The notes beneath the pieces are model-generated. The model made no database searches, had not been told where the DNA came from, and saw nothing but the letters and a program-made list of their open reading frames with translations. DNA of 64,000 nt, from the NCBI GenBank assembly GCA_031553915.1, contig JAVBKT010000009.1, positions 12,520 through 76,519 on the forward strand, read 5' to 3'. Each line of letters begins with the position of its first letter. Within the stretch, counting starts at the first letter, position 1. This stretch comes from Bacillota bacterium (GTDB lineage: Bacteria; Bacillota; Dehalobacteriia; UBA4068). The position numbers were made by a program, and so were the translations under genes. Shown one piece after another: positions 1-64,000 of this stretch.

Positions 1-557
1 GGACAGACAAGCCCCCTGACAAGCTATATATCCTGATCAGCGGCAATATTGCCATGGCAAAAGATACCTTGGGCGGCAAACGCAGCCTGAGCAAGAGCAT
101 CACCCAGCCGGGCGAGATGACCGGCGAGGTGCGGCTTTTTTCACCCAAAAAACTGCTGTGGGAATACGCGGTTGCACTGGAAAACAGCTCTGTTTTAGAA
201 ATCGACAGCAGCATCTTTTTGCAGCCGGGCGCGATTGATGCGGATATTCAGATTGTGCTTTTGCGCAATATAATTAGTAATGTCGTCGAAAAAATCGATT
301 ACCTCGGTCAAAAGGTGAGGATACTCTCGCTCTCCTCGGCAAGAGAGCGCATTGCCTTATACCTGCTCAACATTGAGGACAAAAACCGCCGCATGATTTT
401 CAGCGGCACAAGGGAAGAAATCGCCGACTATTTGGGAATGGCGAGACCGTCCTTATCGCGGGAGCTTGGCCGCATGCAGGACGAGGGGATAATTCGCATT
501 GACGGGCACGAGGTGTATATCACCAATCATGATGTCTTTGACGAACTATTTGAATAA
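1..557 (+). CDS. Crp/Fnr family transcriptional regulator, 5'-partial (cNMP-binding domain runs off the window start; C-terminal HTH present)
   Basis: The reading frame is open from base 3 (…YILISGNIAMAKD…). The C-terminal HTH REEIADYLGMARPSLSRELGRMQDEGII is typical of Crp/Fnr DNA-binding domains. Confidence 0.85.
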   Translation, partial: TDKPPDKLYILISGNIAMAKDTLGGKRSLSKSITQPGEMTGEVRLFSPKKLLWEYAVALENSSVLEIDSSIFLQPGAIDADIQIVLLRNIISNVVEKIDYLGQKVRILSLSSARERIALYLLNIEDKNRRMIFSGTREEIADYLGMARPSLSRELGRMQDEGIIRIDGHEVYITNHDVFDELFE

Positions 558-558
558 A

Positions 559-576
559 GCGTAACCCCGGTTACAT
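559..576. promoter_or_regulatory. Palindromic operator cGTAAC-CCCG-GTTACa (site 1 of 4; consensus TGTAAC-N4-GTTACA)
   Basis: Read directly from the sequence. It is a 14-16 bp inverted repeat lying between the crp-like stop and the SDR start. Confidence 0.5.
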
Positions 577-584
577 ACAAATTA

Positions 585-637
585 ATCCCCTTTCGTTATA
601 CTAATTATAAGAAGTACAAACGAAAGGGGATGCTTTT
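585..637 (+). terminator. Terminator-like hairpin with a 13-bp perfect stem and a 3' T-run. The 3' arm contains the SD (AAAGGGGA) of the downstream SDR gene
   Basis: The stem atcccctttcgtt / aacgaaaggggat pairs perfectly around a loop of about 20 nt, followed by gcttttATG. Confidence 0.45.
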
Positions 638-1420
638 ATGAGACTTCAGAATAAGGCCGCTATTATCACCGGCGCAGGCGGAGGCTTTGGGCGGGCTACC
701 GCAATCAAATTTGCCAAAGAGGGCGCCCGCCTGTCTTTGGTTGATCTGAATGAGACAGCGCTGCGCGAGACTGAGGGAATCGTCAAAAAAGCAATGCCCC
801 AGGCGGAAATCCTCTGCACAAAGGCCGATGTCTCCAGTGAGGGGGACGTTAATGCTTTTATCGACGCCACAGTGCAACGCTTCGGCGCTCTGGATATCCT
901 TTTCAACAATGCGGGGATTGAGGGTATTACCGCTCCCATTGATGAAATGCCCTTTGATCTCTTCCAGCGTGATCTGGCCATAAACCTGCACAGCGTGTTC
1001 CTCGGCATGAAATACGCCATTGCCCATATGAAAAATCATGGCGGCGGGAGCATCATCAGCACTGCTTCAGCAGCGGGCATTATAGCCTTCCCCTTCAGCT
1101 CGGGATATGTGGCATCCAAGCACGGCATTATCGGCCTGACCAAGGCTGCCGCTGTTGAATATGGCGCGGCGAATATCAGGACGAACGCCATCTGCCCCGG
1201 TGCGGCAATGACTGAGCTGCATAAACGCACAGCCCGTCAGTTTGCCAAAACAGAGGAAGAGGCCGAGGCCTTTTACCAGGCCAATGCTGAGAACGTGCCG
1301 ATGAAACGCTACGCTAAAGTAGAAGAAATTGCGGATGCAGCGGTTTATCTGGCCAGCGACGAATCCTCTTATGTCAATGGCATTTCCCTGATGGTGGACG
1401 GCGGATTTACAATCGTCTAA
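638..1420 (+). CDS. SDR family NAD(P)-dependent oxidoreductase
   Basis: The ITGAGGGFG Rossmann motif, NNAG and YVASKHG (YxxxK) catalytic motifs are present. The ORF encodes 260 aa. Confidence 0.9.
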   Translation: MRLQNKAAIITGAGGGFGRATAIKFAKEGARLSLVDLNETALRETEGIVKKAMPQAEILCTKADVSSEGDVNAFIDATVQRFGALDILFNNAGIEGITAPIDEMPFDLFQRDLAINLHSVFLGMKYAIAHMKNHGGGSIISTASAAGIIAFPFSSGYVASKHGIIGLTKAAAVEYGAANIRTNAICPGAAMTELHKRTARQFAKTEEEAEAFYQANAENVPMKRYAKVEEIADAAVYLASDESSYVNGISLMVDGGFTIV

Positions 1421-1434
1421 ACTTTTTGACAAAC

Positions 1435-1450
1435 TGTAACCATAGTTACA
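1435..1450. promoter_or_regulatory. Palindromic operator TGTAAC-CATA-GTTACA (site 2)
   Basis: Perfect 6+6 inverted repeat seen in the SDR-amidohydrolase intergenic region. Confidence 0.5.
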
Positions 1451-1453
1451 TTA

Positions 1454-1509
1454 AACAACATCTCCTTCTGGTAGACTTAAACCAACAAACCAAGAGGAGA
1501 TGTTTTATT
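1454..1509 (+). terminator. Hairpin aacatctcct / aggagatgtt followed by a T-run. Its 3' arm is the SD of the amidohydrolase gene
   Basis: 10-bp perfect inverted repeat with a loop of about 30 nt, then gttttattATG. Confidence 0.4.
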
Positions 1510-2508
1510 ATGAAACTTATTGCTATAGAAGAGCACTATATGTCCCAGGCAGTCAACGAGCAGTATATGCAGGTCATGACCAAAATCGTCAGCCCGGCGG
1601 AACGCGCCCGGCTGGAGGGTTTGCAGACATTTCTGGCAAACAGCAGCATCAGCGATTTGGCTGAAATACGCATCGCCACCATGGATAAGCAAGGCGTTGA
1701 TCTACAGGTGATCTCCTACGGCAATAACAGCCCGCAGGATTTGCCCTCTGATGCCGCTGTTCCGCTGTGCAGACAGGCCAATGACGAGCTGGCAACAGCT
1801 ATTCGCCAGCACCCTACCCGCTTCGCCGGCTATGCCGCGCTGCCAATGGGCAATCCCCAGGCAGCCGCGGATGAGCTGAGCCGCGCAGCAAATGAGCTTG
1901 GATTCAAGGGCGCCTCTTTGAACGGCAACTACAACGGCAGGTTCTTTGACGAACCGGAGTTTTTCCCCATCTTCCAAAGAGCGGCGGATCTGGACGTCCC
2001 CATCTATTTCCACCCCGGCTTCCCCAATGAAAAGGTGGCGGACTATTATTATCAGGGTGAAAATATTCCCGCTGCCGTGTCTGCTGTGTTTGGCTCTTAT
2101 GGTTACGGCTGGCATGTGGATGTGGGTATTCATATGATGCGGATGATTCTATCGGGCATCTTTGACAAGCTCCCGAGCCTGAAGCTGATAACCGGCCACT
2201 GGGGTGAGCTTGTCCCCTACTATTTCGACCGTATCGATGAGATGATTCCGGAAAGCATCACCGGCCTCGGACGTCCGTTCTCGCAGATTTACAAGGAGCA
2301 TGTCTATATTACTCCCAGTGGCATTGCCAGCCGCGGACCGGCTATGCTGACCATCAATGAGATGGGCGCGGAACATGTGTTGTGGTCGCACGACTTCCCC
2401 TATGTGAAGCGGAATAATGTCCACGATTTCCTCATGGATCTGCCCATCAGTCAGGCAGACAAAGAAAAAATCGCACACCAGAACGCGGAAGCGCTACTGA
2501 AATTATAA
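1510..2508 (+). CDS. Amidohydrolase family 2 protein (ACMSD/2-pyrone-dicarboxylate hydrolase-like metal-dependent hydrolase)
   Basis: The N-terminus MKLIAIEEHY is typical of PF04909-type amidohydrolases. The start was chosen at the internal ATG with the AAGAGGAG SD, because the longer ORF would overlap the operator. Confidence 0.75.
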   Translation: MKLIAIEEHYMSQAVNEQYMQVMTKIVSPAERARLEGLQTFLANSSISDLAEIRIATMDKQGVDLQVISYGNNSPQDLPSDAAVPLCRQANDELATAIRQHPTRFAGYAALPMGNPQAAADELSRAANELGFKGASLNGNYNGRFFDEPEFFPIFQRAADLDVPIYFHPGFPNEKVADYYYQGENIPAAVSAVFGSYGYGWHVDVGIHMMRMILSGIFDKLPSLKLITGHWGELVPYYFDRIDEMIPESITGLGRPFSQIYKEHVYITPSGIASRGPAMLTINEMGAEHVLWSHDFPYVKRNNVHDFLMDLPISQADKEKIAHQNAEALLKL

Positions 2509-2523
2509 ACAGGAGAATTCATC

Positions 2524-2784
2524 ATGTTAAACGCCGAGCAATTAATACAAACCAGTATAGAAATGAAAGAAAACCTGAGGATTTCCGCATTAACGCCGGA
2601 GATAGTCTGCGCTGATCTTGATATCAGCAGCAGCGCGCTGGCTGCGGTGCTTGATATGTCAGGCGCGGACCCAACCACTGTTTGGCGGGTGCGGGATTAT
2701 CTGCTGCGGAAAATTGAAGAACAGGGTAAAAGTCCCTTGCCCTTTTCCGCCCTGAAGACGAACATCTGGTATCGCTACGATTAA
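2524..2784 (+). CDS. Small conserved protein (DUF2316-like), paralog of 4313..4582
   Basis: 86 aa. Shares (D/N)PTxVWxxRDYxxxKxxEQGKxPxPxS with the second copy. Confidence 0.6.
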   Translation: MLNAEQLIQTSIEMKENLRISALTPEIVCADLDISSSALAAVLDMSGADPTTVWRVRDYLLRKIEEQGKSPLPFSALKTNIWYRYD

Positions 2785-2798
2785 TGGGAGAGGGAACC

Positions 2799-4247
2799 AT
2801 GACGCAGGATAATAATCTATCAACACAAACTATGGAGAGCGCCCAGCAAAGTAATCCCTTGGGCTCCGCTCCTGTCTGGCCCCAGCTATTCCGCTTTGGC
2901 ATACCGGCTATGATCAGCCTGCTGGTGGGCGCGATTTACAATATCACCGACCAAATATTTATCGGCAATGTAGTGGGCATGTACGGCAACGCCGCTACCA
3001 ATGTGGCTTTGCCGCTGGTAACGCTGGTGCAGGCTATCGCCACCTTAATCGCCTTTGGCTCCTCCGCAAACTTTACGATCAGCATCGGCGCGGAAAACAA
3101 AAAAGACGGCGCGCGTTTCACCGGCAATGCCATTAGCCTGTCCATCATTAGCGGTGTTGCTGTTATGGCAATCACTCTCGTTTTTCTCGACCCGCTTATC
3201 AATCTTTTCGGGGCCAGCGTAAACTCTGCGCCGCTCGCAGCAACCTATATTCAAATCACTGCACTCGGCTTCCCCTTTTTGCTCTTTTCGGTTGCCTGTA
3301 CGGATTTGATCCGCTCGGACGGCAGCCCTACCTTTGCCATGATCGCCTCCATTACCGGCGCTGTGATCAATGTCGGGCTGGACGCGCTCTTTATGTTCGT
3401 TTTTGAATGGGGCATTGCCGGCGCAGCTTGGGCAACGGTCATCGGGCAAATTATCTCCGCCGGATTGATAGCCGCCTACTTTACCCGGTTTAAGAGCCTT
3501 AAACTGACAAGAGACGATTTGAAACCACGGAAGGCTATTGTTGGCCCCATCATCAGGCTGGGTATTCCCGGGTTTTTCGGCAGCTTCACTTCCATGGCAG
3601 TGCAAATTACCATGAACAGAACCATGAGCTATTATGGCGGGCTTTCAATATACGGCAGTGATATCCCCTTTGCCGTGATGGCGGTTGTTTCCAGAATCAA
3701 TATTATCGTATACGCCATCAATGCCGGATTTTCGATGGGCGCCAACCCGATGATCGGCTATAACCTGGGGGCAAAAAATTACAAAAGAGTGCGTGAGGTT
3801 TTCCTCAAATGCGCGCTGGCGATTACGATTTCATCGGCCATTTTTACCGCTATTTTCCAAATCTTCCCCGAGCAGGTGGTCAGCATCTTTGGCGGCGGCA
3901 CTGCGGAATATTTCGAATTTGCCGTGAAATATATGCGCATCTTTATCATGCTGATGCCTATCAGCGGGCTGGTGTCTCTGTGTTCCTTCTTTATCACAAC
4001 TACCGGCAAATCATTGCAGGGGCTGATACTGTCCGTTTCCCGGCAAGGCATCCCGCTGATTATCCTGGCTATAATTTTGCCCCGCTTTTTCGGCATTGAC
4101 GGCATTTTGTGGGCCGGGCTGATCGGGGACGCGATTGCCATGATACTCGCGACGATCTTTATCATACCGGTGCTGCGGGATTTAGGCAAAGACACTACAG
4201 AAAAAAATACCCTAGAGGTATCAGGGGAAAAAGCCTTGGAGATGTAA
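2799..4247 (+). CDS. MATE family efflux transporter
   Basis: About 480 aa polytopic membrane protein with MATE-like architecture of 12 TM helices. The SD is GGGAGAGGG. Confidence 0.85.
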   Translation: MTQDNNLSTQTMESAQQSNPLGSAPVWPQLFRFGIPAMISLLVGAIYNITDQIFIGNVVGMYGNAATNVALPLVTLVQAIATLIAFGSSANFTISIGAENKKDGARFTGNAISLSIISGVAVMAITLVFLDPLINLFGASVNSAPLAATYIQITALGFPFLLFSVACTDLIRSDGSPTFAMIASITGAVINVGLDALFMFVFEWGIAGAAWATVIGQIISAGLIAAYFTRFKSLKLTRDDLKPRKAIVGPIIRLGIPGFFGSFTSMAVQITMNRTMSYYGGLSIYGSDIPFAVMAVVSRINIIVYAINAGFSMGANPMIGYNLGAKNYKRVREVFLKCALAITISSAIFTAIFQIFPEQVVSIFGGGTAEYFEFAVKYMRIFIMLMPISGLVSLCSFFITTTGKSLQGLILSVSRQGIPLIILAIILPRFFGIDGILWAGLIGDAIAMILATIFIIPVLRDLGKDTTEKNTLEVSGEKALEM

Positions 4248-4312
4248 ACCAAAAATCAGACAAACTGTTTCCACAACAAATAAATATTTCAATTATGAAA
4301 GAAGGTCTTAAT

Positions 4313-4582
4313 ATGTTAACAGCACAAGAAAAAAGACAACAGGCTATTGAGTTAAATGAAAATTATCGCGCTTTGGGCTATCCATGCGAACGCATCTTGG
4401 CGGATATAAAAATCAGCGGAGCCGAGCTTGATGCGGTGCTGGCCATGGAAAATGAAAACCCGACAGCTGTGTGGATGCTGCGGGATTATATGGACGAAAA
4501 GCTGCGCGAGCAGGGCAAAATTCCCCGTCCCTATTCAAAGGGTTCAGTCAATATCTATTTCCCTTATAGAAAAACCTGGTGA
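4313..4582 (+). CDS. Small conserved protein (DUF2316-like), paralog of 2524..2784
   Basis: 89 aa from the internal ATG with the GAAAGAAGG SD. It aligns with the first copy over its whole length. Confidence 0.6.
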   Translation: MLTAQEKRQQAIELNENYRALGYPCERILADIKISGAELDAVLAMENENPTAVWMLRDYMDEKLREQGKIPRPYSKGSVNIYFPYRKTW

Positions 4583-4614
4583 GCATTGCTCACTTTATGA
4601 AAGAAGGTGCAAAA

Positions 4615-5127
4615 ATGAAAAAACAAATTATTATTTTGACTGCGGTGTTGTCAATAGCTATACTCTTTTCTGCTTGCAGCACTGTCAATAATGAACCCTC
4701 TGACAGCACACCATCAGCAACCCTGCCAGCCTCTGATCCGGTGGAGCAACCAGCCGACACACCGGCGACAGAGCCGGAGTCTTCTCCTGATACAGAAGGT
4801 ACCGGATCAAACGCCATCAATGTTGTGGAGCTGTACAATGAGTTCATCGCCGACCTCTCGGCTGCGACAGATAAATATAGCGGCGAAAGCATTACCGCCA
4901 CCGGCGTTGTTATCCGCACCGGAGCGGATATTCACGGCACGCCATCCATTGAATTATCTGATAGCGAAGACGGACAAATCTACGTTCTATATGTTGTCAA
5001 TTCCTTCGACCAGCTCGATGAGGTGTCTGTCGGCGAAACAGTAACGATGAAAGGTAATTTTCACGTTTTTAGTTCCGCTGAGTGGGGCGTCGTCATCAAG
5101 CAGGGTGAAGTTATAGAAAAGGAGTGA
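4615..5127 (+). CDS. Lipoprotein with a C-terminal OB-fold (tRNA_anti-like) domain
   Basis: Signal peptide plus lipobox LFSAC, a Pro/Ser/Thr linker, then a domain sharing GxPSIELSDS… with the 9311..9640 protein. Confidence 0.7.
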   Translation: MKKQIIILTAVLSIAILFSACSTVNNEPSDSTPSATLPASDPVEQPADTPATEPESSPDTEGTGSNAINVVELYNEFIADLSAATDKYSGESITATGVVIRTGADIHGTPSIELSDSEDGQIYVLYVVNSFDQLDEVSVGETVTMKGNFHVFSSAEWGVVIKQGEVIEKE

Positions 5128-5131
5128 TCTC

Positions 5132-6406
5132 ATGAAAAAAATAACTGCTCTAGGGCTTAGTATATTGCTGTTTGCCGGTATACTGGCAGGGTGTGCCAGC
5201 ACACCGACAGACGACCCTGCACCGCCTGTAACCCCTCCGGCTGATAATCAGCCGGCAGACATTGATTCCCGGGTGCTGATTGTTTATTATTCGCTTTCGG
5301 GTAATACTGAAAACGTCGCCAAGATGATAGAGACAAAAACCGGCGCTGACCTTTATCTGCTGGAACCGGAAACCCCCTACCCCAGCTCTACCGAGGCTAC
5401 TGGCACAGAAATGCAAGCGGAGCGGGATAATAACTCCATCCGTGAACTAACGGGCACTTTACCGGATCTGTCTGATTATGATTATATTCTCATTGGCGGG
5501 CCGGTATGGTCCGGGCTGCCGTCTAATCCCGTACAGAAATATTTAAGCCTTAATGATTTTACCGGCAAGCAGGTATCCGGGTTCTGGACAGCATACGGCG
5601 ACCCTGCCAATTATGCGGATGAATTCGCGGCGCTGGTTACTAACGGCTCTGTTCTGGAAGGACTCAGCTTAGTCAGTGCCGATGTTTCGGACAGCGCCGT
5701 GCTTAATGCCAAAATAGATGCCTGGCTGGAATCATTAGGTCTTCCTCAAGCATCCGGCTCTGCCGCAGCCGCTGATATTACTGTCCGCAAGTTTGACAGC
5801 ACCGGCCCGCGGGCCTGGACCGCTTCCTTCCATGTCATCAGCTCCGAAAAAGGGAATATCCTCATCGATCCCGGCAAGTATGACGATGAGCTTGCCGAGT
5901 ATATCGAATCAATCGGCGGCGTGGAGGCGATTCTCATCACACACGGGCATTGGGATAAGCTGAGAGGTCTTGACGAGGCAGTTGCGGCCAATCCCGACGC
6001 CACCGTCTATGTTCATGAGCTGGATTATCCCTATTTCAGCGATCCCGTACGCAACTGCTCAATCGAGCAGGGCTTTGAAGGCATAACAGAAACCCCAGCC
6101 GAGACGCTGGTTGAGGGCACTTATCAAATCGCCGGGTACACAGTTGAGGTGATTCACACGCCCGGGCATACCGAGGGCTCCAGCCTCTTTTACTTCCCGG
6201 ATGAAAATATGCTGATCGGCGGTGACACCATCATGGCTGATCTGGTAGCCGGATCTGAGCATCCGGGCGGAAATGAAGCTGACCGGCAGGCATCTATTCA
6301 AAAATTTAAAGAGCTGGTGTTTCCTGACGACATGAAGATTTATAGCGGCCACGGCGCAGACACCACTTATGCCGAGTTGATGCAAACAAACAGGGATTTG
6401 CAGTAA
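5132..6406 (+). CDS. Lipoprotein: N-terminal flavodoxin-like (flavodoxin_4) domain fused to a C-terminal MBL-fold metallo-hydrolase domain
   Basis: Lipobox LAGCAS. The flavodoxin-like segment is LIVYYSLSGNTENVAKMIE. The MBL segment has HGHWDK and HTPGHTEGS motifs. Confidence 0.8.
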   Translation: MKKITALGLSILLFAGILAGCASTPTDDPAPPVTPPADNQPADIDSRVLIVYYSLSGNTENVAKMIETKTGADLYLLEPETPYPSSTEATGTEMQAERDNNSIRELTGTLPDLSDYDYILIGGPVWSGLPSNPVQKYLSLNDFTGKQVSGFWTAYGDPANYADEFAALVTNGSVLEGLSLVSADVSDSAVLNAKIDAWLESLGLPQASGSAAAADITVRKFDSTGPRAWTASFHVISSEKGNILIDPGKYDDELAEYIESIGGVEAILITHGHWDKLRGLDEAVAANPDATVYVHELDYPYFSDPVRNCSIEQGFEGITETPAETLVEGTYQIAGYTVEVIHTPGHTEGSSLFYFPDENMLIGGDTIMADLVAGSEHPGGNEADRQASIQKFKELVFPDDMKIYSGHGADTTYAELMQTNRDLQ

Positions 6407-6454
6407 AAAGGCAAGTCTCACCAAAATATTAGCTCTGCTGACAAAAATCACAAA

Positions 6455-6472
6455 ATGTAACTACGGTTACAT
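6455..6472. promoter_or_regulatory. Perfect 18-bp palindromic operator ATGTAAC-TACG-GTTACAT (site 3)
   Basis: Seen upstream of the P-type ATPase gene. Confidence 0.5.
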
Positions 6473-6480
6473 AAAATTTT

Positions 6481-6530
6481 ATCTCCTTTTGATAAACTGT
6501 AAATAACAGATCAAAAGGAGATTTTTATTC
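6481..6530 (+). terminator. Hairpin atctccttttgat / atcaaaaggagat followed by TTTTTATT
   Basis: 13-bp perfect stem with a 16-nt loop and T-run. It sits downstream of the MBL lipoprotein gene and upstream of the ATPase. Confidence 0.5.
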
Positions 6531-6576
6531 GCGCGGGACATAAACCCCGTACTATTATCAGGAAAGGAGAGAGGCT

Positions 6577-9270
6577 ATGACAAATTGGTATGAACCCGAA
6601 CTCTCATCCGTGCTAACGGAACTGAACACTGACGCTAAAGAGGGGCTTTCTGAAAAAAGTATCCCTGCCCGGCAGGCTGAGAGCGGAAAAAATGAATTCA
6701 TTTCCGTCAAAAAAACCAGTCTGCCTAAACGAATACTCTATCAGCTGCAGGATGTCTCTATTATTGTCCTGCTGATTGCAGCCGCCTTGTCCTTTGCCCT
6801 GGCTCTGTACCAGAACAGCGGACTGATCGAGCCAATTGTCATTTTGGCCATCGTCATTCTCAATGTAGTTTTGGCCATCACGCAGGAGGGGCGGGCGGAA
6901 AAGGCTTTGGAAGCCTTGGCCGATCTCAATGCGCCCACCTGCACTGTTATCCGGGACGGCGTACACGCAACCATTGATACCGCAGAACTCGTGCCGGGAG
7001 ATATTATTGTGCTGGAAACCGGCTCTATTGTCCCGGCTGATGCCAGAATCCTCGAAGCCACCGGGCTCTTTTCCGATGAATCCTCTTTAACCGGGGAAAG
7101 CGAGCCGGCAGAAAAGGATGTGTCCGCCCTTTTATCCGGCCAAATCAGCTTAGGCGATCAAGATAATATGGTGTTTTCCGGCTGCGCTATTACGGCCGGT
7201 CATGGCTTGGCAGTAGTCACCGCTATTGGCATGAATACGCAAATGGGGCAAATTGCCAGCCATCTGCATACAGAGACGCGGGTGAAAACCCCGCTGCAAA
7301 TGCGCCTGGACCGCCTGGGCCGGATGATAAGCTGGATCGCAATTGCTGCTGCTTTTGTACTGCTGGCAGTGGGCCTGCGCGGCGGTACTGATTTCCCCAC
7401 CATGATTATGATTGCTATCTCCATGGCAGTGGCGGCTGTGCCGGAAACGCTATCCCTCATTGTAACCCTGTCCTTGACCAATGGCGTACAGAAAATGGTC
7501 GGCAAAAACGCTTTAATCCGCAAGCTGCCGGCAGTTGAAACCTTGGGCAGCATCTCTGTTATTTGCTCGGATAAGACCGGAACCCTGACCCAAAACCGTA
7601 TGACTATCCAACAGCTGTGGCTAACCGGCGAGGCGCTTTTTTCCAGCAACTGCGATTTCACTAGGCCGCAAATACGCTTCCTGATGATGCTGGCAATGGC
7701 CAGCAATGCCACTGCCGAGCCTGATGCGCAGGGTGTTACGCAATTTCGCGGCGACGCTACAGAGGTGGCCATCATGCGGCTGCTTGATGAAAAAGGCTAT
7801 AACAAATCTACCGCTGAGCAACAGTTCCCCAAGATAGGGGAAGTCCCCTTCTCTTCGGAACGGAAGCTTATGACGGTGGCACTTAAATCCAAGGACGGCG
7901 GATATACTATCCTTACTAAAGGCGCGCTGGACCGGATGCCCCTGCGGCAGATGACCGCAGAAGAAGAGGCTGAATTCCAAAGCGCGCATGATTCCTTTGC
8001 TGAAGGAGCCCTGAGAGTCATTGCCTTGGGCTATAAACATCTCGACGAGCTGCCGGATCTCGCCCACTTGGAAGAAGAGGAAAAAGATTTGACCTTGATG
8101 GGGCTGATTGGCCTGATTGACCCGCCGCGGCCGGAAGCGAAAGAGGCCATTCAAAAGGCTAAGATGGCAGGTGTCCGCACCGTAATGATTACCGGAGACC
8201 ATGCTGTAACCGCGGAGGCCATTGCCAAAGAGCTAGGGATTCTGACCGAGGGGCAGCGGGTGCTAACTGGCGCGCAGCTGGCGGAAATGCATGAGCAAGA
8301 GCTATACGACACTATCCAAAACTACTCGGTATATGCCCGTGTTTCTCCGGAGGATAAGATCCGCATTGTCAAGGCCTGGCAGGCCAATGGCGACGTGGTA
8401 GCCATGACCGGCGACGGCGTCAATGACGCGCCAGCATTGAGAGCGGCGGATGTCGGCATTGCCATGGGTAAGGCCGGAACAGAGGTCGCCAAAAACGCCT
8501 CTGACATGATACTGACAGACGACAACTTTGCCACCATCGTAGAGGCAGTCAGCGAGGGCCGCAATGTCTATGAAAACATCAAGAAAACTATTTACTTTTT
8601 GCTGGTGTGCAATCTCAGTGAAATTGTCATTATGCTCTTTTCTCAGATTGCCGGTTGGGGCATCTTTTTAACACCCATTATGCTGCTGCTGATTAACCTG
8701 CTGGGCGACGGTATTCCCGGCTTCCAGCTATCGCGGGGGGTTTCTGATGAGAATATTATGGATCGCAAACCCATCCAGCGCGATCAAAGCTTTTTCAGCG
8801 AAGACCTGTTGATTCCGATCATCAGACAGACTATAGCCTGCTCAGCGGTATCTCTGGCTGCTTTCTTCTTTGGCGCTTTCATTGCGGTATCAGCCGCTGT
8901 TGCGCCCAATGTGGCCATTGGTCAAACCATGGCCTTCCTCACTGTCGGCTTTACTTCTATTCTGCATATTTTCAATGTACGCAGCCGCAAGTCAATATTC
9001 AAGGTCTCTCTTAGCAGCAATAAGCCCCTAGTGGTCAGCGCTGTGCTTATGCTCGGCGTATTCATTGTCATGGCACTCACACCGCCGCTCCAAAGCCTCT
9101 TCGGTTTGACCGCGCTCAGCGGTATACATTGGCTGATTGTCATCGGCTTTTCTATCATCCCCACCCTCGTCCGCGAAATGGGTGTGCGGATTGACAATAA
9201 TCCCTATGTGCTGGCAAAACGGCGCCGGAAACACGAACTGTTGCACCGCACAGCAGCTGAGGAGCAGTAA
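6577..9270 (+). CDS. Cation-translocating P-type ATPase (Ca2+-type, P2 family)
   Basis: ICSDKTGTLTQN phosphorylation motif, MITGDH, TGDGVNDAPAL, and 10 TM segments across 897 aa. Confidence 0.9.
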   Translation: MTNWYEPELSSVLTELNTDAKEGLSEKSIPARQAESGKNEFISVKKTSLPKRILYQLQDVSIIVLLIAAALSFALALYQNSGLIEPIVILAIVILNVVLAITQEGRAEKALEALADLNAPTCTVIRDGVHATIDTAELVPGDIIVLETGSIVPADARILEATGLFSDESSLTGESEPAEKDVSALLSGQISLGDQDNMVFSGCAITAGHGLAVVTAIGMNTQMGQIASHLHTETRVKTPLQMRLDRLGRMISWIAIAAAFVLLAVGLRGGTDFPTMIMIAISMAVAAVPETLSLIVTLSLTNGVQKMVGKNALIRKLPAVETLGSISVICSDKTGTLTQNRMTIQQLWLTGEALFSSNCDFTRPQIRFLMMLAMASNATAEPDAQGVTQFRGDATEVAIMRLLDEKGYNKSTAEQQFPKIGEVPFSSERKLMTVALKSKDGGYTILTKGALDRMPLRQMTAEEEAEFQSAHDSFAEGALRVIALGYKHLDELPDLAHLEEEEKDLTLMGLIGLIDPPRPEAKEAIQKAKMAGVRTVMITGDHAVTAEAIAKELGILTEGQRVLTGAQLAEMHEQELYDTIQNYSVYARVSPEDKIRIVKAWQANGDVVAMTGDGVNDAPALRAADVGIAMGKAGTEVAKNASDMILTDDNFATIVEAVSEGRNVYENIKKTIYFLLVCNLSEIVIMLFSQIAGWGIFLTPIMLLLINLLGDGIPGFQLSRGVSDENIMDRKPIQRDQSFFSEDLLIPIIRQTIACSAVSLAAFFFGAFIAVSAAVAPNVAIGQTMAFLTVGFTSILHIFNVRSRKSIFKVSLSSNKPLVVSAVLMLGVFIVMALTPPLQSLFGLTALSGIHWLIVIGFSIIPTLVREMGVRIDNNPYVLAKRRRKHELLHRTAAEEQ

Positions 9271-9310
9271 TGTGCCACGTTTTTATCTGGATCAGAATTG
9301 GAGAATTGAT

Positions 9311-9640
9311 ATGAACCAACAAATACCACCAGCTATCAGCGCCGCGGATTTATATGGCGTTTTTCAAACAAATATAGCAGAAGCAAAACAACTATATATC
9401 GGACAAAATCTTGTGGTCAGCGGTATTATTGCCTACATCGGGCCGGATATGTACGGTCTTCCCTCGATTGAGCTATCTGATAGCTCAACAAAACGTTCCC
9501 AGACCCTATTTGTGTTTCGTTCCGGCTTTCCCAAAGATATAGTGCTGGAACGGGGAATGCTAATCACCATATCCGGAGAATGTATAGATGTAATGCCTGA
9601 CGGCATGGTTGTGATCAAAAAGTGTGAAATTGAAAAATAA
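9311..9640 (+). CDS. OB-fold (tRNA_anti-like) protein, paralog of the domain in 4615..5127
   Basis: Shares LY..F……GxPSIELSDS…. There is no signal peptide. The start was chosen at the ATG after the GGAGAAT SD. Confidence 0.6.
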   Translation: MNQQIPPAISAADLYGVFQTNIAEAKQLYIGQNLVVSGIIAYIGPDMYGLPSIELSDSSTKRSQTLFVFRSGFPKDIVLERGMLITISGECIDVMPDGMVVIKKCEIEK

Positions 9641-9656
9641 AAGGAGCTGACAATAA

Positions 9657-10616
9657 ATGAAATACACGGGATTTGGGCTGGGCTGCATGCAAATGCGCAA
9701 GGCGTACCTTGATGAAAATAAGGCCGTTATTCATGCGGCGATTGATCAAGGCGTTACCTTTTTAGATACCGGCGATTTTTATAGCCGAGGAGAAAGCGAG
9801 ATAGTCCTGGGAGAAGCCCTGCAAGGCGTAGAGCGTGACCAGTTCTACATTTCTGTAAAATTTGGGGTTCTTACCCAACAGGGACAGGGTTCCTCTGGTC
9901 TGGACGTTCGCCTGCACAAAATTAAAGGCTATCTCAGCGAGTCTTTGAAGCGGTTGAGGCTTGACTATATTGATTTATATCAGCCGGCGAGAATGGACAG
10001 AGCGATCCCGGTTGAAGAAATCATTGGTGTGATGGCAGACCTGGTCAAGGAAGGGTATATCCGCCACATCGGCCTTTCGATGGTTGACGCGGCTACGCTG
10101 GAAAGGGCGAATGCCATTCATCCTATTGAAACGGTTGAAATGGAGTATTCGCTCTTTAACCGTACGATTGAAGCAGATGTTCTGCCCATGGCGCGGAAGC
10201 TTGGCATCTCAGTGGCCGCGTTCGGCATACTTGCCCACGGGCTGATGAGCGGGCAATATAACAAAAACAGCCTGCGTCAGGGCAATATTCCTCCTTATCG
10301 GGGCAACTCGCTCTTTGCGGCTGACAACATTGAGCAAAACCTGGAGCTGATAGAAAGGCTGCTGGCAATTGCCGGTGAGATGCAGATCAGCCTGCCGCAG
10401 CTGGCTCTGGCCTGGGCCGCGTCCAAGGGCGATGATATCATTCCCATTATTGGCGCGAGCAAAGTTAAAAATTTTCAAGATTCAGCCAAAGCCATGACAA
10501 TTTCTCTCAGCCCGGAGGAAAGGGAGAGGATAGAGGCAGCTATTTTGCCGGAGGAGATTGCGGGCGAGAGCATGAGCAATTTGCAGTTTGAAAATGGCAG
10601 AGTAGTGCTTTTTTAA
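9657..10616 (+). CDS. Aldo/keto reductase
   Basis: The N-terminal region GLGCMQM…LDTGDFYSRGESE…LGEAL is typical of the AKR family. 319 aa. Confidence 0.85.
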   Translation: MKYTGFGLGCMQMRKAYLDENKAVIHAAIDQGVTFLDTGDFYSRGESEIVLGEALQGVERDQFYISVKFGVLTQQGQGSSGLDVRLHKIKGYLSESLKRLRLDYIDLYQPARMDRAIPVEEIIGVMADLVKEGYIRHIGLSMVDAATLERANAIHPIETVEMEYSLFNRTIEADVLPMARKLGISVAAFGILAHGLMSGQYNKNSLRQGNIPPYRGNSLFAADNIEQNLELIERLLAIAGEMQISLPQLALAWAASKGDDIIPIIGASKVKNFQDSAKAMTISLSPEERERIEAAILPEEIAGESMSNLQFENGRVVLF

Positions 10617-10647
10617 TAAACCAATCTTTGCGAAAGAGCGATATAAG

Positions 10648-11424
10648 ATGAAAAAAATAATTATGACTGTTTTAACGATAGCAGCGCTTTTAAGCTTTTC
10701 CGCTTGCAGTGTTCCCGCAGACACAACCGCTGCGGCAAAACCGCCGGAATCTCCTCAAACAGAGCAGGATGCTACTGCGGATGATGCTGCAATCGAGCCG
10801 TCTGTATGAACCTTTTCCACTACCAAGGGCTTTTCCAGCGAGGTTCATGTGCTCAGCTCGGATAAGGGAAACATCCTCATTGACCCCGGCTTTTACAGCG
10901 ATGATCTTGCCGCATATGTAGAGGAGATCGGCGGGCTTGATGCTATCCTCATCACCCATGGACACTGGGATAATATCCACGCCCTGGATGCGGCAGTAGC
11001 GGCGAACCCGGATGCCGAGGTCTATATTCACAGGCTGGATTATGACTTTCTGCGCGACCCGGTTTTGAATGCTTCTTTGCCCAACGGGTTTTCCCTGGCG
11101 GTTGAAACACAACCGTTAACCTTTGACGAAGAAGGATTTTACGATATCGGCGGCTATCATTTTGAGCTGATACACATGCCCGGGCATACCTGCGGCTGCT
11201 GTTGTTTCTATTTTGAAGAGGAAAACATTCTTTTCCGCGGCGACATGTTTATGATTCCTTTTGTCGGCTCTGCCGACCACCCTACCGGCAGCGAGATTGA
11301 CCGGGCCGCTTCCATCGAGAAATTCAAAAATTTTGGCTTTCCTGACGATTTGAAAATTTATCCCGGGCATCGCGGCAACACCACCTATGGCGAAATGTTG
11401 AAAACAAACGTTGATTTGCAATAA
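10648..11424 (+). pseudogene. Lipoprotein MBL-fold hydrolase interrupted by an in-frame TGA (10807-10809). It is a paralog of the MBL domain of 5132..6406; the downstream segment 10849..11424 is intact
   Basis: A signal peptide plus lipobox (LSFSAC) ORF at 10648..10809 is in the same frame as the MBL ORF. The residues after the TGA (TFSTTKGFSSEVHVLSSDKGN) align with TASFHVISSEKGN of the first copy. Confidence 0.5.
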
Positions 11425-11448
11425 ACTTGCAGCTTGTTAAAAATAGAC

Positions 11449-11464
11449 TGTAACCATGATTACA
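11449..11464. promoter_or_regulatory. Operator-like palindrome TGTAAC-CATG-ATTACA (site 4, one mismatch)
   Basis: Seen upstream of the PNPOx-like/SnoaL-like gene pair. Confidence 0.4.
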
Positions 11465-11522
11465 TAAATGAGTGCTAACCCATGCTAAACTGAAAATAAC
11501 AACAACTAAAGGAGCGATTGAT

Positions 11523-11930
11523 ATGATTGATTATATTGACATTATAAAACAAAACCCCAACGGCGTGCTGGCTACACAAAGCAATAGCAGTCTGGACACC
11601 AGGGTAGTGCACAGCCTCTTTGCTGAGGATAATAAAGTGTATTTCTGCACCAAAGGCGAAAAGTCGATGTACGCGCAGCTTATGGCCAACCCGGATGCGT
11701 CGTTCTGCTGCTACCCGCCCAATTATTCGCCGGTATTGACCTTAAACGGCAAAGTGTCCTTCGTGGACGATATGGCGTTCAAGACCCGTGTGATGGAGGA
11801 GAGCGGAATAGTCAAGGACAACTACCAGACTGCAGATAATCCGGCATTCAAGCTCTTCTATCTGGAAGTGGAGGAAGTCAAGCTTCACACTCCCGGAGTG
11901 AGTACAACCAGGGAGGCGATAATATGTTAG
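11523..11930 (+). CDS. Pyridoxamine 5'-phosphate oxidase (PNPOx)-like FMN-binding protein
   Basis: Small split-barrel protein pattern (NGVLATQS…VYFCT…). The start was chosen after the AAAGGAG SD. Confidence 0.75.
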   Translation: MIDYIDIIKQNPNGVLATQSNSSLDTRVVHSLFAEDNKVYFCTKGEKSMYAQLMANPDASFCCYPPNYSPVLTLNGKVSFVDDMAFKTRVMEESGIVKDNYQTADNPAFKLFYLEVEEVKLHTPGVSTTREAIIC

Positions 11931-12532
11931 ACAGGCCGATGAATAACTCCGCAGAGGATATTGCGGATAAGTTCAGTGTCAAAGAGCTGATCGAATTTGA
12001 GCGGTTTTGCCGCGACAATGCGCTGTGGGATGAGATGAAAAAGTGCTACTCCCCTGATGCCACCGTTAACATCTCCTGGTATCAAGGCAGCGGCTATGGG
12101 TTTGTGGTTGCTTCCAGCCAGATAAATCTCGTTGCCCCGCATAAAATATACAACACTCTGACATGGCTAAATGGCGATAAGGCCTTTGCCCTGACAATGG
12201 CCACTGTGGAAATCCGCCAGACTTTAGACGGCGCAGCTGTCTCGATTTGTACTGACGCCAAGCTGGTTTATCGCTTGGTCAAAAGAGAGGGTGTTTGGCA
12301 TATCATCGCCTTCACCAGCATTTATGAGAAGGATGCCATTGTGCCGGTTTATCCGAATAGGAATATCCATATTGATGCCGGCGAGCTCTCCGCCTACCGG
12401 AGCAGCTATGCCGGTATGTGCTATATGAATCACCTCGCGGGGCGGCCGACTAATGAAAACCTGCCCGGTGTTGATTGGCCGGAGCTGGTGGAGGAGCTTT
12501 ATGAAGAAGCGGGCAAATGGCTGGAAGGGTGA
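11924..12532 (+). CDS. SnoaL-like / NTF2-like domain protein
   Basis: Its start overlaps the previous gene (ATGTTAG), indicating an operon. The alpha+beta barrel pattern fits this family. Confidence 0.55.
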   Translation: MLDRPMNNSAEDIADKFSVKELIEFERFCRDNALWDEMKKCYSPDATVNISWYQGSGYGFVVASSQINLVAPHKIYNTLTWLNGDKAFALTMATVEIRQTLDGAAVSICTDAKLVYRLVKREGVWHIIAFTSIYEKDAIVPVYPNRNIHIDAGELSAYRSSYAGMCYMNHLAGRPTNENLPGVDWPELVEELYEEAGKWLEG

Positions 12533-12607
12533 GCGTGGTGTAAGCAAGCTAAGAGTGACAGCAAAACTTACCACAAATTATAGCCAATAGCCAACAAATC
12601 TATCTGC

Positions 12608-12647
12608 ATACAAAAACCCCTCCCAACGATAAAGATTGAGAGGGGTT
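12608..12647 (-). terminator. Rho-independent terminator for the CHAP endolysin gene (hairpin aacccctc / gaggggtt plus a T-run on the minus strand)
   Basis: Stem-loop flanked by an A-run on the plus strand, which is a T-run on the minus strand. Confidence 0.6.
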
Positions 12648-12687
12648 AAATAGGGCTGCCGTGAGCAAACCCGGGCAATTTTGATAG

Positions 12688-13410
12688 CTATTTTTTCATA
12701 TCAAGAATACCCGCGGCCAGTTTATCATACAAAGCAGCGGCGAATTTGTAGCCGTCCAAGTATTTCATGGTATTATCATCCAGCCCAGGGGCAGCCTGCA
12801 CCATTTCTCTGCTGGTGGTAATAATTAGGGCCTGATATAGCTTGTCATAAAGCGCAGTGGGCCAGAGGTGCTTATCCAGATAGGCCATGGTGTTGTCATC
12901 AAAGCCGGTCGTCTCTTGCACATATTGGCGGTGGTTGTTTTCTTCTTCTTTGTATTCAGGTATGCAGTACCCCTTAATCCAGGAATTGTTCAAGGCTCTG
13001 GTGCGGCGGTAAACGCCGTCGCCATTGGGATTATTGCCGTCCTGGCTGGTATTGCCTTCAATAGCTGTCACTGTTTTGCCGTCGCAGCTCTCCACAATGC
13101 CCACATGAGAATTAGTGCCATAAAGAATAATATCTCCGGGAGCAGGAATATAAGCGCCTTTTGCTTGGTAGCGGCCTTTTGCTTGGTAGTAACTCTGATA
13201 ATCAGGCACCCAGGCGGTGCGGGGAATGATGCCGGAGCAATTATTGCTGCCAAGGATGCCGGCCCCATCCGCGCACCAGGATATGAAATAAGCGCACCAC
13301 GGCTGATAGTTGCCGCCAAAAGCTGCGCCGTATTTATTATTATTGTTTGCTCCTTCTTTGTAGCCAACCTCAGCGGCGGCTAGGCGGAGCATGTTTGTTC
13401 TGTCGGACAT
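12688..13410 (-). CDS. CHAP-domain peptidoglycan hydrolase (endolysin-like) with two C-terminal repeats of about 30 aa; no signal peptide
   Basis: The N-terminal segment QPWCAYFISWCA … HVGIVE matches the Cys/His CHAP pattern. Two C-terminal repeats have the form DDNTM.YLD…ALYDKL. Confidence 0.75.
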   Translation of the reverse strand: MSDRTNMLRLAAAEVGYKEGANNNNKYGAAFGGNYQPWCAYFISWCADGAGILGSNNCSGIIPRTAWVPDYQSYYQAKGRYQAKGAYIPAPGDIILYGTNSHVGIVESCDGKTVTAIEGNTSQDGNNPNGDGVYRRTRALNNSWIKGYCIPEYKEEENNHRQYVQETTGFDDNTMAYLDKHLWPTALYDKLYQALIITTSREMVQAAPGLDDNTMKYLDGYKFAAALYDKLAAGILDMKK

Positions 13411-13528
13411 GGATTCACCTCGTTGATTATTCGTAAAATATTGATTTTATTTGTTTACTCGGTTAGACTTTACTAATCTGAGCGAAAGGGAGAGAGCTAC
13501 GGCTGTCTCCCTTTTCTTTTGCTTGCCT

Positions 13529-13816
13529 CTAGCCGGCAGTTTCTTCCGGGCTGTTTTCACTGCTTTTCAGCTGTTTATACACCTGATTGACTCCAGTTGC
13601 AGCTAGGCCGGAGACTATACCAATGGCAATAGCGGACATGATATCCGTGGCCGGGAAATCCGGCACAATTTCCATGGCTACCACGCCCAGCGCTGCTCCT
13701 GCTACGCCACAAATAACCGGCAGCCACTTGTTATCAAGCGGGGTGGCCTTGATTGCCTGAGCAATCAAATAACAAATAACGGTAATTGCCGCAAAGCTCG
13801 CAATTCCTAATTCCAT
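13529..13816 (-). CDS. Holin-like small membrane protein
   Basis: 95 aa with three predicted TM helices and a charged C-terminal tail. It sits immediately upstream (same strand) of the signal-less CHAP hydrolase. Confidence 0.55.
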   Translation of the reverse strand: MELGIASFAAITVICYLIAQAIKATPLDNKWLPVICGVAGAALGVVAMEIVPDFPATDIMSAIAIGIVSGLAATGVNQVYKQLKSSENSPEETAG

Positions 13817-14031
13817 AATTAATACCTCTCTTTCTCAGCGCCAATATTTTTTGCAAAAGTCTTTGCTAAACGCAAAAACATGCTATTCAAGACACCGCCC
13901 GGTATGGAAAACCCAGGCGGTGTCTTGTGCGGATATGGCGCTAAACTAGCTGTTAGCTGAATCCGCGGTGGGATTCTGATAGATAGATGTCTCTTGCGAT
14001 CTCTTGAAAAAAGATAAGATCAATTTAGAGC

Positions 14032-15756
14032 CTATTTGAATCCGCGGCCGGATTGCGGTACATAAAGGCCTGCCTGGCCATCTGCTGGAGTAGCAGTAGG
14101 CTCATAATCTGCTGGATCAAATGCAGGATTCAAGTGTTGCTCAGGGAACGGATCCGGATGGATCTCTATATCATGCATAAAACGATTAATCAAAGCTTCG
14201 TCAACATGACCCATACAGTAAACATGGTTATACTCACGCTGCTCTCCATCAACATATACTACTTCCGCCGATAAAGAGTACTTAAAAACAAGATCCGGTG
14301 CCACTTTTTTAAAGCGGACCGAAAAGGTATTTGGAGTATGTTCTACCCATGTCTCCATCAAAAGTGCCCTTAGTCTGCTGGTGAGAATATTTGCCGCTTT
14401 TTGTGAGTTATATGTTTTTTCCTTCTCAGTATCATAAGAACGCTTGGCGATATAATCCCATAAGACCATGGCAGAAAAGCCGTTGCGGGAACCGGCCAGC
14501 GTACTGTCGGGAGCGCCCAAATAATGCGGGTTCGAGGGCGGCTTCAGCTGATATTTAGTCTTGGACATATACACTCCGCAGGGCCAAGGCGCGCCGGGGT
14601 ACTTATGCCCGCTCATGGTAATAGAGCATACCTCATCTATGCGGAAATCAAATACTGGGAAGTCGGTAGAATCTGTCATTTCCTGGTAAGGCATATATCC
14701 AGCGCCCAAAGCCCCATCTATATGGACCCAATAGTTATTTCTCTCCCTGGGTATACCTATGTACGGATCAAAGCCGCCCGCATCTGTAAGTAAATAGTCT
14801 TCCTTAAGTGCGTTTACCGCATCTAGTACGCGGTCGTAGGCCCCTTTAAAAGTAGTGCCATAATTGAAATTGAGGATAATTGGATAGCCCTTTTCAACGA
14901 AAAAATGAACTAACCTTACTAAAGATTTTATGCAAATGCTACCATCCAACTCAGAGGGAACTTCACGCGGCCAACCGCTCGTCGGGTCAATACCTTGCTC
15001 TGAATATCCATCAGGATAATCATGAACATCAGGATGAGTAGGATTCCACCTTAACGGGCACTTGTCTGTAGGACTGGCTTTGGTAATTTGACTACCCAGT
15101 TCATAAAAAGTGGGGATTTCAAACATCTTCATACATTTGATCACAGAATAGTGCGTATCCTGAGAATAAAAAGCAACAGGGGTATACATATTCTCCGCAG
15201 GCGGAGGAGGCGTTTCCGGCCGATAGGTTAAAATGCGCGGCTCTACTGCATACGGGGTTCCTGGGTTTGCCAGACTTGCCTGTCTTGCCTGCTCTGCAGC
15301 CTCCGGATCAGGTAATAATTTTTTGCCCTGCAGATAATCGCGCGCATTCCAAAAGCCAAAAATATTGGATTCTGAAGAGCCCATCGAAACCACATAGCCC
15401 CAGTAGCTTTCCGGATCATGTTCGTCGTGATAACGATGTCCTTCAGGTATATGCCACAATTTTGCAAAATAATCAAGTACCTCACGTTCCATAAATTTGG
15501 TATTGGTAGTGAAATTCCCTTGAGTAAATGGATCGCCGATATTATTGATTTGAATGTTTAAATAGTCTTGCAAGGAATCCTTATAATTTACATCTTGGTT
15601 TGTCTGATAGCCAAGAAAATTGATTTGTTGCTGAGTTTCATATGCTTTTAACTGTGCATGAGCATCTTTATACTGTCTCTCCGGCATCTTCCAATCTGTG
15701 AGCTCAAAGAGACTAGCATCTATGCCCGGCACTTTTGGATATGGTTTATCTGTCAT
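14032..15756 (-). CDS. Pyridoxal-phosphate-dependent decarboxylase, group II (histidine-decarboxylase-like); no signal peptide
   Basis: SMGSSESN matches the (S/T)GGTEGN-like loop, and SGHKYPGAPWPCGVY matches the SxHK PLP-lysine motif of PLP-dependent histidine decarboxylases. 574 aa. Confidence 0.75.
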   Translation of the reverse strand: MTDKPYPKVPGIDASLFELTDWKMPERQYKDAHAQLKAYETQQQINFLGYQTNQDVNYKDSLQDYLNIQINNIGDPFTQGNFTTNTKFMEREVLDYFAKLWHIPEGHRYHDEHDPESYWGYVVSMGSSESNIFGFWNARDYLQGKKLLPDPEAAEQARQASLANPGTPYAVEPRILTYRPETPPPPAENMYTPVAFYSQDTHYSVIKCMKMFEIPTFYELGSQITKASPTDKCPLRWNPTHPDVHDYPDGYSEQGIDPTSGWPREVPSELDGSICIKSLVRLVHFFVEKGYPIILNFNYGTTFKGAYDRVLDAVNALKEDYLLTDAGGFDPYIGIPRERNNYWVHIDGALGAGYMPYQEMTDSTDFPVFDFRIDEVCSITMSGHKYPGAPWPCGVYMSKTKYQLKPPSNPHYLGAPDSTLAGSRNGFSAMVLWDYIAKRSYDTEKEKTYNSQKAANILTSRLRALLMETWVEHTPNTFSVRFKKVAPDLVFKYSLSAEVVYVDGEQREYNHVYCMGHVDEALINRFMHDIEIHPDPFPEQHLNPAFDPADYEPTATPADGQAGLYVPQSGRGFK

Positions 15757-17395
15757 AATTATTTCTCCTTTTTATTAATTGTTTTAATCATTTGATATGT
15801 GTTCATGGTATGTTTAGTAGAATATAGGGGTAAATTTAATGCTTGTTATAGATGTTTGTCATGCAGAGAACAGGGGATATTATTATTTTCTTCACCACCT
15901 CCTTTCGTATCTGACAGCTTGGACTTCTGCTGCAATGATGCACTGACATCCGGCAAAACACCTGTTTAGACGGATGCAGCTTTGTCATGTAGCCCTCTTG
16001 CCCAGTTGCCCGGAGTCATGATTGTCCCAACCTTTGCCTATAGCATTTGCCTATAGCGTCTATCCCCTGCCAAAACCCTGATAGTAATCGTTTATGCGTG
16101 GATTATCGCAGGAGCAGCGCTGGCAATTGCTGCTGTTTGCCAATACTGGGGACAATATTAAAACCCATGCTCATGTCCCTTTCTACACACAGGGCAAAAG
16201 CATGTCCATATCAAGCTGCAACCGACAATTCCTTCCTGGCCAAATACACTCAAAGCAGTATCATGATCAATTGAATATTCTTTTGAATACTCTTCATTAA
16301 TTAGTTTTGCCTATGTAGTATTTGGTTTAGCTGCTTTTTTGCTGGCAGGGGTGTCATCCGCACCCCTGTAGCTTAAATCTGCAGGGAAGAATGCTGTGCG
16401 TGTTACAGCAAAACAGCACAGGGTAAAAATAAGAAAAAATGACTATATATCTAAATGTTGCTTTTATACTCTGATTAATATAAGTTGTCTTTTTATCTTT
16501 CGATAATTGTTTGCGTTTCAAAAAATTAGTCAAAATATTATGAAAAATAATTTTATTAATATATTGACGTTTTCATATCTTGTTTTGTGGGTTTTTGTAA
16601 CCAGATATGCAATAATTCACTATCTGATTAATCCGGTATATTTTTATATTTTTATCTTTAGCTGGCAATATCTTCTGATTGTCAGCTTATATGCAATTTA
16701 GTGTAAATTTTTTATGTGAGAACACTTGCTAACTATAAGGTATTCTCAATAAATATTATTATAAATCAACTTTATATAAAAAATTAATATAATATAATGA
16801 TGGTATACTTAGCTAAGTTTACCCTTATAAAACCTGCTAAAATACTATTACGGACTAAAATTTATAACAAAATATGACTCTAATCCACAATTTCCATCAA
16901 TTTGTTACAAAATATTTCGGTACTACTAATACTATTAACTCGCAATTTTGTTACACATATTTACGAAAAAAGAAATATTTTTTTATTTTTGTAACATTTA
17001 ACATTCAATCCTTAGTCATCAGCTCTGCTGCTGGCCAATATCTTCCCTACATCGTTTACTAGTATGGCTAAGCTTATACAGGCGTTTTTAACAGCCAATA
17101 ATAAAATAAGCTTATCCCCCTCCCTCTCTATCATATGTGAGGGCAAACACTATTGTGCGGTAAAAAAATTCTTACCCTGTCAAAAAACAGACTTGCGGCG
17201 CTTTGATAGCCTTCGTATGCGGGGAGAACTTAGCACAGCCAGGTTGCAGTTTGAATTTATTAGACAGTACATTAGCTCGAATTTGTCAATTTTTATTTCA
17301 GCAAAAATATGATAAACTAAAAAATATTACGAGATATACGCGATTTTGGTATTTTATCACTCAAATATATCTAAAAAATTCAAGGAGGTTATCGC

Positions 17396-19798
17396 ATGCT
17401 ACGCATATTGAAACGTAAATCAATCTTATTTTTTGCACTGGTGCTTGTCCTTGTGCTGGCGCTGATGCCTCTGTCCGCTTCCGCGGCAGGGCCGATCACT
17501 ACCGAAGTGGCTCTTACAGAGGCAATTGAAGCGGCCTCTGGTTCCACCACACTGGAGCTCGGAGCAAACATCACCCTGAACTCTACGCTCGCGATCCCAG
17601 CCGGCAAGGACATCACTCTTATTGGCAGCTACAGCTTGATCGGCGCAGATGGGGTGGCGACCATCACTGTCAACGGCACCCTGACACTAGATGGCATAAC
17701 CGTTACCCACACGAGCGACGAGAGCGGCAGAGGGGTGCTTGTCAATAGCGACGGCGTCCTGATTCTGCAAAGCGGCGAGATTTCCGGCAATTCAGACACC
17801 GCAGCTACTGCACATGGCGGCGGGGTGTACCTAGACACAGACGCCACTTTTACGATGAATGGCGGTACCATTTCTGAAAACACCGCAACCGGCAATAGTG
17901 GCGGCGGCGTATTCATAGGTGCAGACGCCACTTTCTCGATGAGCGGTGGCACTCTTTCTGAGAACACAGGACACCACGGCGGTGGTATCTATAGCTCTGG
18001 CGGAACGATCACCCTGTCCGGCACTGCTGCAATAAATGAGAATATCGCCACCAAGGATGGCGGCGGCATATACAATGATAACGGCGCCGTTATTATGGAC
18101 GGCGGCACGATCAATACTAATACGGCTGTAGCCACCGGCGGCGGCGTGCGCAATAACGGTGAAGCAGCCTTCACGATGAATGGCGGCGAGATTTCCGGCA
18201 ACATCTCTGATGCAGATGTTGGCGGCGGCGTTTGTAATACCGACGGCGTGACCTTCACCCTGACTGGTGGTAAAATCACCAACAACACCTCCAATAGCTA
18301 TAGTGGCGGCGGCATCGCCAGCCGCGGATCCACTTTGATCATGAGCGGCGGCGAGATTTCCGGCAACACCGCGCCTGAAGGCGGCGGCGGTATATTGAGC
18401 TGGGAAGCGAACAGCAGCTTTACCATGAGTGGCGGCATCATTTCCGGCAACACTGCCACGAATAGCGACAGCAAGGGTGGCGGCGTATACAATTTTGGCC
18501 CCTCGGTCTTTATCATGACAGACGGCGCCATCACCGCTAACACCGCTGGCAGTGGCGGCGGGGTATATGAAGAAGCCAGTGGCACCTTCACCATGAGCGG
18601 CGGCGAGATTTCCGGCAATACGGCAGCTACCAGCGGCGGCGGCGTCTATACTGCTGATCCGCTGACCATCGGCGGCACAGCAAAGATCACAGATAATCTG
18701 CTCGCAGGCACAAATACTGCCAGCAATCTTTATCTTTGTGACGGCATCTACATCACCCCCGGCTCGGGCGATATTGCCCCGGTTGACGGCATGAGCGTAT
18801 CTGTGCAAACCGCAACTTCAAGCGGCGCATTCATCGCCTTCGGCGCAGGCACGGATGTTGTGCAGTATTTCACTTCTGACGACAGCAGCAAAGCCGCAAA
18901 AGTAGTGGGCGGCGAACTGGTGCTGGTGGATGCAGCGCAAATCACTATCACAGTTTATCAAAACAATAATCTTTGGCATAACCACGGCAAGGTATTTTAT
19001 CTGGAAGCGGACAGTGACCAGAGCCAATATCCGTGTATCGGCACCAATAGCACTGTGACTGTATCTGTCCCCATCGGAACATATTACCTCTACGACCAGG
19101 ATGGCTATACCAGAACTATGATCGAGGTTACAGATTTATCTCCCCTAACCACATCAGTCAATTACATTGAGTATGACCCCTCCCGCATTACCCCGATAGC
19201 CTTCGATGATACTACACCTGATGATACTACACCTGATGATCAGGGACGTCCTTTTGTTGATGTCCTTGCTACTGATTGGTTTGATGCTGATGTGATGTAT
19301 GTCTACGAAAAAGGACTCTTCCTCGGCACAGACGCCATTCATTTTTCACCTTACGGCATCACCACCCGCGGCATGACTGCTACCCTGCTCTGGCGGTTAG
19401 AGGGCAGTCCGGCGGCAACAACGGCAAACTCTTTCCTCGACGTTAACTCCGGCAGCTATTATCAACAGGCCATTGCCTGGGCAGCGGCGAACAACATTGT
19501 TACCGGCTACAGCAGCAGCCAGTTCGGCCCGGATGACCCGGTTACCCGTGAGCAGTTTGCGGCGATTCTCTACCGCTACGCTGCTTATAAGCAAATCGAC
19601 GTTTCCGCTCAGGCTGATCTTAGCGTCTTTAGCGATGCGGGCAATATCAGCAGCTATGCTGTGTCTGCAATCAAGTGGGCTGTTGCCGCCGAGCTCCTGC
19701 AAGGCAACAGCAATAACATGATCAACCCCTCTTTGCCAACTACGCGCTGCGAAGTGGCTGCCCTGCTCCACAGATTCTGTGAGCAAGTGGCAAAATAA
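17396..19798 (+). CDS. Secreted right-handed beta-helix repeat protein with three C-terminal SLH domains (cell-surface / S-layer associated)
   Basis: Signal peptide, then about 14 repeats of roughly 22 aa (GGxISxNTAxxxGGGVY), then three SLH modules (FVDVL…, FLDVN…, FSDAG…). Confidence 0.85.
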   Translation: MLRILKRKSILFFALVLVLVLALMPLSASAAGPITTEVALTEAIEAASGSTTLELGANITLNSTLAIPAGKDITLIGSYSLIGADGVATITVNGTLTLDGITVTHTSDESGRGVLVNSDGVLILQSGEISGNSDTAATAHGGGVYLDTDATFTMNGGTISENTATGNSGGGVFIGADATFSMSGGTLSENTGHHGGGIYSSGGTITLSGTAAINENIATKDGGGIYNDNGAVIMDGGTINTNTAVATGGGVRNNGEAAFTMNGGEISGNISDADVGGGVCNTDGVTFTLTGGKITNNTSNSYSGGGIASRGSTLIMSGGEISGNTAPEGGGGILSWEANSSFTMSGGIISGNTATNSDSKGGGVYNFGPSVFIMTDGAITANTAGSGGGVYEEASGTFTMSGGEISGNTAATSGGGVYTADPLTIGGTAKITDNLLAGTNTASNLYLCDGIYITPGSGDIAPVDGMSVSVQTATSSGAFIAFGAGTDVVQYFTSDDSSKAAKVVGGELVLVDAAQITITVYQNNNLWHNHGKVFYLEADSDQSQYPCIGTNSTVTVSVPIGTYYLYDQDGYTRTMIEVTDLSPLTTSVNYIEYDPSRITPIAFDDTTPDDTTPDDQGRPFVDVLATDWFDADVMYVYEKGLFLGTDAIHFSPYGITTRGMTATLLWRLEGSPAATTANSFLDVNSGSYYQQAIAWAAANNIVTGYSSSQFGPDDPVTREQFAAILYRYAAYKQIDVSAQADLSVFSDAGNISSYAVSAIKWAVAAELLQGNSNNMINPSLPTTRCEVAALLHRFCEQVAK
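19205..19234 (+). repeat. 15-bp tandem repeat x2 (gatgatactacacct) encoding a DDTTP-DDTTP linker inside the SLH protein
   Basis: Exact direct duplication seen in the sequence. Confidence 0.8.
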
Positions 19799-19835
19799 AA
19801 CAACTACTCGTTTTACCTCTGGTTGAAAAATAAAA

Positions 19836-19877
19836 AAAGCAAGCGGTCAGTTGCATAGCTGACCGCTTGCTTTTTAT
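19836..19877 (+). terminator. Bidirectional rho-independent terminator (aagcaagcggtcag / ctgaccgcttgctt plus TTTTT)
   Basis: 13-bp stem and T-run after the SLH protein gene. Confidence 0.8.
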
Positions 19878-19980
19878 GTATGATGCAGTTTTCTCCGGCT
19901 TTTCGGCCTCTTAGCCTCTCCTCTCGGCCAGACTATTTTTCTATCTTTAATGTAAAGAGCAGGCAAAAAAGTAAAAAAAC

Positions 19981-20271
19981 TCACTGATGGCTATCCATCA
20001 ATTCGCCGCTGTTGGTAAATGTTTCCGCCATCAACAGAACGCCGAGACGAAAGCCGTAGCTAAACTTTTGATATCTGGTGATGGCGTCAATCTCCGCTTC
20101 AGCGTCATTGAACTTTTCCAGAGTTTCTTTTTCCTGCTCGTTCAACGACTCCATCAGCTTTTCCCAATTCTTTTCGCGGAGATATATCAGCTCAGCAAAA
20201 GGCGAATCCTGACCATAAAACTTGACGTCCGGACGAATATTCCCATAGTACAGCTCTTCTAAAATCTGCAT
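19981..20271 (-). CDS. Hypothetical small protein (96 aa)
   Basis: ORF with no recognisable motif, located downstream of the frameshifted RHH ORF. Confidence 0.4.
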   Translation of the reverse strand: MQILEELYYGNIRPDVKFYGQDSPFAELIYLREKNWEKLMESLNEQEKETLEKFNDAEAEIDAITRYQKFSYGFRLGVLLMAETFTNSGELMDSHQ

Positions 20272-20306
20272 AATGATTTCCTTTCTTATTGTAGTTCCGA
20301 CAATGC

Positions 20307-20335
20307 TTGAAAGGAAGTGTGGCGCATGATATAAT
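20307..20335 (+). promoter_or_regulatory. Near-consensus sigma-A promoter TTGAAA-N17-TGaTATAAT on the plus strand, antisense to the flanking minus-strand genes
   Basis: The -35 TTGAAA lies at 20307-20312, followed by a 17-nt spacer and an extended -10 TGATATAAT ending at 20335. Confidence 0.5.
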
Positions 20336-20429
20336 ATTTACGCGACTGCCTTTGGTAGTTGTCGGCTATGAGAGAAGCGGTGTGTTTCTTGGTTGGGGCG
20401 CGCCGCTCTCTCTATTTCTTTTTGAGGTC

Positions 20430-20576
20430 GTCATGAACACGATGAACCCCTCGTCTGACGATTTCGGCTTTTGAAACCTCCAATGTTTTCACACAATCAT
20501 TTAGCTTTTCGGATGTTTCTTTATCAAGCCTCACCTTCAACGAGATATCTTTGGGGTTATCGGTAGGACGACCCAT
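20430..20576 (-). CDS. Ribbon-helix-helix (CopG/Arc-like) small DNA-binding protein ORF, apparently frameshifted
   Basis: The 48-aa ORF is MGRPTDNPKDISLKVRLDKETSEKLNDCVKTLEVSKAEI…. The +1 frame continues with a helix-like tail …VRRGVHRVHDDLKKK*. An extra T lies in the aattt run near 20460. Confidence 0.4.
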
Positions 20577-20720
20577 TTTTTTATTCCCCAATTACATCAC
20601 CTCACTTAATGGGGTCACTAATATTATAACTTACCGACGCCGCAAAGTCAACACCTTACAAATAAATTATTTTATATTAGAGAAAATCTCTCCACATCCA
20701 GACTGCCAACCCTTTAAAAT

Positions 20721-20755
20721 AACAAAGCTTGAAAACTAAGTTTTCAAGCTTTGTT
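20721..20755 (-). terminator. Terminator of the SLH/PstS-like gene (17-bp palindrome aacaaagcttgaaaact/agttttcaagctttgtt)
   Basis: Perfect inverted repeat with T-rich flanks on both strands. Confidence 0.7.
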
Positions 20756-20824
20756 ATTTTATTAAGCCCATCTTTTGATAAACGCTTACACTGCGCTTTG
20801 GTCAGCCCAATATATTCCCTTTTC

Positions 20825-22573
20825 TCAATTTGCTTTCAGCGGACCAAAGCCAGCGTTAACAACACATTCTTGACCGGCTTCGCTAAGCATGTATTTGACC
20901 ATCTGGCGGGCAGGCGCATCCTTTGGCGTATCTTTGCGCAAAGCAATATAGCTGTTGTTCGAGAGCGGATAGCTGCTGTCCGCAATGCTCTTGTCAGTGG
21001 GGTATATGCCATCTATGGCCAACAGCTTCAGCTCTGTCTTAGTGTCGTAGAACATATCCATGTTCTGATAATAATAGTAAATGCTGTAGCCCAGCGCATA
21101 ACCAAGCGGTTCTGTAGTTTTGGCGTTCATCACATCCGTGAGGACATTTGCCATAGAGACAGAGGTCGTCTCGTTTCTGATCTTCGCATTTATTTCGTGA
21201 CCGTACAGGAAATGGCGTTCCATCTGCGCATGGCTGCCGCTGTCATTATTTCGGCAATAAGGATAGAGCAGCGCATCCGGTCCGCCGATCTCCTTCCAGT
21301 TAGCATAGGTGTTGTCCACATATATCTTGCTGATCTGAGTCGAAGTTAGTCCGGTGGCGGGATTATCAGCATTGGTAAAGAAGATCATCGCATCATAGGC
21401 AATGGGGATCAGTTCCAGCTCAACGCCCTTTTCCTTTGCCAGTGCCAGGATGTCGCTGGCCGGATATACCGAGGCAAACACCATATCCACCTCGCCCGCG
21501 ATCAGCCGCTCATAGGAGGCGTAGCTCTTAGAGTGGGCGGCAGGCATCGCGGAATGCCGGTACCCATTGGAAAACAGGCTGCGGAAAACCTCTTGCGTAA
21601 AGGGATAGGTGGAGGTAGAGCCGTCAATAATCGGCATGGCCTGATCAAAACCGTACGCCACCGCAGCCTGCGAGGGATAGATCTGATAGCTCTCAATCAG
21701 CCGCCACAGCAGATGCGCCGCCTCAAAACGGGTCGCGGCCTTTTGCGGAGTGGCATAGTGCGCCATCACTACCTCACCCTCGGCGCCTACCTCCCCAGTC
21801 TCTACCCCGTCTGTGGGCACATCTGAGCCAAAAACAGCATAGGCAGGCAGCGCCCAAGCAGAGATAGTCTCCGCATCCCGCAGGGAATAGGCTGCGGTTA
21901 CGTCTTCGGCAGTCACCCTTTCATTTTTCTCCTGCAAACCCGCTGTCCACAGGGCCCGGGCGGCCATAGTCACAAATTCCTCGCGCGTCACCAGGCGGTT
22001 AGGGTTAAACAGCGTGGCTGAATCGCCCTGGATAATGCCATATGCTTTTGCTACTGCAACAACATCAGCATACCATTCTTCCGCCGGCACGTCGCTAAAG
22101 CCTGCCGGTTCAGCGTCTTTTGTCTCAAGACCAAGCATACGGATGATCATTGCCGTAGCCTCAGCGCGGGTAATATTGGCAAAGGGCAGCGCCTCGCCCT
22201 TGCTGTTCCCTTTGATGATGCCCTTATAAAAAAGTCTTTCCATCATGCTAAACTCGTACTGGGCGGAAATGTCGTCAGCAAAGGTGATCTCCTCGGCCAT
22301 AAAAGCCTCAATTTTCCGCTCGGCATTATCCGTTGGCGCCGTGGCAAAAAGTTGTCCGTCGTAATAATAGGACAAGGGGATTGGCGTTTTATCATCAATA
22401 TAGCGGGCGACCAGACGGTTGGATTCACTAAACCTAAGCTCTCCCCCTTGCGGGTAGGCGATGCTTAATACGGTGAACCCGCTATCTGTTTCCGCGGCAG
22501 CCAGCGCCGCCGGAGTGCTGATACCAAGCAACAGGACACAGCATACCATGATGTATAATATTTTCTTTTTCAT
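20825..22573 (-). CDS. Secreted protein with SLH domains fused to a PstS-like (PBP-like_2) phosphate/anion-binding domain
   Basis: Signal peptide; SLH-like segments (FSDVPAEEWYADVVAVAKAYGIIQG…); C-terminal domain IDGSTSTYPFTQEVF… typical of PstS-family binding proteins. Confidence 0.75.
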   Translation of the reverse strand: MKKKILYIMVCCVLLLGISTPAALAAAETDSGFTVLSIAYPQGGELRFSESNRLVARYIDDKTPIPLSYYYDGQLFATAPTDNAERKIEAFMAEEITFADDISAQYEFSMMERLFYKGIIKGNSKGEALPFANITRAEATAMIIRMLGLETKDAEPAGFSDVPAEEWYADVVAVAKAYGIIQGDSATLFNPNRLVTREEFVTMAARALWTAGLQEKNERVTAEDVTAAYSLRDAETISAWALPAYAVFGSDVPTDGVETGEVGAEGEVVMAHYATPQKAATRFEAAHLLWRLIESYQIYPSQAAVAYGFDQAMPIIDGSTSTYPFTQEVFRSLFSNGYRHSAMPAAHSKSYASYERLIAGEVDMVFASVYPASDILALAKEKGVELELIPIAYDAMIFFTNADNPATGLTSTQISKIYVDNTYANWKEIGGPDALLYPYCRNNDSGSHAQMERHFLYGHEINAKIRNETTSVSMANVLTDVMNAKTTEPLGYALGYSIYYYYQNMDMFYDTKTELKLLAIDGIYPTDKSIADSSYPLSNNSYIALRKDTPKDAPARQMVKYMLSEAGQECVVNAGFGPLKAN

Positions 22574-22969
22574 CGATACCCCTCCTTAAAAAGAACATCT
22601 AGTGACGTAAGCAGTGAGCAAAGCGGATGAGTTATTGATTCCACTCCCCATAATATAAGCATTACAGAGCAGCGGGAGCCTGTAAATACATGCAGCCAAA
22701 TCAAAATATCCGCATAGCTGTGATATTATACCATCGCCGCTTGCGGATATGCCTCCGTTGCCAAGAGGCGATCAAGTATATAAAATAGATGCTCCGCCCG
22801 GAATCGAAGCTTTTAATTTTGTAATATTATATCATACAGCAGATAAATTTACCATGTTCATTAAGGCAATATAGTGCACATCTTCGCCATAATATACATA
22901 AAATAAGGTATATAGTTTTAGGCAAAATACTCAGCTGTCATCTTAATGTCAGTTTTTGAAAGGGATAAA

Positions 22970-23593
22970 ATGAATAACTGCAAATATTATAAGTCTTTAT
23001 CCGGCCGTTGCTGTTTGCCGGGCTCTGCCTGCCCGCGTGCAATACCCGGCCCAACCGGCCCTAACGGCGCAACAGGTGCAACAGGCGCTACCGGGCCCAT
23101 GGGAGAGCCAGGTCCGGTTGGGCCAACCGGACCATCTGGGATGACTGGCGGCAAGCTTAGCTTTGACACCATCACGCCCATTCTGCTATCTCCCTCTAAT
23201 CGCGCCTTTGCGACTGAATGGCCTGTTATCCTTGAGGATTTTGGCCTTACCTTTGATTTGAGCAATCCGCAAAACCCTTCTTTTGGCGGCGGACCGGCAG
23301 TTTATACGCTTATTGTCAATCTGGCTGTGGGCATTGGCTCAAATTTCCCGGATGAGCAAATGAATTTAGACCTGTATGCCAATGGTGTTTTCCTTTCGCG
23401 AGATATTCTATATACGCCAAGCAATCCACCAAAAATCATGCTCTTTAAGATCACCACTCTCTATCAAAGTAGCGATGATCCTGTGACATTGCAGGTGCAA
23501 TTAACTTACCCTTTTAATGCGAATTTCGTATCGGCCTTAGTCTATCCTGCCGACTCCTACCTCACTGTCCAAAAATTTGTTTTTCCCGTCTAA
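22970..23593 (+). CDS. Collagen-like triple-helix repeat protein with a C-terminal globular domain (BclA-like exosporium/spore-surface protein)
   Basis: About 12 GXY triplets (GPTGPNGATGATGATGPMGEPGPVGPTGPSGMTGG), a Cys-rich N-terminus and a C-terminal domain of about 140 aa. Confidence 0.75.
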   Translation: MNNCKYYKSLSGRCCLPGSACPRAIPGPTGPNGATGATGATGPMGEPGPVGPTGPSGMTGGKLSFDTITPILLSPSNRAFATEWPVILEDFGLTFDLSNPQNPSFGGGPAVYTLIVNLAVGIGSNFPDEQMNLDLYANGVFLSRDILYTPSNPPKIMLFKITTLYQSSDDPVTLQVQLTYPFNANFVSALVYPADSYLTVQKFVFPV

Positions 23594-23723
23594 CTGGTCG
23601 ACAAACCTCTGTTCACCCTTATTGATGCCGGCAAGGGCCTAAATTCTTTGTTTGACAGTACCCCTGTTATAGGTCATAATAGAGATAGTTTTCGCTTGCA
23701 CTATTTTGACACAAGGGGATATT

Positions 23724-24620
23724 ATGGGAAGTTTGTTCAGCTCATGGCTGCGCTTACAAATACGTCTATTAAAACCGGTGTTGAACCATATGGATATCAA
23801 CAAAAGCCGGGCTGCTCAAGACCGCCTGGGGAATCTTGCCGAGCATGTGATGGCTGGCAAGGTCGATTTTGTCCCCATTGAGCACTATAATGATGACACT
23901 GCCTGCTGGGCTTTGCCGCACCATGCCCATGCGGATGCTGTCATCCTTTATCTGCATGGCGGCGGCTATGTGGCAGGTTCGCTCCCGTATGCCAAGCATT
24001 TTGGTGGTATGCTGGCTGCTGCATGTCAAAAAAACATTTTTTGCCTCGGCTATTCTTTAGCGCCGGAACACCCTTATCCCGCGGCCCTTGATGATGCATA
24101 TGCGGCATATCTGTATCTGCTGGAGCGGGGAATTCATCCCGGCAAAATTTCCCTGGTTGGCGAATCCGCCGGCGGCGGCTTAATTTTTTGCCTGCTACAT
24201 AAATTGATCAGCGAAAAACAACCCCTGCCTGCCGCAATCGTTGCTATTTCGCCATGGATGGATTTAACTTTATCCGGGGCATCCTATACCTATAACAAAA
24301 GAAAAGATATTACTCTTACCATCAAACAGCTGACAAGCTATGCCAACCACTATGCACCCCGCGACAAAACAAATAAATTTGTATCGCCGATTTTTGGCGA
24401 TTTTGATGGCTTCCCGCCGGGATTAATTATCGCCGGCGGCAATGAGCTTCTTTTGGATGACGCCTATCAGGCAGAAAAAAAATATCAGCAAGCAGGCGTA
24501 CAAGTGCAGCTGATTGTTGAGCCGAAAATGTGGCATGCCTATCCGCTTTATGCTACACCAGAGGCCAAGGAGGTATTAGTGAAAATTAATCACTTTATTG
24601 ACGCTAATATAATTGAGTGA
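23724..24620 (+). CDS. Alpha/beta hydrolase (esterase/lipase family, HGGG-type)
   Basis: HGGGY oxyanion-hole motif and GESAGGG nucleophile elbow (GxSxG). Confidence 0.85.
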   Translation: MGSLFSSWLRLQIRLLKPVLNHMDINKSRAAQDRLGNLAEHVMAGKVDFVPIEHYNDDTACWALPHHAHADAVILYLHGGGYVAGSLPYAKHFGGMLAAACQKNIFCLGYSLAPEHPYPAALDDAYAAYLYLLERGIHPGKISLVGESAGGGLIFCLLHKLISEKQPLPAAIVAISPWMDLTLSGASYTYNKRKDITLTIKQLTSYANHYAPRDKTNKFVSPIFGDFDGFPPGLIIAGGNELLLDDAYQAEKKYQQAGVQVQLIVEPKMWHAYPLYATPEAKEVLVKINHFIDANIIE

Positions 24621-24651
24621 ACCTCACCGTAAATTGATCAAAAAGGAAGGT

Positions 24652-25938
24652 ATGTCTTTGAGCGCACAACAAAAATGGATGAAACTTGATAACGCGGCGA
24701 CTATTTACCCGGCAGCCATGTCGCGCCGCTGGAACGCGCTATTTAGAGTCAGCATCAACCTTCAAGAACCAATAGATCCGCTCATTCTTCAAAAAGCCCT
24801 TGATCAGACCATGACCCGCTTCCCTCTTTTTGCCCACGGGTTAGGGAAGGGCTTTTTTTGGCATTATCTGGAGCCCTTAACAGACAAGCTGCTGGTAGAG
24901 AGCGATGTAGGCAACCCTTGTATGCGCATGAATTTTAAGGAAAACAAAGGGTTTATGCTCAGGGTTCGCTATTATGACACCCGCATTGCTGTGGAGTTTT
25001 TTCATGTCCTGACTGACGGTACCGGCGGGATGTGTTTTCTCAAAACATTGGCAGCGCAATATTTGCAGCTGAAATATGCTGTTGATATTCCCCGTGATAA
25101 TAAAACTATTCTTGATTGTGCCGCCTCGCCCCAAGAGTCAGAAAGCGAAGACGCCTTTCCCAAATACGCGCGCAACCTCACCCGCAGCCGCAGGGAAGCA
25201 GCAGCCTACCGCCTACCCGGCAGCGAAGAGAAAAATTTTATGCATATTGTCACCGGCCTGATTGACAGCGACGCTGCGCTGACTCTGGCCAGAAAATATA
25301 AGTCCAGCTTGACTGAATTTTTGACCGCCGTTTTAATTTTGGCTATCGATGATGTACAAAAAGCGCATAATCCTGTTATCCGGCGGCATAAACCGATTAA
25401 AATTTGCGTGCCGATCAATTTACGCAAATATTATCCCACTTCCACCCTGCGCAATTTTTCCTCTTTTGTCAACCCGGGGATTGAGCCCAAATACGGGCAA
25501 TATTCGCTGGAAGAGACCATCCAACAGGTTCATGCCTTTATGATGAAAGAAACTGATGAAAAGCTGCTGAACGCCCGCTTTACCTCTAATGTCCAAGCTG
25601 CCAATTTTCCGCTGCTGCGCGTGGTGCCGCTCTTTATCAAAAACCCTGCCTTAAAGGCCGCTTTTTTGATCAATGGCGATTTGCAATCTTCCAGCACACT
25701 GAGCAATTTGGGCAATATTGTTCTGCCGGATGCGATGCGCGAATATGTTGAGCGTATGGATTTTATGATCGGGCCTTTGAAGCGCAACCCGGTAGCTATG
25801 GCTTGTCTCAGCTGCAATGGGCAGCTTGTAATCAACCTTACCCGCAAAATCAGCGACTCTCCGGTAGAAAAAAACTTTTTCCGCAGGCTGGTTAAACTCG
25901 GCCTGCATGTAAAAATAGAAAGCAATACGAGGTGGTAA
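24652..25938 (+). CDS. HxxxD-motif acyltransferase (WS/DGAT / condensation-domain-like)
   Basis: FFHVLTDGTG matches the HHxxxDG motif of WS/DGAT and condensation-domain acyltransferases. It overlaps the esterase gene, indicating an operon. Confidence 0.6.
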   Translation: MSLSAQQKWMKLDNAATIYPAAMSRRWNALFRVSINLQEPIDPLILQKALDQTMTRFPLFAHGLGKGFFWHYLEPLTDKLLVESDVGNPCMRMNFKENKGFMLRVRYYDTRIAVEFFHVLTDGTGGMCFLKTLAAQYLQLKYAVDIPRDNKTILDCAASPQESESEDAFPKYARNLTRSRREAAAYRLPGSEEKNFMHIVTGLIDSDAALTLARKYKSSLTEFLTAVLILAIDDVQKAHNPVIRRHKPIKICVPINLRKYYPTSTLRNFSSFVNPGIEPKYGQYSLEETIQQVHAFMMKETDEKLLNARFTSNVQAANFPLLRVVPLFIKNPALKAAFLINGDLQSSSTLSNLGNIVLPDAMREYVERMDFMIGPLKRNPVAMACLSCNGQLVINLTRKISDSPVEKNFFRRLVKLGLHVKIESNTRW

Positions 25939-25939
25939 T

Positions 25940-26650
25940 ATGTCTTATTGCGTGAACTGCGGTGTGGAACTGGCAAAATCTGAACAGAACTGCCCCTTAT
26001 GCGGCACAGAGGTAGTTAACCCACTCGACCCTTGGAAGGAACCAAAAGCGCATCCTTATCCCGCTTATTTTGAAACAGTGGTGCGGGGGGTGGACCGCCG
26101 CTATTTTGCTTTTTTGATGGCTTTGGTGCTGATGATACCAGTATTAATCTGCATTTTGATTGATGTTTTTGCCATTCCTTCCACTGGCTGGTCCCTGTAT
26201 GTCGCCGGCGCAGTATTGCTGTTGATGACAGTGGTGCTGGTGCCGGTTATTGCCCGGGTGCAGCGGCCGGTGCTTTTCCTCATGCTTGATTTATTGGTCT
26301 TAGCCGCTTATCTCTATCTCATCGATTCCCGCGCCATTGGCGAAAGCTGGTTTATGTCTCTGGCCCTTCCGCTAGTACTCGCAGTAGGCCTGGCTATCCT
26401 GGCCGTTATTGTCTACTATCAATTGCGTAAAAAAAGAGGAATCCTCATTTCTTTTGCGGTATTTTTATTTGCCATCGGCGGCCTCAATGTGATGATTAAT
26501 ATCATTATCAACGCCTACCTCGATATTAACCCGCCTCTGGAATGGGCCTGGTATGTGCTAATCCCCAGCCTTTTGCTGGGATTCGCCGCTTTGCTGATTG
26601 ATAAGCAAAGAAAATGGAAAGAAAAAGTGAAAAAACGTTTATTCTTTTAA
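25940..26650 (+). CDS. Zinc-ribbon-containing integral membrane protein
   Basis: N-terminal CxxC…CxxC (CVNCG…CPLCG) followed by about 5 TM helices. Confidence 0.55.
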   Translation: MSYCVNCGVELAKSEQNCPLCGTEVVNPLDPWKEPKAHPYPAYFETVVRGVDRRYFAFLMALVLMIPVLICILIDVFAIPSTGWSLYVAGAVLLLMTVVLVPVIARVQRPVLFLMLDLLVLAAYLYLIDSRAIGESWFMSLALPLVLAVGLAILAVIVYYQLRKKRGILISFAVFLFAIGGLNVMINIIINAYLDINPPLEWAWYVLIPSLLLGFAALLIDKQRKWKEKVKKRLFF

Positions 26651-26671
26651 CCGCTCATCTGGCACAAGTAA

Positions 26672-26718
26672 AAAAACCCACCCTTTCTTTATTATTACCG
26701 CGCAAGGGTGGGTTTTTG
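26672..26718. terminator. Bidirectional terminator (aaacccaccctt / aagggtgggttt)
   Basis: 12-bp stem with an A-run before and a T-run after. Confidence 0.7.
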
Positions 26719-26764
26719 TGATGCCTTTTTCTGGCTTTGTGTATGTCTGTTTATCTTTACTTTG

Positions 26765-28795
26765 TTAGATACCAATGGAACTGACAGCGGTGGCAATAGC
26801 TTTTGAGCTAAGGTGAATCTTCAGCCCGCCTCTGCCGGTAGTGATTTCTCTAATCACTTGAGAACTCACCCTGACCTCGCCCAAAGCGCCATGAAGCAGC
26901 GCCTCTTCCTTGGCTGCTTTTTGCGCCTCCTGTTCGGCGCAGGCCTCGGCATCCTCCAGCTCTTCAAAGCGATAGGTTGCTCCTTTGCCATAGACGCTAT
27001 AACCGGCTATGCCATTTTCATCATAGATGGGCATGAGTTCAACGGTATATTCAGCATAAAAATTGCCCAAAATAGCGCCCAGAGCATTGGCCACGCCGGA
27101 AAAGGGCGGGATAATCGCCTTGGTTCCCAGCAATTTTGCCACATCATCGAGAAAAATATGCGTAGGCGCGCCAACCCCGATCAAAGAAAAATCAGTTTTA
27201 AAGCCCATCTCCATAATTGCCGGACGATACTCTTCTTTAGCCATATCATAGCATTCTTTGATATATCTGATCATATCTTCGCTGATACCATCTTTAATAT
27301 AGCGCGTCTGCTCATTTTCCAGCATCACGCTCACTATATTCAAATACAGTTTTCTTTCAAATTCATCATAAGCAGCAGCGCACAGCTCGTCAACAGTAAG
27401 CCCTAAATTGGAAGCGACAAACGCTGCGCCATAAAGAGCGGCTTCTTTATCATATGCGGCAAAATCTCCGCGCAAATGCATAATATCCGTGGGCGTCAAG
27501 CCGCAGATCTGCACCACCTCATCCTTAATCAGACGATTGAGGCGTAGAGCATAAATATCGCGGTCAACTGCCGCGGCTAAAGCGCGCAAGCTGAGCGGGC
27601 CATTGTCCAAAGCCGCGCAAATCAGCTTCTCATCGTCAGTATAATTGGGGTTATCTGCAATGCTTTTAACCTGCAAATAGTGCTCATGCAAAAAATGCTT
27701 ATGCATAGAAATTCGCGAGAGCGCTTTCAGACTATCTTTCATCTGCGGATATTTCTGGGCGGCAAGAGAAAGCGGCATCACCCGGTACTCCTCAAGCACC
27801 AGCTTATTATCTTTATAATGAATGCAGCTATCGCCGCCCAAGCCAATAGTGCGCACATAAAGGCCTTTAACAAAAGTTTTCCACTTGCCGATATTAATGC
27901 CCTTTTCAGTACGCACAGGGTCGCCGTTTTTAACAATAGCAATATCCGTAGTGGTGCCGCCAATATCAACAATAACCGCATTCTTCTCATTAGTAAGGCC
28001 AACTGCGCCCATCACGCTGGCGGCTGGCCCGCTGATTAGCGTTTCTACCGGACGCTCATGAGAGAATTGTTCTGTCATCAGGCTGCCGTCACTGCGGACA
28101 ATAAATTTGGGGACATCAATGCCTCTTTGTTCCATGGATTGCTGTATTCCCGCCAAAAAGCCTTTGATCACCGGAAACAGCCGCGCATTGAGCAATGTGC
28201 TGGCTCCGCGCTGCAAGCAATTCAGCTCAGAAAAAAGCTCATAGCCGCAGACTACCGGAATATCCATATTCTTGGCAATAATCTCTTTGGCTGTTTTTTC
28301 CGCAGAGGCCCCATGCCACATCGAATTCAGCTCCACAATGCCGATGCCGTCTAGATTGGCAAAAAACCCTGCTTCAACATCTGCGGTAAACTTGTCCCAT
28401 TCTGGAACAGACAGGGTCGGATGATAATTATCCTCTAGATCCTCATTTTCCACTTCATGAAAGACAGGCAAATATATTTCCTCTAGCGCCGGCAAGCCAT
28501 AGGCGCTGCCATAGCTATCGATGACCTTGCTGTTGCCGCCAAAAAAAATCAGCCGCGCATGGCCGCCTTTGTTTTCAACGCAGGCATTGGTCGCCAGTGT
28601 TGTGGATAAAGCCAAAACAGTAGCCTGTTGCACCAGATCAGAGGGCAACCCATCTAATGCGCACAAAATGCCTGTGGAAAGATCATTTTTAGTGGTCAGC
28701 GCTTTGGCGCTGCTCAAAATTTTCGCTTGCGCAAAATCATATATTACAGCATCAGTATAGGTGCCGCCGGTATCAATGCCAATACCAATCTTCAT
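26765..28795 (-). CDS. Hydantoinase/oxoprolinase family protein
   Basis: The N-terminus MKIGIGIDTGGTYTDAV is typical of the hydantoinase_A / acetone-carboxylase-beta family. The start was chosen at the ATG after the AAGGGGA SD. Confidence 0.7.
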   Translation of the reverse strand: MKIGIGIDTGGTYTDAVIYDFAQAKILSSAKALTTKNDLSTGILCALDGLPSDLVQQATVLALSTTLATNACVENKGGHARLIFFGGNSKVIDSYGSAYGLPALEEIYLPVFHEVENEDLEDNYHPTLSVPEWDKFTADVEAGFFANLDGIGIVELNSMWHGASAEKTAKEIIAKNMDIPVVCGYELFSELNCLQRGASTLLNARLFPVIKGFLAGIQQSMEQRGIDVPKFIVRSDGSLMTEQFSHERPVETLISGPAASVMGAVGLTNEKNAVIVDIGGTTTDIAIVKNGDPVRTEKGINIGKWKTFVKGLYVRTIGLGGDSCIHYKDNKLVLEEYRVMPLSLAAQKYPQMKDSLKALSRISMHKHFLHEHYLQVKSIADNPNYTDDEKLICAALDNGPLSLRALAAAVDRDIYALRLNRLIKDEVVQICGLTPTDIMHLRGDFAAYDKEAALYGAAFVASNLGLTVDELCAAAYDEFERKLYLNIVSVMLENEQTRYIKDGISEDMIRYIKECYDMAKEEYRPAIMEMGFKTDFSLIGVGAPTHIFLDDVAKLLGTKAIIPPFSGVANALGAILGNFYAEYTVELMPIYDENGIAGYSVYGKGATYRFEELEDAEACAEQEAQKAAKEEALLHGALGEVRVSSQVIREITTGRGGLKIHLSSKAIATAVSSIGI

Positions 28796-28945
28796 TATTT
28801 GTCCCCTTTGTTTGCGTTTTTGTGCTGCTTGGCTGTGGGCAGAGATATGCCATATTGTTTCTGGTAAAAGACACCAGCTCCGCCTGCGCAATGCCAGCGT
28901 ACTGGTGTCTTATCTTGTCAGAAACACATGCCCAGGTAGGTTGCG

Positions 28946-29989
28946 TTATTTTTTGTATACCCCATAGGTTTTGGCAACCTCTACCATTTTATAAGCATAA
29001 TCCAGACTGGCATTGGCAGGAAATTCACAGCCGCTGGCCAGCATAAAGCCGCCACCCTTGGCCATAATATCAATATTATTTTTACATTCTTCTTCCCAGT
29101 CTTTCAGATCGCCGACAACAGTGGTGGCAGGACTGACACAACCAATCAACAAGATCTTATCACCATATTTCTCTTTGCACTCGGCAAAATCCTTGCAATC
29201 ATCAGGAGGGCAGGCAAAAGAAATGGCATTAGTGCCATAGCACTCGATTTGGGCGTCAAAATAAATTTTCTCGCCGCAATTATGGGTCATAGTCAGCACA
29301 CCACGGGCTTTATTGATCGCTGACAATTCCTTCATCAGCCCGCCTTCCATATCAATCCACATTTGCTTGCTCATAATAGAGCCGGAGGCAAACAAGGTAT
29401 CATACATAATAGCATCTGCGCCAGCATCACAAAGTGCGGCGGAATAGTCTTTCAGTGTTTCATTAACATTTTTCACCGCCGCTTTGACCGCATCCGGGTC
29501 ATCATAAAGATCCATATACATGTCTTGCTGGTTGCGCATCATCGAAAGAGTGCCCAAGGGGCCAAAAACAAAAGCGACAATGGGGACTTCTCCTTTGAAC
29601 CGCGCCACCAATTGTTTAATGACCTCCAGATGCATCATCATCCGTTTGCCCTGGCGGTAATCGACCTTTTTGATTTTGGCATAGTCTTCAATGTCCTGAA
29701 TAAGTAGGTTCTTGAAATTGGGTCTTGCCGCCTCGTCCTCAGGATAATCAACCTCCTGCCCCCAAGCCTCACATTCGACAGAGAGATCAATAAGGGTAAC
29801 GACACAATCCAGATCAAACTCTTCTACAGCTTTAATATAAGCGGCGGCACAGATATCTGCATTCTGGCTCCACTCGGGATAACTGGCTCCGACCAGACGA
29901 CGGGTTGCACCGGCCAGAATCGGGTATACTGGCACACGGTCTGCTTCTTCATTGCGCATTGCTGTCAAAACACGTTCCATAGCATTCAT
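28946..29989 (-). CDS. Uroporphyrinogen-decarboxylase (URO-D) family protein (MtaA/CmuA-like methyltransferase fold)
   Basis: About 347 aa with a URO-D-like TIM barrel pattern (RVPVYP…). The SD is GGAGG. Confidence 0.65.
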   Translation of the reverse strand: MNAMERVLTAMRNEEADRVPVYPILAGATRRLVGASYPEWSQNADICAAAYIKAVEEFDLDCVVTLIDLSVECEAWGQEVDYPEDEAARPNFKNLLIQDIEDYAKIKKVDYRQGKRMMMHLEVIKQLVARFKGEVPIVAFVFGPLGTLSMMRNQQDMYMDLYDDPDAVKAAVKNVNETLKDYSAALCDAGADAIMYDTLFASGSIMSKQMWIDMEGGLMKELSAINKARGVLTMTHNCGEKIYFDAQIECYGTNAISFACPPDDCKDFAECKEKYGDKILLIGCVSPATTVVGDLKDWEEECKNNIDIMAKGGGFMLASGCEFPANASLDYAYKMVEVAKTYGVYKK

Positions 29990-30635
29990 GTTGTTGCCTC
30001 CTTGGCATATTATTTTGTTTGCTCTTTGGCTTTGGAGCTTTCGGGTAGCCATTAGGGATGCGAATTCATGTGTCTCAGACGGCATCTGATCAAGCCGGAG
30101 CTAGTGCATTGCCCAGCTCAACCATCAATCCACCGGGATGTCGGCAGTTTTGGCTGAAAAACAGTGAGTAGATCTTGATGAAAAAATTGTTTTTCGTAGT
30201 ATATCTACGGGGAATACTTTTTTCATTAAGAGATGCCAGCGTTTTTCAGAACCTACCTGGCCTTTGCTTCACAAAGTCACAGGTAATGCACTAGCTTCGC
30301 GTCGCAAAACCACATGTGGTTCGAATTTCTAATGGCTAAAGCTCTTTTTAATTTTATACATATTTATCTTTTTATTATTTGACAATTAAGTAGTTTTTTG
30401 TAATTTTTTATACTTCTTAAATATTGATCAATATTTTACATAAAAAACATAATAAAATAAAAAAATTTATCTAATATTAATTCTTATATTAAAATATCAG
30501 ATAAACACATTTAATAATTAAATTAATTATAAATAATTACAAAAAATAAATAGCTCACATTTATATAAAAAAATATTTTTGTAATTATTTATAGTTTTAG
30601 AAAAAATTTTTGTACTATTAATTATGGTAAAATTT

Positions 30636-31205
30636 TTACCAAATTCCTTTTTGGCATAAATCAACTATAGTGATGCCTTGATCGACTTTTTGGCTAAAGG
30701 CATGGCAACAGCGGTCATATTCATCAAAAAGCTGCCTTGCCCTTTGCGGGTTAGCATATACCTTCCAATGTCCACGCAAAAGATAGTTTTGGCCCCGGTT
30801 GCGGGCAAAACCATAAAAATCAGCCAGCGGATAGCCCAAAAACAGCCCGATTTCATGAGGGAAATTAGCTTTAGCCTTAAACCTTTGGCGCAAATAAGCC
30901 AAATTAATATTAATTTCTCCTGTCCCGGGATAACCACAGCCGAGCAAAATAGCTTTAATCTGCCTGCTATTGATTATCTCACTTAATTGCTTTTGCCGAT
31001 AAACCAAAAGCAAAGCGTATTGCTCACACTGATAGATGATCTTGAAAAAAATATCTAGTTTGTTTAAATTTTTATTATAGATATCAACCAGGCTCACTAG
31101 ATCAGGATATTTTTGCCAATGGCAAGCCACCAGGTTAGCCGGTTTAAGCCCGGCCAAGGCAGGCGCACAAAAATGCGCCAATATTTGATCAAAGCTACGC
31201 GCCAT
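30636..31205 (-). CDS. DUF3793 family protein (paralog of 46394..46942)
   Basis: Shares LAxxCxPxL..KPA, FPHE(I/V)GLFLGYP.AD..GF and G.WKVY with the second copy. Confidence 0.7.
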   Translation of the reverse strand: MARSFDQILAHFCAPALAGLKPANLVACHWQKYPDLVSLVDIYNKNLNKLDIFFKIIYQCEQYALLLVYRQKQLSEIINSRQIKAILLGCGYPGTGEININLAYLRQRFKAKANFPHEIGLFLGYPLADFYGFARNRGQNYLLRGHWKVYANPQRARQLFDEYDRCCHAFSQKVDQGITIVDLCQKGIW

Positions 31206-31295
31206 CTCTTTTTCCCCACAAACTAAGCCTGCTTTGGCTTATTGTTTGAAGAAAAGCAGCGCGATATGCAGCAAAAATATACTCATTATTGACGG

Positions 31296-31331
31296 CGCCC
31301 ACAAAAAACCAGCAGCAAAATTTTGCTGCTG
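31296..31331 (-). terminator. Hairpin accagcagcaaaa / ttttgctgctggt with T-run
   Basis: 13-bp inverted repeat seen in the sequence. Confidence 0.5.
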
Positions 31332-31393
31332 GTTTTGCATCCTTTGCCTGTTTAAAGATCACGGCAAAGCCAGTTCTCTTTCACATTTGCTTA

Positions 31394-31753
31394 TTATATA
31401 ATAGCCGCTCCCAGCTGCCTTGCTTCTTCAAGAACGGGGTTACCGATAATATCACCGATTTCATTAACCCCGCCTGCCAAAACCTGGCCAATGTCCTTCC
31501 AGTTCAGCTGCTGCAAAATCTGTTGATAATGCTCTACTACATGAGAAAAACCGTGCCCTTCAGCTGCCATCATCAAGATGCACTCTTTAAGCGGATTGCG
31601 GTAATTAGGATTGCTTTCCGCCACCGCAAACAGACGATCAAAAGCACATTTAAGCTGGCCGCTAATGCTCCAATAATAAAGCGGAGAAGCCAGAACCACA
31701 ATATCCGCCTCTTGATAGGACGGGTATATCTCATCCATCCCAAAAAGCAGCAT
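31394..31753 (-). pseudogene. Flavodoxin-like-fold (NAD(P)H-dependent FMN reductase / WrbA-like) gene fragment with only the C-terminal part present
   Basis: 119 aa matching the C-terminal half of flavodoxin_2-type proteins (IVVLASPLYYWSISGQLKCAFDRL). A stop codon lies immediately upstream and there is no N-terminal FMN-binding loop. Confidence 0.45.
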
Positions 31754-32437
31754 CTATTGTTAATGTGTACTGTTGCTGACGCTATACAAGGCTTGCAAAC
31801 AATATATGATAATTTACTGATACTGGAAAAACATCTAGAAAATAGCGATATTGATAGCATGGAAAAACAATTTATTGCTTTGTCAAACCATAATTACACC
31901 GCAAAAGATTAACTATATAGTCTTAACAAATCTACTATTATCAATCAAGAGGCCAATTAAACACAAACCACCTCCCACTTACGTTTAGTAGAATAGATGT
32001 ACATCATTGCCACATTATTTCCAGAAACACTTGTTACCATAAAGAAAGAAGCCCCGGCGCTTGGCTGGGAGCTTCTTTCTTTATGCTGCTATCAACAGGC
32101 TAACATGAATGCTATGGAACAGTTCAAGTTCTTGATAGCAATGCGCAATAAAGGCAACCCGAATGCCTCTATCACCGGGAATTATTGGCATGATCAATAG
32201 TAAAAATTGCTATCTGATATTGACCACTTGTGGGCAAAAAATAGACAAAAAATTTTAACTAATTCGAGCTTATTATAACATAATTGCGGCTTGGGCAATA
32301 GTAGATTTGATCTAATTAAGCGCTTTGGCGCATTGACACTGCGGCCAAAAAAGGCGATAATATTTATTAACCAAGCTAAGCTGCAAACAAGCGAAATTTT
32401 CACGTCTGGCCAGAGCGCTGGCAGAAGAGGATGAAAA

Positions 32438-32905
32438 ATGAACGATTATAATTACAACTATAGCCCGCCAAAACCACAGTTGCAGGATGAGCTGGCTTAT
32501 GTGCAGAAAAATATTGACTATTATAACGGTCGCTGGGGTTCAGCCATGGGCTCCAGATATAAAGGCTGGAATTTTGTCTGCATGTTTTTTCCCTATGAGT
32601 GGATGTGCTACCGCAAAATGTATTTAGAAGCTTTCTTGTCATTTGCAGCAGTATTTGCCTTAAACTTTGCACTCTTTTTTATGCCCAGCGAGGTCTTTGT
32701 CTGGGCGATACGTTTGGCTTTTGGCGCAGTGGGCAATATGCTTTATTGGCGCAAAAGCCAACGGATGATTAAACGCACTGACGCTATGGACGACCAGGAT
32801 CGTCTGGAATTTTTGCAGGCAAAAGGCGGAACCAGTATCCCCGGCCTAGTTATCTGTGTAGCGCTGGAAATGGGCTATTTGTTTGTGATCTATTTTCTGC
32901 TTTAA
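32438..32905 (+). CDS. DUF2628-like small membrane protein
   Basis: 155 aa with a Tyr/Asn-rich N-terminus followed by two TM helices. Confidence 0.5.
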   Translation: MNDYNYNYSPPKPQLQDELAYVQKNIDYYNGRWGSAMGSRYKGWNFVCMFFPYEWMCYRKMYLEAFLSFAAVFALNFALFFMPSEVFVWAIRLAFGAVGNMLYWRKSQRMIKRTDAMDDQDRLEFLQAKGGTSIPGLVICVALEMGYLFVIYFLL

Positions 32906-32943
32906 CAATATTTGGGCTTGCTTGTCCATTTATCTACATATGC

Positions 32944-32976
32944 AAAAAAGGCCAAGCATGTTTGGCCTTTTTTGCA
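32944..32976. terminator. Bidirectional terminator (aaaaaaggccaa / ttggcctttttt)
   Basis: Perfect palindrome with poly-A and poly-T flanks. Confidence 0.75.
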
Positions 32977-33034
32977 TACGAGGGGAATTTTGAAGCTTTT
33001 TATACCATGAACACATTTAGAAGGAGGTCAATTA

Positions 33035-33511
33035 TTAGTCACTAAGAGCATTATCTATCAATAGCATCAACTCTAGTGCACTGCGAAAGCTGATTTCCAG
33101 ATTCTTGTCCATCCACACCAGGCTACCCTGCCAACTGGCATTTTTACGGAAAACAACTTTAACAGAAAAGGTTGCCAGCTTGCCACAAGGGATATTCACC
33201 TCAACATCCCTCTTGATGCCAGTCTCTGCGGCTTCCTTTTGGTCCAGATCAGAGCCAAAACCTCGTTTTTGAGAAAAGGCTTGCGGGTATCCTGTATCAT
33301 CCAGCAATTGTTCCTGCAAAAGAAGCAGTTGCATAGCATTATCAAAAGTTTTCTCTTTGGCATAATATGGATGATAAAACACGCCCGACAACCTTTTTTC
33401 ATCATAATTATTAATAGCCACAATACTGGGGCTACTGATGGTAGAAAAGGGTACGTTTGTCATAGGCTGTTTTTCCATAGAATTTGTGCATGCTAAGCCA
33501 AAACTTAACAT
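33035..33511 (-). CDS. Hypothetical protein
   Basis: 158-aa ORF with no recognisable motif. Confidence 0.35.
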   Translation of the reverse strand: MLSFGLACTNSMEKQPMTNVPFSTISSPSIVAINNYDEKRLSGVFYHPYYAKEKTFDNAMQLLLLQEQLLDDTGYPQAFSQKRGFGSDLDQKEAAETGIKRDVEVNIPCGKLATFSVKVVFRKNASWQGSLVWMDKNLEISFRSALELMLLIDNALSD

Positions 33512-34145
33512 CCTCCGATGTTATATAGTAGAACCTGATAATAATATTTTAGAAACAAATTTCTTTCTCTAAAATCAATTATACTAAACAAAAGTTACAT
33601 TAAAATTACATTTCGCATTTTTCTTTACATTTATTTAATAATTTTATAAAATATCACCAAGAATTCTCATTAACACACTAAGGGATCGCTCGACATAGTC
33701 CTAATTGCCGAACTTTATAATGGAGGTATTACCTGACTTAAGATATCATTGTCTATAAACACGGAGGTTATACATTAAGCGTTTGTATATAAGTATTATT
33801 TACTCAAATATTATAGTTAATTTTCCTTTGCAAAAAAATATTTAAAATTGCCAATCTGTCAAGAATATAAACACTATTGGCAATATGAACGGTGTTTTTG
33901 CAAAATTAAACCACTAGCAAAAATCTCTTAAAATAAAATCCATATTTTTATCTAATTCTTCAAAATAATTAATTATTAATATTTATTATCACTTAATCTT
34001 TACCAAACAGATATAGCTATGCTATAATTATAATAACTTTATTTTTACACATTTTTGGCAATAAAATTTATTGTCAATTTCATAGATAATGTATCTCAAA
34101 ACTGTGTTAATAAAATATCTCACTGCGTTTTATGGAGGTTTCGCA

Positions 34146-35921
34146 ATGGAGAAAACTTTTATCGCTATGTTTGGCAGCCTTGCGCTGCCAGTAATTGTTT
34201 GCGAAAACAACAAAGACTGGCCGGTGGTATATATGAACCCGCACGCCGGTTTACTTTTGGCCCCTACCTATTCAGTAAACAAACTGATTGGCGCTTCCGG
34301 CACTGATCATTTATATAGCATTGTTAATTTTATCAACAATAAAGACTATGATTTATTGCGGCAAATTGCCGCCAACAGCGGCTATATAGAGGATTTTCAT
34401 ACAGAGATTAATACCTTTGAGCAAAGCAAAATATCTGCAGCCTTATTCGGGGTCAATCTTACCGGTTCCGATGGTAAGGATTATTTTGTTTTATATGTTC
34501 TAAATAATAGCCAAGCAACACAAAATGAACATGAACACCAGGTCAGCGTGCTCCTGACTAATGCCTTTATGGCAGAGGATGTTGATCTGACCATTAATAA
34601 TGTTCTAAATATCGCCGGCCGCACAGCAGAAGTCAGCCGGGTGTATGTTTTTGAAGAAACCTCGCCGACCATGACCGCCAACACCTATGAATGGTGTGCG
34701 GCAAACATTGCGCCCGCTATTCAGGATTTACAAAACCTGCCCAAGGAAGACTACAATTTTGATGTTATCGTTAATTCCGGCATGTATATCACCGATGATG
34801 TGAGCCGCCTGCCTGCTGATGACCGAGAAATTTTGGAAATGCAGGGTATCAAATCTTTGGCTATTATCACTCTCTATGACAAAGGACATCCCTTTGGCTA
34901 TTGCGGTTTTGATGACTGCGAAAGGACGAGAAACTGGAGCAATGATGAAATTCAATATTTAAAAAGCATTTCCGCCCTGCTTTCGGCTTTGCTCATACGC
35001 AGAAATGCCGAGCGCCGTGTCACTGATACGCTGAATATTTTGCAGCTAATCTCCGACGCCTCTAAAGATATTATGTATGCCAATGATATTGAGGAATATA
35101 ATTTGCTCTTTGTTAACCGGGCCTTGGCCGAGAGCCTGGGCAAAACTCCGGAGCAACTGATCGGCAAAAAATGCTATCATATGCTGCATAAAAACCAGAC
35201 CGGCCCTTGCGATTTTTGCCCGATACCCAAGGTCAAATATGATGCTGAAAATCAACGCTCCGAGGCATATACCTGGGAGGTACATAATGATATTGTTGAT
35301 AAAACCTATTTGGCAACAGATACGCTTGTGCGCTGGACAGACGGGCGTCTGGTGCATACGGAAACTGCGGTGGATATTTCCCGCCGCATTGCCAATGAAC
35401 AACAACTGCGCTATTATGCCTCCACCGATGTCATGACCGGGATCAGTAACCGCGAATGGGGCGCTAATACTCTTACTGAAAAGCTGAGTACAAATGCTTG
35501 CGGCAGCTTAGTCTTCCTGGATATTGACGGGCTGAAAATGGTTAATGATACCTACGGACATGCGGCAGGCGACACTCTACTGAAAACTACTGTACAAATG
35601 GTGCTTGACCATGTTGGGGAGGAGGCTTTTTTCTGCCGCTGGGGCGGTGACGAGTTTTTGCTGTGGCTGCCGCAAGAGGTGAAGGCGGCACAAGCCATTA
35701 TTAATAATATCCTAGCTGCCATGCATACCTATAACCAAACCAATCATAACCCGTTTATTCTTTCTTTTAGCTATGGCATAGTGCCCTTTGCCCACACGGA
35801 GGGAAAGGCCAATCTTGACGCTTTGGTCACATCAGCTGACCAGCTGATGTATGCGCACAAGATGGACAAAAGGGGCCGCTTAAAAAGACGCAGAAGAGGC
35901 GATGCTCCGCAGCAATATTAG
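34146..35921 (+). CDS. Sensor diguanylate cyclase (N-terminal sensor region, PAS-like region, C-terminal GGDEF)
   Basis: RWGGDEF active-site motif and LDIDGLKMVNDTYGHAAGD. The start was chosen after the GGAGG SD. Confidence 0.85.
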   Translation: MEKTFIAMFGSLALPVIVCENNKDWPVVYMNPHAGLLLAPTYSVNKLIGASGTDHLYSIVNFINNKDYDLLRQIAANSGYIEDFHTEINTFEQSKISAALFGVNLTGSDGKDYFVLYVLNNSQATQNEHEHQVSVLLTNAFMAEDVDLTINNVLNIAGRTAEVSRVYVFEETSPTMTANTYEWCAANIAPAIQDLQNLPKEDYNFDVIVNSGMYITDDVSRLPADDREILEMQGIKSLAIITLYDKGHPFGYCGFDDCERTRNWSNDEIQYLKSISALLSALLIRRNAERRVTDTLNILQLISDASKDIMYANDIEEYNLLFVNRALAESLGKTPEQLIGKKCYHMLHKNQTGPCDFCPIPKVKYDAENQRSEAYTWEVHNDIVDKTYLATDTLVRWTDGRLVHTETAVDISRRIANEQQLRYYASTDVMTGISNREWGANTLTEKLSTNACGSLVFLDIDGLKMVNDTYGHAAGDTLLKTTVQMVLDHVGEEAFFCRWGGDEFLLWLPQEVKAAQAIINNILAAMHTYNQTNHNPFILSFSYGIVPFAHTEGKANLDALVTSADQLMYAHKMDKRGRLKRRRRGDAPQQY

Positions 35922-35950
35922 TTATCCCTTTCTGGCATAGTGATCGGATA

Positions 35951-35982
35951 AAAAACAGCTGTTAACTAACAGCTGTTTTTTA
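35951..35982. terminator. Bidirectional terminator (aaaaacagctgtta / taacagctgttttt)
   Basis: Palindrome with A and T runs. Confidence 0.75.
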
Positions 35983-36696
35983 TTGCTTATTTTTCTGTCC
36001 GATAATCCCGATGAAATTCATATATTGACCTGCTCCGGTATCCATAGCAATTTTATCATTTTTGGCATAAGGATTATCCGTTGCCAGCCAGTCATCCCAG
36101 GCCTGCGTGAAGCAATCCATCTCACGAAAGGCAAACTGGCTGGAGTGGTTAGCCACAAACATCTTTTTCCACCAGGCAATATCATGAAAGGTTTCCATAT
36201 CCTCAGCAGTCCAGGAAAGTAATATTTCCGCAGGCAGATGACCATGGATATCCTTTTTGAAGCCAGGGATAGCAATGGCCACCATACCGCCCGGGCGCAG
36301 CAAAGGTTCTATTTTTTCGGCATAGAAATGCTCTTCCCGGCCGAAATAGTGATAGCTGTCAATGCTAACAATCAGGTCAAAAGATTCCTTTTGATACGGC
36401 AAAGCTGCAGCATCAGCATGCACCGCAGTAATCAAATCAGCAACCTGCCATTGTTCAAATCTCCTCGCATTATCCTCTGCCGCTATCCACAAATCAGTAG
36501 CATGTATTTGCGCGCCAAATTCTTTAGCCAGGAAAAAAGAGGTCAATCCCTCGCCACAGCCTAAATCCATCACCGTCATCTCCGCTGTGATAGATAGATT
36601 TGCCGTTAATTCTTCCAGCAGCAACAGGGCATTTGGCCCCATCATATGTTTATTTAATAAGTCTTTAGCATATTTTTCTGTCCTTTGATACCGCAT
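35980..36696 (-). CDS. Class I SAM-dependent methyltransferase
   Basis: VMDLGCGEG glycine-rich SAM-binding motif I. Confidence 0.8.
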   Translation of the reverse strand: MRYQRTEKYAKDLLNKHMMGPNALLLLEELTANLSITAEMTVMDLGCGEGLTSFFLAKEFGAQIHATDLWIAAEDNARRFEQWQVADLITAVHADAAALPYQKESFDLIVSIDSYHYFGREEHFYAEKIEPLLRPGGMVAIAIPGFKKDIHGHLPAEILLSWTAEDMETFHDIAWWKKMFVANHSSQFAFREMDCFTQAWDDWLATDNPYAKNDKIAMDTGAGQYMNFIGIIGQKNKQ

Positions 36697-36759
36697 TGTT
36701 TTACTCCCTTCTTTTAGCCAGCCTCTTTATATATCGGCTTAAGCTTACAAAGGCTGTTT

Positions 36760-37626
36760 TTAGCCGGAACGGTAATGCAAGTAATCGAGAAAACGCTGCA
36801 TGGCCAAAGAGAGGGAATTACGGTCTTTCATCACCAGGCCGATTTCACGAAAAGCCGGAACATCCAGCTCCTTGGTGATAATCTTATACGGCGCTCTCTG
36901 CAGGATCAGCTGCGGCAAGATGCTAATACCCATTCCGCTTTCAACCATTGCCATAATGGCATAATCATCCCAAGTAGTAAAACGGATATCAGGGTTGATC
37001 TTATGCTGCTCAAAAACGGCGGCTATTTCACCCTTGGCGCTCTTTTCCATCAGCATAAAGGGATAATTTGCCAGCTCTTTGACCGGGAACTTTTCACAAG
37101 CGGCCAGCGGATGATTTTCCGGCAGAACTACCAGCAGGGGATCTTTCTCAATAAAAATATTCTCCAGCCGCGCATAGCCTGGCAAACGCAAAAACCCACA
37201 GTCTACTCTACCCTCGAGCGCCCATTGCTCAATCTCCAGATAATCACCAAGCAGCAGTTCAAACTCAATCCCCGGATAATCCGCGCTAAAAGCTTTAACG
37301 ATATTGGGCAGCCAATGTGTCGCAACACTGGAAAAAGTACCAATACGCAGCAAACCGCTGGCTAAACCCCTCAGCTCATCTACAGCTGTCAGCAAACGGG
37401 TATTTTTTTCGCAAACCTCTCTGACGAAGGGCAGCAGCTCTAGCCCATCAGAGGTAAGATGCACACCGCCAGGATTGCGCTTCAACAAAGAAACGCCCCA
37501 CTGCTCCTCCAAATCATTAATCATATGGCTGATGCCTGATTGGGTATAGCCGAGCATGTCTGCAGCTTTGGTAAAACTGCCCTGCTCTGAGGCTTTAATA
37601 AAAGCCAGATACTTGGCTATGCTCAT
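36760..37626 (-). CDS. LysR family transcriptional regulator
   Basis: N-terminal HTH FTKAADMLGYTQSGISHMINDLE plus a LysR substrate-binding domain. It is divergent from the DMT transporter gene. Confidence 0.9.
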   Translation of the reverse strand: MSIAKYLAFIKASEQGSFTKAADMLGYTQSGISHMINDLEEQWGVSLLKRNPGGVHLTSDGLELLPFVREVCEKNTRLLTAVDELRGLASGLLRIGTFSSVATHWLPNIVKAFSADYPGIEFELLLGDYLEIEQWALEGRVDCGFLRLPGYARLENIFIEKDPLLVVLPENHPLAACEKFPVKELANYPFMLMEKSAKGEIAAVFEQHKINPDIRFTTWDDYAIMAMVESGMGISILPQLILQRAPYKIITKELDVPAFREIGLVMKDRNSLSLAMQRFLDYLHYRSG

Positions 37627-37737
37627 ATTTGCTCCTTTGATGAATTTTTCTCATTATAAACATTAAAATAATTCTCTTTTATAATTATTGTCTTTATTGT
37701 AAACTAAAGATAGCCAAATAACAAGGGGGCTTTTGCC

Positions 37738-38637
37738 ATGAATAGCAAAACAAAATTTATCATTGCCGTGCTGATTTTTAGCACCTTAGGCTTATTTGTT
37801 AAACAACTTGCTCTTCCGGCAGGTTTAATTGTTTTGTGCAGAGGCGGCATCGGCACATTATTTTTGCTGTTTGTTTTCCTTGCCGCCAAAAAAAAGTTTT
37901 CCCTAAAAATAATCAAAGCAAATCTTTGGCTGTTGCTGGCCAGTGGCCTTGTGTTGGGCGCAGACTGGATATTCCTTTTTGAAGCATATAAGCATACCAG
38001 CGTTTCCCTAACCACAGTGCTGTATTATTTAGAGCCGGCTTTTCTGGTCACCCTCTCTGCTCTCGTGTTTAAAGAAAAGCTATCCCGCCTCAAAATATTC
38101 TGCATCGGCTTATCTCTCATCGGGCTGATAATGGTCACCGGCCTACTTTCCGGCGGCAACCTCGCCCAGATCAGTATTGCGGGCATCATTTTCGGCATTG
38201 CTGCCGCTCTGGCCTATACCGGATTAACCTTTCTTAACAAATTTATCAAAGGCCTGGTGCCGCTGGAATCAACCATGATTCAGCTGGCCATAGGCACTGT
38301 TGTCGTCCTCCCCTATGCTTTAATAACGGCAGATTTGCCAACATTGACGATTCATACTGCGGATATTGCGATCCTGCTGCTCTTGGGTGTTGTCCATACC
38401 GGGATTGCTTTCTGGCTTTATTTTGATTCTGTGGCCAAATTACCTTCCCAAACCATTGCTGTGCTGGGCTACACAGAACCAATAGTTACTATTATCCTCT
38501 CTGCTGTGATTTTGCATGAGCGACTGGATTTGCTGCAAATGATGGGCGCGATATTGGTCCTGGGCTCGATGCTGATTAGCCAGATACAAACAGCCGGCAA
38601 AACTCCGCTGTTAACAGCCAAAATAAAAGAGGCCTGA
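37738..38637 (+). CDS. DMT (EamA-like) family transporter
   Basis: 10-TM protein with duplicated EamA-like halves. Confidence 0.8.
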   Translation: MNSKTKFIIAVLIFSTLGLFVKQLALPAGLIVLCRGGIGTLFLLFVFLAAKKKFSLKIIKANLWLLLASGLVLGADWIFLFEAYKHTSVSLTTVLYYLEPAFLVTLSALVFKEKLSRLKIFCIGLSLIGLIMVTGLLSGGNLAQISIAGIIFGIAAALAYTGLTFLNKFIKGLVPLESTMIQLAIGTVVVLPYALITADLPTLTIHTADIAILLLLGVVHTGIAFWLYFDSVAKLPSQTIAVLGYTEPIVTIILSAVILHERLDLLQMMGAILVLGSMLISQIQTAGKTPLLTAKIKEA

Positions 38638-38657
38638 GTTCAGGCCTCTTTTATTTT
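38622..38657. terminator. Bidirectional terminator (aaaagaggcctga / tcaggcctctttt)
   Basis: Perfect 13-bp stem. Confidence 0.75.
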
Positions 38658-38668
38658 TGTTTGCATCA

Positions 38669-39784
38669 TCACTCGGCTTTGGTTTGCTGTTTGCGTCTGA
38701 TGCGGCGCATCGCCCGCCGCAACAAGCTCCAAAGCAGAGCCACCCCAAAGGCAACCGCCAAGGCATCAGTATACCAGGCATGGTGATGCCCCGCCTCTGC
38801 CAGGTCGCCGCCATAATGGAATATTGTCTCACCAAAGAGATCAAGAACCAGCCCAAAGATAATCGCCATCACGGCAATCACTACCAGATAAATAATGGTC
38901 ACTTTTTTACCCAAGCTTTTGGCCATCACCATCAAAGAAGCGATATTGGTTGCCGGGCCGACAAAAAGAAAAACAAAAGCCGCGCCCGGGCTGATACCCT
39001 TGGCTATCAAGGTTAAGGCAATGGGAATGGAGGATGTTGAGCACAGATACATCGGCAAGCTGATCACCAGCATCAATAACATTGCCGGCAAGCCGCTGCT
39101 GAAACCATGCTCCACAAAAAAATCTACCGGAACAAAGGCATTGATGGCCGCAGCCAAGGCCAGGCCAATCAGCAAATGCACGGAAATTTCATCGAGAAAG
39201 GTGATAAAAGGATAGCTGAAAATATTACTAAAAGACTTTTTAGGCTCTGCCTGGCCATGATGCTCATGTTCCCGGCAAGTACAATTCTCATCACAGCAAA
39301 TATCTCCGACCCCTTCCTGGTGATCCTTTCGGCAAAAAATATTGGTCACAGCGCCGCTGATGATGCCGGTGATAAAAGCGGCAACAGCGCGGTAAATAGC
39401 GATAAACGGCCCCAGCAAACCATATGTCGCAATTAAAACCTCAATGCCTGTTTGCGGGGTAGAGGTTAAAAAGGAGACCACAGCGCCATTGCCGGCGCCG
39501 TTTTTTTTCATCTCCAGAGCCGTTGGCACCACACCGCAGCTGCACAGAGGCAGGGGGATGCCAATCACGCTGGCCTTGACCACTGAGGCAAAATTATCTT
39601 TCCCTACAAAACGGCTAATCCATTCCTTTTTAATATAAGTGTTGAGAATGCCAACAAAAAGCAGCCCCAATACCATAAAAGGCGCCATATCAATAAAGAT
39701 ATGCAAAAACTCATAAAAGAAATCACCAATAGGCGATTGGGAAACTAATTCATCTGTATGCGCATGGGCCAGGATAGTCTGCAT
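38669..39784 (-). CDS. Permease of the DUF318/ArsP-like family with a Cys/His-rich cytoplasmic loop
   Basis: PLPLCSCGVVP motif and the loop CCDENCTCREHEHHGQAE. Confidence 0.65.
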   Translation of the reverse strand: MQTILAHAHTDELVSQSPIGDFFYEFLHIFIDMAPFMVLGLLFVGILNTYIKKEWISRFVGKDNFASVVKASVIGIPLPLCSCGVVPTALEMKKNGAGNGAVVSFLTSTPQTGIEVLIATYGLLGPFIAIYRAVAAFITGIISGAVTNIFCRKDHQEGVGDICCDENCTCREHEHHGQAEPKKSFSNIFSYPFITFLDEISVHLLIGLALAAAINAFVPVDFFVEHGFSSGLPAMLLMLVISLPMYLCSTSSIPIALTLIAKGISPGAAFVFLFVGPATNIASLMVMAKSLGKKVTIIYLVVIAVMAIIFGLVLDLFGETIFHYGGDLAEAGHHHAWYTDALAVAFGVALLWSLLRRAMRRIRRKQQTKAE

Positions 39785-40024
39785 ATTCGCTCCTTGATTT
39801 TGCTGCTGTATCGAAACCGTACTGATTCACAAAAAGAGGATAGCGATATTATATGCAATTTGAGAACAATTATCAAGTTCATTTAGTAAAAATACTAAAA
39901 AATATGCTTAATAGACAAAAAACACTATTTTTGTTGAGGAGAAGTAATTTACCCATGGCCGATACAGGTAAAATATTTTTTATCAAGAATACCGTACATA
40001 TATAAATAAAAAATGAGGCTGCTT

Positions 40025-40612
40025 ATGTCGGATAATAAACTTCAAAAAACAATTGCCGAGATTATCGAAATCGGTAAACGCCTATGGACAAGGGGTATGG
40101 TTGCCGCCAATGACGGCAATATCAGCTGCCGATGCCAGGAGGGCTTTTTGATCACCAGAAGCGGTGTCAGCAAGGGCTTTCTTGAGCAAAAGGATATTCT
40201 CATCATCAATGATGAAGGCCAACCGCTATCTGCCAATGCGCCGCTGCCGTCAATTGAGACTGCCCTGCACTTGGCTGTTTACCGCAATAATCCACAAGCT
40301 GCGGCCATTATCCATGCTCACCCGCCATATGCTACTGCTTTTGCCTTAAGTTCTCTTAACATCAATACTTTTCCACTGGAAGAATTACGCCTGCAGCTGG
40401 ACGAGGTGCCGCTAATCCCTTATGCTCCGGCAGGCAGCCCGCAGCTGGCCGAGCTTGTTGGCAATTATATGCAAGCAGCGCGCGCCGGACTGATGGAGCG
40501 TCATGGCGCCCTAAGCGTCGGCGCCAGCCTGATGGAGGCCTTATTCCGTATGGAAGCGTTGGAACAAGCGGCAAAAATTATCAGCATCAGCAAAAATTTG
40601 TCAGCTGATTAG
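40025..40612 (+). CDS. Class II aldolase/adducin family protein (MtnB / L-fuculose-phosphate aldolase-like)
   Basis: MVAANDGNIS…ITRSGVSKG and IIHAHPPYATAF motifs. Confidence 0.75.
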   Translation: MSDNKLQKTIAEIIEIGKRLWTRGMVAANDGNISCRCQEGFLITRSGVSKGFLEQKDILIINDEGQPLSANAPLPSIETALHLAVYRNNPQAAAIIHAHPPYATAFALSSLNINTFPLEELRLQLDEVPLIPYAPAGSPQLAELVGNYMQAARAGLMERHGALSVGASLMEALFRMEALEQAAKIISISKNLSAD

Positions 40613-40797
40613 CGGCTACAAATACAGTTTCCGCATAAAGCAGGGTAGCAAAAATCAAGTATTACATATGCGAATAATCATATTGACAGCAGTGCTAATA
40701 TTATCGAAAAGTCTATTGAATAATTACATAGCTATTGGTATAATTAGAAAGAATTACTGCAATTATGCACTATTTTGCCTTGAGGATGCTGTTTTTT

Positions 40798-42909
40798 ATG
40801 GAAACATTATTTGGCAAACTGGAAAGCTCCTTTCTGGTTCGAACAATCCGTAATGGCTTATTGATGACTATCCCGATCTTAATGATCGGTTCTTTTGCTT
40901 TGATTTTTAATAATTTACCGATAGAGGGCTATCGTAACTTTATTGCCTCTGTTGCTAATGGCGCGCTGGTTGATTTTTTTGTCTTTGTTAATCAGGGTAC
41001 TTTTGGCCTGCTTTCTATTTATATGGTTTTTTGCCTCAGCCTTAGCTTTGCCAGAGAGCATACGCATACCGTGCGCTTTATTTATGGGGTGCCGCTAACT
41101 TCCTTGATCTGCTTTGTTATCCTAAGCGGCATTTCCTCAGAAAATTTTGATATCAGCTTTTTTGGCAGCCGTGGCGTTTTTACGGCCATTTTCTGCGCCT
41201 TGATCGGCTCTGCCTTATACATCCAGTTTAGCAAATGGTCTAGCAAACGCAAGCGCCGCCTCTGGGCAGAAGGCGCTGATGTTGAATTTAATAATGCTAT
41301 TTCTGTTATTATACCGATGGTTGGCGTCACCGTAATTTTTGCTGTTTTCAACCTGCTGCTTGTTGATATTTTTAATGTTTCCGGACTGCAAGAGCTATTT
41401 ATCCGCTCTACGGACGCGCTTTTCCATGGTATTGACAACGGCTTTTGGAGCGGATTATTATACGTTTTCCTTTCCAGCCTGCTGTGGTTTTTTGGCGTGC
41501 ATGGCAGCGATGTCCTGGAAACAGTCAGCCAGAGCCTGTTTGTGCCTGTGGCCTCCCAAAATGCCGCCAATATTGCCGCCGGTCTGGAAGCTACCGAAAT
41601 TGTCTCCAAATCTTTTATGGATATTTTTGTCTTTATGGGCGGTTGCGGTACCTCTCTTGCTTTAATCCTCGCTTTGCTGATCTTCAGCAAACGGCGCGCT
41701 AACCGCTCGCTGAGCCGGATGGCAGCTCTGCCCGTGCTGTTTAATATTAATGAGCTGCTCATTTTTGGTCTGCCCGTCATTTTGAACCCGCTGTTTATTT
41801 TTCCCTTCATTCTCACTCCGGTTGTCTCTTATCTGCTTGCCTATGGAGCGACTGCCATCGGTCTAATGCCAGTTATAGCCGAGGAAATACATTGGACAAC
41901 CCCTTTCATCCTCGGTGGATGGACAGCCAGCGGATCATTGGTCGGCGCTATTGTCCAGCTGGTAACTATTGCCATCGGAATAGTCATCTATCTGCCCTTT
42001 GTGCGCCGCTATGATGACTATATCGTCAAAAACAGTATTCGTGGCGTGAGTAAACTAGCTGAAGTTTTGCGGGATAGCGAGGAAAACAATACCCCTATCA
42101 CCCTCACCCAGCTGCGCAGCTCCCGCGGGGCCTTAGCAAAAACCCTGGCGGCGGATTTGCAAAATGCGATCAATAAACAAGAGCTGACTATGTTCTATCA
42201 GCCCCAGTTTGACAACCATGACAAATGTACCGGCGTGGAAGCGCTTTTGCGTTGGAAGCATCATCAGGTTGGCTATATTTATCCGCCGCTGATTATTAAA
42301 CTGGCTGATGAAGCTGATATGCTGGAGACGATGGAGCGGCAGATCATCCTGATGGTGGCCAAGGACCGGCAAAGGATAGGCGAAATTCTTGGCGATGACG
42401 TCAAGGTCAGCGTCAATGTCTCCGGCAAAACTATTCAAAGCGAAAGCTTTGCTAATTATCTGCAAAAATTAATCAGCAGCGGTATGGCGGACAAAGGCAG
42501 CCTTTGGTTGGAAATCACCGAGCAGATGGCCTTCCTCACCAGCCATAATGAGGAAGTATTCAGCCGTATCCGTTCTCTTGGCTACCCAATGGCCATAGAC
42601 GATTTTTCCATGGGCCATACCTCCATAAAATATCTGCAAAACAACCACTTTGATATGGTTAAGCTCGATGGTTCTCTCGTTACTAATCTGACAGATAATG
42701 ACCGCGCCAGAGAAATTGTCGCCTCTATTGTCTATTTATCCAGATCTCTCGGCTTTGATGTTCTGGCGGAATTTGTCGAAACGCGTGAGCAACAAAAAAC
42801 ATTAGAAGATATCGGTTGCTATAAATATCAGGGATATCTCTATTCACCGGCAGTGCCATTGGAGGAGTTGGCCAATATCCGCTTCAAAGATAAAGCAAAA
42901 ATATCATAA
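40798..42909 (+). CDS. PTS EIIC-like (lactose/cellobiose type) membrane domain fused to a C-terminal EAL c-di-GMP phosphodiesterase domain
   Basis: The N-terminal segment IRNGLLMTIPILMIGSFALIFNNLPIEGY resembles the CelB/ChbC EIIC start. The C-terminal domain has EALLRW and DDFSMGHTS motifs. Confidence 0.75.
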   Translation: METLFGKLESSFLVRTIRNGLLMTIPILMIGSFALIFNNLPIEGYRNFIASVANGALVDFFVFVNQGTFGLLSIYMVFCLSLSFAREHTHTVRFIYGVPLTSLICFVILSGISSENFDISFFGSRGVFTAIFCALIGSALYIQFSKWSSKRKRRLWAEGADVEFNNAISVIIPMVGVTVIFAVFNLLLVDIFNVSGLQELFIRSTDALFHGIDNGFWSGLLYVFLSSLLWFFGVHGSDVLETVSQSLFVPVASQNAANIAAGLEATEIVSKSFMDIFVFMGGCGTSLALILALLIFSKRRANRSLSRMAALPVLFNINELLIFGLPVILNPLFIFPFILTPVVSYLLAYGATAIGLMPVIAEEIHWTTPFILGGWTASGSLVGAIVQLVTIAIGIVIYLPFVRRYDDYIVKNSIRGVSKLAEVLRDSEENNTPITLTQLRSSRGALAKTLAADLQNAINKQELTMFYQPQFDNHDKCTGVEALLRWKHHQVGYIYPPLIIKLADEADMLETMERQIILMVAKDRQRIGEILGDDVKVSVNVSGKTIQSESFANYLQKLISSGMADKGSLWLEITEQMAFLTSHNEEVFSRIRSLGYPMAIDDFSMGHTSIKYLQNNHFDMVKLDGSLVTNLTDNDRAREIVASIVYLSRSLGFDVLAEFVETREQQKTLEDIGCYKYQGYLYSPAVPLEELANIRFKDKAKIS

Positions 42910-42924
42910 ACATGGGAGCGCATA

Positions 42925-43755
42925 ATGTTAGAAATACCGGAAGCATATAGCCTGACCAAACAATTGCAAAAAACAGTTCAAGGCAAAGAAATCACTCAAG
43001 TCATTGCAGCGCAATCGCCGCATGGCTTTGCTTTTTATAATGGTGAGCCGTCAGATTATCCCCGCCTGCTGAGCGGAAATACTATTGAAGCGGTGGAAGC
43101 TATTGGCGGCATGATTAAAGTGTATCTTGGCGATATGCGCCTGCTCTTCCATGATGGCACCAATATCCGCTATCTGGACTCAGCCGCTAAGCTGCCGCAA
43201 AAACACCAGTTGCTGCTGGGCTTTAGCGATAACAGCTACCTGGTCTGCACTGTGCAGATGTATGGCGCGCTGTTTGCCTATGAGCACGGCAGCCTGGACA
43301 ACCCCTATTACAAGGCTGCCCGCGAAAAGCCCAATCCCCTGAGCAGTGAATTTAACGCAGAGTGGTTTGCGCAAATTATCGCGGAAGCGCCGGAAAAACT
43401 TAGCATCAAGGGCTTGCTGGCTACAGAGCAGCGTATCCCCGGACTGGGCAATGGCTGCTTGCAGGATATACTCTTCCAGGCAAGGCTCAACCCGCAAAGC
43501 AAAGTGGCTACGCTGAGCAAAGCGGATCAAGAAAAGCTGTATAATGCAGTGAAAACTGTTTTGCGGCAAATGGCAGATTTGGGAGGGCGCAATACGGAAA
43601 AGGATTTGTTTGGGAATCCGGGCGGGTATCAAAGCATACTCTCTGCCAAAACCTGCAAGGAACCCTGCCCTGTTTGCGGCGGGGCAATCACCCGCAAGGC
43701 TTATATGGGCGGCAATGTTTATTTCTGCGGACACTGCCAGCCTTTGCAAAAATAA
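42925..43755 (+). CDS. Fpg/Nei family DNA glycosylase homolog with a Cys4 zinc finger; the N-terminus is MLEIPE (no Pro2)
   Basis: C-terminal CPVCGG…CGHCQ zinc finger and Fpg-like N-terminal domain architecture. Confidence 0.7.
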   Translation: MLEIPEAYSLTKQLQKTVQGKEITQVIAAQSPHGFAFYNGEPSDYPRLLSGNTIEAVEAIGGMIKVYLGDMRLLFHDGTNIRYLDSAAKLPQKHQLLLGFSDNSYLVCTVQMYGALFAYEHGSLDNPYYKAAREKPNPLSSEFNAEWFAQIIAEAPEKLSIKGLLATEQRIPGLGNGCLQDILFQARLNPQSKVATLSKADQEKLYNAVKTVLRQMADLGGRNTEKDLFGNPGGYQSILSAKTCKEPCPVCGGAITRKAYMGGNVYFCGHCQPLQK

Positions 43756-43841
43756 TAACGATAAGCAAGAAAAGAAGAGGCTTGCCTCTTCTTTTTTGTT
43801 GGCTTGTGGTATAATGCAAATATGTCTTATGCGGCAGGGGC

Positions 43842-44675
43842 ATGCTGATGAAAAAAGATTATCTGATCATCCTCGGCCTTTGGCTGGTGTTTGAGGCAGT
43901 TGCAGTGGTACTTTGGCTGAGCTTAGACAATATTTTTTATTTATTTAATTTTACTTATATCGGCAGCTGCCTGGCCCTGGGTCTGTTCTTGTTCAATAAA
44001 AAATTCAGGCACGCCCGCTTGGTGGTTCAGCTGGCTGTCGGCCTTTATATGCTGGTTTATCTGGGGCTTATCTGCGGCGAAAACATGCAGATAGCCGGTT
44101 TTTGGTACTATCTGTTCCTAGGCGTTTTTGAGGCAGCGGTGATCCACTATGCCGTGGCAAAAATCTTTGGCCCTTTGCTTTTTGGCCGCGGCTGGTGCGG
44201 CTATGCCTGTTGGACAGCTATGATACTCGACTTGCTGCCCTATAAAACCTCCTCTCATCCGCGTAAAAAATGGGGTTTTGTCAGATATATTGTTTTTAGC
44301 GCGGTGCTGCTTTTTGTTATTGCCTTGTTTTTACTGCACATTCCGAATATGGAGAGAATCATTTTCTGGAGCTTTATCATTGGTAATATTATCTATTATA
44401 CGCTGGGTATTGGCCTGGCTTTGGCTTTGCATGATAACCGCGCCTTTTGCAAATATATCTGCCCTATCACCGTTTTCCTCAAACCGATGAGCTTTTTTTC
44501 TTTGCTGCGCATCAAGAATGATACAGATAAATGTACCTCTTGCCACAAGTGCCAAAAAGCCTGCCCCATGGAAGTGGATATGACCGACAATTCCCGCAAA
44601 CGCATTAATGCTACAGAGTGTATTCTCTGCATGCAGTGCATTAAGCAATGCTCCACCAAGGCCCTGCACTTATAA
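43842..44675 (+). CDS. 4Fe-4S-cluster-binding integral membrane protein (NapH/MauN-like)
   Basis: CGYACW and CKYICP motifs, plus two CxxCxxC-containing ferredoxin-type cysteine motifs, and multiple TM helices. Confidence 0.7.
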   Translation: MLMKKDYLIILGLWLVFEAVAVVLWLSLDNIFYLFNFTYIGSCLALGLFLFNKKFRHARLVVQLAVGLYMLVYLGLICGENMQIAGFWYYLFLGVFEAAVIHYAVAKIFGPLLFGRGWCGYACWTAMILDLLPYKTSSHPRKKWGFVRYIVFSAVLLFVIALFLLHIPNMERIIFWSFIIGNIIYYTLGIGLALALHDNRAFCKYICPITVFLKPMSFFSLLRIKNDTDKCTSCHKCQKACPMEVDMTDNSRKRINATECILCMQCIKQCSTKALHL

Positions 44676-44685
44676 GCGAACAAAT

Positions 44686-44718
44686 AAAAACGCCCTGTAC
44701 TTAGGGCGTTTTTATTTA
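44686..44718. terminator. Bidirectional terminator (aaaaacgccct / agggcgttttt)
   Basis: Perfect stem with A and T runs. Confidence 0.75.
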
Positions 44719-44737
44719 TGCAACGTCTTAACGAAAC

Positions 44738-45994
44738 TTATTGATAAGTGACAAAACCCCAATGATAATCATCCTGGAAAAGCTCCTTCATGGTTCCATA
44801 ATTGCTCTCACCTTTAAATTTTATTAAAGCGTTACTTGTTGTTGGAATATAATTAAGGGTAAAATCACCCTGAAAAAATACCTGGTCTGCAATAATATCG
44901 CCATTGATGACCATGTCTGCCGCAAAGGTAAATTGCGCTCTGGAATCACCATGGATATACACCCTGGTGTTAATATTTGGAGGAGTCCCAGAGAAAGAAG
45001 GCTTTACTCCCTGAGCAAAGAAAAGGTGTACTTCTGTAGCGGCGCTGGGAAGTTCGCCTAATTTAACAGACATATTCCCTTGGTGGAAGCGGTAATAATA
45101 ACGGTTATCATCATCTTTCACAACGCTACCCATACTAGTAGCAAAACTAATAAAAGTCTCCCCGCCATCAAGACTGCCTTTTTGCATATCATTCGTCGGC
45201 ACAAAAATATCTTTAGTACGCCCTTCATTAATTTCACCCACACACTGATGTCCTGCCCCCAGATAAAGCTTAGTATTGCTAAATCCGTTAATTGTAGCAG
45301 TATAATCCATGCCCGAGGGAGCTAAATTCATCTTGTAATAAGTATAAAAATCGCCATTATTAACATAGATAGAGCGGGTATTATTATTGTTATTGGCAAA
45401 TTCTTTTAAATAAAAATTACAATTATTAACAGTAAGAGTGGCATTGCTTGGCAGCGTCATAGTATTGATAAAGAAACCATGGAATATCTTTTGCACGGGA
45501 ATGGTATCACTGGTTTCTCCTTCGGTTATCTCACTTGACTCAGTAGTTCTTTCCAGCACTGCCTCAACTGTTTCCAAGCGGTCAGCAAACTGAGCTGTCA
45601 CACTGACAACCCAAGTATCTTCATCCGTCCTGGTGATGGTGGCAGAAGTAATCTCTCCCATATTGGCGCTGTCGCTAAACTGGAAATCTGTTAATGGCAT
45701 AGGCACGCCAATCATACCGCTGAGCAAGGGCGCTTCTGCGCTCAATTTGGCGGTAAGCTGCTCCTCTGTCATGTTGGCAATATCAGATGTCGCGCTGATG
45801 CTATAGTTGCTTATCTGTGACAAAACCACATCAACAGCAGAGCGCGCCGATAGATATGCCTGGTTCTGCATGCTTTCATGAGTAGTACGCTCACTGTAAT
45901 TCAGGCTAAGCGTCAAAATAAGCGCGATGATAATCACAATTACCATTAGCGCAGCCATCGCCCATATCATGGCCGATCCACGGTTATTATTCAT
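44738..45994 (-). CDS. Hypothetical membrane-anchored/secreted protein (N-terminal hydrophobic helix, Asn/Thr-rich ectodomain)
   Basis: The N-terminus GSAMIWAMAALMVIVIIIALILTL resembles a pseudopilin-like anchor but lacks the Glu5. It is flanked by AT-rich DNA. Confidence 0.4.
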   Translation of the reverse strand: MNNNRGSAMIWAMAALMVIVIIIALILTLSLNYSERTTHESMQNQAYLSARSAVDVVLSQISNYSISATSDIANMTEEQLTAKLSAEAPLLSGMIGVPMPLTDFQFSDSANMGEITSATITRTDEDTWVVSVTAQFADRLETVEAVLERTTESSEITEGETSDTIPVQKIFHGFFINTMTLPSNATLTVNNCNFYLKEFANNNNNTRSIYVNNGDFYTYYKMNLAPSGMDYTATINGFSNTKLYLGAGHQCVGEINEGRTKDIFVPTNDMQKGSLDGGETFISFATSMGSVVKDDDNRYYYRFHQGNMSVKLGELPSAATEVHLFFAQGVKPSFSGTPPNINTRVYIHGDSRAQFTFAADMVINGDIIADQVFFQGDFTLNYIPTTSNALIKFKGESNYGTMKELFQDDYHWGFVTYQ

Positions 45995-46168
45995 ACATTA
46001 TATCTCCTTTTCCATCAACAACCATTTATTGATGAAAATAAATATCATTCTTATTTTATTATAATTTGTCTGACAACACAATTATTCTTGTAAAAACACA
46101 TTCTTTTTTATTCTGCAAGCAAAAAAGCTATTGCATTTATAAAACCCGTATGCTATACTATATCCGGA

Positions 46169-46188
46169 GTTAGTTTGGGCTAACCACA
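46169..46188. promoter_or_regulatory. Palindromic motif GTTAG-TTTGGG-CTAAC-CACA (distal copy)
   Basis: Seen in the sequence. It is the reverse complement, apart from the centre, of the proximal copy at 46360. Confidence 0.35.
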
Positions 46189-46359
46189 ATTATTAGTCGT
46201 CCCTAAACAGTAGCGTTGCTACAAACACTAATACTCCTTAACAAAAACAACCACAAAACAAATACTATGATTAGTAAGTAAGTAGTTTACTTGTCAATTT
46301 GCTTTAACAGCACTATTTGCGCAAGATTAATACGCTAAAGAGTGCATTAATTTTGCGAC

Positions 46360-46379
46360 TGTGGTTAGTTTAAACTAAC
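46360..46379. promoter_or_regulatory. Palindromic motif TGTG-GTTAG-TTTAAA-CTAAC immediately upstream of the SD of the DUF3793 gene
   Basis: Seen in the sequence. It partners with the copy at 46169. Confidence 0.35.
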
Positions 46380-46393
46380 ACAAAGGAGCCTCT

Positions 46394-46942
46394 ATGTGCA
46401 CAAATCTGCAAAAAACCCTTGCCAAACATTGCGGACCGGTATTACTGAACAAAAAACCGGCAACATTGCTTTCTTTGCCCCGTGCAGAGCGCAAAGAGGT
46501 GCTGGCGCTTTCCGGCAACCATATTAAGGCAGCAGTATTACGCTTTAACCAGGACAAGGATCTACTGTTGCTTTATCAGCCCCAGCTGCTTGAGGCAGCA
46601 TTAATGCACGAAGAGGCCGTGGAAATTCTCACCCGCTTTGATTATCCGCTGGGGCAAGGGCTAGCCAGGATCATCCACCATTTGCGCCTGCGGATTAGCG
46701 CCAGTGCGGAATTCCCGCATGAGGTGGGCCTTTTCCTTGGCTATCCGGTAGCGGACGTGGCAGGATTTATCGAACACAAAGGCCATAATTATAAAATTGC
46801 CGGCGACTGGAAGGTTTATGGCAGTGTTCATTTGGCGCAAAACCTTTTTGTTGAGCACCGAAAATGCCGCAACTATCTGCTGCACTATGTGGAAAACGGC
46901 GGAAACCTTCATAGCCTCTGCTTCAATATGACAAGTGGCTAA
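46394..46942 (+). CDS. DUF3793 family protein (paralog of 30636..31205)
   Basis: Conserved FPHEVGLFLGYPVADVAGF and GDWKVYG motifs. Confidence 0.7.
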   Translation: MCTNLQKTLAKHCGPVLLNKKPATLLSLPRAERKEVLALSGNHIKAAVLRFNQDKDLLLLYQPQLLEAALMHEEAVEILTRFDYPLGQGLARIIHHLRLRISASAEFPHEVGLFLGYPVADVAGFIEHKGHNYKIAGDWKVYGSVHLAQNLFVEHRKCRNYLLHYVENGGNLHSLCFNMTSG

Positions 46943-46978
46943 ACTATTACTTATAAAATAAAGGAGATTGATACTTAT

Positions 46979-47395
46979 ATGACAAAAGCAGCAGTTATTT
47001 ATTGGAGCGGTACCGGCAATACTGAAGCAATGGCTACGGCCATTTGCCAGGGTATGGTGGAAAACGGCGTGGAAACCGAGCTTTTCAGCGTTGAAGCTGC
47101 GCCCAAAGATCTCGCCGACTATGATAAATTAGCCTTTGGCTGCCCCTCTATGGGTGCGGAAGTTTTGGAAGAGGCTGAATTTGACCCCTATTTTACGGAA
47201 ATTGAAGCCCAGCTCTCTGGCAAAAAAGTGGCCTTATTTGGCTCCTATGGCTGGGGCGATGGAGAATGGATGCGCGACTGGGTGGAACGCGCCAAGAATG
47301 ATCAGGCGAGCCTTTTTGATGAAGGGTTAATCGTTGAAGAGGTCCCGGACGCAGAACTCTGCACTGAATACGGCCGCAGCTTTGCCTCTGCTTAA
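46979..47395 (+). CDS. Flavodoxin (short-chain)
   Basis: The N-terminus MTKAAVIYWSGTGNTE carries the FMN phosphate-binding loop. 138 aa. Confidence 0.9.
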   Translation: MTKAAVIYWSGTGNTEAMATAICQGMVENGVETELFSVEAAPKDLADYDKLAFGCPSMGAEVLEEAEFDPYFTEIEAQLSGKKVALFGSYGWGDGEWMRDWVERAKNDQASLFDEGLIVEEVPDAELCTEYGRSFASA

Positions 47396-47464
47396 ACAAT
47401 AGTTATACCTAAATAAGATTTTATCCAAACCTGTCTTTTGCGCTCACAATCGCAGGTTGCCCAA

Positions 47465-47496
47465 TAAAAAAACGTCTCCGCTATGGAGGCGTTTTT
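47465..47496 (+). terminator. Terminator (aaaaaacgtctcc / ggaggcgttttt)
   Basis: Stem with T-run after the flavodoxin gene. Confidence 0.7.
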
Positions 47497-47521
47497 CATT
47501 AGTTAGTAAATGCGCTTTTGG

Positions 47522-48142
47522 CTATTCTTTATCATCCTTGACCAAATAAATGCTGCCAACGGAGATCAAAGACACCAGATATTTAATGATCAAATTGGCA
47601 ATAAACATCGCTGCCAAAACCGAGAAATCATAGCGGCCCAAAAAGGCGATCAGCAGAAAACACGCTGTATCAATTGGTACGGAGATGGCATTGGAAAAGA
47701 GCACTCTCAGCCATTGCTTTTTGCTGCCAAAGCGCTTGCGCACTGCGGAATAAACGCGGGTATCAATCAACTCCGCCACAGTCATGGCGATGATTGATGC
47801 CAGCACCAAGCGTATACCCGGGGCCAAAACCAGCGCATATTCGCTTTGCAGGCCCACTGCCATATCCGGCGGCAGGACGCCGATGAGCCACACAAAGCCA
47901 AACAGCAGCAGATTTACCCCGGCTGTCAGCCAAATGGTGAAGCGGGTCAGCTGCGCGCCTGCTTTTTTGTGCAGCATATCGCGCATGGTAAAGGTAAACG
48001 GGTATAAAAGCGTGCCGCCATCCACTGCCAGGCCAAAAATGCTGATGACCTTTAAGGAACCAAGGTTGGCAAAAATGACCAGGCTTAAATACATGGCAGC
48101 TACAGCAATTATAACCTTCATTTGTTTCATGTCCATGCGCAT
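47522..48142 (-). CDS. YhhQ/DUF165-family queuosine-precursor (vitamin uptake) transporter-like membrane protein
   Basis: 6-TM protein with LYPFTFTMRDMLH, which resembles the VUT/YhhQ signature. Confidence 0.55.
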   Translation of the reverse strand: MRMDMKQMKVIIAVAAMYLSLVIFANLGSLKVISIFGLAVDGGTLLYPFTFTMRDMLHKKAGAQLTRFTIWLTAGVNLLLFGFVWLIGVLPPDMAVGLQSEYALVLAPGIRLVLASIIAMTVAELIDTRVYSAVRKRFGSKKQWLRVLFSNAISVPIDTACFLLIAFLGRYDFSVLAAMFIANLIIKYLVSLISVGSIYLVKDDKE

Positions 48143-48309
48143 TATTATAGCATAAAAGTGTTCTCCTGCAAATAGACTATGAGAAAAGCAATAGCTGCTG
48201 AAAAAAGATTTTTTTCGACAAAAAGGATAGTACAGCTATTATAGCGAACCGAATAAATACGGACATAATATATCTGTCCTCACAATAGATAAAAAATGGA
48301 GTCAAATTT

Positions 48310-49683
48310 GTGGCCTTTTTCAAAAATAAATTAAGTAAAACCGAATTTGCCTGGGCCATGTATGACTGGGCAAATTCAGTTTATGCCACTATTATCATGG
48401 CCGCGCTCTTCCCTATTTATTTTACTGCCAAAGCAACAGAAGCAGGCGCTGCCGGTGACGTGGTTTGGGGTTACGGAACCTCTATTGCCACCCTGATTGT
48501 GGTCTTTTTGGCTCCGGTTTTAGGATCGGTTGCTGATTTTCGGGGCATGAAAAAACGCCTGCTGATCATAACTATAGCCATCGGCTGTCTGTTTACGCTC
48601 ACCATGGCCATTTTCGATATCTGGCAGCTGATGCTGGTCGGCTATGTGATTTCTTATATTGGCTTTTCTTTAAGCTGCCTCTTTTATGATAGTTTTCTCA
48701 CTGATGTCACCAGCAGAGAGCGGATGGATATGGTATCTGCCACTGGCTTTGCTCTTGGCTATGTCGGCGGCAGCACTGTGCCTTTTGTCATTGCAGCCCT
48801 TTTGCTGCTTTTTTCCAATAAGCTGCATATCACCACTGATACGGTGATGAAAATGTCTATTGTTATGGCCTCTCTTTGGTGGGCCGTTTTCTCCATCCCG
48901 ATTATCCGCCGGGTGGAGCAAAAGCACTATATTGAGCGCCCTGCCGGCAGCATTGTCAAATCGGTATGGAAAAACCTGGTCAAAACAGCTAAGGATATAG
49001 GCCAAAACCGCGCCTTGTTGCTGTTTATGCTGGCTTATTTTTTCTATATTGACGGCGTGGGTACCGTGATTCGCATGGCAACCTCATATGGGACAATCCT
49101 CGGGCTGGATTCTGTACGCATGTTGCTGGCCTTGATGATAACGCAGCTGGTGGCAGTGCCATGCTCTCTCGGCTTTGCTGCTTTGGCCAAAAAAGCTGGC
49201 GCCAGGAAAACTTTACTGCTGGGCCTTAGCGTTTATATTTGCGTCTGTTTGCTGGGCTTTTATATGGGCTATTCCTTGGAAAACGCAGAGATAGCCGCGG
49301 CTAAAGCCTATAGCCTGGGCGGAGAAGAGGCTTATGCGGCAATTTATAATCCCGCCTTGAAACTTTCGCAAAGCCTCTTTTGGCTGCTATCCTTTTTGGT
49401 GGGAACCTGTCAGGGCGGGATCCAGGCCCTGTCCCGCTCTCAGTTTGGCAAAATGATTCCGCCGGAGCGCAGCAATGAATTTTTTGGCTTCTTTGATATC
49501 TTTGGCAAATTTGCTACGATGATGGGGCCTTTTCTCTATGCCTTTTTAACTACACTGAGCGGACGCTCTTCTGTTGGCATACTCAGCCTGATCATCCTCT
49601 TTGCTATTGGCGCAGGAATACTGGCCTTTGTCCCTAAGGGTGCTTTTTCGCAGCAATACCCGCCAAAAGAGACAGGCGAATAA
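48310..49683 (+). CDS. MFS transporter, UMF1 (Atg22-like) family
   Basis: The N-terminus WAMYDWANSVYAT matches the UMF1 signature WxxYDWANSAF. 12 TM helices. Confidence 0.7.
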   Translation: MAFFKNKLSKTEFAWAMYDWANSVYATIIMAALFPIYFTAKATEAGAAGDVVWGYGTSIATLIVVFLAPVLGSVADFRGMKKRLLIITIAIGCLFTLTMAIFDIWQLMLVGYVISYIGFSLSCLFYDSFLTDVTSRERMDMVSATGFALGYVGGSTVPFVIAALLLLFSNKLHITTDTVMKMSIVMASLWWAVFSIPIIRRVEQKHYIERPAGSIVKSVWKNLVKTAKDIGQNRALLLFMLAYFFYIDGVGTVIRMATSYGTILGLDSVRMLLALMITQLVAVPCSLGFAALAKKAGARKTLLLGLSVYICVCLLGFYMGYSLENAEIAAAKAYSLGGEEAYAAIYNPALKLSQSLFWLLSFLVGTCQGGIQALSRSQFGKMIPPERSNEFFGFFDIFGKFATMMGPFLYAFLTTLSGRSSVGILSLIILFAIGAGILAFVPKGAFSQQYPPKETGE

Positions 49684-49921
49684 TGAGTAATGTGCATAGG
49701 GATATGAATCACTACTACTCAGGACAAGCGCAAGAGATTTATTGAAATAGGTTGACTGAAGAGAAAGAGATATCTGCTGTTTTCCCGGTGCAATTTATGT
49801 ATAATCCGTTACAACTGTCCATACTTGCTTCATTTAATGCTTGTTTTTATTTCCTCAGAGGCTAATTCATGATATAATTTTTTTGATATAAATCATCTTA
49901 CCTGTACTAAGGAGGATAATT

Positions 49922-51550
49922 ATGAAAAGATGGAAAAAAGGCCTACTTATTCTTGCTGCTATCAGTTTAGCAATTTTGCTCGTATCCTGCGGCGATAATT
50001 CTTCAAACACACCACCAGAAGGCGAGCTGCCCGCTGCGGCAAGCTCTGTTGAGCTGGCTACGCCAAGCGGACCTATCCTCGGAGTTAGCCTTGACGGGCT
50101 TAGCATCTATAAAGGCATCCCCTATGCTGAACCGCCGGAGCGGTTTGCTCCGCCGCAAACGGTTATTCCGTGGACAGAAACACTGGACTGCACCGAATTC
50201 GGCCCAACGGCAATACAGGCACGGACTTATGAGGGGCTGGAAATGTCGGAAGACTGCCTGACCTTGAATATTTGGACGCCCGCGCAAAGTGCAGATGAAA
50301 AATTGCCGGTCTATATCTGGATTCATGGCGGCGGTTTTGCGCAGGGGGCCGGTTCAGAGCCTACCTATGATGGCAGCAATTTTGCCAAAGACGGCATTGT
50401 CTTCGTCTCGATCAATTACCGGCTCAACGCATTGGGCTTTTTGGCAACTCAGGAAACATTTAATCAATATGGCACCACCGGCAACTGGGGAATTCTTGAC
50501 CAGATCAAGGCGCTGGAATGGGTGCAGCAAAATATTAGTGCCTTTGGTGGAGACCCGGGCAATGTGACCGTGGGCGGTGAATCCGCCGGCTCCTATTCCA
50601 CCTCCATGCTGATACAAAGCCCCTTGGCCGAGGGCCTATTTCAGCGGGCTATCATGGAAAGTGGCAGTATACTGGGCGTACCCGGTAATAGCCAATATGC
50701 CAAAGGCAATCTTGAGCGCAGCATTGCCATGGGGCAAGAGCTGGCCTTTACCTTTAACGCCAAGGATGATCAGGAAGGGCTCGGGAGGTTGCGCGCAGCT
50801 GACGCAAAAATATTCATGCAAATGAGCCCTTTGCATATGGATTTTACGATGATACCCTCTTTTATGATGACACCGGTCTTCGATGGCCATGTGGTACCCG
50901 AAGACATATATGGTGAACTGACAGCCGGAAACATCAACAATGTCGATTTGCTCTGGGGCTTCAATGCGGATGAGGGTTCCGTGTTTATTCCGGGAGATAA
51001 AAATGAAGAACAATATCAGATGCTGATCAGTAAAATGTTTGGTTATGACAATCTTGACGCAGTGCTGGAACGTTTCCCGGTCAATGATCAGAACAGCGCT
51101 ACCGCGCGCTGCCGGGAAATCCTCGCGCATGGTATGTTTAGCTCTGTGATGAAAACCTATGGCGATGCGCTGGCCAACAATGGTAACCAGGTATACGCCT
51201 ACTATTTCAGCTATGTCAGCCCGGCCAACGCGGAAAACGGTATGGGCGCGCATCATGGCAGCGAAATCGCCTATGCCTTTGGCAACCTGCCGCCTGACGC
51301 CACGCCGGAACAAAGGGCCTTGTCAGATGAATTGCACGCGCGCTGGGTCAATTTCATCAAAACCGGCGACCCCAATAATGGCGAGCTGCCGACTGAGATA
51401 GAGTGGCCGCAATATGATCCGCTCTCCGCTAATGTTCTGATTTTCGATCAGAAAGTCACTTCCGGAGAAATGCCCTTGAAAGCGGATATCGAATTTATGG
51501 AAGGGATCATGTTCGGCGAAACAGGCTATTATTTTGAACGTCAGCAATGA
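49922..51550 (+). CDS. Carboxylesterase type B (para-nitrobenzyl-esterase-like) lipoprotein
   Basis: Lipobox LLVSCGD, GESAGS nucleophile elbow and the type-B carboxylesterase N-terminal pattern. Confidence 0.85.
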   Translation: MKRWKKGLLILAAISLAILLVSCGDNSSNTPPEGELPAAASSVELATPSGPILGVSLDGLSIYKGIPYAEPPERFAPPQTVIPWTETLDCTEFGPTAIQARTYEGLEMSEDCLTLNIWTPAQSADEKLPVYIWIHGGGFAQGAGSEPTYDGSNFAKDGIVFVSINYRLNALGFLATQETFNQYGTTGNWGILDQIKALEWVQQNISAFGGDPGNVTVGGESAGSYSTSMLIQSPLAEGLFQRAIMESGSILGVPGNSQYAKGNLERSIAMGQELAFTFNAKDDQEGLGRLRAADAKIFMQMSPLHMDFTMIPSFMMTPVFDGHVVPEDIYGELTAGNINNVDLLWGFNADEGSVFIPGDKNEEQYQMLISKMFGYDNLDAVLERFPVNDQNSATARCREILAHGMFSSVMKTYGDALANNGNQVYAYYFSYVSPANAENGMGAHHGSEIAYAFGNLPPDATPEQRALSDELHARWVNFIKTGDPNNGELPTEIEWPQYDPLSANVLIFDQKVTSGEMPLKADIEFMEGIMFGETGYYFERQQ

Positions 51551-51570
51551 ACCCAAAACCGCTTACTGTA

Positions 51571-51599
51571 TTGCAGATATGTATTGAACAGTGTATAAT
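51571..51599 (+). promoter_or_regulatory. Candidate sigma-A promoter TTGCAG-N17-TATAAT for the PNPOx-MtnA-CPBP operon
   Basis: Hexamers and 17-nt spacing read from the sequence. Confidence 0.4.
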
Positions 51600-51632
51600 A
51601 ATGTCAATAAGCTGAGGAAAGGAAATCATATC

Positions 51633-52103
51633 ATGCAGAACAGAATGAAAACACATCCTCTCGCCAAAGAGCAGATTACTGCTTTGCTGAACAAGGCTGA
51701 TACCGGCGCTTTGGCTACTCTTAATGCCGACGGCAGCCCCTATCTTACCCCGGTACATTTTGCTTACCACGAGGGCAATATTTATATTCATGGCCTGAAT
51801 GCCGGGCAAAAAATTGAAAATATCCTGCGCAATCCAAATGTCAGCTTTACTGCCTGGGAAATGGAAGGCTATACCCTGCATCCCGAAGGCAAGCCTTGCG
51901 GCACTAATACCTCCTATCAAAGCGTGGTCATTGCCGGGGAAGCTAAATTGATTGATGATCTGGCAACAAAACGCGCTTTTCTCAAAGTAATTATTGCTAA
52001 ATACACCCCGGATCTGGTTAATAATGAGATGGCAGACAGCACTATCGAAAAAACAGCAGTAATTGAGCTGATTGTTAAAGAAATTACCGGCAAATATTAT
52101 TAG
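51633..52103 (+). CDS. Pyridoxamine 5'-phosphate oxidase family (NimA-like split-barrel) flavoprotein
   Basis: LAKEQITALLNKADTGALATLNADGSPYLTPVHF is a typical PNPOx-like N-terminus. Confidence 0.75.
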   Translation: MQNRMKTHPLAKEQITALLNKADTGALATLNADGSPYLTPVHFAYHEGNIYIHGLNAGQKIENILRNPNVSFTAWEMEGYTLHPEGKPCGTNTSYQSVVIAGEAKLIDDLATKRAFLKVIIAKYTPDLVNNEMADSTIEKTAVIELIVKEITGKYY

Positions 52104-52118
52104 GAGCGCTGCTCTTTC

Positions 52119-53126
52119 ATGGGCAAAATGAAATCAGTATTTCTCAATGATCACGACCAATTAACTATTATTGACCAGACCAAGCTGCCTGGCCAACTGG
52201 TCTTTCTCGTCCTTGACAGTAAAGCGGCTATTATTGACGCCATCGCCAAATTGCGGGTGCGCGGGGCGCCGGCCATTGGCATTGCCGCTGCTTATGGCGT
52301 CTATATCCTTGCCAAAAAGTATCCGAGCTTGGACAGGGCTAATTTTGTCCAGGCAATAAAGAGTGATATTGCCGAGCTGAGCGCTATCCGCCCGACAGCA
52401 ATAAATTTGGCCTGGGCGCTCGCGAGAATGGCCACAGCGCTTTCTGGTGAAAACGAGCGCAACCCTGAGCAAATGATTGCTGCTTTGAAGGCCGAAGCCA
52501 TTGCCATTGATCAAGAGGATGCGGCTATTTCCCGGCGCATTGCCGAGCTTGGCGCACCCCTGATTAGCAATAATATGGGCATACTCACCCACTGCAATGC
52601 CGGATGGCTGGCAACAAGCGAGCTGGGTACTGCTCTAGCCCCTCTTTATTTGGCCAAAGAGCAAGGCAAGACCTTTCGCGTCTATTGTGATGAAACGCGG
52701 CCGCTATTGCAGGGCGCACGTTTGACTGCCTACGAACTGATGGCGGCAGGGATTGACACCACCCTTATTTGCGATAATATGGCAGCCAGCCTGATGGCAG
52801 CTGGCCAGGTAGATATAGTCTTTGTCGGTGCGGACCGCATTGCCAAAAACGGCGATATTGCCAACAAAATAGGTACTTTATCACTGGCGATCAATGCAAA
52901 ATATTTTGGCATCCCTTTTTATGTTTGTGCGCCCAGCTCAACACTAGACCCCTTGACCGCAACTGGACAAGAGATCGTCATTGAACAGCGCAGCCCTGAG
53001 GAAGTGACAGAGCTATGGTATTGCGAGCCAATGGCGCCGCCAAAGACCCAGGTCTATAACCCTGCTTTTGACATTACGCCAAGAGAGCTGATTACCGGCA
53101 TCATTACTGAAACAGGTATTTTTTAG
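52119..53126 (+). CDS. mtnA: S-methyl-5-thioribose-1-phosphate isomerase (eIF-2B alpha/beta/delta family)
   Basis: HCNAGWLAT, GTALAP and VYCDETRPLLQGARLTAYEL motifs. Confidence 0.85.
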   Translation: MGKMKSVFLNDHDQLTIIDQTKLPGQLVFLVLDSKAAIIDAIAKLRVRGAPAIGIAAAYGVYILAKKYPSLDRANFVQAIKSDIAELSAIRPTAINLAWALARMATALSGENERNPEQMIAALKAEAIAIDQEDAAISRRIAELGAPLISNNMGILTHCNAGWLATSELGTALAPLYLAKEQGKTFRVYCDETRPLLQGARLTAYELMAAGIDTTLICDNMAASLMAAGQVDIVFVGADRIAKNGDIANKIGTLSLAINAKYFGIPFYVCAPSSTLDPLTATGQEIVIEQRSPEEVTELWYCEPMAPPKTQVYNPAFDITPRELITGIITETGIF

Positions 53127-53137
53127 GAGGAGCAAAT

Positions 53138-53866
53138 ATGCGCATGACTTTCCGTAATACCTCAACCCTATCTTTGATTCTCTCCACTGTTATTGTTCTG
53201 GCTCTTGCCAGCGCTGCTTATTATTTGCTGGTTATCTTGCCCAATGAGAGCTGGACAGGGCTATTCCCCATCGTTTTTCAGTGGATTGATCTGCTGTTTT
53301 TGCTGATAGGTGGCGGCAGCCTGGCCCTGTTAATGATGCTTTTTGTGCGGCTGGTGCCGTCTGCTGATTATTTTTATAGTGACTCCGTGCGGCTGCTGGC
53401 AGATAAATTGCCTTTGGGGTGGGGAGCTGTTTTCTTTTTGCTTAATGCTTTTGCCGAAGAAGTGCTGTTCCGCGGCGCCATTCAAGAGTGGCTGGGTCTG
53501 ATCCCGGCGGCCTTGATTTTCACCGTGGTGCATGTCGCCTATTATAAAAAGCCCTTGATGCTGCTCTATGTTTTGGGTACCGGCCTGCTTTTGGGTTTAG
53601 TGTATCTTTGCTCCGGCTCTTTATGGATTTGTACGCTCTCCCACGCTTTTGTCAATTGGCTGACCATTTGGATGATTAAACGCGGCGCTATTGCCTATCG
53701 CCCCAGCGAGACAAAAATTGATGAGGCCAAAGAGGAAGACCCGGCTGACGAGCTGGTCAAAGAACAAAGCTCAGAACAAGCGCGGCAAACTGCGCTGGAT
53801 GATACCGCCAACGAGGACGCAGCTTTGCCGGATGAAGCTCCAGAGAAAACCGCTGACAGCGAGTAA
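53138..53866 (+). CDS. CPBP (CAAX) family intramembrane metalloprotease with an acidic C-terminal tail
   Basis: EEVLFRG (EExxxR) motif, plus HVAYY and SHAFVNW motifs. Confidence 0.8.
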   Translation: MRMTFRNTSTLSLILSTVIVLALASAAYYLLVILPNESWTGLFPIVFQWIDLLFLLIGGGSLALLMMLFVRLVPSADYFYSDSVRLLADKLPLGWGAVFFLLNAFAEEVLFRGAIQEWLGLIPAALIFTVVHVAYYKKPLMLLYVLGTGLLLGLVYLCSGSLWICTLSHAFVNWLTIWMIKRGAIAYRPSETKIDEAKEEDPADELVKEQSSEQARQTALDDTANEDAALPDEAPEKTADSE

Positions 53867-53891
53867 AAATATATACCTGAATAAAGACTAT

Positions 53892-53926
53892 AAAAAAAGA
53901 ACAAGTGATAACTTGTTCTTTTTTTC
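53892..53926. terminator. Bidirectional terminator (aaaaaaagaacaagt / acttgttcttttttt)
   Basis: Perfect 15-bp stem. Confidence 0.8.
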
Positions 53927-53953
53927 ATAATCTAATCGTCCAAATAATAAAGC

Positions 53954-55171
53954 TTATTCCCGGACCAGCGCCATGCTCATACAACGCGGGCCGCCACGGC
54001 CCCGCACCAGTTCGCTGCCCTCAATTTCCAGCGTCTCAATGCCTGCTTCACGCAAGCAACGGTTAGTAGCCTCATTGCGGTTATAAACAACCACCCGCCC
54101 CGGAGCAATACAAAGAGTATTGGCAGCATCATTCCACTGTTCACGGGCAGCAACACGGCTATTGCCGCCGCCGCTCAAAATCATCCGTACATCAGGCAGG
54201 CCCAGAGCGCTGCTCAATGCCTTGCGCAAGCTTTCATGCTGCTTGAACTGTAGGCAGCCGGTTTCCTCTCCTTCGGCACGGGTCATTTCCACAACAATGC
54301 ACTCATCAATCACCTTAGGATAAATAACAAAGGACTCCCTATCCACCATGGTCATAACTGTATCAAGATGCATAAAAGCACGCACCGGCGGCAGCTGTAC
54401 TGCTAAAACCTTACTAAAACCACTATGCATATTCAAAATCTGCCTGGCTAAATATTCTACTGTATGAAAAGTAGTGCGCTGAGAAATGCCTATTGCCACC
54501 ACTTTTTCCGAAAGCACAAGAATATCTCCGCCCTCGATATGCATATGATAGCGGTCAGGATTATAGAGCAATCTTGTGCCGGTAAAGCAACTATGGTGAT
54601 GCAAAACCAAGTGTATCAGCACGCCTTCACGGCGGCGCGCTTTGGTGCTCATATAACAAGGCACCATGGACGAGCCTATCGCCGCTGCCGGATCGCGCAT
54701 AAAATACATATTCGGCAAAGGATTGAGCAGATGCGTTCTATCCATAGGCAGATAATCAGCTAAAGTTTCTTTTTGTATCGCAACATCTTCCGGGTAAACC
54801 CCGCAGATGGCATATGCTGTCTTTAGCTCCGGCCTGCTGGTCATAAACATCTCGCGAAAACGGCGCATTTCCTGCCGGTCACGCCGGATTTCATTATGGA
54901 TCAGCTCATCAACAAATTTCTCTGATACTTCTTTGATCGAAAACACATCACGCAGGAAATCTTCCACATAGACGACATCTACTCCCTCTTTGCGCAAGAG
55001 GTCAGCAAAAGCGTCATGCTCTTCCCTCATTCTGGCAACCCAGGGAATATCATCAAAAAGCATTTCTTCCATCTGGCGCGGGACAAAATGCTCCATTTCT
55101 AAGCCCGGGCGGTGCAGCATCACACGTTTAAGCCGGCCTGTTTCACTTTTTACAGAGACATAACTTCCCAT
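53954..55171 (-). CDS. arcA: Arginine deiminase
   Basis: About 405 aa with the ADI family pattern and C-terminal catalytic GGPRCMSM. The start was chosen after the AAAAGGAGG SD. Confidence 0.9.
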   Translation of the reverse strand: MGSYVSVKSETGRLKRVMLHRPGLEMEHFVPRQMEEMLFDDIPWVARMREEHDAFADLLRKEGVDVVYVEDFLRDVFSIKEVSEKFVDELIHNEIRRDRQEMRRFREMFMTSRPELKTAYAICGVYPEDVAIQKETLADYLPMDRTHLLNPLPNMYFMRDPAAAIGSSMVPCYMSTKARRREGVLIHLVLHHHSCFTGTRLLYNPDRYHMHIEGGDILVLSEKVVAIGISQRTTFHTVEYLARQILNMHSGFSKVLAVQLPPVRAFMHLDTVMTMVDRESFVIYPKVIDECIVVEMTRAEGEETGCLQFKQHESLRKALSSALGLPDVRMILSGGGNSRVAAREQWNDAANTLCIAPGRVVVYNRNEATNRCLREAGIETLEIEGSELVRGRGGPRCMSMALVRE

Positions 55172-55537
55172 AGATAGCCTCCTTTTAGGTTTTAAGTGCG
55201 GCAGCAAGTATCTGCCTCAAGGGGGCAAAATTTGCTCTATTTAGTTTTCTATACAATCAATTTTTTATTCTCATTATTAAAAAGAATAAAAACAAATTAC
55301 ACTCAGATTTTTATCTTTAAAGAAGAATTAACTTCTCAATTATCCTGAATAAAAGTATACATATTATACTAAGATAAGTTGTTTTTTGCAAGTGTCTATT
55401 TAGTGTTTATTGTAAGAGAGCCAGTCATTATTAATATAAACCGCTGCTCCGCGCCATAGAAGTTTGATAATCGTTTTTCATGGCGATATTTTTCATAAAC
55501 ACTGCTCTGCTTGATAATCAGTTTTGCTTATATTTAT

Positions 55538-55577
55538 AAAAAAGAAGTAAGATGTAAACATCTTACTTCTTTTTTAT
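55538..55577. terminator. Bidirectional terminator (gaagtaagatg / catcttacttc plus TTTTTT)
   Basis: Perfect 11-bp stem after the UPF0182 gene. Confidence 0.8.
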
Positions 55578-55597
55578 ATACGCGTTTTGCTTGCTAG

Positions 55598-58489
55598 CTA
55601 TTGATTGTTGACCAATTGCTGAATATAATTTTCCACCTGCTGCATATATTCACCATAGCCTGCCCAGTCGCCGTTCCTTTGCGCATTCAGCGCATTATCC
55701 AGCGCCTCTTGCGCTAATTGGGCAAGATCACTGGTGCCGGAGGGAAGATTGGTGGACGGTTCATCCGGCCCTAAGCTAGGATCTTCAGGATCATCGCCAC
55801 CAGGCTCGCTTTCTTCATAGCCACTGCTGGCGCCGGCGCCAAACATCGAATCCAAAGCCTCGGCCAAAGTTTCTTCATAGGCTATCCTCTCATTATAGTA
55901 GAGGATAATCCTTTTCACTTCCGGCAGTGAGGAGCTGGCGCTCTCCAGATAAATAGGCTCAACATAAATCAGCGAATTTTCAATGGGGATAACAAACATA
56001 TTGCCCCTGGTGTAGGTAGAACCGGCGCTGCTCCACAGCGTAAAGTCCTGGGCAATCTCTGTATGCTGGTTAATCCGCGCCTCTATCTGACGCGGGCCGT
56101 AAATGACGCGGTCTTTAGGCAGCTGGAACAAAATCAGCTCCCCGTAATGATCGCCATCGCTCCTCACCATCAGCAAGGCTGTCATATTATCTTTGCCCGA
56201 TGGAGTATAGGGAATGGACGTCACAAACTCCGCGCTATCCTCACCGGGTATTTTCATAATATAGTAGGTTGGCGTCATTGCCTGCTCAGTAGTGCCATAA
56301 ATCTCCTTAGCAATAGCCCAGCCGTCCTCGTTCTGATAGAACATATTAACATCAGTCATATGATATTTGGTATAGACCTCAGACTGAATGGCAAACAGGG
56401 TATTGGGATAACGCAAATGCGCCTGCAAGGCTTTTGGCATGTCACCGATATCCTTGAACAAAGCCGGATAAATTTTCTGCAAAGTCATGGCAATCGGGTC
56501 CTGATCATCGACAATATAAAAGCTGGTATCGCCATTATAAGCATCAATAACTACTTTAACAGAATTGCGGATATAATTAATGCCAGTAGCGACATCATTA
56601 ACCTTGTACGGTTCAGAATAAGGATAATATCCGGAGACAGTATAGGCATCGATAATCCAATAGAGGCGTCCGTCAACAGTGACAATATACGGGTCGTCAT
56701 CATAGCTGAGGAAAGGAGCAATAGTCCGCACTCTGTCCATAATATTGGTGTTGATAATAATCTTAGAATCGCTATCAATATTGCTGGAAACAAGCAATTT
56801 CAGGCTGCCTTCGCGAATAGAGAACAGGATGCGGTTCAAGAAGCTAAGATGAATACCGGCATCACCGTCATATTCAGTATAGACATTATTGTCTTCGCCG
56901 GATGAGGGGTAATCGAATTCTTTTTGGTCAGTATTAACGACAAGATAGGTATTGTCGCTCTCACCAAAATAAATAGCCGGCTGGGTAATGTCAATTTCTT
57001 CTACATCAGAGACAGGCGGGATGCTATCAATCAGCATATCCGGCTGGCCGCTTTCTGTTACCTTATCCACGCGGGAAAGAGTGATGCCATAGCCGTGGGT
57101 ATAGATCAGATGACGGTTAAGCCATTGATCTGTGATTTGCGCTCCATTAAGCTCGCGCGCAGCCAGGAAGGTCTGCGTATATTCGCCATTGACCATATAG
57201 CGGTCAACATCAACATCATTAAACTGGTAATAAAGACGTATGCTCTGCGTCTGGTTATAGAACTTGAGCGCAGGCTCATAGTCATTGATGCGGATATTGG
57301 ATATTGTGCCCATATTATTGACAATATCAGCAGAGGTAAGGGTGTTATTGGCAGCAAAATCCCTGATCTTAATATCCTGCAAATCATAGGCATAACGCGT
57401 GAAGGCAATATTGTTAGCCAAATACTCGCTTTCCTTATTCAGTTCATCAGGGGAAACTATCAGCCCCTGCACTGCCGCGCCAATAACGCCGCCCAAAATA
57501 GAAACAGCAATCATCAGCACCGGCACTGCCAAGACAGTTTTCAAGCGTCTTTTGTTCAAACCAATCACAAACATCACTGCCCCGGCAATAGCCAGTACAA
57601 TCAGCAGGCGGTATACCCATAAAGAAATATTGATATCCGCATAGCCTGCGCCGTATACCACACCGGAGCTGGAGGTATAGAGCAAGGTAAACTGTTTGAG
57701 GAAATAATGCATGGCAATCATCAAAAACAGCAATACGCCCAGCACCCGGAATTGCTTACCGGCGATACCGAGCAAGCGGCCCAGGGTATCACGGTTAAGC
57801 TGGCTTTGCCCCCGGCGCTGATTAGCAAAGGGGCTGTTGCCCTGGTTGCCCTGGCCAAACATATTACCAAACATGTTGCCAAAAGGAGATTGTTGCTGTT
57901 GTTTGGGTTCTTCGCGCGGTTCTTCTGCTTCCACTTCGTCAAAGAAATGCGGCTTGCGGTATCTAAACAGCACCAGATAGAAAATAACATTCACCAGCGC
58001 AAAACCAAGAATGATCGGAATCAGCAAGCTGTTGACCGCAGAAATAAACTCCAGTCTGAAAATATAAAAACTGACGTCATAGCCAAAGATGGGGTCAGCA
58101 ATGCCAAAATCCGTACTATGCATGAACTGCAACATCTCAAACCAGAGATTGTTGGCGACAGCGAAAGCGCTGATCAAAGCAAAGACGCCACTGATGGCTG
58201 CGACAATGCCATTTACTTTTTTCTCAGTGCCCAGCAAATCATAGCCGCCAATTTTTTTATAATAGCCGCGCTTCATCGCCATCAGATAAAAATAGCAGAT
58301 GACAAAAATGAGCGCAAAAATTGGCAAGCCATAGAGCAGCTTGGTGGTTATTTCTTTGAAGAAAACACTGACATAGCCCATTTCCCTAAACCAAATCCAG
58401 TTAGTGAAGAAATTGGCCAAAGCCAGAAATAGCACGATAAGCAGCACAATACCGCCGATCAATAAGATTTTACCTTTTCTGGTTTTCAA
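55598..58489 (-). CDS. UPF0182 family large membrane protein
   Basis: 963 aa. The N-terminal TM block with FTNWIWFREMGYVSVF matches the UPF0182 signature, and a large extracytoplasmic domain follows. Confidence 0.75.
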   Translation of the reverse strand: MKTRKGKILLIGGIVLLIVLFLALANFFTNWIWFREMGYVSVFFKEITTKLLYGLPIFALIFVICYFYLMAMKRGYYKKIGGYDLLGTEKKVNGIVAAISGVFALISAFAVANNLWFEMLQFMHSTDFGIADPIFGYDVSFYIFRLEFISAVNSLLIPIILGFALVNVIFYLVLFRYRKPHFFDEVEAEEPREEPKQQQQSPFGNMFGNMFGQGNQGNSPFANQRRGQSQLNRDTLGRLLGIAGKQFRVLGVLLFLMIAMHYFLKQFTLLYTSSSGVVYGAGYADINISLWVYRLLIVLAIAGAVMFVIGLNKRRLKTVLAVPVLMIAVSILGGVIGAAVQGLIVSPDELNKESEYLANNIAFTRYAYDLQDIKIRDFAANNTLTSADIVNNMGTISNIRINDYEPALKFYNQTQSIRLYYQFNDVDVDRYMVNGEYTQTFLAARELNGAQITDQWLNRHLIYTHGYGITLSRVDKVTESGQPDMLIDSIPPVSDVEEIDITQPAIYFGESDNTYLVVNTDQKEFDYPSSGEDNNVYTEYDGDAGIHLSFLNRILFSIREGSLKLLVSSNIDSDSKIIINTNIMDRVRTIAPFLSYDDDPYIVTVDGRLYWIIDAYTVSGYYPYSEPYKVNDVATGINYIRNSVKVVIDAYNGDTSFYIVDDQDPIAMTLQKIYPALFKDIGDMPKALQAHLRYPNTLFAIQSEVYTKYHMTDVNMFYQNEDGWAIAKEIYGTTEQAMTPTYYIMKIPGEDSAEFVTSIPYTPSGKDNMTALLMVRSDGDHYGELILFQLPKDRVIYGPRQIEARINQHTEIAQDFTLWSSAGSTYTRGNMFVIPIENSLIYVEPIYLESASSSLPEVKRIILYYNERIAYEETLAEALDSMFGAGASSGYEESEPGGDDPEDPSLGPDEPSTNLPSGTSDLAQLAQEALDNALNAQRNGDWAGYGEYMQQVENYIQQLVNNQ

Positions 58490-58702
58490 AATAGAAAAAC
58501 TCCTTTCTTAATTGCAGCTAGTCTTCTCAACAAAACAGCGTTGCTCATCTCAAAACTTAAATAATAATGATTATTATATCATCATCTCACCCTTTTGACT
58601 AGTGGTAGCCATAAGAGTTAGTAAACAAAAACAGCGTGTTACCTTTTATAATATTACCTAAATATGAATTACCTATTAAATACGACAAAACACGCAGCAA
58701 AG

Positions 58703-58735
58703 AAAAACTGAGCCGCTTAGAGGCTCAGCAAGTGT
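58703..58735 (-). terminator. Terminator of the che operon (ctgagcc/ggctcag plus a T-run on the minus strand)
   Basis: Stem-loop with an A-run on the plus strand upstream. Confidence 0.65.
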
Positions 58736-58766
58736 ATTAATTATGTTTAGGCTTATACTAGCAAGC

Positions 58767-59759
58767 TTATTTCCAGACAAAATCGCTAATCGCAGCGGAA
58801 ATCATCTGCAGCGGCAGCTGTTTTTCCACTGCTCCTAGATCAAAAGCTGCTTTAGGCATACCATAGACAATTGAGCTTTGTTCATCCTGACCAATAGTAT
58901 GGCAGCCTTGCTCATACATCATTTTCAAGCCCTTGGCTCCGTCTTTGCCCATGCCCGTTAAAAGAATCCCCAAAGTATTGCTATTACCGGCATAGTGCCC
59001 CACAGAATCAAATAATATATCTACGCTGGGGCAAATAGGGCTGCCGGTAGTGTTTTCCACACAGCTGACCCCATATTTGCCGCCGGCAGAGGTCAAGGTC
59101 ATATGATAGCCGCCCGGCGCAATATAAACATGGCCAGCAATCAGCATATCGCCATTGACTGCCTCTTTAACCGAAAGGCGGCACAGCGAATTAAGCCGCT
59201 CCGTAAAGGAGGTGGTAAATTTAGGCGGCATATGCTGGGCGATAACGAGCGGCGGCATTGCTGAAGGCAGGTTTTTGATCACAGTTTCAATGGCCTCTGC
59301 GCCGCCGGTGGACGCGCCAATAGCAATCAGCTTATTGCTGGCAATGGCTACCTTGTCCTGGTTAAAGTCTTCCTGGTTAATGATAGCCCTGATTTTGGCG
59401 CGGATCAGATTAAAAAACAGCTCGGTGCCCTTGGCATCTGTTTCCTTGGGCTTATCAAAAAAGGTAACTGTTTTAATTTGCTCTGCACTCTCGCGCATCT
59501 TTGGCTCGGAGCTCATCATAATCACCGGCAAAAAATATTGCGGCAATAATTGCTGGATAAAATCAATACCATTCATCCGATCCATAAACACGTCGACCAA
59601 AAGCACATCCGGATGAAACTGTACTATTTGCCGGCTGGCCTCAAAGGGGTCGGCAGCCTTGGCCACCACCTTAATATTAATATCCTTTTCCAGCTCTTTA
59701 TGCACCAGCTCGCGCATAAACAGGGAATCATCAACAACAATAACTTTAACCGGTTTCAT
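58767..59759 (-). CDS. cheB: Chemotaxis response regulator protein-glutamate methylesterase
   Basis: N-terminal REC domain (KVIVVDDS…) plus a C-terminal CheB methylesterase domain (GASTGG, catalytic-serine region). Confidence 0.9.
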   Translation of the reverse strand: MKPVKVIVVDDSLFMRELVHKELEKDINIKVVAKAADPFEASRQIVQFHPDVLLVDVFMDRMNGIDFIQQLLPQYFLPVIMMSSEPKMRESAEQIKTVTFFDKPKETDAKGTELFFNLIRAKIRAIINQEDFNQDKVAIASNKLIAIGASTGGAEAIETVIKNLPSAMPPLVIAQHMPPKFTTSFTERLNSLCRLSVKEAVNGDMLIAGHVYIAPGGYHMTLTSAGGKYGVSCVENTTGSPICPSVDILFDSVGHYAGNSNTLGILLTGMGKDGAKGLKMMYEQGCHTIGQDEQSSIVYGMPKAAFDLGAVEKQLPLQMISAAISDFVWK

Positions 59760-60598
59760 TATTTTGCCACCTTTCTGTATACTGATGGCATCACATATTC
59801 AAGACCAGAGCCACTATGGTCTATTGTCTCGGACATGCCAATAAAGAGATAGCCGCCGTCATCCAGAACATCATAAAACTTTTTGACTAAGCGGAGTCTC
59901 GTTTCCTCATCAAAGTAAATCATCACATTGCGGCAAAAAATAAAGTGGAAAGGCTGCTTAAAAACAAAAGGATCTTTGACCAAATTAAGCTTACGGAAAA
60001 TAACCTCTTCTTTAATATTCGGCGCAATCACCACACTGTCCGGGTCCTGCGGATTGGCGATAAAATACTTCTCTGCCCAGCACGGGTTCAGGTCTTTAAT
60101 ACTATCCTTGGCATAGGCGCCGACCAAGGCCTTTTGCAGGGCAAAGGTAGAAATATCTGTAGCCAAAATCTTGGCGTCCCAAAAGGGACGGTTAATCCCC
60201 AAAAAATCCGCAACAATAATGGCCAGGGTATATGGCTCCTCGCCGGTGGAGCATCCTGCGCTCCAAATACGCAAATCCCTCTTGCTTTTTTCTTTTTCAA
60301 ACAAATAGGGCAAAACCTCGCCCGCTACCACATCAAAATGAAATGACTCGCGATAGAAAAGCGTATAATTGACAGTAAGCCCATTAATAAAATCAGAAAC
60401 AGCTACGCCGGAGATATCGCGACAGACAAAATCAAAATACTCGGCAAAGGTTGAGAAATGATTTTCCTTCACCAACCGTTGCAGGCGCATTTGCACAAAA
60501 GTCTTTTTCGCTGTGAGGTCAAGGCCAAAGTTGACCTTGACAAAATCTATCAGAGAGGCAAACTCTTCATCTGTTATTTGCAGCATGGCAACAGGCAT
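59759..60598 (-). CDS. cheR: Chemotaxis protein methyltransferase
   Basis: LTVNYTLFYRE and RIWSAGCSTGEEPYTLA motifs. The start was chosen after the AAGGAG SD. Confidence 0.85.
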   Translation of the reverse strand: MPVAMLQITDEEFASLIDFVKVNFGLDLTAKKTFVQMRLQRLVKENHFSTFAEYFDFVCRDISGVAVSDFINGLTVNYTLFYRESFHFDVVAGEVLPYLFEKEKSKRDLRIWSAGCSTGEEPYTLAIIVADFLGINRPFWDAKILATDISTFALQKALVGAYAKDSIKDLNPCWAEKYFIANPQDPDSVVIAPNIKEEVIFRKLNLVKDPFVFKQPFHFIFCRNVMIYFDEETRLRLVKKFYDVLDDGGYLFIGMSETIDHSGSGLEYVMPSVYRKVAK

Positions 60599-60608
60599 AT
60601 CCGGCTCC

Positions 60609-61076
60609 TTATCCCAAACAATAACAAAAACGCAACTGTAACTCTTGAGCGGTTGTAACCACAACAAAAACAAACAAGCCCTGGCTTTCAGTCTGCATGG
60701 CCAGACAAAGGTCGCCATCAGGAGCGCTAATCTCGCTAAATGTGCTCTGCTCTGAAGAGAGCCGGACTATATTTGCAGCGTAAATATTCAAAAACTCCGC
60801 TAAAACCGCCTCTGCATTAATCGCCAGATCAAAATTATAACGGCTGGTGAACAACTCTACCACACCGTCAATCTCGTCTTTTTTCAGCAACAATAAAAGC
60901 TTTCCCATATATCCGCCAGAAAAGCTCAGCGCTGCCATAATCTTTTCATCCGGCAGCAAAGAAAACTGATCTTTAACAACAATATCCGTGGCACTGATAT
61001 TAATACCAAAGATATTCTTCATCGTTTGTTTGGAAAGATCCTCAAATACTTCAATAGCAACAGCCATGACACCCAT
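60609..61076 (-). CDS. CheX/CheC-like chemotaxis phosphatase family protein
   Basis: 155 aa CheC-like fold pattern (ATDIVVK…FSGG) located between cheY and cheR. Confidence 0.55.
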   Translation of the reverse strand: MGVMAVAIEVFEDLSKQTMKNIFGINISATDIVVKDQFSLLPDEKIMAALSFSGGYMGKLLLLLKKDEIDGVVELFTSRYNFDLAINAEAVLAEFLNIYAANIVRLSSEQSTFSEISAPDGDLCLAMQTESQGLFVFVVVTTAQELQLRFCYCLG

Positions 61077-61119
61077 CCTTAAATATTATAATAAATAATA
61101 TTAGCAAATATGGAGAATA

Positions 61120-61476
61120 TTACATGGCCTCTATGATTGAAATCAGGCCGCTTTCATCAAAAGGCTTCACTACAAAACTTTTTGCCCCTGATAAAATTGC
61201 CTCCTTGACATATTTCTCCTGCCCTAAAGCAGAAACCATTACTACACTCGCATCAGCGTCAAGGGCTATAATCTCTTTTAAGGCAGCGATACCATCCTTG
61301 TTTGGCATCGTAATATCCATCGTCACCAGATCAGGCTGAAGCTCCTGATAAAGGCGCACAGCTATCTCTCCGTCCTCAGCTTCGCCAACAACGTTATAGC
61401 CATTCTTTTCCAGCATTCCTTTGATTAAAACGCGCATAAAAGTGCCATCGTCAACGATCAGTACTTTTTTGCTCAT
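61120..61476 (-). CDS. cheY: Chemotaxis response regulator CheY
   Basis: Stand-alone REC domain: DDGTFMR, phospho-acceptor MDITMP and K-containing VVKPF. Confidence 0.9.
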   Translation of the reverse strand: MSKKVLIVDDGTFMRVLIKGMLEKNGYNVVGEAEDGEIAVRLYQELQPDLVTMDITMPNKDGIAALKEIIALDADASVVMVSALGQEKYVKEAILSGAKSFVVKPFDESGLISIIEAM

Positions 61477-61673
61477 ATGACACCCTCCATAAAGTCTCAG
61501 ACAATAACATTTTCATTCTAGCATAAATTTTTTGAGTATTCAATAGTGTCAAAATAAAATCTAATACTAACAACCCCTATCTATACATACATATTCTTAC
61601 TATTTAATAGGTTGACTGTACTATAAAAAAATTGTATAATTTGTATAAAAATAAAGTGAGTGGGGCGTATATT

Positions 61674-63524
61674 ATGAAAAACATCAAGCTTTCCTCAAAA
61701 ATGATTATCAGTTTTGCGATCCTCACAATTTTTACCATTGGTATTGTCATCGGCGGTATTTTTGGCATTACACAGCTCAATAAGGGTGTCAACATGCTCT
61801 ACGAAAATGTCGTTGTCGGCATGGAGCATATCAACCGCATCAAAACAAATATCCTTGAGCAAAGAGTGCTGGTGCAGCAATATGCCGATAATATTGTTGA
61901 CACAGCAAAAGCTGCTGAAATAAAAGAACAAATTCAAACTAACCTAGAAACCAACGAAAAAAATATTACTGATTATCAAGAGAATGTGGTACAAAGTACT
62001 ACTGTTGTGGCAAACGGCTTATTGGATGAAGCAACATTGCAAGAGCTGTTGGATATGGTAGATCAGTTTGTGGTGTTAAACGATGACTATTTTAGTACCA
62101 CCCTTAGCGCTATCATTGCCAAACAAAGTGTGACTACCGAGGAAATCAGCAGTTTTCTTAATAGCGAAAATTCGCAGCAAATGATGGACCTGCTTAATAT
62201 CGCCTCCAATTTCTATATCGCGCAATCAGAAAAGAGTGTGACCCTTACCGACAGCAGCAGCAGAATGATTAATATCCTTATCTATGTTGCGCTGGCTATT
62301 TACCTGCTGGTTGCCGGGCTGCTGATTGTGCTTATCCCCCGCAGCATCGCTAAACCGATCCGCCATCTGATTAAGGTTGCTGATGCTGTGGCAGTTGGCG
62401 ATATGAGCAAAAAGGTTAATGCTAAATATAGCTCCCGCAAAGATGAGGTGGGTATGCTGGCTGAGGCTCTGAACAGGATGCAGCTGGAAATTAACCGCCA
62501 AATCGAATTATTAGAGGCTCTTGCTAGAGCTGACCTGACTATTACCCCGCAGCTGCGCAGCGAGCAGGATACAATGGGCAAAGCCCTGATCTCTTTGAGC
62601 GAAAGCCTTAATCAGGTGGTTTCTGATGTCAGTTTTTCCACAGAAAACGTCACAAAAGAGGCCAAGCTGGTGGCCAGCCAAAGCCAAGAGCTGGCGCAAG
62701 GCACAACCGAACAGGCTGCCTCGGTAGAAGAGCTGTCCAGCGCCTTTTTCCAGATTTCCTTGAACACCAAAGAAAGCGCTAACCTGGCCAGCAAGGCTGC
62801 TAGCGTTTCCGATGAGGTTAAAAACAAAGCTATTGAAGGTTCGCAGATGATGAGCCAAATGATTCAGGCTGTGCAAGACGCTGCGACTGCCAGCAAGAGT
62901 ATTGATAAGATTATTAAAGCCATTGAAGAGATTTCCTTCCAGACCAATATCTTAGCTTTGAATGCGGCAGTAGAGGCCGCCCATGCCGGGCAAAACGGCA
63001 GCGGTTTTGCTGTTGTGGCTGCAGAAGTGCGCAGCCTGGCCTCCAAAAGCGCAGCCTCTGCCAAAGAAACAAGTATCCTGATTGCCAATACCCTGGATAA
63101 GGTCAACTTGGGCGCAGAGATTGCCGGTGAGACCTCTGATTCATTCCAAAAAATTGTTGACGGTGTCATGGAATCAACTAAAATGATTACTGATATCGCC
63201 AAGTTTTCCGAAGAACAAGCCTCTGCTATTGACCAAATCAATAGCGGCATCGGCCAGGTTGCCCAGGTTATACATATTAATAGCAGCGCTGCGGAAGAAT
63301 GCGCGGCAGCAGCGGAGAAATTGAGCTCCCAGGCTAAGGCTATGGAGCATCTGCTTTCCCGTTTCCGCAGAAAAGACAGTGACAACAACATCATTCACGG
63401 CCGCCGCGATGATGACGCGATGTCCTCTCCGTCAGCAAAAATAATAGCTGACCCTGATTTCAAAATTGATCTTTCGCCGACCATGCCTCCCTCTATTCCC
63501 AATGATGATTTTGGCAAATATTAA
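61674..63524 (+). CDS. Methyl-accepting chemotaxis protein (sensor domain, HAMP domain and MCP signalling domain)
   Basis: TM1, periplasmic region, TM2 and HAMP domain, then an MCP signalling domain with QTNILALNAAVEAA. Confidence 0.9.
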   Translation: MKNIKLSSKMIISFAILTIFTIGIVIGGIFGITQLNKGVNMLYENVVVGMEHINRIKTNILEQRVLVQQYADNIVDTAKAAEIKEQIQTNLETNEKNITDYQENVVQSTTVVANGLLDEATLQELLDMVDQFVVLNDDYFSTTLSAIIAKQSVTTEEISSFLNSENSQQMMDLLNIASNFYIAQSEKSVTLTDSSSRMINILIYVALAIYLLVAGLLIVLIPRSIAKPIRHLIKVADAVAVGDMSKKVNAKYSSRKDEVGMLAEALNRMQLEINRQIELLEALARADLTITPQLRSEQDTMGKALISLSESLNQVVSDVSFSTENVTKEAKLVASQSQELAQGTTEQAASVEELSSAFFQISLNTKESANLASKAASVSDEVKNKAIEGSQMMSQMIQAVQDAATASKSIDKIIKAIEEISFQTNILALNAAVEAAHAGQNGSGFAVVAAEVRSLASKSAASAKETSILIANTLDKVNLGAEIAGETSDSFQKIVDGVMESTKMITDIAKFSEEQASAIDQINSGIGQVAQVIHINSSAAEECAAAAEKLSSQAKAMEHLLSRFRRKDSDNNIIHGRRDDDAMSSPSAKIIADPDFKIDLSPTMPPSIPNDDFGKY

Positions 63525-63564
63525 TCACCCTGCCGGTGTTTGTTAAAAAAAACGGAGGTCTACT

Positions 63565-64000
63565 TTGGACACAAATGCGAAAAAAATACTGGTTGTCGAT
63601 GATACTGCCTTTATGGTAGCTGTTATCTCCGCTGCGCTGCGGGGCGAGGGCCACGAGGTCAGCACGGCCAGCAGCGGTGAGGAAGCGCTGGAGCTTCTCA
63701 AAACCATTAAACCTGAGCTGATTCTGCTGGACGGGATTATGACCGGCATGAGCGGCTATGAGGTTTTATCTGTTTTGCGCAGCGATTTCCGCTATAATCT
63801 AACCCCTATCATCATGCTGACCGGCCAATCTGATGATGAAGAAAAGTTTAAAAGTCTGGAAATGGGTGCGGACGACTATATTGTCAAGCCCTTTAACAAC
63901 CGAGAGCTAGTGGCGCGTGTACGCAATACCCTGCTGCGCCTGGAGCGCAGCCGCGGCGCTAACCCCCTGACCGGGCTGAGGGGCAATAATGATATTGAAA
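63565..64000 (+). CDS. Response regulator with N-terminal REC domain and the start of a GGDEF domain (PleD/WspR-like); 3'-partial at the window end
   Basis: TTG start after the AACGGAGG SD. REC motifs VVDDT and LLD. NPLTGL marks the beginning of a GGDEF domain at the window edge. Confidence 0.75.
   Translation, partial: MDTNAKKILVVDDTAFMVAVISAALRGEGHEVSTASSGEEALELLKTIKPELILLDGIMTGMSGYEVLSVLRSDFRYNLTPIIMLTGQSDDEEKFKSLEMGADDYIVKPFNNRELVARVRNTLLRLERSRGANPLTGLRGNNDIE

Follow-up and report, generated by a model that had tools for sequence, protein, structure and literature searches.

Genes and palindromic boxes

The window, that is, the whole 64-kb stretch of DNA analysed, opens within a Crp/Fnr regulator gene, which is followed on the same strand by four gene units, each preceded by a copy of the palindrome TGTAAC-N4-GTTACA (the box). 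The features are listed below in stretch positions.

1-557 (+), Crp/Fnr regulator gene, 5'-partial, Lmo0753-type clade (Pfam HTH_Crp_2, cNMP_binding, Crp)
560-575, box 1, CGTAACCCCGGTTACA, ahead of the SDR gene, matrix score 20.6
638-1420 (+), unit 1, SDR (Pfam adh_short_C2, 9e-60)
1435-1450, box 2, TGTAACCATAGTTACA, matrix score 29.0
1510-6406 (+), unit 2, six genes (Pfam)
1510-2508 (+), unit 2, Amidohydro_2 protein
2524-2784 (+), unit 2, DUF2316 protein, first copy
2784-4247 (+), unit 2, MATE efflux protein
4313-4582 (+), unit 2, DUF2316 protein, second copy
4615-5127 (+), unit 2, tRNA_anti-like OB-fold lipoprotein
5132-6406 (+), unit 2, flavodoxin_4-MBL lipoprotein
6456-6471, box 3, TGTAACTACGGTTACA, matrix score 29.3
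6577-11424 (+), unit 3, four genes (Pfam, NCBIfam)
6577-9270 (+), unit 3, P-type cation (Ca-type) ATPase
9311-9640 (+), unit 3, tRNA_anti-like OB-fold protein
9657-10616 (+), unit 3, aldo-keto reductase
10648-11424 (+), unit 3, last gene, MBL lipoprotein, with an in-frame TGA at 10807-10809
11449-11464, box 4, TGTAACCATGATTACA, matrix score 21.1
11523-12532 (+), unit 4, two genes (Pfam)
11523-11930 (+), unit 4, PNPOx-like flavoprotein
11924-12532 (+), unit 4, SnoaL_4 protein, homologous to Listeria BtlB/Lmo0754

An earlier note on this DNA had reported the four palindromes, each upstream of a same-strand unit, with no copy in the other 52 kb, and our searches agree on all three points. Allowing at most one mismatch, TGTAAC-N4-GTTACA matched four times in the 64-kb window, whereas 100 shuffles that preserved dinucleotides averaged 0.05 matches, none reaching four. 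Pairs of GTAAC and GTTAC half-sites, searched in the window at spacers of 0-11 nt, occurred only at the 4-nt spacer, and box 3 extends to a 7+4+7 palindrome spanning 6455-6472. A weight matrix trained on 18 sites from other genomes, with the window left out, ranked the four boxes as its top matches (20.6-29.3); the next match scored 9.3, close to the mean maximum of shuffled windows (9.9), and no further copy stood out in the rest of the 64 kb. A match with two mismatches at 49798 was rejected, as it has TGTATAAT as an extended -10 and lacks a correctly spaced downstream -10. All four boxes are intergenic and on the same strand as the genes that follow, with their centres 70.5, 67.5, 113.5 and 66.5 nt upstream of the start codons (boxes 1-4). 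The boxes are non-random and restricted to a 12-kb cluster of the window, as expected of the local regulon proposed earlier; locality does not hold throughout the relatives, since in locus L086 the regulator is separated by 5 kb from the box and target operon. The gene content listed in the note was confirmed by Pfam, save that the last MBL of unit 3 is a lipoprotein ORF interrupted by a TGA, located by tblastn with the 285-aa homologue from L002.

The adjacent Crp/Fnr regulator

A 229-aa protein (P0001) is 100% identical to the regulator, which in the PDB is matched best by 7T8O (Lmo0753, E 2e-57). Its recognition helix, RPSLSRELGR, does not vary across the clade, and when aligned to R180/E181/R185 of CRP it reads R/P/R (Arg180/Pro181/Arg185, CRP numbering). 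Rodionov et al. 2005 (PMC1274295) tied the box of the HcpR2 branch, GTAACnnnnGTTAC, to a proline at CRP position 181, and the window regulator carries exactly the helix linked to that box. The likeness to the clostridial HcpR-type GTAAC-N4-GTTAC class, pointed out in the note, is thus borne out for both box and helix. The label HcpR-type does not extend to orthology: judged from its sequence, the regulator is not an HcpR2 or HcpR orthologue and groups with Listeria Lmo0753 in a sister clade. This clade is split from HcpR2 with 78% bootstrap, at 33-42% identity of the regulator to HcpR2, and its box spacer reads C-R-Y-G, as opposed to the A/T-rich A-W-W-T of HcpR2. Neither hcp nor frdX was found within the 64-kb window.

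Box 1 begins 3 nt past the regulator stop codon, and a box just past the stop is also present in loci L002-L010 and L077-L087 and in HcpR2 loci. Among the close relatives from GTDB genomes (L002-L010), it directly follows the stop codon in nine out of nine. In 27 of all 75 loci encoding relatives, a box is found at most 250 bp from the regulator gene, corresponding to an 80-fold higher box density than in the flanks. Because of this proximity, the adjacent Crp/Fnr protein, already named in the note as the candidate, is on sequence grounds the best candidate binder of the four boxes. Another factor, either an HcpR2 paralogue encoded elsewhere or the DUF2316 proteins, could in principle be the main binder, leaving the adjacent regulator a bystander. 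HcpR2 proteins have an identical recognition helix, making cross-binding physically plausible, and the DUF2316 genes, which belong to the conserved core, represent a family without a solved structure or an assigned function. However, the box accompanies the clade into DUF2316-free loci (Listeria L077, L081, L083 and L087), the 64-kb window contains no second Crp/Fnr gene, and the position directly 3' of the regulator gene is kept over the whole identity range between 100% and about 33%. We consider this explanation very improbable.

Predicted promoter layout and hairpins

When the four boxes are aligned in register, a TAnACT hexamer is found exactly 21 nt past each of them, preceded by TGn in three cases.

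594-602 (+), promoter 1, -10 region CGT TATACT, hexamer 597-602, predicted TSS near 609
1469-1477 (+), promoter 2, extended -10 TGG TAGACT, hexamer 1472-1477, predicted TSS near 1484
6490-6498 (+), promoter 3, extended -10 TGA TAAACT, hexamer 6493-6498, predicted TSS near 6505
11483-11491 (+), promoter 4, extended -10 TGC TAAACT, hexamer 11486-11491, predicted TSS near 11498

Across all genomes examined, TAnnnT occurs at exactly +21 in 30 out of 34 boxes, 20 with TGn. The hexamers of the window are imperfect -10 sequences (TAnACT), and a perfect TTGACA that could serve another promoter lies 3 nt upstream of box 2 (1426-1431). Relative to the predicted starts, the box would be centred at about -41.5. 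Class II CRP/FNR-dependent promoters have the regulator site centred at -41.5; their box-to-(-10) geometry is equal and the -35 hexamer is likewise absent, the start sites of the window being predicted ones. With the box centred some 41.5 bp ahead of the predicted start, and an extended -10 but no -35 element in the promoter, the arrangement indicates a putative class II activator layout, and activation rather than repression.

Alternatively, the boxes could be repressor operators, occupied by the regulator or some other protein, which would keep RNA polymerase out until released by an inducer. Palindromic operators overlapping promoters are common, some Crp/Fnr proteins repress, and with the TTGACA before box 2 a promoter carrying the box in its spacer is conceivable. 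Yet no acceptable -10 lies 16-18 nt past that hexamer (CATTAA lacks the final T), and an equivalent -35 is absent at the other boxes and in relatives, where, as at box 1, TTGAC derives from the 'FD' codons of the regulator C-terminus. What is conserved is a -10 at a distance of exactly 21 nt past the box, not accompanied by a -35, and HcpR, the nearest characterised relative, activates. Repression is therefore improbable.

At boxes 1-3, the sequence can fold into hairpins.

585-631 (+), hairpin 1, -21.7 kcal/mol, z = -6.0; 5' arm (anti-SD) upstream of the -10, 3' arm the SD of the SDR gene, then a U-rich tract
1457-1504 (+), hairpin 2, -19.2 kcal/mol, z = -5.0; anti-SD paired with the SD of the amidohydrolase gene, then UUUUAUU
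6481-6522 (+), hairpin 3, -19.2 kcal/mol, z = -5.5; SD-like 3' arm, different from the ATPase SD at about 6562-6572, then UUUUUAUU

The hairpin is conserved with compensatory changes over 15 promoters: 89.5% of its cells are paired, compared to 41-58% in slid controls, compensatory change was found in 9 out of 14 pairs, and none of 500 shuffles matched the observed value. Promoter 4 has no hairpin, its fold being no better than shuffles. The loops, of 16-26 nt, exceed those of typical intrinsic terminators, and a terminator scan did not list hairpins 1-3. We read the hairpins as an insulator against read-through. With a 5' arm from before the predicted start, and a 3' arm formed by the ribosome-binding site and followed by a U-tract, they would block read-through from the upstream gene.

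The logic equals that of IS10 and IS50, in which only transcripts that enter from outside include the stretch, located before the transcription start of the element itself, that pairs with the ribosome-binding site. This fold-back inhibition of the transposase mRNAs, reportedly described by Davis, Simons and Kleckner in 1985, guards against outside read-through. Unlike those of IS10/IS50, the window hairpins add a U-tract, enclose an activator-dependent -10 (as predicted here) and sit between ordinary cellular genes, where their function would be analogous.

The promoter cassettes of boxes 1-3 resemble duplicates, so their likeness is not fully independent evidence. The boxes might even be part of a duplicated or mobile cassette of about 75 bp without regulatory role. 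Box, hairpin and U-tract are common to boxes 1-3, and remnants of the regulator 3' end persist in the upstream flank of box 2 and in the flank of the second box of L004, which means that the cassette has been duplicated. Nevertheless, the palindrome and the 21 nt to a -10 persist in box 4 and in the HcpR2, Listeria and E. faecium boxes, although their flanks are unrelated, every copy stands ahead of genes in productive orientation, and there are no copies elsewhere in the 64 kb. An absence of regulatory role is extremely improbable.

Content of the putative regulon and known relatives

In other genomes, the box is followed by enzyme families also seen behind it in the window, showing that the regulon is conserved. 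Regulator, box and Amidohydro_2 gene form a conserved core in L002-L005, L007-L010, L079 and L085, and L086 has the order box-Amidohydro_2-AKR. The targets are Amidohydro_2/DUF2316 genes in L002-L010, E. faecium L079, L085 and L086, MBL-MBL-OB-flavodoxin_4 genes in Listeria L077, L081 and L087, and an abhydrolase plus SnoaL_4/btlB around Lmo0753 in L083 and L084; all clade members examined have the box ahead of Amidohydro_2/DUF2316, MBL/OB-fold/flavodoxin_4 or SnoaL_4 (BtlB) genes. An orthologue of box 4 precedes PNPOx-SnoaL in L004, at 14678. This recurrence supports the regulon suggested in the note, whose proposed role there was detoxification or stress.

In the window, the SDR of unit 1 has levodione reductase as its nearest PDB match. 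That of the amidohydrolase is 3NUR, followed by gamma-resorcylate, 5-carboxyvanillate, 2,3-dihydroxybenzoate and salicylate decarboxylases. The SnoaL_4 protein of unit 4, 45% identical to the Lmo0754 product, matches by profile the gallate decarboxylase AGDC1 (PDB 6W54, E 2.7e-16) and keeps the equivalents of its catalytic residues R39/D40/W61/H86. The resemblance of two regulon enzymes to hydroxybenzoate decarboxylases hints at phenolic acids as a possible signal. The P-type ATPase and the OB-fold lipoproteins do not fit this story, and the sensor domain of the regulator, which lacks the FNR cysteines, CRP Arg82/Ser83 and an equivalent of Met68 of P. gingivalis HcpR, offers no direct support for any particular signal.

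A nitrosative- or oxidative-stress regulon, with cofactor-based NO or redox sensing as in HcpR and with MBL and flavodoxin proteins acting as split flavodiiron-type reductases, is possible, if doubtful. In the sister clade, HcpR2 shares box, spacing and helix, and its neighbour is hcp (Prismane) or a gene of the ferredoxin-like type. Flavodiiron NO/O2 reductases combine an MBL with a flavodoxin domain, and one MBL weakly matches the ODP di-iron family. Against this, the window lacks hcp and frdX, and Met68, functionally required in P. gingivalis HcpR, is replaced by Lys/Arg in the clade; none of the Cys, His and Met residues in the sensor domain is invariant. Lipoprotein signal peptides on the flavodoxin-MBL and OB-fold proteins place these outside the cytoplasm, and the differing spacers suggest separation from HcpR2.

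We consider it probable that the adjacent Lmo0753-type regulator has the four palindromes as its operators, through which it would drive class II activation of a detoxification regulon. The boxes, their fixed spacing, the recognition helix, the co-localisation across genomes, the recurring gene families and the hairpin covariation are seen directly in the data, from which DNA binding, activation, start sites, insulator role and signal are inferred. A regulator dimer would bind TGTAAC-N4-GTTACA through the helix RPSLSRE, and one signal would activate all 14 genes of the four same-strand units at once. At promoters 1-3, read-through transcripts from the upstream gene would carry the hairpin and be terminated or translationally masked, whereas transcripts from the activated promoter, without the 5' arm, would be translated. 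Besides decarboxylase-like enzymes and MBL hydrolases, the units encode reductases, flavoproteins and exporters. Their role is most likely the detoxification of a small organic stressor, for which hydroxybenzoate-type phenolic acids are our leading guess. Such a locus would be one case of a stress or detoxification gene set that is conserved across related genomes, Listeria with its genes around Lmo0753 among them, and controlled by an activator.

Direct sensing of a phenolic compound has a precedent in CprK of Desulfitobacterium, a firmicute Crp/Fnr activator that binds a chlorinated phenolic ligand and recognises an N4-spaced palindrome, the dehalobox TTAAT-N4-ATTAA. Its box differs from that of the window, and CprK is absent from the regulator's PDB sequence matches. 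The second-best structural relative by profile is P. gingivalis HcpR (PDB 9DAY, E 5e-22), likewise of the Crp/Fnr family. It was shown by experiment to be an activator, its target being a stress gene, and is described as a heme/NO sensor requiring Met68 (PMC12750200). Its helix reads RQSLAR, compared to RPSLSR in the window regulator, and its motif differs from GTAACnnnnGTTAC (PMC1274295).

The HcpR2 branch (Rodionov et al. 2005, PMC1274295) has in common with the window the predicted box, its place directly past the regulator gene, the 21 nt from box to extended -10 and the helix RPSLSRE. Unlike in that branch, no hcp or ferredoxin-like gene is among the window targets, which comprise amidohydrolase, MBL, SnoaL and exporter genes. 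Lmo0753 of L. monocytogenes (PDB 7T8O) is about 47% identical to the full-length regulator, with an identical recognition helix. Salazar et al. 2013 (PMC3774658) and the other Lmo0753 papers examined report phenotypes only (soil survival, biofilm, produce attachment and rhamnose use) and give neither operator nor effector. At the Lmo0753 locus, boxes lie upstream of lmo0752 and, directly after lmo0753, upstream of btlB/lmo0754, with the same box-to-(-10) spacing as in the window. Lmo0753 thus has two boxes and two target genes, with no amidohydrolase, whereas the window has four boxes and 14 genes.

Palindromes and the promoters behind them

The earlier note had recognised four TGTAAC-N4-GTTACA palindromes and proposed that they define a local regulon beside a 5'-partial Crp/Fnr gene. 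All four are present where it placed them, at 560-575 (CGTAACCCCGGTTACA), 1435-1450 (TGTAACCATAGTTACA), 6456-6471 (TGTAACTACGGTTACA) and 11449-11464 (TGTAACCATGATTACA), here called boxes 1 to 4. Allowing at most one mismatch, the window holds four matches, where dinucleotide-preserving shuffles gave an expectation of 0.05 and in no case reached four. The half-sites were found with a 4-nt spacer only, the spacers in the window being CCCG, CATA, TACG and CATG. Every box is intergenic, 66-114 nt ahead of the start codon that opens a run of same-strand genes (units 1 to 4). A weight matrix trained on 18 sites of other genomes, with the window left out, ranked the boxes as its top four (scores 20.6-29.3); the fifth-ranked match scored 9.3, and the mean maximum in shuffled sequence was 9.9. 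A two-mismatch match at 49798 was considered as a fifth box and rejected: it is an TGTATAAT promoter element and lacks a -10 at +21. Pfam agrees with the gene list that the earlier note had drawn up for the four units. The palindromes are thus confirmed and their regulatory interpretation is supported. A literature search for the box together with Crp returned nothing useful.

Regulator, gene units and boundary features (window positions; domains from Pfam)
3-557, partial ORF: window regulator, with HTH_Crp_2 (2e-14), cNMP_binding (6e-09) and Crp (2e-06)
638-1420, unit 1: SDR
1510-6406, unit 2: Amidohydro_2, DUF2316, MATE, DUF2316, tRNA_anti-like lipoprotein, flavodoxin_4-MBL lipoprotein
6577-11424, unit 3: P-type ATPase, tRNA_anti-like protein, AKR, MBL
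10648-11424, last gene of unit 3: lipoprotein-type MBL ORF, ATG at 10648, in-frame TGA at 10807-10809
11523-12532, unit 4: PNPOx-like protein, SnoaL_4
12615-12647: strong terminator hairpin, abutting the regulon end
12688-13410, minus strand: CHAP-domain lysin of a phage-type lysis pair
13529-13816, minus strand: holin of the same pair

The lysis pair, phage holin and CHAP lysin, is encoded on the opposite strand and marks the end of the regulon cluster; the remaining window is ordinary firmicute chromosome. Within it, one ORF (40765-42909) fuses a PTS EIIC to a C-terminal EAL (c-di-GMP phosphodiesterase) domain, a combination that seemed unusual, and a GAF-PAS-GGDEF protein is encoded nearby (34089-35921). 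The stretch 30000-34000 has a G+C content of 37%, compared with 45-51% elsewhere in the window, and may be a foreign insert.

Aligning the four regions on the palindrome brings out a second conserved element: TATACT, TAGACT, TAAACT and TAAACT stand exactly 21 nt past boxes 1 to 4, respectively. The hexamer is preceded by TGn (an extended -10) at three of the four window promoters, and none of the four has a -35 hexamer at the proper distance. The 21-nt offset from box to -10, found at all four window sites, recurs at 30 of 34 boxes across genomes, with TGn in 20. If the hexamer is taken as -12 to -7, the box is centred at -41.5. Class II CRP/FNR-dependent promoters have such a geometry, their activator site being centred near -41.5 and overlapping the -35 position. 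Given the fixed offset and this geometry, the boxes are read as activator sites, with transcription start sites predicted from the position of the -10. A promoter that would hold box 2 in its spacer (TTGACA at 1426) was rejected for its poor -10 and lack of conservation.

The regulator and its relatives

The window regulator, represented at full length by the 100% identical 229-aa protein P0001, has the cNMP-binding-like N-terminal beta-barrel and C-terminal Crp-type helix-turn-helix of the Crp/Fnr superfamily, and P0001 matches many Crp/Fnr structures. The earlier note had likened the box to HcpR-type motifs, and rightly so: GTAACnnnnGTTAC is the operator derived for the HcpR2 branch and attributed to a Glu181-to-Pro change (Rodionov et al. 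2005, PMC1274295). The window helix R-P-S-L-S-R aligns to CRP R180-E181-T-V-G-R185 and has the Arg180, Pro181 and Arg185 (CRP numbering) of HcpR2; the recognition helix RPSLSRELGR is invariant in an alignment of 15 clade relatives. The four window boxes match the GTAACnnnnGTTAC operator and stand upstream of their predicted target genes. HcpR2 regulators are further marked by an accompanying hcp gene (hybrid cluster protein), often together with a ferredoxin-like gene.

The window regulator is nevertheless not an HcpR orthologue, since the window has no hcp or ferredoxin-like gene and the protein is placed separately in the tree. A tblastn search of the 64-kb window with Hcp and the ferredoxin-like protein gave no match, and no such gene lies beside a box among the Lmo0753-type loci examined. 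Neighbour-joining places the regulator among proteins of the type of Lmo0753, a Listeria monocytogenes Crp/Fnr regulator (78/100 bootstrap), apart from the hcp/frdX-linked branch, to which it is 33-42% identical. Lmo0753 is also its best solved relative (PDB 7T8O, E 2e-57; 47% identity to the full-length regulator). We define the Lmo0753-type clade by at least ~44% full-length identity to Lmo0753 and its relatives and by the sensor signature (F/Y)WTD ... W(E/D)Y. A second defining feature is a C-R-Y-G-spacer box after the regulator stop, with targets of the Amidohydro_2/DUF2316, MBL/OB/flavodoxin_4 and SnoaL_4 (BtlB) families. The window regulator shows this identity and signature, and its locus this box position, spacer and set of target families; as judged from sequence, it is a member of the clade, which is sister to HcpR2.

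Scanning GTDB representative genomes with an alignment of regulator relatives yielded 75 loci. A box follows the regulator stop codon at 5-15 nt in 9/9 close relatives (59-75% identity), as box 1 does here; these nine come from MAGs labelled Treponemataceae, Oscillospiraceae, Eubacteriales, Clostridiaceae and Bacilli. Relatives at 33-42% identity likewise have a box just after the regulator stop, and downstream of it comes either hcp (Prismane, E 1e-171) or a gene for a 245-aa 4Fe-4S ferredoxin-like protein, which identifies these loci as bona fide HcpR2. Still remoter relatives have the box 40-80 nt upstream of the regulator. Overall, a box occurs within 250 bp of the regulator gene in 27 of the 75 loci, a density 80-fold above that in 1.17 Mb of flanks. 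This phylogenetic footprint is strong evidence that the regulator family binds the box. The spacer is C-(A/G)-(C/T)-G in boxes of the Lmo0753-type clade and A/T-only in HcpR2 boxes, a difference that may hold the two paralogous systems apart.

At the Listeria locus itself, a box (CGTAACCACGGTTACA) with TATACT at +21 lies upstream of lmo0752, which encodes an alpha/beta hydrolase. A second box (AGTAACCAGCGTTACA, with TGGTAAGCT) directly follows the lmo0753 stop codon, upstream of lmo0754 (btlB), and L. ivanovii has the same box arrangement. The window's SnoaL_4 protein and the btlB product share 45% identity. The Lmo0753 literature covered gives phenotypes and the adjacency of btlB, with no operator or effector; lmo0752 and btlB are predicted here to be direct Lmo0753 targets.

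Hairpins across the promoters of boxes 1 to 3

At boxes 1 to 3, an inverted repeat straddles the -10. Its 5' arm, an anti-Shine-Dalgarno (anti-SD) sequence, lies between box and -10, and the SD makes up its 3' arm, with a U-rich tract and then the start codon directly behind; at box 3, that arm is formed by an SD-like sequence 55 nt upstream of the real SD. The hairpins fold at -19 to -22 kcal/mol, with z-scores of -5 to -6, and fold analysis gave none at box 4. Covariation was assessed over 15 promoters, taken from the window and nine other loci (MAGs and two Listeria genomes), in which compensatory changes preserve the helix. Paired cells amounted to 89.5%, compared with 41-58% when partners were slid; double changes occurred in 9 of the 14 hairpin pairs, and the observed value was reached by 0 of 500 shuffles. 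A terminator scan restricted to loops of 3-8 nt did not list these hairpins, whose loops of 16-26 nt are larger than those of textbook terminators. The conserved leaders match no known riboswitch or leader, an Rfam search of 1-13000 having found nothing at E<=1.

Since the predicted start is downstream of the 5' arm, only RNA that enters from the upstream gene would form the hairpin. In such read-through RNA, it would terminate transcription or mask the SD, and transcripts from the activated promoter would be devoid of the 5' arm. The covarying hairpin thus probably insulates the promoters, a compact design that should silence read-through and not activated transcription. The logic matches the fold-back inhibition of IS10, in which the gene's own transcripts likewise start downstream of the 5' arm. 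An alternative mode of overlap between a terminator and an activator-dependent promoter is found at some HcpR2 loci (L029, 10655-10720; L030; L031): the intrinsic terminator of the regulator gene holds the box in its loop (aagaagatg...box...catcttcttttttt), and the terminator U-tract leads directly into the target promoter's -10, TGnTAAGAT.

The flank upstream of box 2 (1421-1434, ctttttgacaaac) resembles the 3' end of the regulator gene. In locus L004, a close relative's, the second box is preceded by cactatttgaataaag (14060-14081), a remnant of regulator C-terminal codons (..LFE*). These remnants show that the box-hairpin cassette was copied in front of new genes, evidently together with a piece of the regulator gene. 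Past the third hairpin, within 6523-6579, an SD-like AAGGAGAT leads into a frame of 17 codons, which opens at ATT and whose closing TGA overlaps the start codon of the ATPase (ATGA). This frame may encode a leader peptide, or it may be a mere relic of the copied cassette.

Regulon content and candidate signals

The order regulator-box-Amidohydro_2 (67-85% identity) recurs in loci L002-L010 and L085; DUF2316 usually accompanies it, and MATE, MBL, PNPOx, SnoaL or flavodoxin-MBL genes often do. Locus L004 mirrors the window with three boxes, heading amidohydrolase-MATE-DUF2316, a decayed MBL gene and PNPOx-SnoaL-flavodoxin/MBL. Enterococcus faecium has regulator-box-Amidohydro_2-DUF2316 with an adjoining ISL3 transposase. 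An accessory Listeria paralogue (L. monocytogenes, L. swaminathanii and a third genome, L087, whose gene neighbourhood matches) has regulator-box-MBL-MBL-tRNA_anti-like-flavodoxin_4. In L086, the regulator lies 5 kb from the box, which precedes Amidohydro_2-AKR on the other strand. The window unites all modules seen in other genomes and adds the SDR and the P-type ATPase; the predicted regulon is conserved across Firmicutes.

Regulator and amidohydrolase relatives at 60-85% identity occur in taxonomically distant MAGs (Treponemataceae, Oscillospiraceae, Clostridiaceae, Bacilli) of one project (EPI_MAG), and the E. faecium and L. monocytogenes copies adjoin transposase or integrase genes, which suggests horizontal transfer or binning errors. 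The in-frame TGA of the last gene of unit 3 falls between the signal peptide/linker and the MBL domain, and a tblastn alignment with the intact 285-aa homologue of L002 continues straight through it. The gene is probably a pseudogene or carries a sequencing error; the L004 homologue is likewise decayed, by an internal deletion or frameshift.

No known signal is transferable to the window regulator, because it lacks the relevant residues. The four cysteines of the FNR [4Fe-4S] cluster are absent, P0001 having a single Cys (C15) that is not invariant in the clade. The CRP cAMP-phosphate residues Arg82/Ser83 are also absent, the aligned residues being L-W in the window regulator and D-M in HcpR2. 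Porphyromonas gingivalis HcpR needs Met68 for heme coordination and activation (PMC12750200); this Met68, in EIRAEMVGPSGK, aligns to the Lys/Arg of AMAKDT, and an equivalent is absent.

The target genes offer hints of function. None of the amidohydrolase, DUF2316, PNPOx-like and SnoaL_4 proteins has an NCBIfam model, and DUF2316 has no significant solved relative (best E-value 0.05). For the Amidohydro_2 protein, the closest match is S. aureus 3NUR (function unknown), followed by gamma-resorcylate, 5-carboxyvanillate, 2,3-dihydroxybenzoate and salicylate decarboxylases. The SnoaL_4/BtlB profile (window protein at 11924-12532; Listeria BtlB/Lmo0754 at L083 6762-7373) matches only the fungal, cofactor-independent gallate/protocatechuate decarboxylase AGDC1 (PDB 6W54) and a homologue, at E 2.7e-16. 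It retains the AGDC1 residues, R39/D40/H86 and W61 corresponding to R30/D31/H73 and W52; in AGDC1, the R/D/H residues are the carboxylate anchor and catalytic dyad (PMC7862292). The match raises the possibility that BtlB, whose annotation notes a weak similarity to bile acid 7-alpha-dehydratase, is an aromatic-acid decarboxylase.

Decarboxylase-like targets together with a MATE exporter, SDR, AKR and flavoproteins make a response to hydroxybenzoate-type phenolic acids our leading guess, albeit a tentative one. A nitrosative or oxidative role, the main alternative, draws on the kinship with HcpR2 and on the MBL-plus-flavodoxin pairing, which recalls flavodiiron reductases; we hold it to be somewhat less probable still. 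The earlier note's wording, a detoxification or stress regulon of unclear substrate, stands under both. A broader proposal that starts from the phenolic-acid response, and which we regard as unlikely though worth stating, is that Lmo0753-type proteins directly sense hydroxybenzoic (phenolic) acids of plant or gut origin. They would govern a horizontally mobile detoxification set built on two unrelated aromatic-acid decarboxylases, cofactor-independent or metal-dependent (Amidohydro_2, and BtlB as an AGDC1-type enzyme), with the promoter in the hairpin as a reusable insulated module. If so, "bile tolerance locus B" of Listeria and the Lmo0753 phenotypes in soil and on fresh produce would belong to a phenolic-acid response, and the promoter-inside-hairpin cassette would have been copied in front of new genes.

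For a Crp/Fnr clade without a described binding site or signal, the analysis supplies a predicted operator (TGTAACC-N2-GGTTACA, centred at about -41.5) together with a list of candidate targets. The clade includes Lmo0753, which has a solved structure and reported environmental-survival phenotypes, so that its function is now directly testable. Compared with the NO-responsive HcpR2, the clade appears to have retained the DNA-binding specificity while sensor and regulon changed, an incremental extension of a known family that leaves current understanding in place.

Follow-up and report, generated by a model that had tools for sequence, protein, structure and literature searches.

An orphan phage-type holin and CHAP endolysin cassette that probably neighbours a long PLP-dependent decarboxylase gene by coincidence

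The holin and CHAP endolysin genes found in a 64-kb stretch of Bacillota DNA (the window, that is, the whole stretch that was analyzed) are best read as an orphan phage lysis cassette, either the remaining end of a prophage or a captured fragment, whose adjacency to a PLP-dependent decarboxylase gene is coincidental; a probability of roughly 70% is assigned to this reading. The decarboxylase-cassette pairing was seen in no other genome examined, and it is therefore most likely a chance neighborhood and not a new export system. The locus is ordinary in this sense, as lysis genes that are orphaned or belong to cryptic prophages are common and no sign of a tie to the decarboxylase was detected. 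The features of the locus are listed in descending order of position.

15757 to 17395, no strand: gene-free divergent intergenic region upstream of the decarboxylase gene, 1.64 kb, 33.7% GC
15756 to 14032, minus strand: group II PLP-dependent decarboxylase, 574 aa, long L-methionine-decarboxylase-like family (PF00282)
13958 to 14002, minus strand: relic, an imperfect duplicate of the decarboxylase 3' end (repeat D3)
13888 to 13927, minus strand: hairpin between the decarboxylase and holin genes with a 15-bp GC-rich stem (inverted repeat I15, folding)
13816 to 13529, minus strand: phage holin, 95 aa, Hol44/Phage_holin_5_2 family (PF16079, PHROG)
13485 to 13514, minus strand: smaller hairpin in the 118-nt holin-CHAP spacer (folding, spacer z = -2.2)
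13410 to 12688, minus strand: signal-less endolysin, 240 aa, with N-terminal CHAP domain and C-terminal repeat module (PF05257, PHROG)
12615 to 12647, minus strand: strong intrinsic terminator after the CHAP gene, 13-bp stem followed by UUUUU (terminator scan, folding)
12533, no strand: synteny breakpoint, at which nucleotide similarity stops one base past the stop codon of a SnoaL-like gene

The ORF check recovered the decarboxylase, holin, and CHAP endolysin as three intact minus-strand genes at these coordinates, and ORFs and domain matches agree with the original prediction of a 574-aa PLP decarboxylase, a 95-aa holin-like protein, and a signal-less CHAP protein on one strand. Hydrophobic N termini and TM-like segments are absent from the decarboxylase and from the CHAP protein, consistent with the predicted lack of signal peptides in both, and the three TM segments expected of the holin were found as hydrophobic stretches at approximately residues 1 to 25, 30 to 52, and 56 to 77. 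The holin matches PF16079 (E = 3e-22, 79 bits, cut-off 29.2) and PHROG 1129 "holin" (E = 1e-21), is preceded by the ribosome-binding site GAGAGG, and shares 63 to 66% identity with the holins of Flavonifractor phage Chenonceau and gut phages; 155 relatives were found in viral contigs, with identity of up to 76%, and the DNA at the holin is phage-like from 13545 to 13837. A second, decayed holin was considered in the upstream leader on account of a 16-nt perfect inverted match with the holin gene, and was rejected after negative tblastn and six-frame reading.

The CHAP protein matches PF05257 (E = 8.9e-12) and PHROG "endolysin" (E = 6e-29), and its catalytic residues, Cys39 and His102, do not vary across the alignment. 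Viral sequences hold 445 relatives; the closest relatives of the enzyme share 53 to 62% identity with it, and the nearest relatives with known context lie in phage contigs having terminase, capsid, and integrase genes. The C terminus is formed by two 33-aa repeats (window positions 12706 to 12924, internal alignment score 86) that are absent from the phage relatives and have neither a Pfam match nor any other family match. No sequence match to the CHAP protein was obtained in the PDB; structure prediction gave a high pLDDT for the CHAP domain and values below 60 with low-confidence helices only for the C terminus. This two-repeat module may be a new wall-binding domain. Among 80 examined viral holin loci, five had a holin followed by a CHAP-domain endolysin, and in one such contig the gap was 117 nt versus 118 nt here. 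Judged by these relatives, both lysis genes are of phage ancestry and the holin-to-CHAP order is the normal phage layout, as compared at the level of sequence. The fallback offered with the original prediction, namely, that a decayed prophage has left parts of its lysis module as a last trace, is thus the favored one, since the closest relatives of both genes are in phages, and it also fits the holin-to-CHAP layout of the viral contigs.

When the larger ORFs of the 64-kb window were scanned with Pfam and PHROG, no gene for a capsid, tail, terminase, portal, or integrase was detected. The predicted absence of phage genes for at least 10 kb on each side is thus borne out over 12.7 kb in one direction and 48 kb in the other, and a full prophage was not present within the 64 kb. 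No tRNA genes were found in the window, no direct repeats flank the holin-CHAP cassette as att sites in the repeat search, and no integrase remnants proving a former prophage were found in the window. The cassette is termed an orphan or remnant because structural genes, integrase, and att sites are absent from the window. Two apparent phage remnants were dismissed, namely, a collagen-like protein matching tail-fiber PHROGs only via its Gly-X-Y repeat and an SLH protein matching an endolysin PHROG only via its SLH domains. PADLOC returned no defense-system matches for the three genes and their neighbors.

The decarboxylase matches PF00282 (Pyridoxal_deC; E = 2.6e-17, 63 bits, cut-off 27), and the nearest solved structure is the 557-aa Streptomyces L-methionine decarboxylase 7CIF (7CIF_A, E = 6.3e-106), with residues 10 to 530 aligned to chain residues 23 to 547, the N-terminal region included. 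The PLP-lysine motif S-G-H-K385 and the residues H202 and D347 are invariant or nearly so in 23 homologs. The enzyme had been described as histidine-decarboxylase-like, which was not borne out: the NCBIfam HDC equivalog NF002748 scored 210.6 against a cut-off of 305 bits and matched in two stretches only, and solved HDCs aligned only to residues 291 to 481 (E = 7e-27). By HMM classification, the holin belongs to PF16079/Hol44 and the decarboxylase to PF00282, below the HDC equivalog. Its supposedly unusual length is also normal, as homologs are mostly about 530 to 610 aa long, the family of about 575 aa is widespread, and the extensions of about 150 aa are a trait common to the family, including the solved L-methionine decarboxylase. 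A C-terminal tail ending in GRGFK is common to Firmicutes and cyanobacterial homologs. In the P0003 lineage, a truncated decarboxylase adjoins a serine-recombinase element, and a displaced GRGFK tail was looked for there and not found.

On the basis of homology, the decarboxylase is a standard cytoplasmic member of the long L-methionine-decarboxylase-like family. By the same comparison, the long enzymes that commonly carry the annotation histidine decarboxylase in Clostridia, cyanobacteria, actinomycetes, and myxobacteria have L-methionine decarboxylase as the nearer relative, and other amines are their probable products. The valine decarboxylase VlmD is, we presume, a further relative of the window decarboxylase alongside 7CIF. 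For enzymes of this type, Met, Val, Leu, or Ile serve as substrates and are converted to primary amines in the cytoplasm; the activities of VlmD are given in PMC7794544. Both these long decarboxylases and the two-repeat C-terminal module of the endolysin may be of specialist interest.

The original prediction had taken the three genes for a type 10-like export system with the decarboxylase as its cargo. This reading fails on conserved linkage of cargo and cassette, the single feature of such a system that computation can check. A holin or CHAP homolog was found within 10 kb of a homologous decarboxylase in none of 85 loci from other organisms, no lysis genes stood beside the decarboxylase in Pfam-annotated contexts, and no conserved neighbor gene of the family was detected among the homologous loci. 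The three-gene arrangement was absent from all three related genomes, nor was it present in any other genome examined. The organism itself is sampled by a single assembly and by two sequencing runs whose sequences are identical. Contig L098, considered as a second strain, is 100% identical to the window, stops at 13991, 41 nt past the decarboxylase stop codon, and is thus uninformative. The absence of linkage and of the trio in relatives speaks against the export claim, and the signal-less neighbor does not discriminate because most bacterial proteins are without signal peptides.

Transcription signals were analyzed in the leader and in both spacers. Promoter-like sites for the decarboxylase are located in the 15757 to 17395 leader, and no promoter-like site was found on the minus strand of the 215-nt decarboxylase-holin spacer. 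The stem at 13888 to 13927 comprises 14 Watson-Crick pairs and one G-U pair in RNA, and the 101-nt stretch containing it folds at -41 kcal/mol (z = -5.5), with none of 200 shuffles equally stable. A U-run begins about 10 nt past the stem with no U-tract adjoining, and the strict terminator scan made no call at this hairpin, so that the decarboxylase-holin spacer is without a canonical terminator. From its predicted folding, the hairpin is probably a terminator-like or RNA-stabilizing element; lacking an adjoining U-tract, it may still allow read-through cotranscription of the three genes. No riboswitch, T-box, or other RNA was found at gathering thresholds in the 1.64-kb leader and the spacers, and a snoRNA match (E = 0.4) was discarded as spurious.

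A type 10-like release system, in which read-through from the decarboxylase promoter would co-express the holin and CHAP genes and the enzyme would be freed nonlytically or by lysis of a subpopulation, draws on the common strand and order of the genes, on the strong terminator after CHAP combined with none of canonical type before the holin, and on the lack of signal peptides in decarboxylase and CHAP protein. To our knowledge, PLP enzymes that use free amino acids as substrates play no extracellular role, which counts against it. The clostridial toxin holins and a holin link of a MaeB-like enzyme in Serratia also favor such release (PMC9527704), but the same review doubts the MaeB case and stresses strict linkage, and here the linkage is confined to this genome, with no phage-borne homologs of the decarboxylase. 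The stable 15-bp-stem hairpin between decarboxylase and holin, the unlike codon signatures, and the lack of a nearby regulator weigh against it as well: no sigma factor or regulator, such as a TcdR-like sigma factor, was found within about 10 kb, the nearest regulators being Crp at 54 to 557 and LysR at 36760 to 37626. We consider such a system highly improbable.

Synteny was analyzed by blastn of positions 11401 to 17500 against the related-genome loci L096 and L097, which placed the breakpoint at 12533. The PNPOx-SnoaL pair is kept in three related genomes, one of which also has Crp/Amidohydrolase/MatE, with 76 to 84% amino acid identity. The decarboxylase, holin, and CHAP genes are absent from the syntenic site in all three, and the DNA downstream of SnoaL differs in each. 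By this comparison, the region from 12533 rightwards is a lineage-specific, rearrangement-prone part of a Clostridia-like chromosome. The AT-rich leader and spacer are not shared with the loci of homologs, phages, or plasmids.

A trace of rearrangement was also found at the decarboxylase-holin junction. The relic at 13958 to 14002 reads in register ..IYLSESHRGFS-stop versus ..LYVPQSGRGFK-stop of the decarboxylase; the 10-mer CCGCGGATTC occurs in the 64-kb window only in the relic and at 14038 to 14047, at least two matches being obtained in none of 100 shuffles, and the 47-nt alignment score was equaled by 2 of 500 shuffles. From the sequence of this repeat, the relic is probably a recombination scar of a past rearrangement at the junction. 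It was rejected as the att pair of the cassette because the whole repeat sits upstream of the holin.

The holin and CHAP genes are host-like in GC, GC3, and codon usage (|z| < 0.8), whereas the decarboxylase differs, with a GC3 z of -2.3 against the window genes. Host-like codon usage of the lysis genes fits long residence and equally a phage adapted to the host. The decarboxylase family is scattered patchily across phyla, which suggests horizontal transfer. Judged from composition, the decarboxylase and the lysis genes have different histories. Cargo genes frequently adjoin phage lysis modules, and the trio, whether or not the AT-rich leader came along, might have arrived on one mobile element that has since been reduced, the decarboxylase being a phage moron or auxiliary gene. 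The lineage specificity of the whole segment rightwards of 12533, the patchy family, and the scar at the decarboxylase 3' end are compatible with joint arrival, but the long decarboxylase family has no member in 2.9 million viral contigs, the decarboxylase was found in none of 80 viral holin loci and none of 80 viral CHAP loci, its codon usage is unlike that of the lysis genes, and phage morons are usually located downstream, not upstream, of lysis genes. Joint arrival is therefore regarded as very unlikely.

Under the preferred reading of an orphan cassette beside an unrelated enzyme, the end of a prophage would have been left over or a phage fragment captured via illegitimate recombination, and the decarboxylase, a cytoplasmic enzyme of L-methionine or branched-chain type, would have been acquired independently and would form an amine, volatile or biogenic, within the cell. 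The cassette appears to have lost its phage late promoter, and it would consequently be silent, or else weakly expressed from the decarboxylase promoter by read-through of the hairpin. If expressed, the three-segment holin would build up in the membrane and open holes, through which the folded signal-less CHAP endolysin would reach the wall, presumably bound by its repeat module, and cut peptide bonds of peptidoglycan, with cell lysis as the outcome.

Against a chance remnant, both lysis ORFs are intact with good ribosome-binding sites and catalytic residues kept while other prophage traces are gone; neutral decay would eventually break these ORFs, and therefore either the deletion was recent or something maintains them. 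The cassette could be domesticated for a host function unrelated to the decarboxylase and kept by selection for controlled autolysis of a subpopulation; this could serve, for instance, to liberate eDNA or biofilm matrix, to turn over the wall, to lyse the mother cell, or to discharge a bacteriocin, tailocin, or toxin whose genes lie at another site. The same intact ORFs, residues, and ribosome-binding sites, the host-like codon usage, the endolysin repeat module, which could reflect host-wall adaptation, and the precedent of the DLP12 lysis module (PMC7918800) all point in this direction. The cassette is, however, missing at the syntenic site in the three related genomes and has no recognizable promoter or regulator attached, and intact ORFs are equally expected soon after a deletion. 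Domestication is thus a secondary and unlikely candidate.

That the cassette works as a functional read-through release device, with the decarboxylase promoter firing strongly, some transcripts passing the hairpin, and the folded enzyme freed lytically or nonlytically from a subpopulation of cells, is hardly to be expected. If true, it would mean that amines are produced outside the cells of a gut or anaerobic community, and no earlier holin/endolysin (T10SS-like) system of a Gram-positive bacterium would have had a metabolic enzyme as its cargo. The general caution is that type 10 secretion should not be read from a solitary holin/endolysin beside a signal-less protein alone, and that conserved linkage is what discriminates.

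In comparison to type 10 systems (Serratia ChiWXYZ, Salmonella TtsA, Yersinia Tc toxin cassette, and C. difficile TcdE/TcdL), the locus shares an isolated holin and peptidoglycan hydrolase with a signal-less neighbor on one strand (PMC9527704, PMC10847048), the holin lying outside a complete prophage and the signal-less hydrolase adjoining it. Clostridia employ holins in toxin release, strict genetic linkage of cargo and cassette is the main argument for such systems, and the holin link of a MaeB-like metabolic enzyme in Serratia is a case of which the review itself is doubtful (PMC9527704). In those systems, cargo and cassette stay linked from one strain or species to the next, the cargo is a chitinase or toxin acting outside the cell, and a dedicated regulator is usual, whereas the present locus has no conserved linkage, no cargo with a known extracellular function, and no dedicated regulator.

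The decarboxylase shares with 7CIF full-length homology, the long architecture, and the PLP-lysine motif. It differs by an additional C-terminal tail of about 40 aa that ends in GRGFK, and the alignment is that of a distant relationship.

The lysis genes resemble the cassettes of Clostridia phages (Flavonifractor phage Chenonceau and gut viral contigs) in the Hol44/Phage_holin_5_2 holin with 63 to 76% identity, the signal-less CHAP endolysin with its catalytic Cys-His pair, the gene order and orientation, and the comparable spacer in one viral contig. A recognized holin family with TM segments and a co-oriented endolysin with intact catalytic residues are thus present, and embedding in a phage or prophage genome is not. 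In contrast to the phage cassettes, the window pair lacks a surrounding phage genome, its holin has hairpins on both sides, and its endolysin has the unique C-terminal repeat module. The closest relatives of the endolysin also come from other small phages in which they are not paired with such a holin, and because of this the pair is a mosaic.

The lysis module of the cryptic E. coli prophage DLP12 (essD-ybcS-rzpD/rzoD) is conserved and transcribed, with effects on the physiology of wall and vesicles (PMC7918800). DLP12 retains much of its prophage, a Q-like regulator, and spanins, whereas the present cassette consists of two genes only, in a Gram-positive-type genome with no regulator. What both have in common is an intact phage-derived holin and endolysin in a chromosome in which the lytic capacity of the phage is lost, and for which host-level roles are possible (PMC7918800).

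The original prediction described three same-strand genes, and three intact ORFs were found on the minus strand at 12688-15756. The genes and the two principal hairpins near them are as follows:

15756..14032, minus strand: decarboxylase of 574 aa (Pyridoxal_deC PF00282, E = 2.6e-17)
13888-13927: GC-rich hairpin with a 15-bp stem in the decarboxylase-holin spacer (-41 kcal/mol for a 101-nt stretch, z = -5.5)
13816..13529, minus strand: holin of 95 aa (Phage_holin_5_2/Hol44 PF16079, E = 3e-22; PHROG 'holin', E = 1e-21)
13410..12688, minus strand: CHAP protein of 240 aa (PF05257, E = 8.9e-12; PHROG 'endolysin', E = 6e-29)
12615-12647: textbook terminator 3' of the CHAP gene

In a hydropathy scan, the holin showed three hydrophobic segments, and neither a hydrophobic N-terminus nor a membrane segment was detected in the decarboxylase and the CHAP protein, in agreement with the predicted three-TM holin and the lack of signal peptides. 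The proposed absence of phage genes nearby held for the whole 64 kb, in which no capsid, tail, portal, terminase, or integrase gene was found by Pfam and PHROG scans of sizeable ORFs. Since the ORFs, domains, hydropathy, and phage-gene scans agree, the factual core of the observation was confirmed. We consider it probable (about 0.7) that the holin and endolysin genes are an orphan phage lysis cassette, either what survives at one end of an otherwise deleted prophage or a piece of phage DNA that was captured. In this view, the cytoplasmic decarboxylase was acquired independently, and the two are neighbours by chance in a plastic region.

The other genes of the window are ordinary chromosomal ones, including transporters, oxidoreductases, SLH-anchored wall proteins, signalling proteins, and arginine deiminase, and no tRNA genes or Rfam families were detected within the 64 kb. 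The two SLH-domain proteins (17396-19798 and 20825-22573), one an 800-aa Gly-rich repetitive surface protein and the other a PBP-like binder, point to a cell surface of the S-layer or SLH-anchored type. The PHROG endolysin match of the 800-aa protein was due to its SLH domains only. The many tail-fibre PHROG matches of a 215-aa collagen-repeat protein (22946-23593) arose solely from its Gly-X-Y repeat (residues ~25-70) and are not evidence of a prophage. A low-GC patch (0.33-0.41) at 30000-34000, possibly another acquired island, contains ORFs without a Pfam or PHROG match, among them 31289-31912 and 33035-33511, and a DUF3793 gene with a second paralog at 46394-46942. The 714-aa product of 40765-42909 is an uncommon transporter-signalling fusion, with a PTS EIIC domain and, at the C-terminus, an EAL (c-di-GMP phosphodiesterase) domain.

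According to a review of holin/endolysin export (PMC9527704), the case for a cargo rests on strict genetic linkage, and the sole example of a metabolic enzyme as cargo, a MaeB-like protein, is doubted there. Linkage of the three genes is the test that counts for such export. It was analyzed in 80 decarboxylase loci taken from a collection of one genome per species, with flanks of up to 10 kb as the contig allowed, and in five contigs of the nearest decarboxylase homolog. In tblastn searches of these 85 loci with the holin and CHAP proteins, no match was obtained other than the window's own sequence. Clustering of the ±3 neighbours of 81 loci revealed no conserved decarboxylase partner, the biggest cluster occurring in 9 loci. 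In the Pfam-annotated contexts of the closest homolog, Clostridium tetani, and another Firmicute, the neighbours were unrelated genes, namely those for sigma factor/anti-sigma, peptidase S41, peroxiredoxin, EF-G, and glutamate dehydrogenase.

The comparison with related genomes gave the same picture. To the left of the three genes lies a SnoaL-like gene, for which orthologs of 77-78% identity were found in three NCBI assemblies. The PNPOx-SnoaL pair is retained in all three, and Crp-amidohydrolase-MatE-DUF2316 in one of them as well (60-84% identity). The decarboxylase, holin, and CHAP genes were found in none of the three within 10 kb, and the genes downstream of the pair differ in each. Nucleotide similarity to two of the relatives (blastn) ceases at 12533, one base past the SnoaL stop codon. 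From this absence and the end of similarity, the three genes lie in lineage-specific, variable DNA. The three-gene arrangement was thus not found in the other loci and genomes compared, and the proposal that the decarboxylase is exported as the cargo of the cassette, which fails the available tests, is the least probable of the explanations considered.

Joint arrival of the three genes with a single element is hardly more credible and likewise fails the available tests. The decarboxylase was encoded in 0 of 160 viral loci with relatives of the holin or CHAP enzyme, and the long decarboxylase family was absent from 2.9 million viral contigs, where the only matches reached 25-27% identity over ~360 residues on long viral contigs. 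Composition sets the decarboxylase (GC3 z = -2.3) apart from the holin and CHAP genes, whose GC, GC3, and codon adaptation are within 0.8 SD, both relative to the 42 other window genes.

The enzyme was predicted to be histidine-decarboxylase-like and unusually long, with extensions of roughly 150 aa, and neither claim was upheld. A search of 5.8 billion proteins yielded >1,000 homologs, the nearest with only 57% identity; the best 120 are mostly ~530-610 aa and come from C. tetani, Heliobacterium, Nostoc, Sorangium, Streptomyces, and others. Among solved structures, the closest is the Streptomyces L-methionine decarboxylase 7CIF (557 aa; residues 10-530 aligned, E = 6e-106), and those of true histidine decarboxylases align over the core alone (residues 291-481). 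The score against the NCBIfam histidine decarboxylase equivalog, 210.6 bits, is well under the cut-off of 305. Methionine or a branched-chain amino acid is more likely than histidine as the substrate, judged from homology, and the conserved PLP-lysine motif SGHK385, H202, and D347 suggest a probably active enzyme. The Streptomyces valine decarboxylase VlmD probably belongs to the same family. The activities of VlmD are given in PMC7794544.

The ~575-aa family occurs in Clostridia, cyanobacteria, myxobacteria, actinomycetes, and planctomycetes, and its usual annotation as 'histidine decarboxylase' is probably wrong, because it is closer to 7CIF and under the equivalog cut-off. A conserved VPxxGRGFK tail, missing from 7CIF, forms the C-terminus of many members. 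In the lineage of the nearest homolog, the decarboxylase has 549 aa without the GRGFK tail, and a DEAD-helicase/AAA ATPase/serine-recombinase element lies ~0.84 kb downstream, so that the 3' flank adjoins mobile DNA in another lineage too.

In the window, an imperfect 47-nt duplicate of the last decarboxylase codons (14035-14083) was found 79 nt downstream at 13958-14002 on the minus strand, reading IYLSESHRGFS-stop versus LYVPQSGRGFK-stop in the decarboxylase, with the stop in register. Its core 10-mer CCGCGGATTC occurs at just these two sites in the 64 kb window (at least two matches in 0 of 100 shuffles), and the alignment score was attained by 2 of 500 shuffles. The duplicate is probably a relic, a recombination or insertion scar. 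As both copies lie upstream of the holin and do not flank the cassette, they are not its att pair. On the other side, a gene-free divergent intergenic region of 1.64 kb (15757-17395, 33.7% GC) extends from the decarboxylase to an SLH-domain wall protein. This region matched no Rfam family, contains no convincing ORF, and does not resemble phages, plasmids, or related loci.

Both lysis genes have phage relatives, which supports the alternative already offered in the original prediction, the remnant of a decayed prophage lysis module. Holins of Flavonifractor phage Chenonceau and of gut phages share 63-66% identity with that of the window, for which 155 relatives with identity up to 76% were found in IMG/VR. 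Within 12533-17395, the holin gene was the sole DNA resembling any deposited phage; against viral loci, the phage-like DNA comprised 13545-13837 (holin ORF and ribosome-binding region) and part of the CHAP gene. Sixteen nucleotides of the holin gene (13687-13702, coding AGAAL) recur as a perfect inverted copy in the upstream leader (16108-16123), which may be chance or the remnant of a gene for a small membrane peptide; neither tblastn nor six-frame reading revealed a second holin.

The closest relatives of the CHAP enzyme (53-66% identity, mostly ~212 aa) that have a context lie on small phage contigs, adjoining terminase, portal, and capsid genes, or on a contig also carrying an integrase, and are not paired with a Hol44 holin. 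A CHAP-domain endolysin adjoins the holin in 5 of 80 viral holin loci, once with a gap of 117 nt versus 118 nt in the window, and these endolysins share only 26-33% identity with that of the window. The layout is therefore that of a standard phage lysis cassette, and this particular pair is a mosaic, as pairs in phage lysis modules usually are. Among CHAP homologs, the catalytic Cys39 and His102 do not vary. The C-terminal 80 residues contain two tandem 33-aa repeats, G-[FL]-DDNTM-x-YLD…ALYDKL (residues 163-235; window 12706-12924), which are absent from the phage relatives, match no Pfam family, and were predicted as low-confidence helices only; they presumably represent a candidate new type of wall-binding module.

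All three genes have good ribosome-binding sites. The decarboxylase and holin genes are separated by 215 nt that contain no promoter-like site on the minus strand, and the hairpin in this spacer was not called by a strict terminator scan because its U-run starts ~10 nt past the stem. A second, weaker hairpin lies 3' of the holin. In a phage, the holin and endolysin genes would be driven from a distant late promoter. With such a promoter presumably no longer present, the cassette would be silent or reached only by read-through from the decarboxylase promoter. If expressed, the holin would open holes as in a phage, through which the folded CHAP endolysin would escape, cleave peptidoglycan, and cause lysis.

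Domestication of the cassette for a host role that does not involve the decarboxylase is the main rival, possible though rather unlikely. Such domestication of phage lysis genes has been described for E. coli, in the DLP12 lysis operon (PMC7918800), and the intact ORFs, host-like codon usage, and distinctive endolysin C-terminal module are in its favour, but the cassette is missing from the relatives and has no recognisable promoter or regulator of its own.

In comparison to type 10, holin-dependent secretion, the locus has no conserved cargo linkage and no dedicated regulator, and its candidate cargo appears to lack an extracellular function. In contrast, it fits the definition of phage lysis cassettes except that no phage surrounds it, and is a cryptic or orphan prophage lysis module of an already known kind.

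Follow-up and report, generated by a model that had tools for sequence, protein, structure and literature searches.

A predicted antisense RNA element in the RHH–DUF6809 operon spacer of Clostridia and its possible role in translational control

The spacer between an RHH repressor gene and a DUF6809 gene in the window (the whole 64,000-nucleotide stretch of DNA analysed here) harbours a feature that, judging from its sequence and from that of its homologues, is real and conserved, and very probably constitutes an expressed cis-antisense sRNA gene. The core of the original prediction, a sigma-A promoter driving a terminator-bounded cis-antisense RNA, is supported by conservation, by covariation and by an asymmetry in the distribution of G·U pairs. 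As to function, we favour as reasonably probable a mechanism in which pairing of this conserved RNA with the leader that it faces in the RHH–DUF6809 operon would free an anti-SD sequence and shut down DUF6809 translation.

The antisense promoter, its transcript and the flanking genes

The antisense promoter, P(as), occupies positions 20307-20335 of the plus strand (TTGAAA-N17-TGaTATAAT) and is of the extended -10 type, with a -35 box TTGAAA at 20307-20312, a 17-nt spacer, TG at 20327-20328 and a -10 box TATAAT at 20330-20335; 11 of 12 consensus positions are matched. When both strands of the 64-kb window were searched for TTGACA-N14-TGNTATAAT with at most one mismatch, P(as) was the single match, the chance expectation being 0.06 per shuffled window (any match in 6 of 100 shuffles). 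Across the 30 instances of the element described below, the -35 box reads TTGAAA 25 times, TTGAAT four times and TTGCCG once, and the -10 box TATAAT 25 times, TAAAAT four times and TACAAT once. The spacer measures 17 nt in 26 instances and 18 nt in the remaining four, and the TG is found in 30/30. Because the hexamers are kept at a fixed distance across a spacer whose sequence drifts freely, P(as) looks like a working promoter. In L011b, a degenerate copy, the promoter is missing and the terminator part alone remains.

Transcription from P(as) is predicted to begin at 20340-20342 and to end at 20419-20423, yielding a plus-strand antisense RNA of about 80 nt (20342..20422). The RNA 20342-20422 folds into a 5' hairpin and a terminator hairpin with an energy of -40 kcal/mol (z = -5.9), which none of 200 shuffles equalled. 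The 5' hairpin (20341..20364, plus strand) begins at +1 to +3 of the predicted RNA, ahead of the terminator hairpin, and exposes a YUNR-like loop, CUUUG. A 5' loop of the YUNR type recurs in 20 of 24 antisense RNA homologues, and a CUUUG/UUCG-type motif is conserved in both loops of the RNA. The intrinsic terminator spans 20370..20423 of the plus strand: a terminator scan places the hairpin at 20376-20407, the folded RNA widens its stem to 20370-20412, and the U-tract UAUUUCUUUUU follows (20413-20423). In most homologues the tail contains 6-8 U within its first 9 nt. The terminator overlaps the end of the RHH gene, the 3' end of the antisense RNA covering the RHH stop codon and about four last RHH codons.

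Two mechanical ORFs are present on the plus strand, at 20307-20474 (55 aa, with a TTG start) and at 20359-20436 (25 aa), both without an SD. They are not considered conserved coding sequences, since no AUG is found in 11 of 24 homologous antisense RNAs, no SD is found in any of them and their lengths differ by non-multiples of three. The possibility that the plus-strand RNA is itself a coding sequence was rejected on the same grounds (no conserved AUG, no SD, lengths that are not multiples of three).

The architecture put forward in the original prediction is confirmed, with one qualification on plus-strand ORFs. The plus-strand promoter that it placed at 20307-20335 is borne out by the 11/12 match and by its uniqueness in the window, and the two minus-strand ORFs said to flank it are the RHH-like ORF (20576..20412) and DUF6809 (20271..19981). 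A terminator hairpin, claimed at about 20378-20409, does lie downstream of P(as), at the positions given above for scan and fold. The anticipated transcript of 80-100 nt finds support at about 80 nt from the promoter, the two-hairpin fold and the terminator, and the proposed overlap with the 3' end of the RHH-like ORF amounts to the stop and about four last codons. The statement that no protein-coding ORF exists on the plus strand holds in the sense that none is conserved as coding, while mechanical ORFs do occur.

The first cistron on the opposite strand is the RHH repressor gene (20412..20576, minus strand; 54 aa from ATG, beginning MGRPTDNPK), which matches Pfam RHH_1 with E 0.006 and PHROG 876, annotated as 'transcriptional repressor', with E 4e-13; a PDB profile search with the RHH family returned a best E of at least 0.17. 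It is preceded by the operon promoter P(RHH) at 20623..20651 on the minus strand (TTGACT-N17-TATAAT, 11/12 positions), and homologous loci keep TTGACT, the 17-nt spacer and the -10 box at this place. The -10 box of P(RHH) is flanked by locus-specific inverted or direct repeats that look like an operator. The second cistron, presumed to be the regulated one, is the DUF6809 gene (19981..20271, minus strand; 96 aa), located 140 nt downstream of the RHH ORF on the same strand. PF20648 (DUF6809) is its sole significant Pfam match (E 2e-22), and its product is a soluble, acidic protein whose AF2 model is a helical hairpin (pLDDT 75). A Foldseek search of DUF6809 against the PDB gave nothing below E = 7, searches of PHROGs, PADLOC and NCBIfam gave nothing meaningful, and a literature search found no paper mentioning DUF6809. 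A terminator-like hairpin detected by the terminator scan at 19983..20002 (minus strand) marks the end of the operon. As a scan of the spacer revealed neither a sense-strand promoter nor a sense-strand terminator between the two ORFs, RHH and DUF6809 most likely form one operon.

Homologues of the element and the strand of its hairpins

DUF6809 homologues were collected and aligned, and 105 loci were fetched from genomes and metagenomes. An RHH homologue lies upstream of DUF6809 in 17 of these loci, where the spacer between the two genes measures 140-158 nt (once 181) and is strikingly conserved in sequence, the DUF6809 proteins of the same loci being merely 35-70% identical to that of the window. 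The element itself was searched with an nhmmer profile and then with a covariance model, R1; after addition of closer relatives and viral contigs, 30 distinct full instances were obtained from Clostridia genomes, metagenomes and two predicted viral contigs. Anaerotaenia torta DSM 100431 (L004) and Lachnospiraceae bacterium 64-25 (L020) are among the carriers. Homologous loci with the same promoter–hairpin arrangement, a search for which had been proposed along with the original prediction, exist in number. The window contains a sole copy, matched by R1 at 20339-20423 with 54 bits (E 2e-14). Over the 30 instances the flanking proteins are 35-80% identical, yet promoter, hairpins and U-tract are kept. 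The element is always found immediately downstream of an 'MGRPTDNPK' RHH gene, usually upstream of DUF6809 and often with TnpV beyond it, and in all homologous loci the RHH family ends at the terminator.

The element was not found by nhmmer or the covariance model in the other ~75 DUF6809 loci; many of the 20 element-less loci that were inspected have a different hairpin upstream of DUF6809. A pattern scan of viral contigs returned 77 loci, among which the covariance model kept three instances in two contigs and rejected the remaining matches, these being generic strong promoters. In Rfam 15, no family reached its gathering score in the window or E <= 10 in a 1.1-kb region, and the only families at gathering score in 18 homologous loci were an unrelated T-box and tRNA. 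The element is apparently an undescribed RNA family, absent from Rfam.

The MFE fold of each homologue, computed on its own, comprises the 5' hairpin, the terminator hairpin and the U-tract. In the 30-sequence covariance-model alignment, which is fitted to the structure and therefore somewhat inflates pairing percentages, 91.6% of cells in both hairpins are paired (42-65% when partners are slid by 1-3 columns), both-side changes occur at 16 of 23 pairs overall and at 10 of 12 pairs of the 5' hairpin, and the terminator hairpin has 98.5% of its cells paired with compensatory change at 6 of 11 pairs. The covariation score of the hairpins in the same 30 sequences is 0.330 versus 0.204 in shuffles, 0/500 of which equalled it, and a plain MAFFT alignment gives a like picture for the terminator helix.

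The variable pairs also tell the two strands apart. On the plus strand, the two helices contain 95 G·U versus 6 A·C cells in a 24-sequence alignment, and the 5' helix alone 54 versus 4; at terminator pair 52-86, the 30 sequences have U·G 15 times, C-G 11 times, U-A four times and A·C never. Every G·U pair corresponds to an A·C mismatch in the complementary strand; it is therefore for the plus (antisense) strand, and not for the operon mRNA, that the hairpins are maintained. At the level of sequence comparison, we regard purifying and compensatory selection on the plus strand as shown for both hairpins.

The sense leader and access to the DUF6809 Shine-Dalgarno region

The operon mRNA has a structure of its own in the same interval. 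Its MFE fold contains a structured sense leader between RHH and DUF6809 (20293..20372, minus strand), closed by a long-range helix of CCGACAA (20365..20359) with UUGUCGG (20303..20297). Since the 3' arm comes from sequence preceding the antisense -35 box, this helix can form in the sense RNA alone. The long hairpin encloses the antisense promoter and displays the antisense -10 box in its apical loop, flanked by a short stem, GCGUA/UGCGC; also inside the long hairpin, a pseudo-SD, AAAGG (20353..20349), pairs with an anti-SD, CCUUU (within 20317..20309). On a structure-unfitted MAFFT alignment, the sense fold has 72% of its cells paired versus 62% in shuffles (slid controls 31-48%) and a covariation of 0.306 versus 0.152, equalled by 0/500 shuffles. 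Several pair types occur at sense-leader columns 9-13/78-82, and cognate pairs of helix arms have a mean energy of -9.6 kcal/mol versus -6.4 kcal/mol for non-cognate pairs.

A covarying helix confined to the sense RNA, together with the location of the antisense -10 box in an apical loop of the sense hairpin, could indicate that the spacer acts solely as a sense-strand cis-regulatory leader, for instance protein-binding or attenuator-like, and that the plus-strand features are by-products without a functional antisense RNA. We consider this most improbable. Such a leader does not account for the retention of the -35 box, the 17-18 nt spacing, the TG and the -10 box in 30/30 instances despite the varying spacer sequence, nor for the 95 G·U versus 6 A·C cells, which leave the two hairpins mismatched in the sense RNA. 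Moreover, a U-tract follows the hairpin on the antisense strand alone, and the element persists in two copies devoid of both the sense helix and DUF6809 (L003b and L078b).

The DUF6809 Shine-Dalgarno region, GAAAGGAA (20278..20285, minus strand), is the perfect complement of the sense anti-SD UUCCUUUC (20316..20309), which overlaps the antisense -35 box, and the unusual SD form UGAAAGGA is conserved at DUF6809. The pseudo-SD AAAGG has a second partner, being also the complement of the loop of the antisense 5' hairpin. In partition-function folding of the window leader, the probability that the SD is unpaired drops from 0.55 in the free leader to 0.03 once the part complementary to the antisense RNA is made inaccessible; controls in which the upstream sequence was shuffled give 0.45, and 1% of them reach the native degree of occlusion. 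Over 20 loci, the mean falls from 0.53 in the free leader to 0.20 with the antisense target blocked, and the native value of 0.20 in the blocked state compares with 0.50 in dinucleotide shuffles upstream of the SD. Occlusion is significant in 13 of the 20 loci (<=5% of shuffles do as well); the anti-SD switch is marginal in L005, L020 and L093, and weak or absent in L014, L088 and L103. The antisense RNA ends about 57 nt short of the DUF6809 SD, and any translational effect must therefore be indirect.

These observations are consistent with the following course of events. The operon mRNA would start at P(RHH), a promoter that the RHH protein probably autoregulates. In the free leader, the pseudo-SD AAAGG would hold the anti-SD UUCCUUUC, leaving the DUF6809 SD GAAAGGAA open. 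The antisense RNA, a full complement of the 5' half of the leader and of the RHH 3' end, would probably make its first contact through its two CUUUG-type loops, and the resulting duplex would remove both the pseudo-SD and the long helix's 5' arm from the leader fold. The released anti-SD would then pair with the true SD and block translation of DUF6809, as well as that of TnpV where the two are translationally coupled. A further contribution may come from cutting of the duplex by RNase III and from convergent transcription that occludes the promoter. YUNR-like loops fit loop–loop initiation as it occurs in classical antisense systems. This type of initiation is discussed in PMC4485353. Pairing of the CUUUG loops with the RHH 5' UTR/SD was also considered and was dropped, since the duplexes were implausible and RNAduplex energies showed no difference between cognate (-29.2 kcal/mol) and non-cognate (-27.4 kcal/mol) combinations.

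Control of DUF6809 cannot be the only role of the element, because four copies of RHH plus element (L006b, L003b, L105b and L078b) have no DUF6809 downstream; two of the four also have no long-range helix. Alternatively, the antisense RNA might act on the fate of the mRNA and not on ribosome access, through RNase III cutting of the 80-bp duplex or through interference by convergent transcription, a reading that we judge rather unlikely. In this case cutting of the duplex, formed with the RHH 3' end and the spacer, would leave the RHH and/or DUF6809 portions of the mRNA uncoupled or less stable. The arrangement by its nature provides complete complementarity along about 80 nt, and the overlap of the antisense RNA with the RHH stop and last codons points in the same direction. 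A role tied to the RHH transcript is likewise suggested by the copies without DUF6809 and without an anti-SD context (L003b and L078b) and by tandem arrays of RHH plus element (L006, L078 and L140). What an effect on mRNA fate leaves unexplained is the complementarity of anti-SD and SD, the covarying pseudo-SD/anti-SD pair and the conserved SD form UGAAAGGA. The two modes of action are compatible with each other. 

Mobile-element context and relation to known control systems

The unit of RHH, element and DUF6809 is found on Tn4451-like mobilizable elements and also on predicted viral contigs. One locus (L002) comprises a large serine recombinase, an HTH protein, TnpV and a methyltransferase, and in another (L014) a Mob_Pre relaxase comes after three DUF6809 genes in tandem. 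Two gene orders were each seen in a pair of loci: small ORF, element, DUF6809, TnpV, HTH and serine recombinase in L185/L186, and Mob_Pre, small ORF (53 aa), element, DUF6809, TnpV, HTH_17 and restriction/methylase in L187/L188. In these loci DUF6809 and TnpV overlap by 8-26 nt; L002, L185 and L187 are examples of intact elements. For the TnpV protein of Tn4451, a role in excision has been postulated on the basis of its similarity to lambda Xis (PMC3158075). The module of the window is a 0.7-kb island between genes for SLH-domain surface proteins, each with its own terminator. Since it stands isolated among these genes and no TnpV or recombinase adjoins it, it is probably an orphan copy. RHH–antisense units without DUF6809 and in tandem occur among L006, L078, L003, L105 and L140, and the RHH–antisense pair is for this reason regarded as the conserved core.

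Among known systems, the closest analogue is the CopG/RNAII control of pMV158 (pLS1). In the copG-repB operon of this plasmid, a 48-nt intergenic countertranscript with an intrinsic terminator, RNAII, blocks repB translation (PMC4485353). The original prediction had been reminded of plasmid copy control, and this analogy holds in architecture: the module, like pMV158 copG-rnaII-repB (PMC4485353), brings together an RHH gene, a countertranscript encoded in the intergenic region and, downstream, the gene to be controlled. In both cases the operon opens with the gene of a small RHH repressor, and the controlled gene follows on the same strand. In both, the antisense gene sits in the intergenic spacer in the opposite direction, with its own promoter and an intrinsic terminator, and specifies an RNA that is the complement of mRNA sequence ahead of the second cistron's translation signals, an arrangement that inhibits translation in pMV158 (PMC4485353). 

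The differences are equally clear. The controlled gene is here DUF6809, followed in some loci by TnpV, and not a Rep initiator, and the hosts are integrative mobilizable elements, prophages or the chromosome instead of rolling-circle plasmids. The antisense RNA described here has about 80 nt, two hairpins and YUNR-like loops, whereas RNAII, at 48 nt, begins with a single-stranded 5' tail and forms one hairpin, in which there is no U-turn loop. Unlike that of pMV158, the antisense promoter is placed within a covarying sense hairpin, with the target region on one side and the SD on the other, and inhibition is predicted to proceed by anti-SD rearrangement and not by masking the start signals directly. 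At the sequence level, no homology between the element and the pMV158 system was detected. Mob_Pre (MobV) relaxases are the family found on pMV158-type plasmids, and they accompany some of the loci examined here.

Plasmids of the pIP501/pAMβ1/pT181 type (CopR and RNAIII) offer a second comparison, as they too combine a repressor protein with a multi-hairpin antisense RNA. Their control starts with loop–loop kissing and leads to refolding of the sense leader (background partly summarised in PMC4485353). The repressor is in our case an RHH protein encoded upstream in the same operon, and the sense leader has no inducible intrinsic terminator, the predicted refolding serving to hide the SD. A scan of the minus strand over 20272-20411 found no terminator-like site, and in the sense orientation a C/A-rich sequence follows the hairpin. 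Transcription attenuation of the pIP501/pT181 type was rejected, given a sense leader without a terminator.

The other analogy drawn at the outset, with type I toxin–antitoxin loci, fails, since there is no small (under about 60 aa) hydrophobic toxin ORF and no match to a type I family of Rfam. Loci such as hok/sok, fst/RNAII, txpA/RatA and the C. difficile RCd RNAs do resemble the element in having a short cis-antisense RNA, with a constitutive promoter and a terminator, over the 3' or untranslated part of an mRNA and in their association with mobile elements; the partners here are instead an RHH regulator and a 96-aa soluble protein. The ORF list contains no minus-strand ORF of at least 25 aa within 20272-20411, and a type I toxin was rejected for want of a small ORF in the spacer. 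It might still be proposed that the module is a toxin–antitoxin system of type I or of a hybrid kind, with DUF6809 as a toxin checked by an RHH antitoxin and the antisense RNA. An upstream RHH gene recalls the type II gene order, the module is small, autonomous and borne by mobile elements, with an orphan chromosomal copy, and the RHH family has weak profile matches to the RelB and MazE9 antitoxins (E 0.7-0.8). We nevertheless hold this proposal to be very unlikely: there is no small hydrophobic ORF in the stretch covered by the antisense RNA; PADLOC, PHROGs and the PDB hold no match for DUF6809, a soluble, acidic protein folded as a helical hairpin; a spacer of 140 nt is unusual for type II pairs; and DUF6809, which is present as 2-3 paralogues in tandem, shows translational coupling to TnpV. 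Assignment to type II, with RHH as the antitoxin, was not retained, as DUF6809 belongs to no recognised toxin family, with no PADLOC or PHROG match and no PDB fold at E <= 0.001.

By analogy with pMV158, the system appears to represent a known regulatory logic and gene order in an undescribed RNA family of clostridial mobile elements. That a countertranscript and an RHH repressor exert control together is textbook knowledge on small Gram-positive plasmids; to our knowledge, such control is undescribed for the integrative mobilizable elements that Clostridia of the gut and the environment carry. Our literature search found nothing on cis-antisense RNA with RHH proteins in clostridia, nor on TnpV with antisense RNA. 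What is added is an RNA family absent from Rfam that comes with covariation, a strand assignment and a testable switch mechanism. The locus is also a clean case of a promoter lodged near the apex of a hairpin formed by the RNA of the other strand, which subjects one DNA segment to three constraints, those of the promoter, the sense structure and the antisense structure. The element also provides a first functional handle on DUF6809 and on the regulation of RHH–DUF6809–TnpV modules beside TnpX-type recombinases and MobV relaxases, and mobile elements of this kind spread antibiotic-resistance genes in clostridia.

More speculatively, and with considerable doubt, the RHH repressor, the antisense RNA and the structured, promoter-bearing leader could constitute a compact bistable switch that times the excision/transfer module of Tn4451-family elements and of some Clostridia prophages, with DUF6809 as a new class of small regulator. 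Sense transcription would in this scheme occlude P(as), the antisense RNA would shut off DUF6809 and TnpV, and DUF6809 might serve, for example, as an anti-repressor or a recombination directionality cofactor. If true, the tandem arrays and orphan copies would make of it a portable, self-contained RNA–protein control cassette.

A probable operator at the operon promoter

Repeats of 10-15 bp, specific in sequence to each locus, lie on both sides of the -10 box of P(RHH), the operon promoter upstream of the RHH repressor gene, both in the window (20600-20651, minus strand) and in the equivalent regions of eight homologous loci drawn from genomes and metagenomes (L002, L004, L006, L014, L078, L083, L092 and L103). 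They are inverted in L004 (TTTTGCCACC/GGTGGCAAAA), L092, L014 (15 bp), L006, L078 and L002, direct in L083, L103 and L006b (a further element copy in L006), and weak in the window and L093. These repeats are probably the operator of the RHH protein; because inverted and direct orientations are mixed, binding of a protein is favoured over formation of an RNA hairpin.

Tandem units, paralogues and neighbouring genes

Units composed of an RHH gene and the antisense-RNA element also occur in tandem arrays, in the order RHH-element-RHH-element-DUF6809 (L006, 1719-2422; L078, 1341-2423; L003, 1431-2422; L105, 1113-1412; L140, 90-1190). Some upstream units of these arrays lack both DUF6809 and the sense long-range helix, the covarying helix of the operon mRNA leader around the antisense promoter. 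In L006, the tandem units are adjoined by a T-box leader (1248-1507, minus strand; Rfam RF00230, 103 bits), which is unrelated to the antisense RNA. Two or three DUF6809 paralogues follow one another in L004, L007, L014, L020 and L096, the additional copies lying downstream of the first, and in L014 the array is succeeded by a Mob_Pre relaxase gene. In L003, the DUF6809 gene is followed after about 70 nt by a tRNA gene (2860-2932, minus strand), as expected for an element integrated beside a tRNA.

Surroundings of the module in the window

Two long, perfect palindromic terminators flank the module in the window (19834-19875 and 20716-20760). The former, bidirectional and situated between an SLH gene and DUF6809, gave a weak, sub-threshold Rfam match to the Enterococcus sRNA Ref64 (26 bits versus a gathering score of 44), which was dismissed as generic terminator similarity. 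Farther out, a plus-strand ORF with a collagen-like GXX repeat (22946-23593), resembling BclA-type exosporium or surface proteins, neighbours two SLH-domain proteins (17396-19798 and 20825-22573). The G+C content falls to 0.37 at 30001-34000, compared with 0.45-0.52 in adjoining sequence, and this stretch may be a horizontally acquired island.

Leaders of DUF6809 genes without the antisense element

In many DUF6809 loci that have no RHH/antisense element, a conserved hairpin of another kind, GAGCGGCTCTG..CGGATTTCACCG..AGCCGCTCTTGCTTTA-GGAGG, lies immediately 5' of the DUF6809 SD (L017, L024, L026, L037 and L054, at about 2400-2500; in variant form in L021, L022, L025 and L028). Upstream of it lies a conserved promoter-like sequence, CTGGACTT...TGTGATATACT, and a short leader ORF possibly precedes the hairpin. 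An Rfam search of three such loci (L017, L024 and L021) returned no family at the hairpin. Structured leaders seem to stand in front of DUF6809 genes generally.
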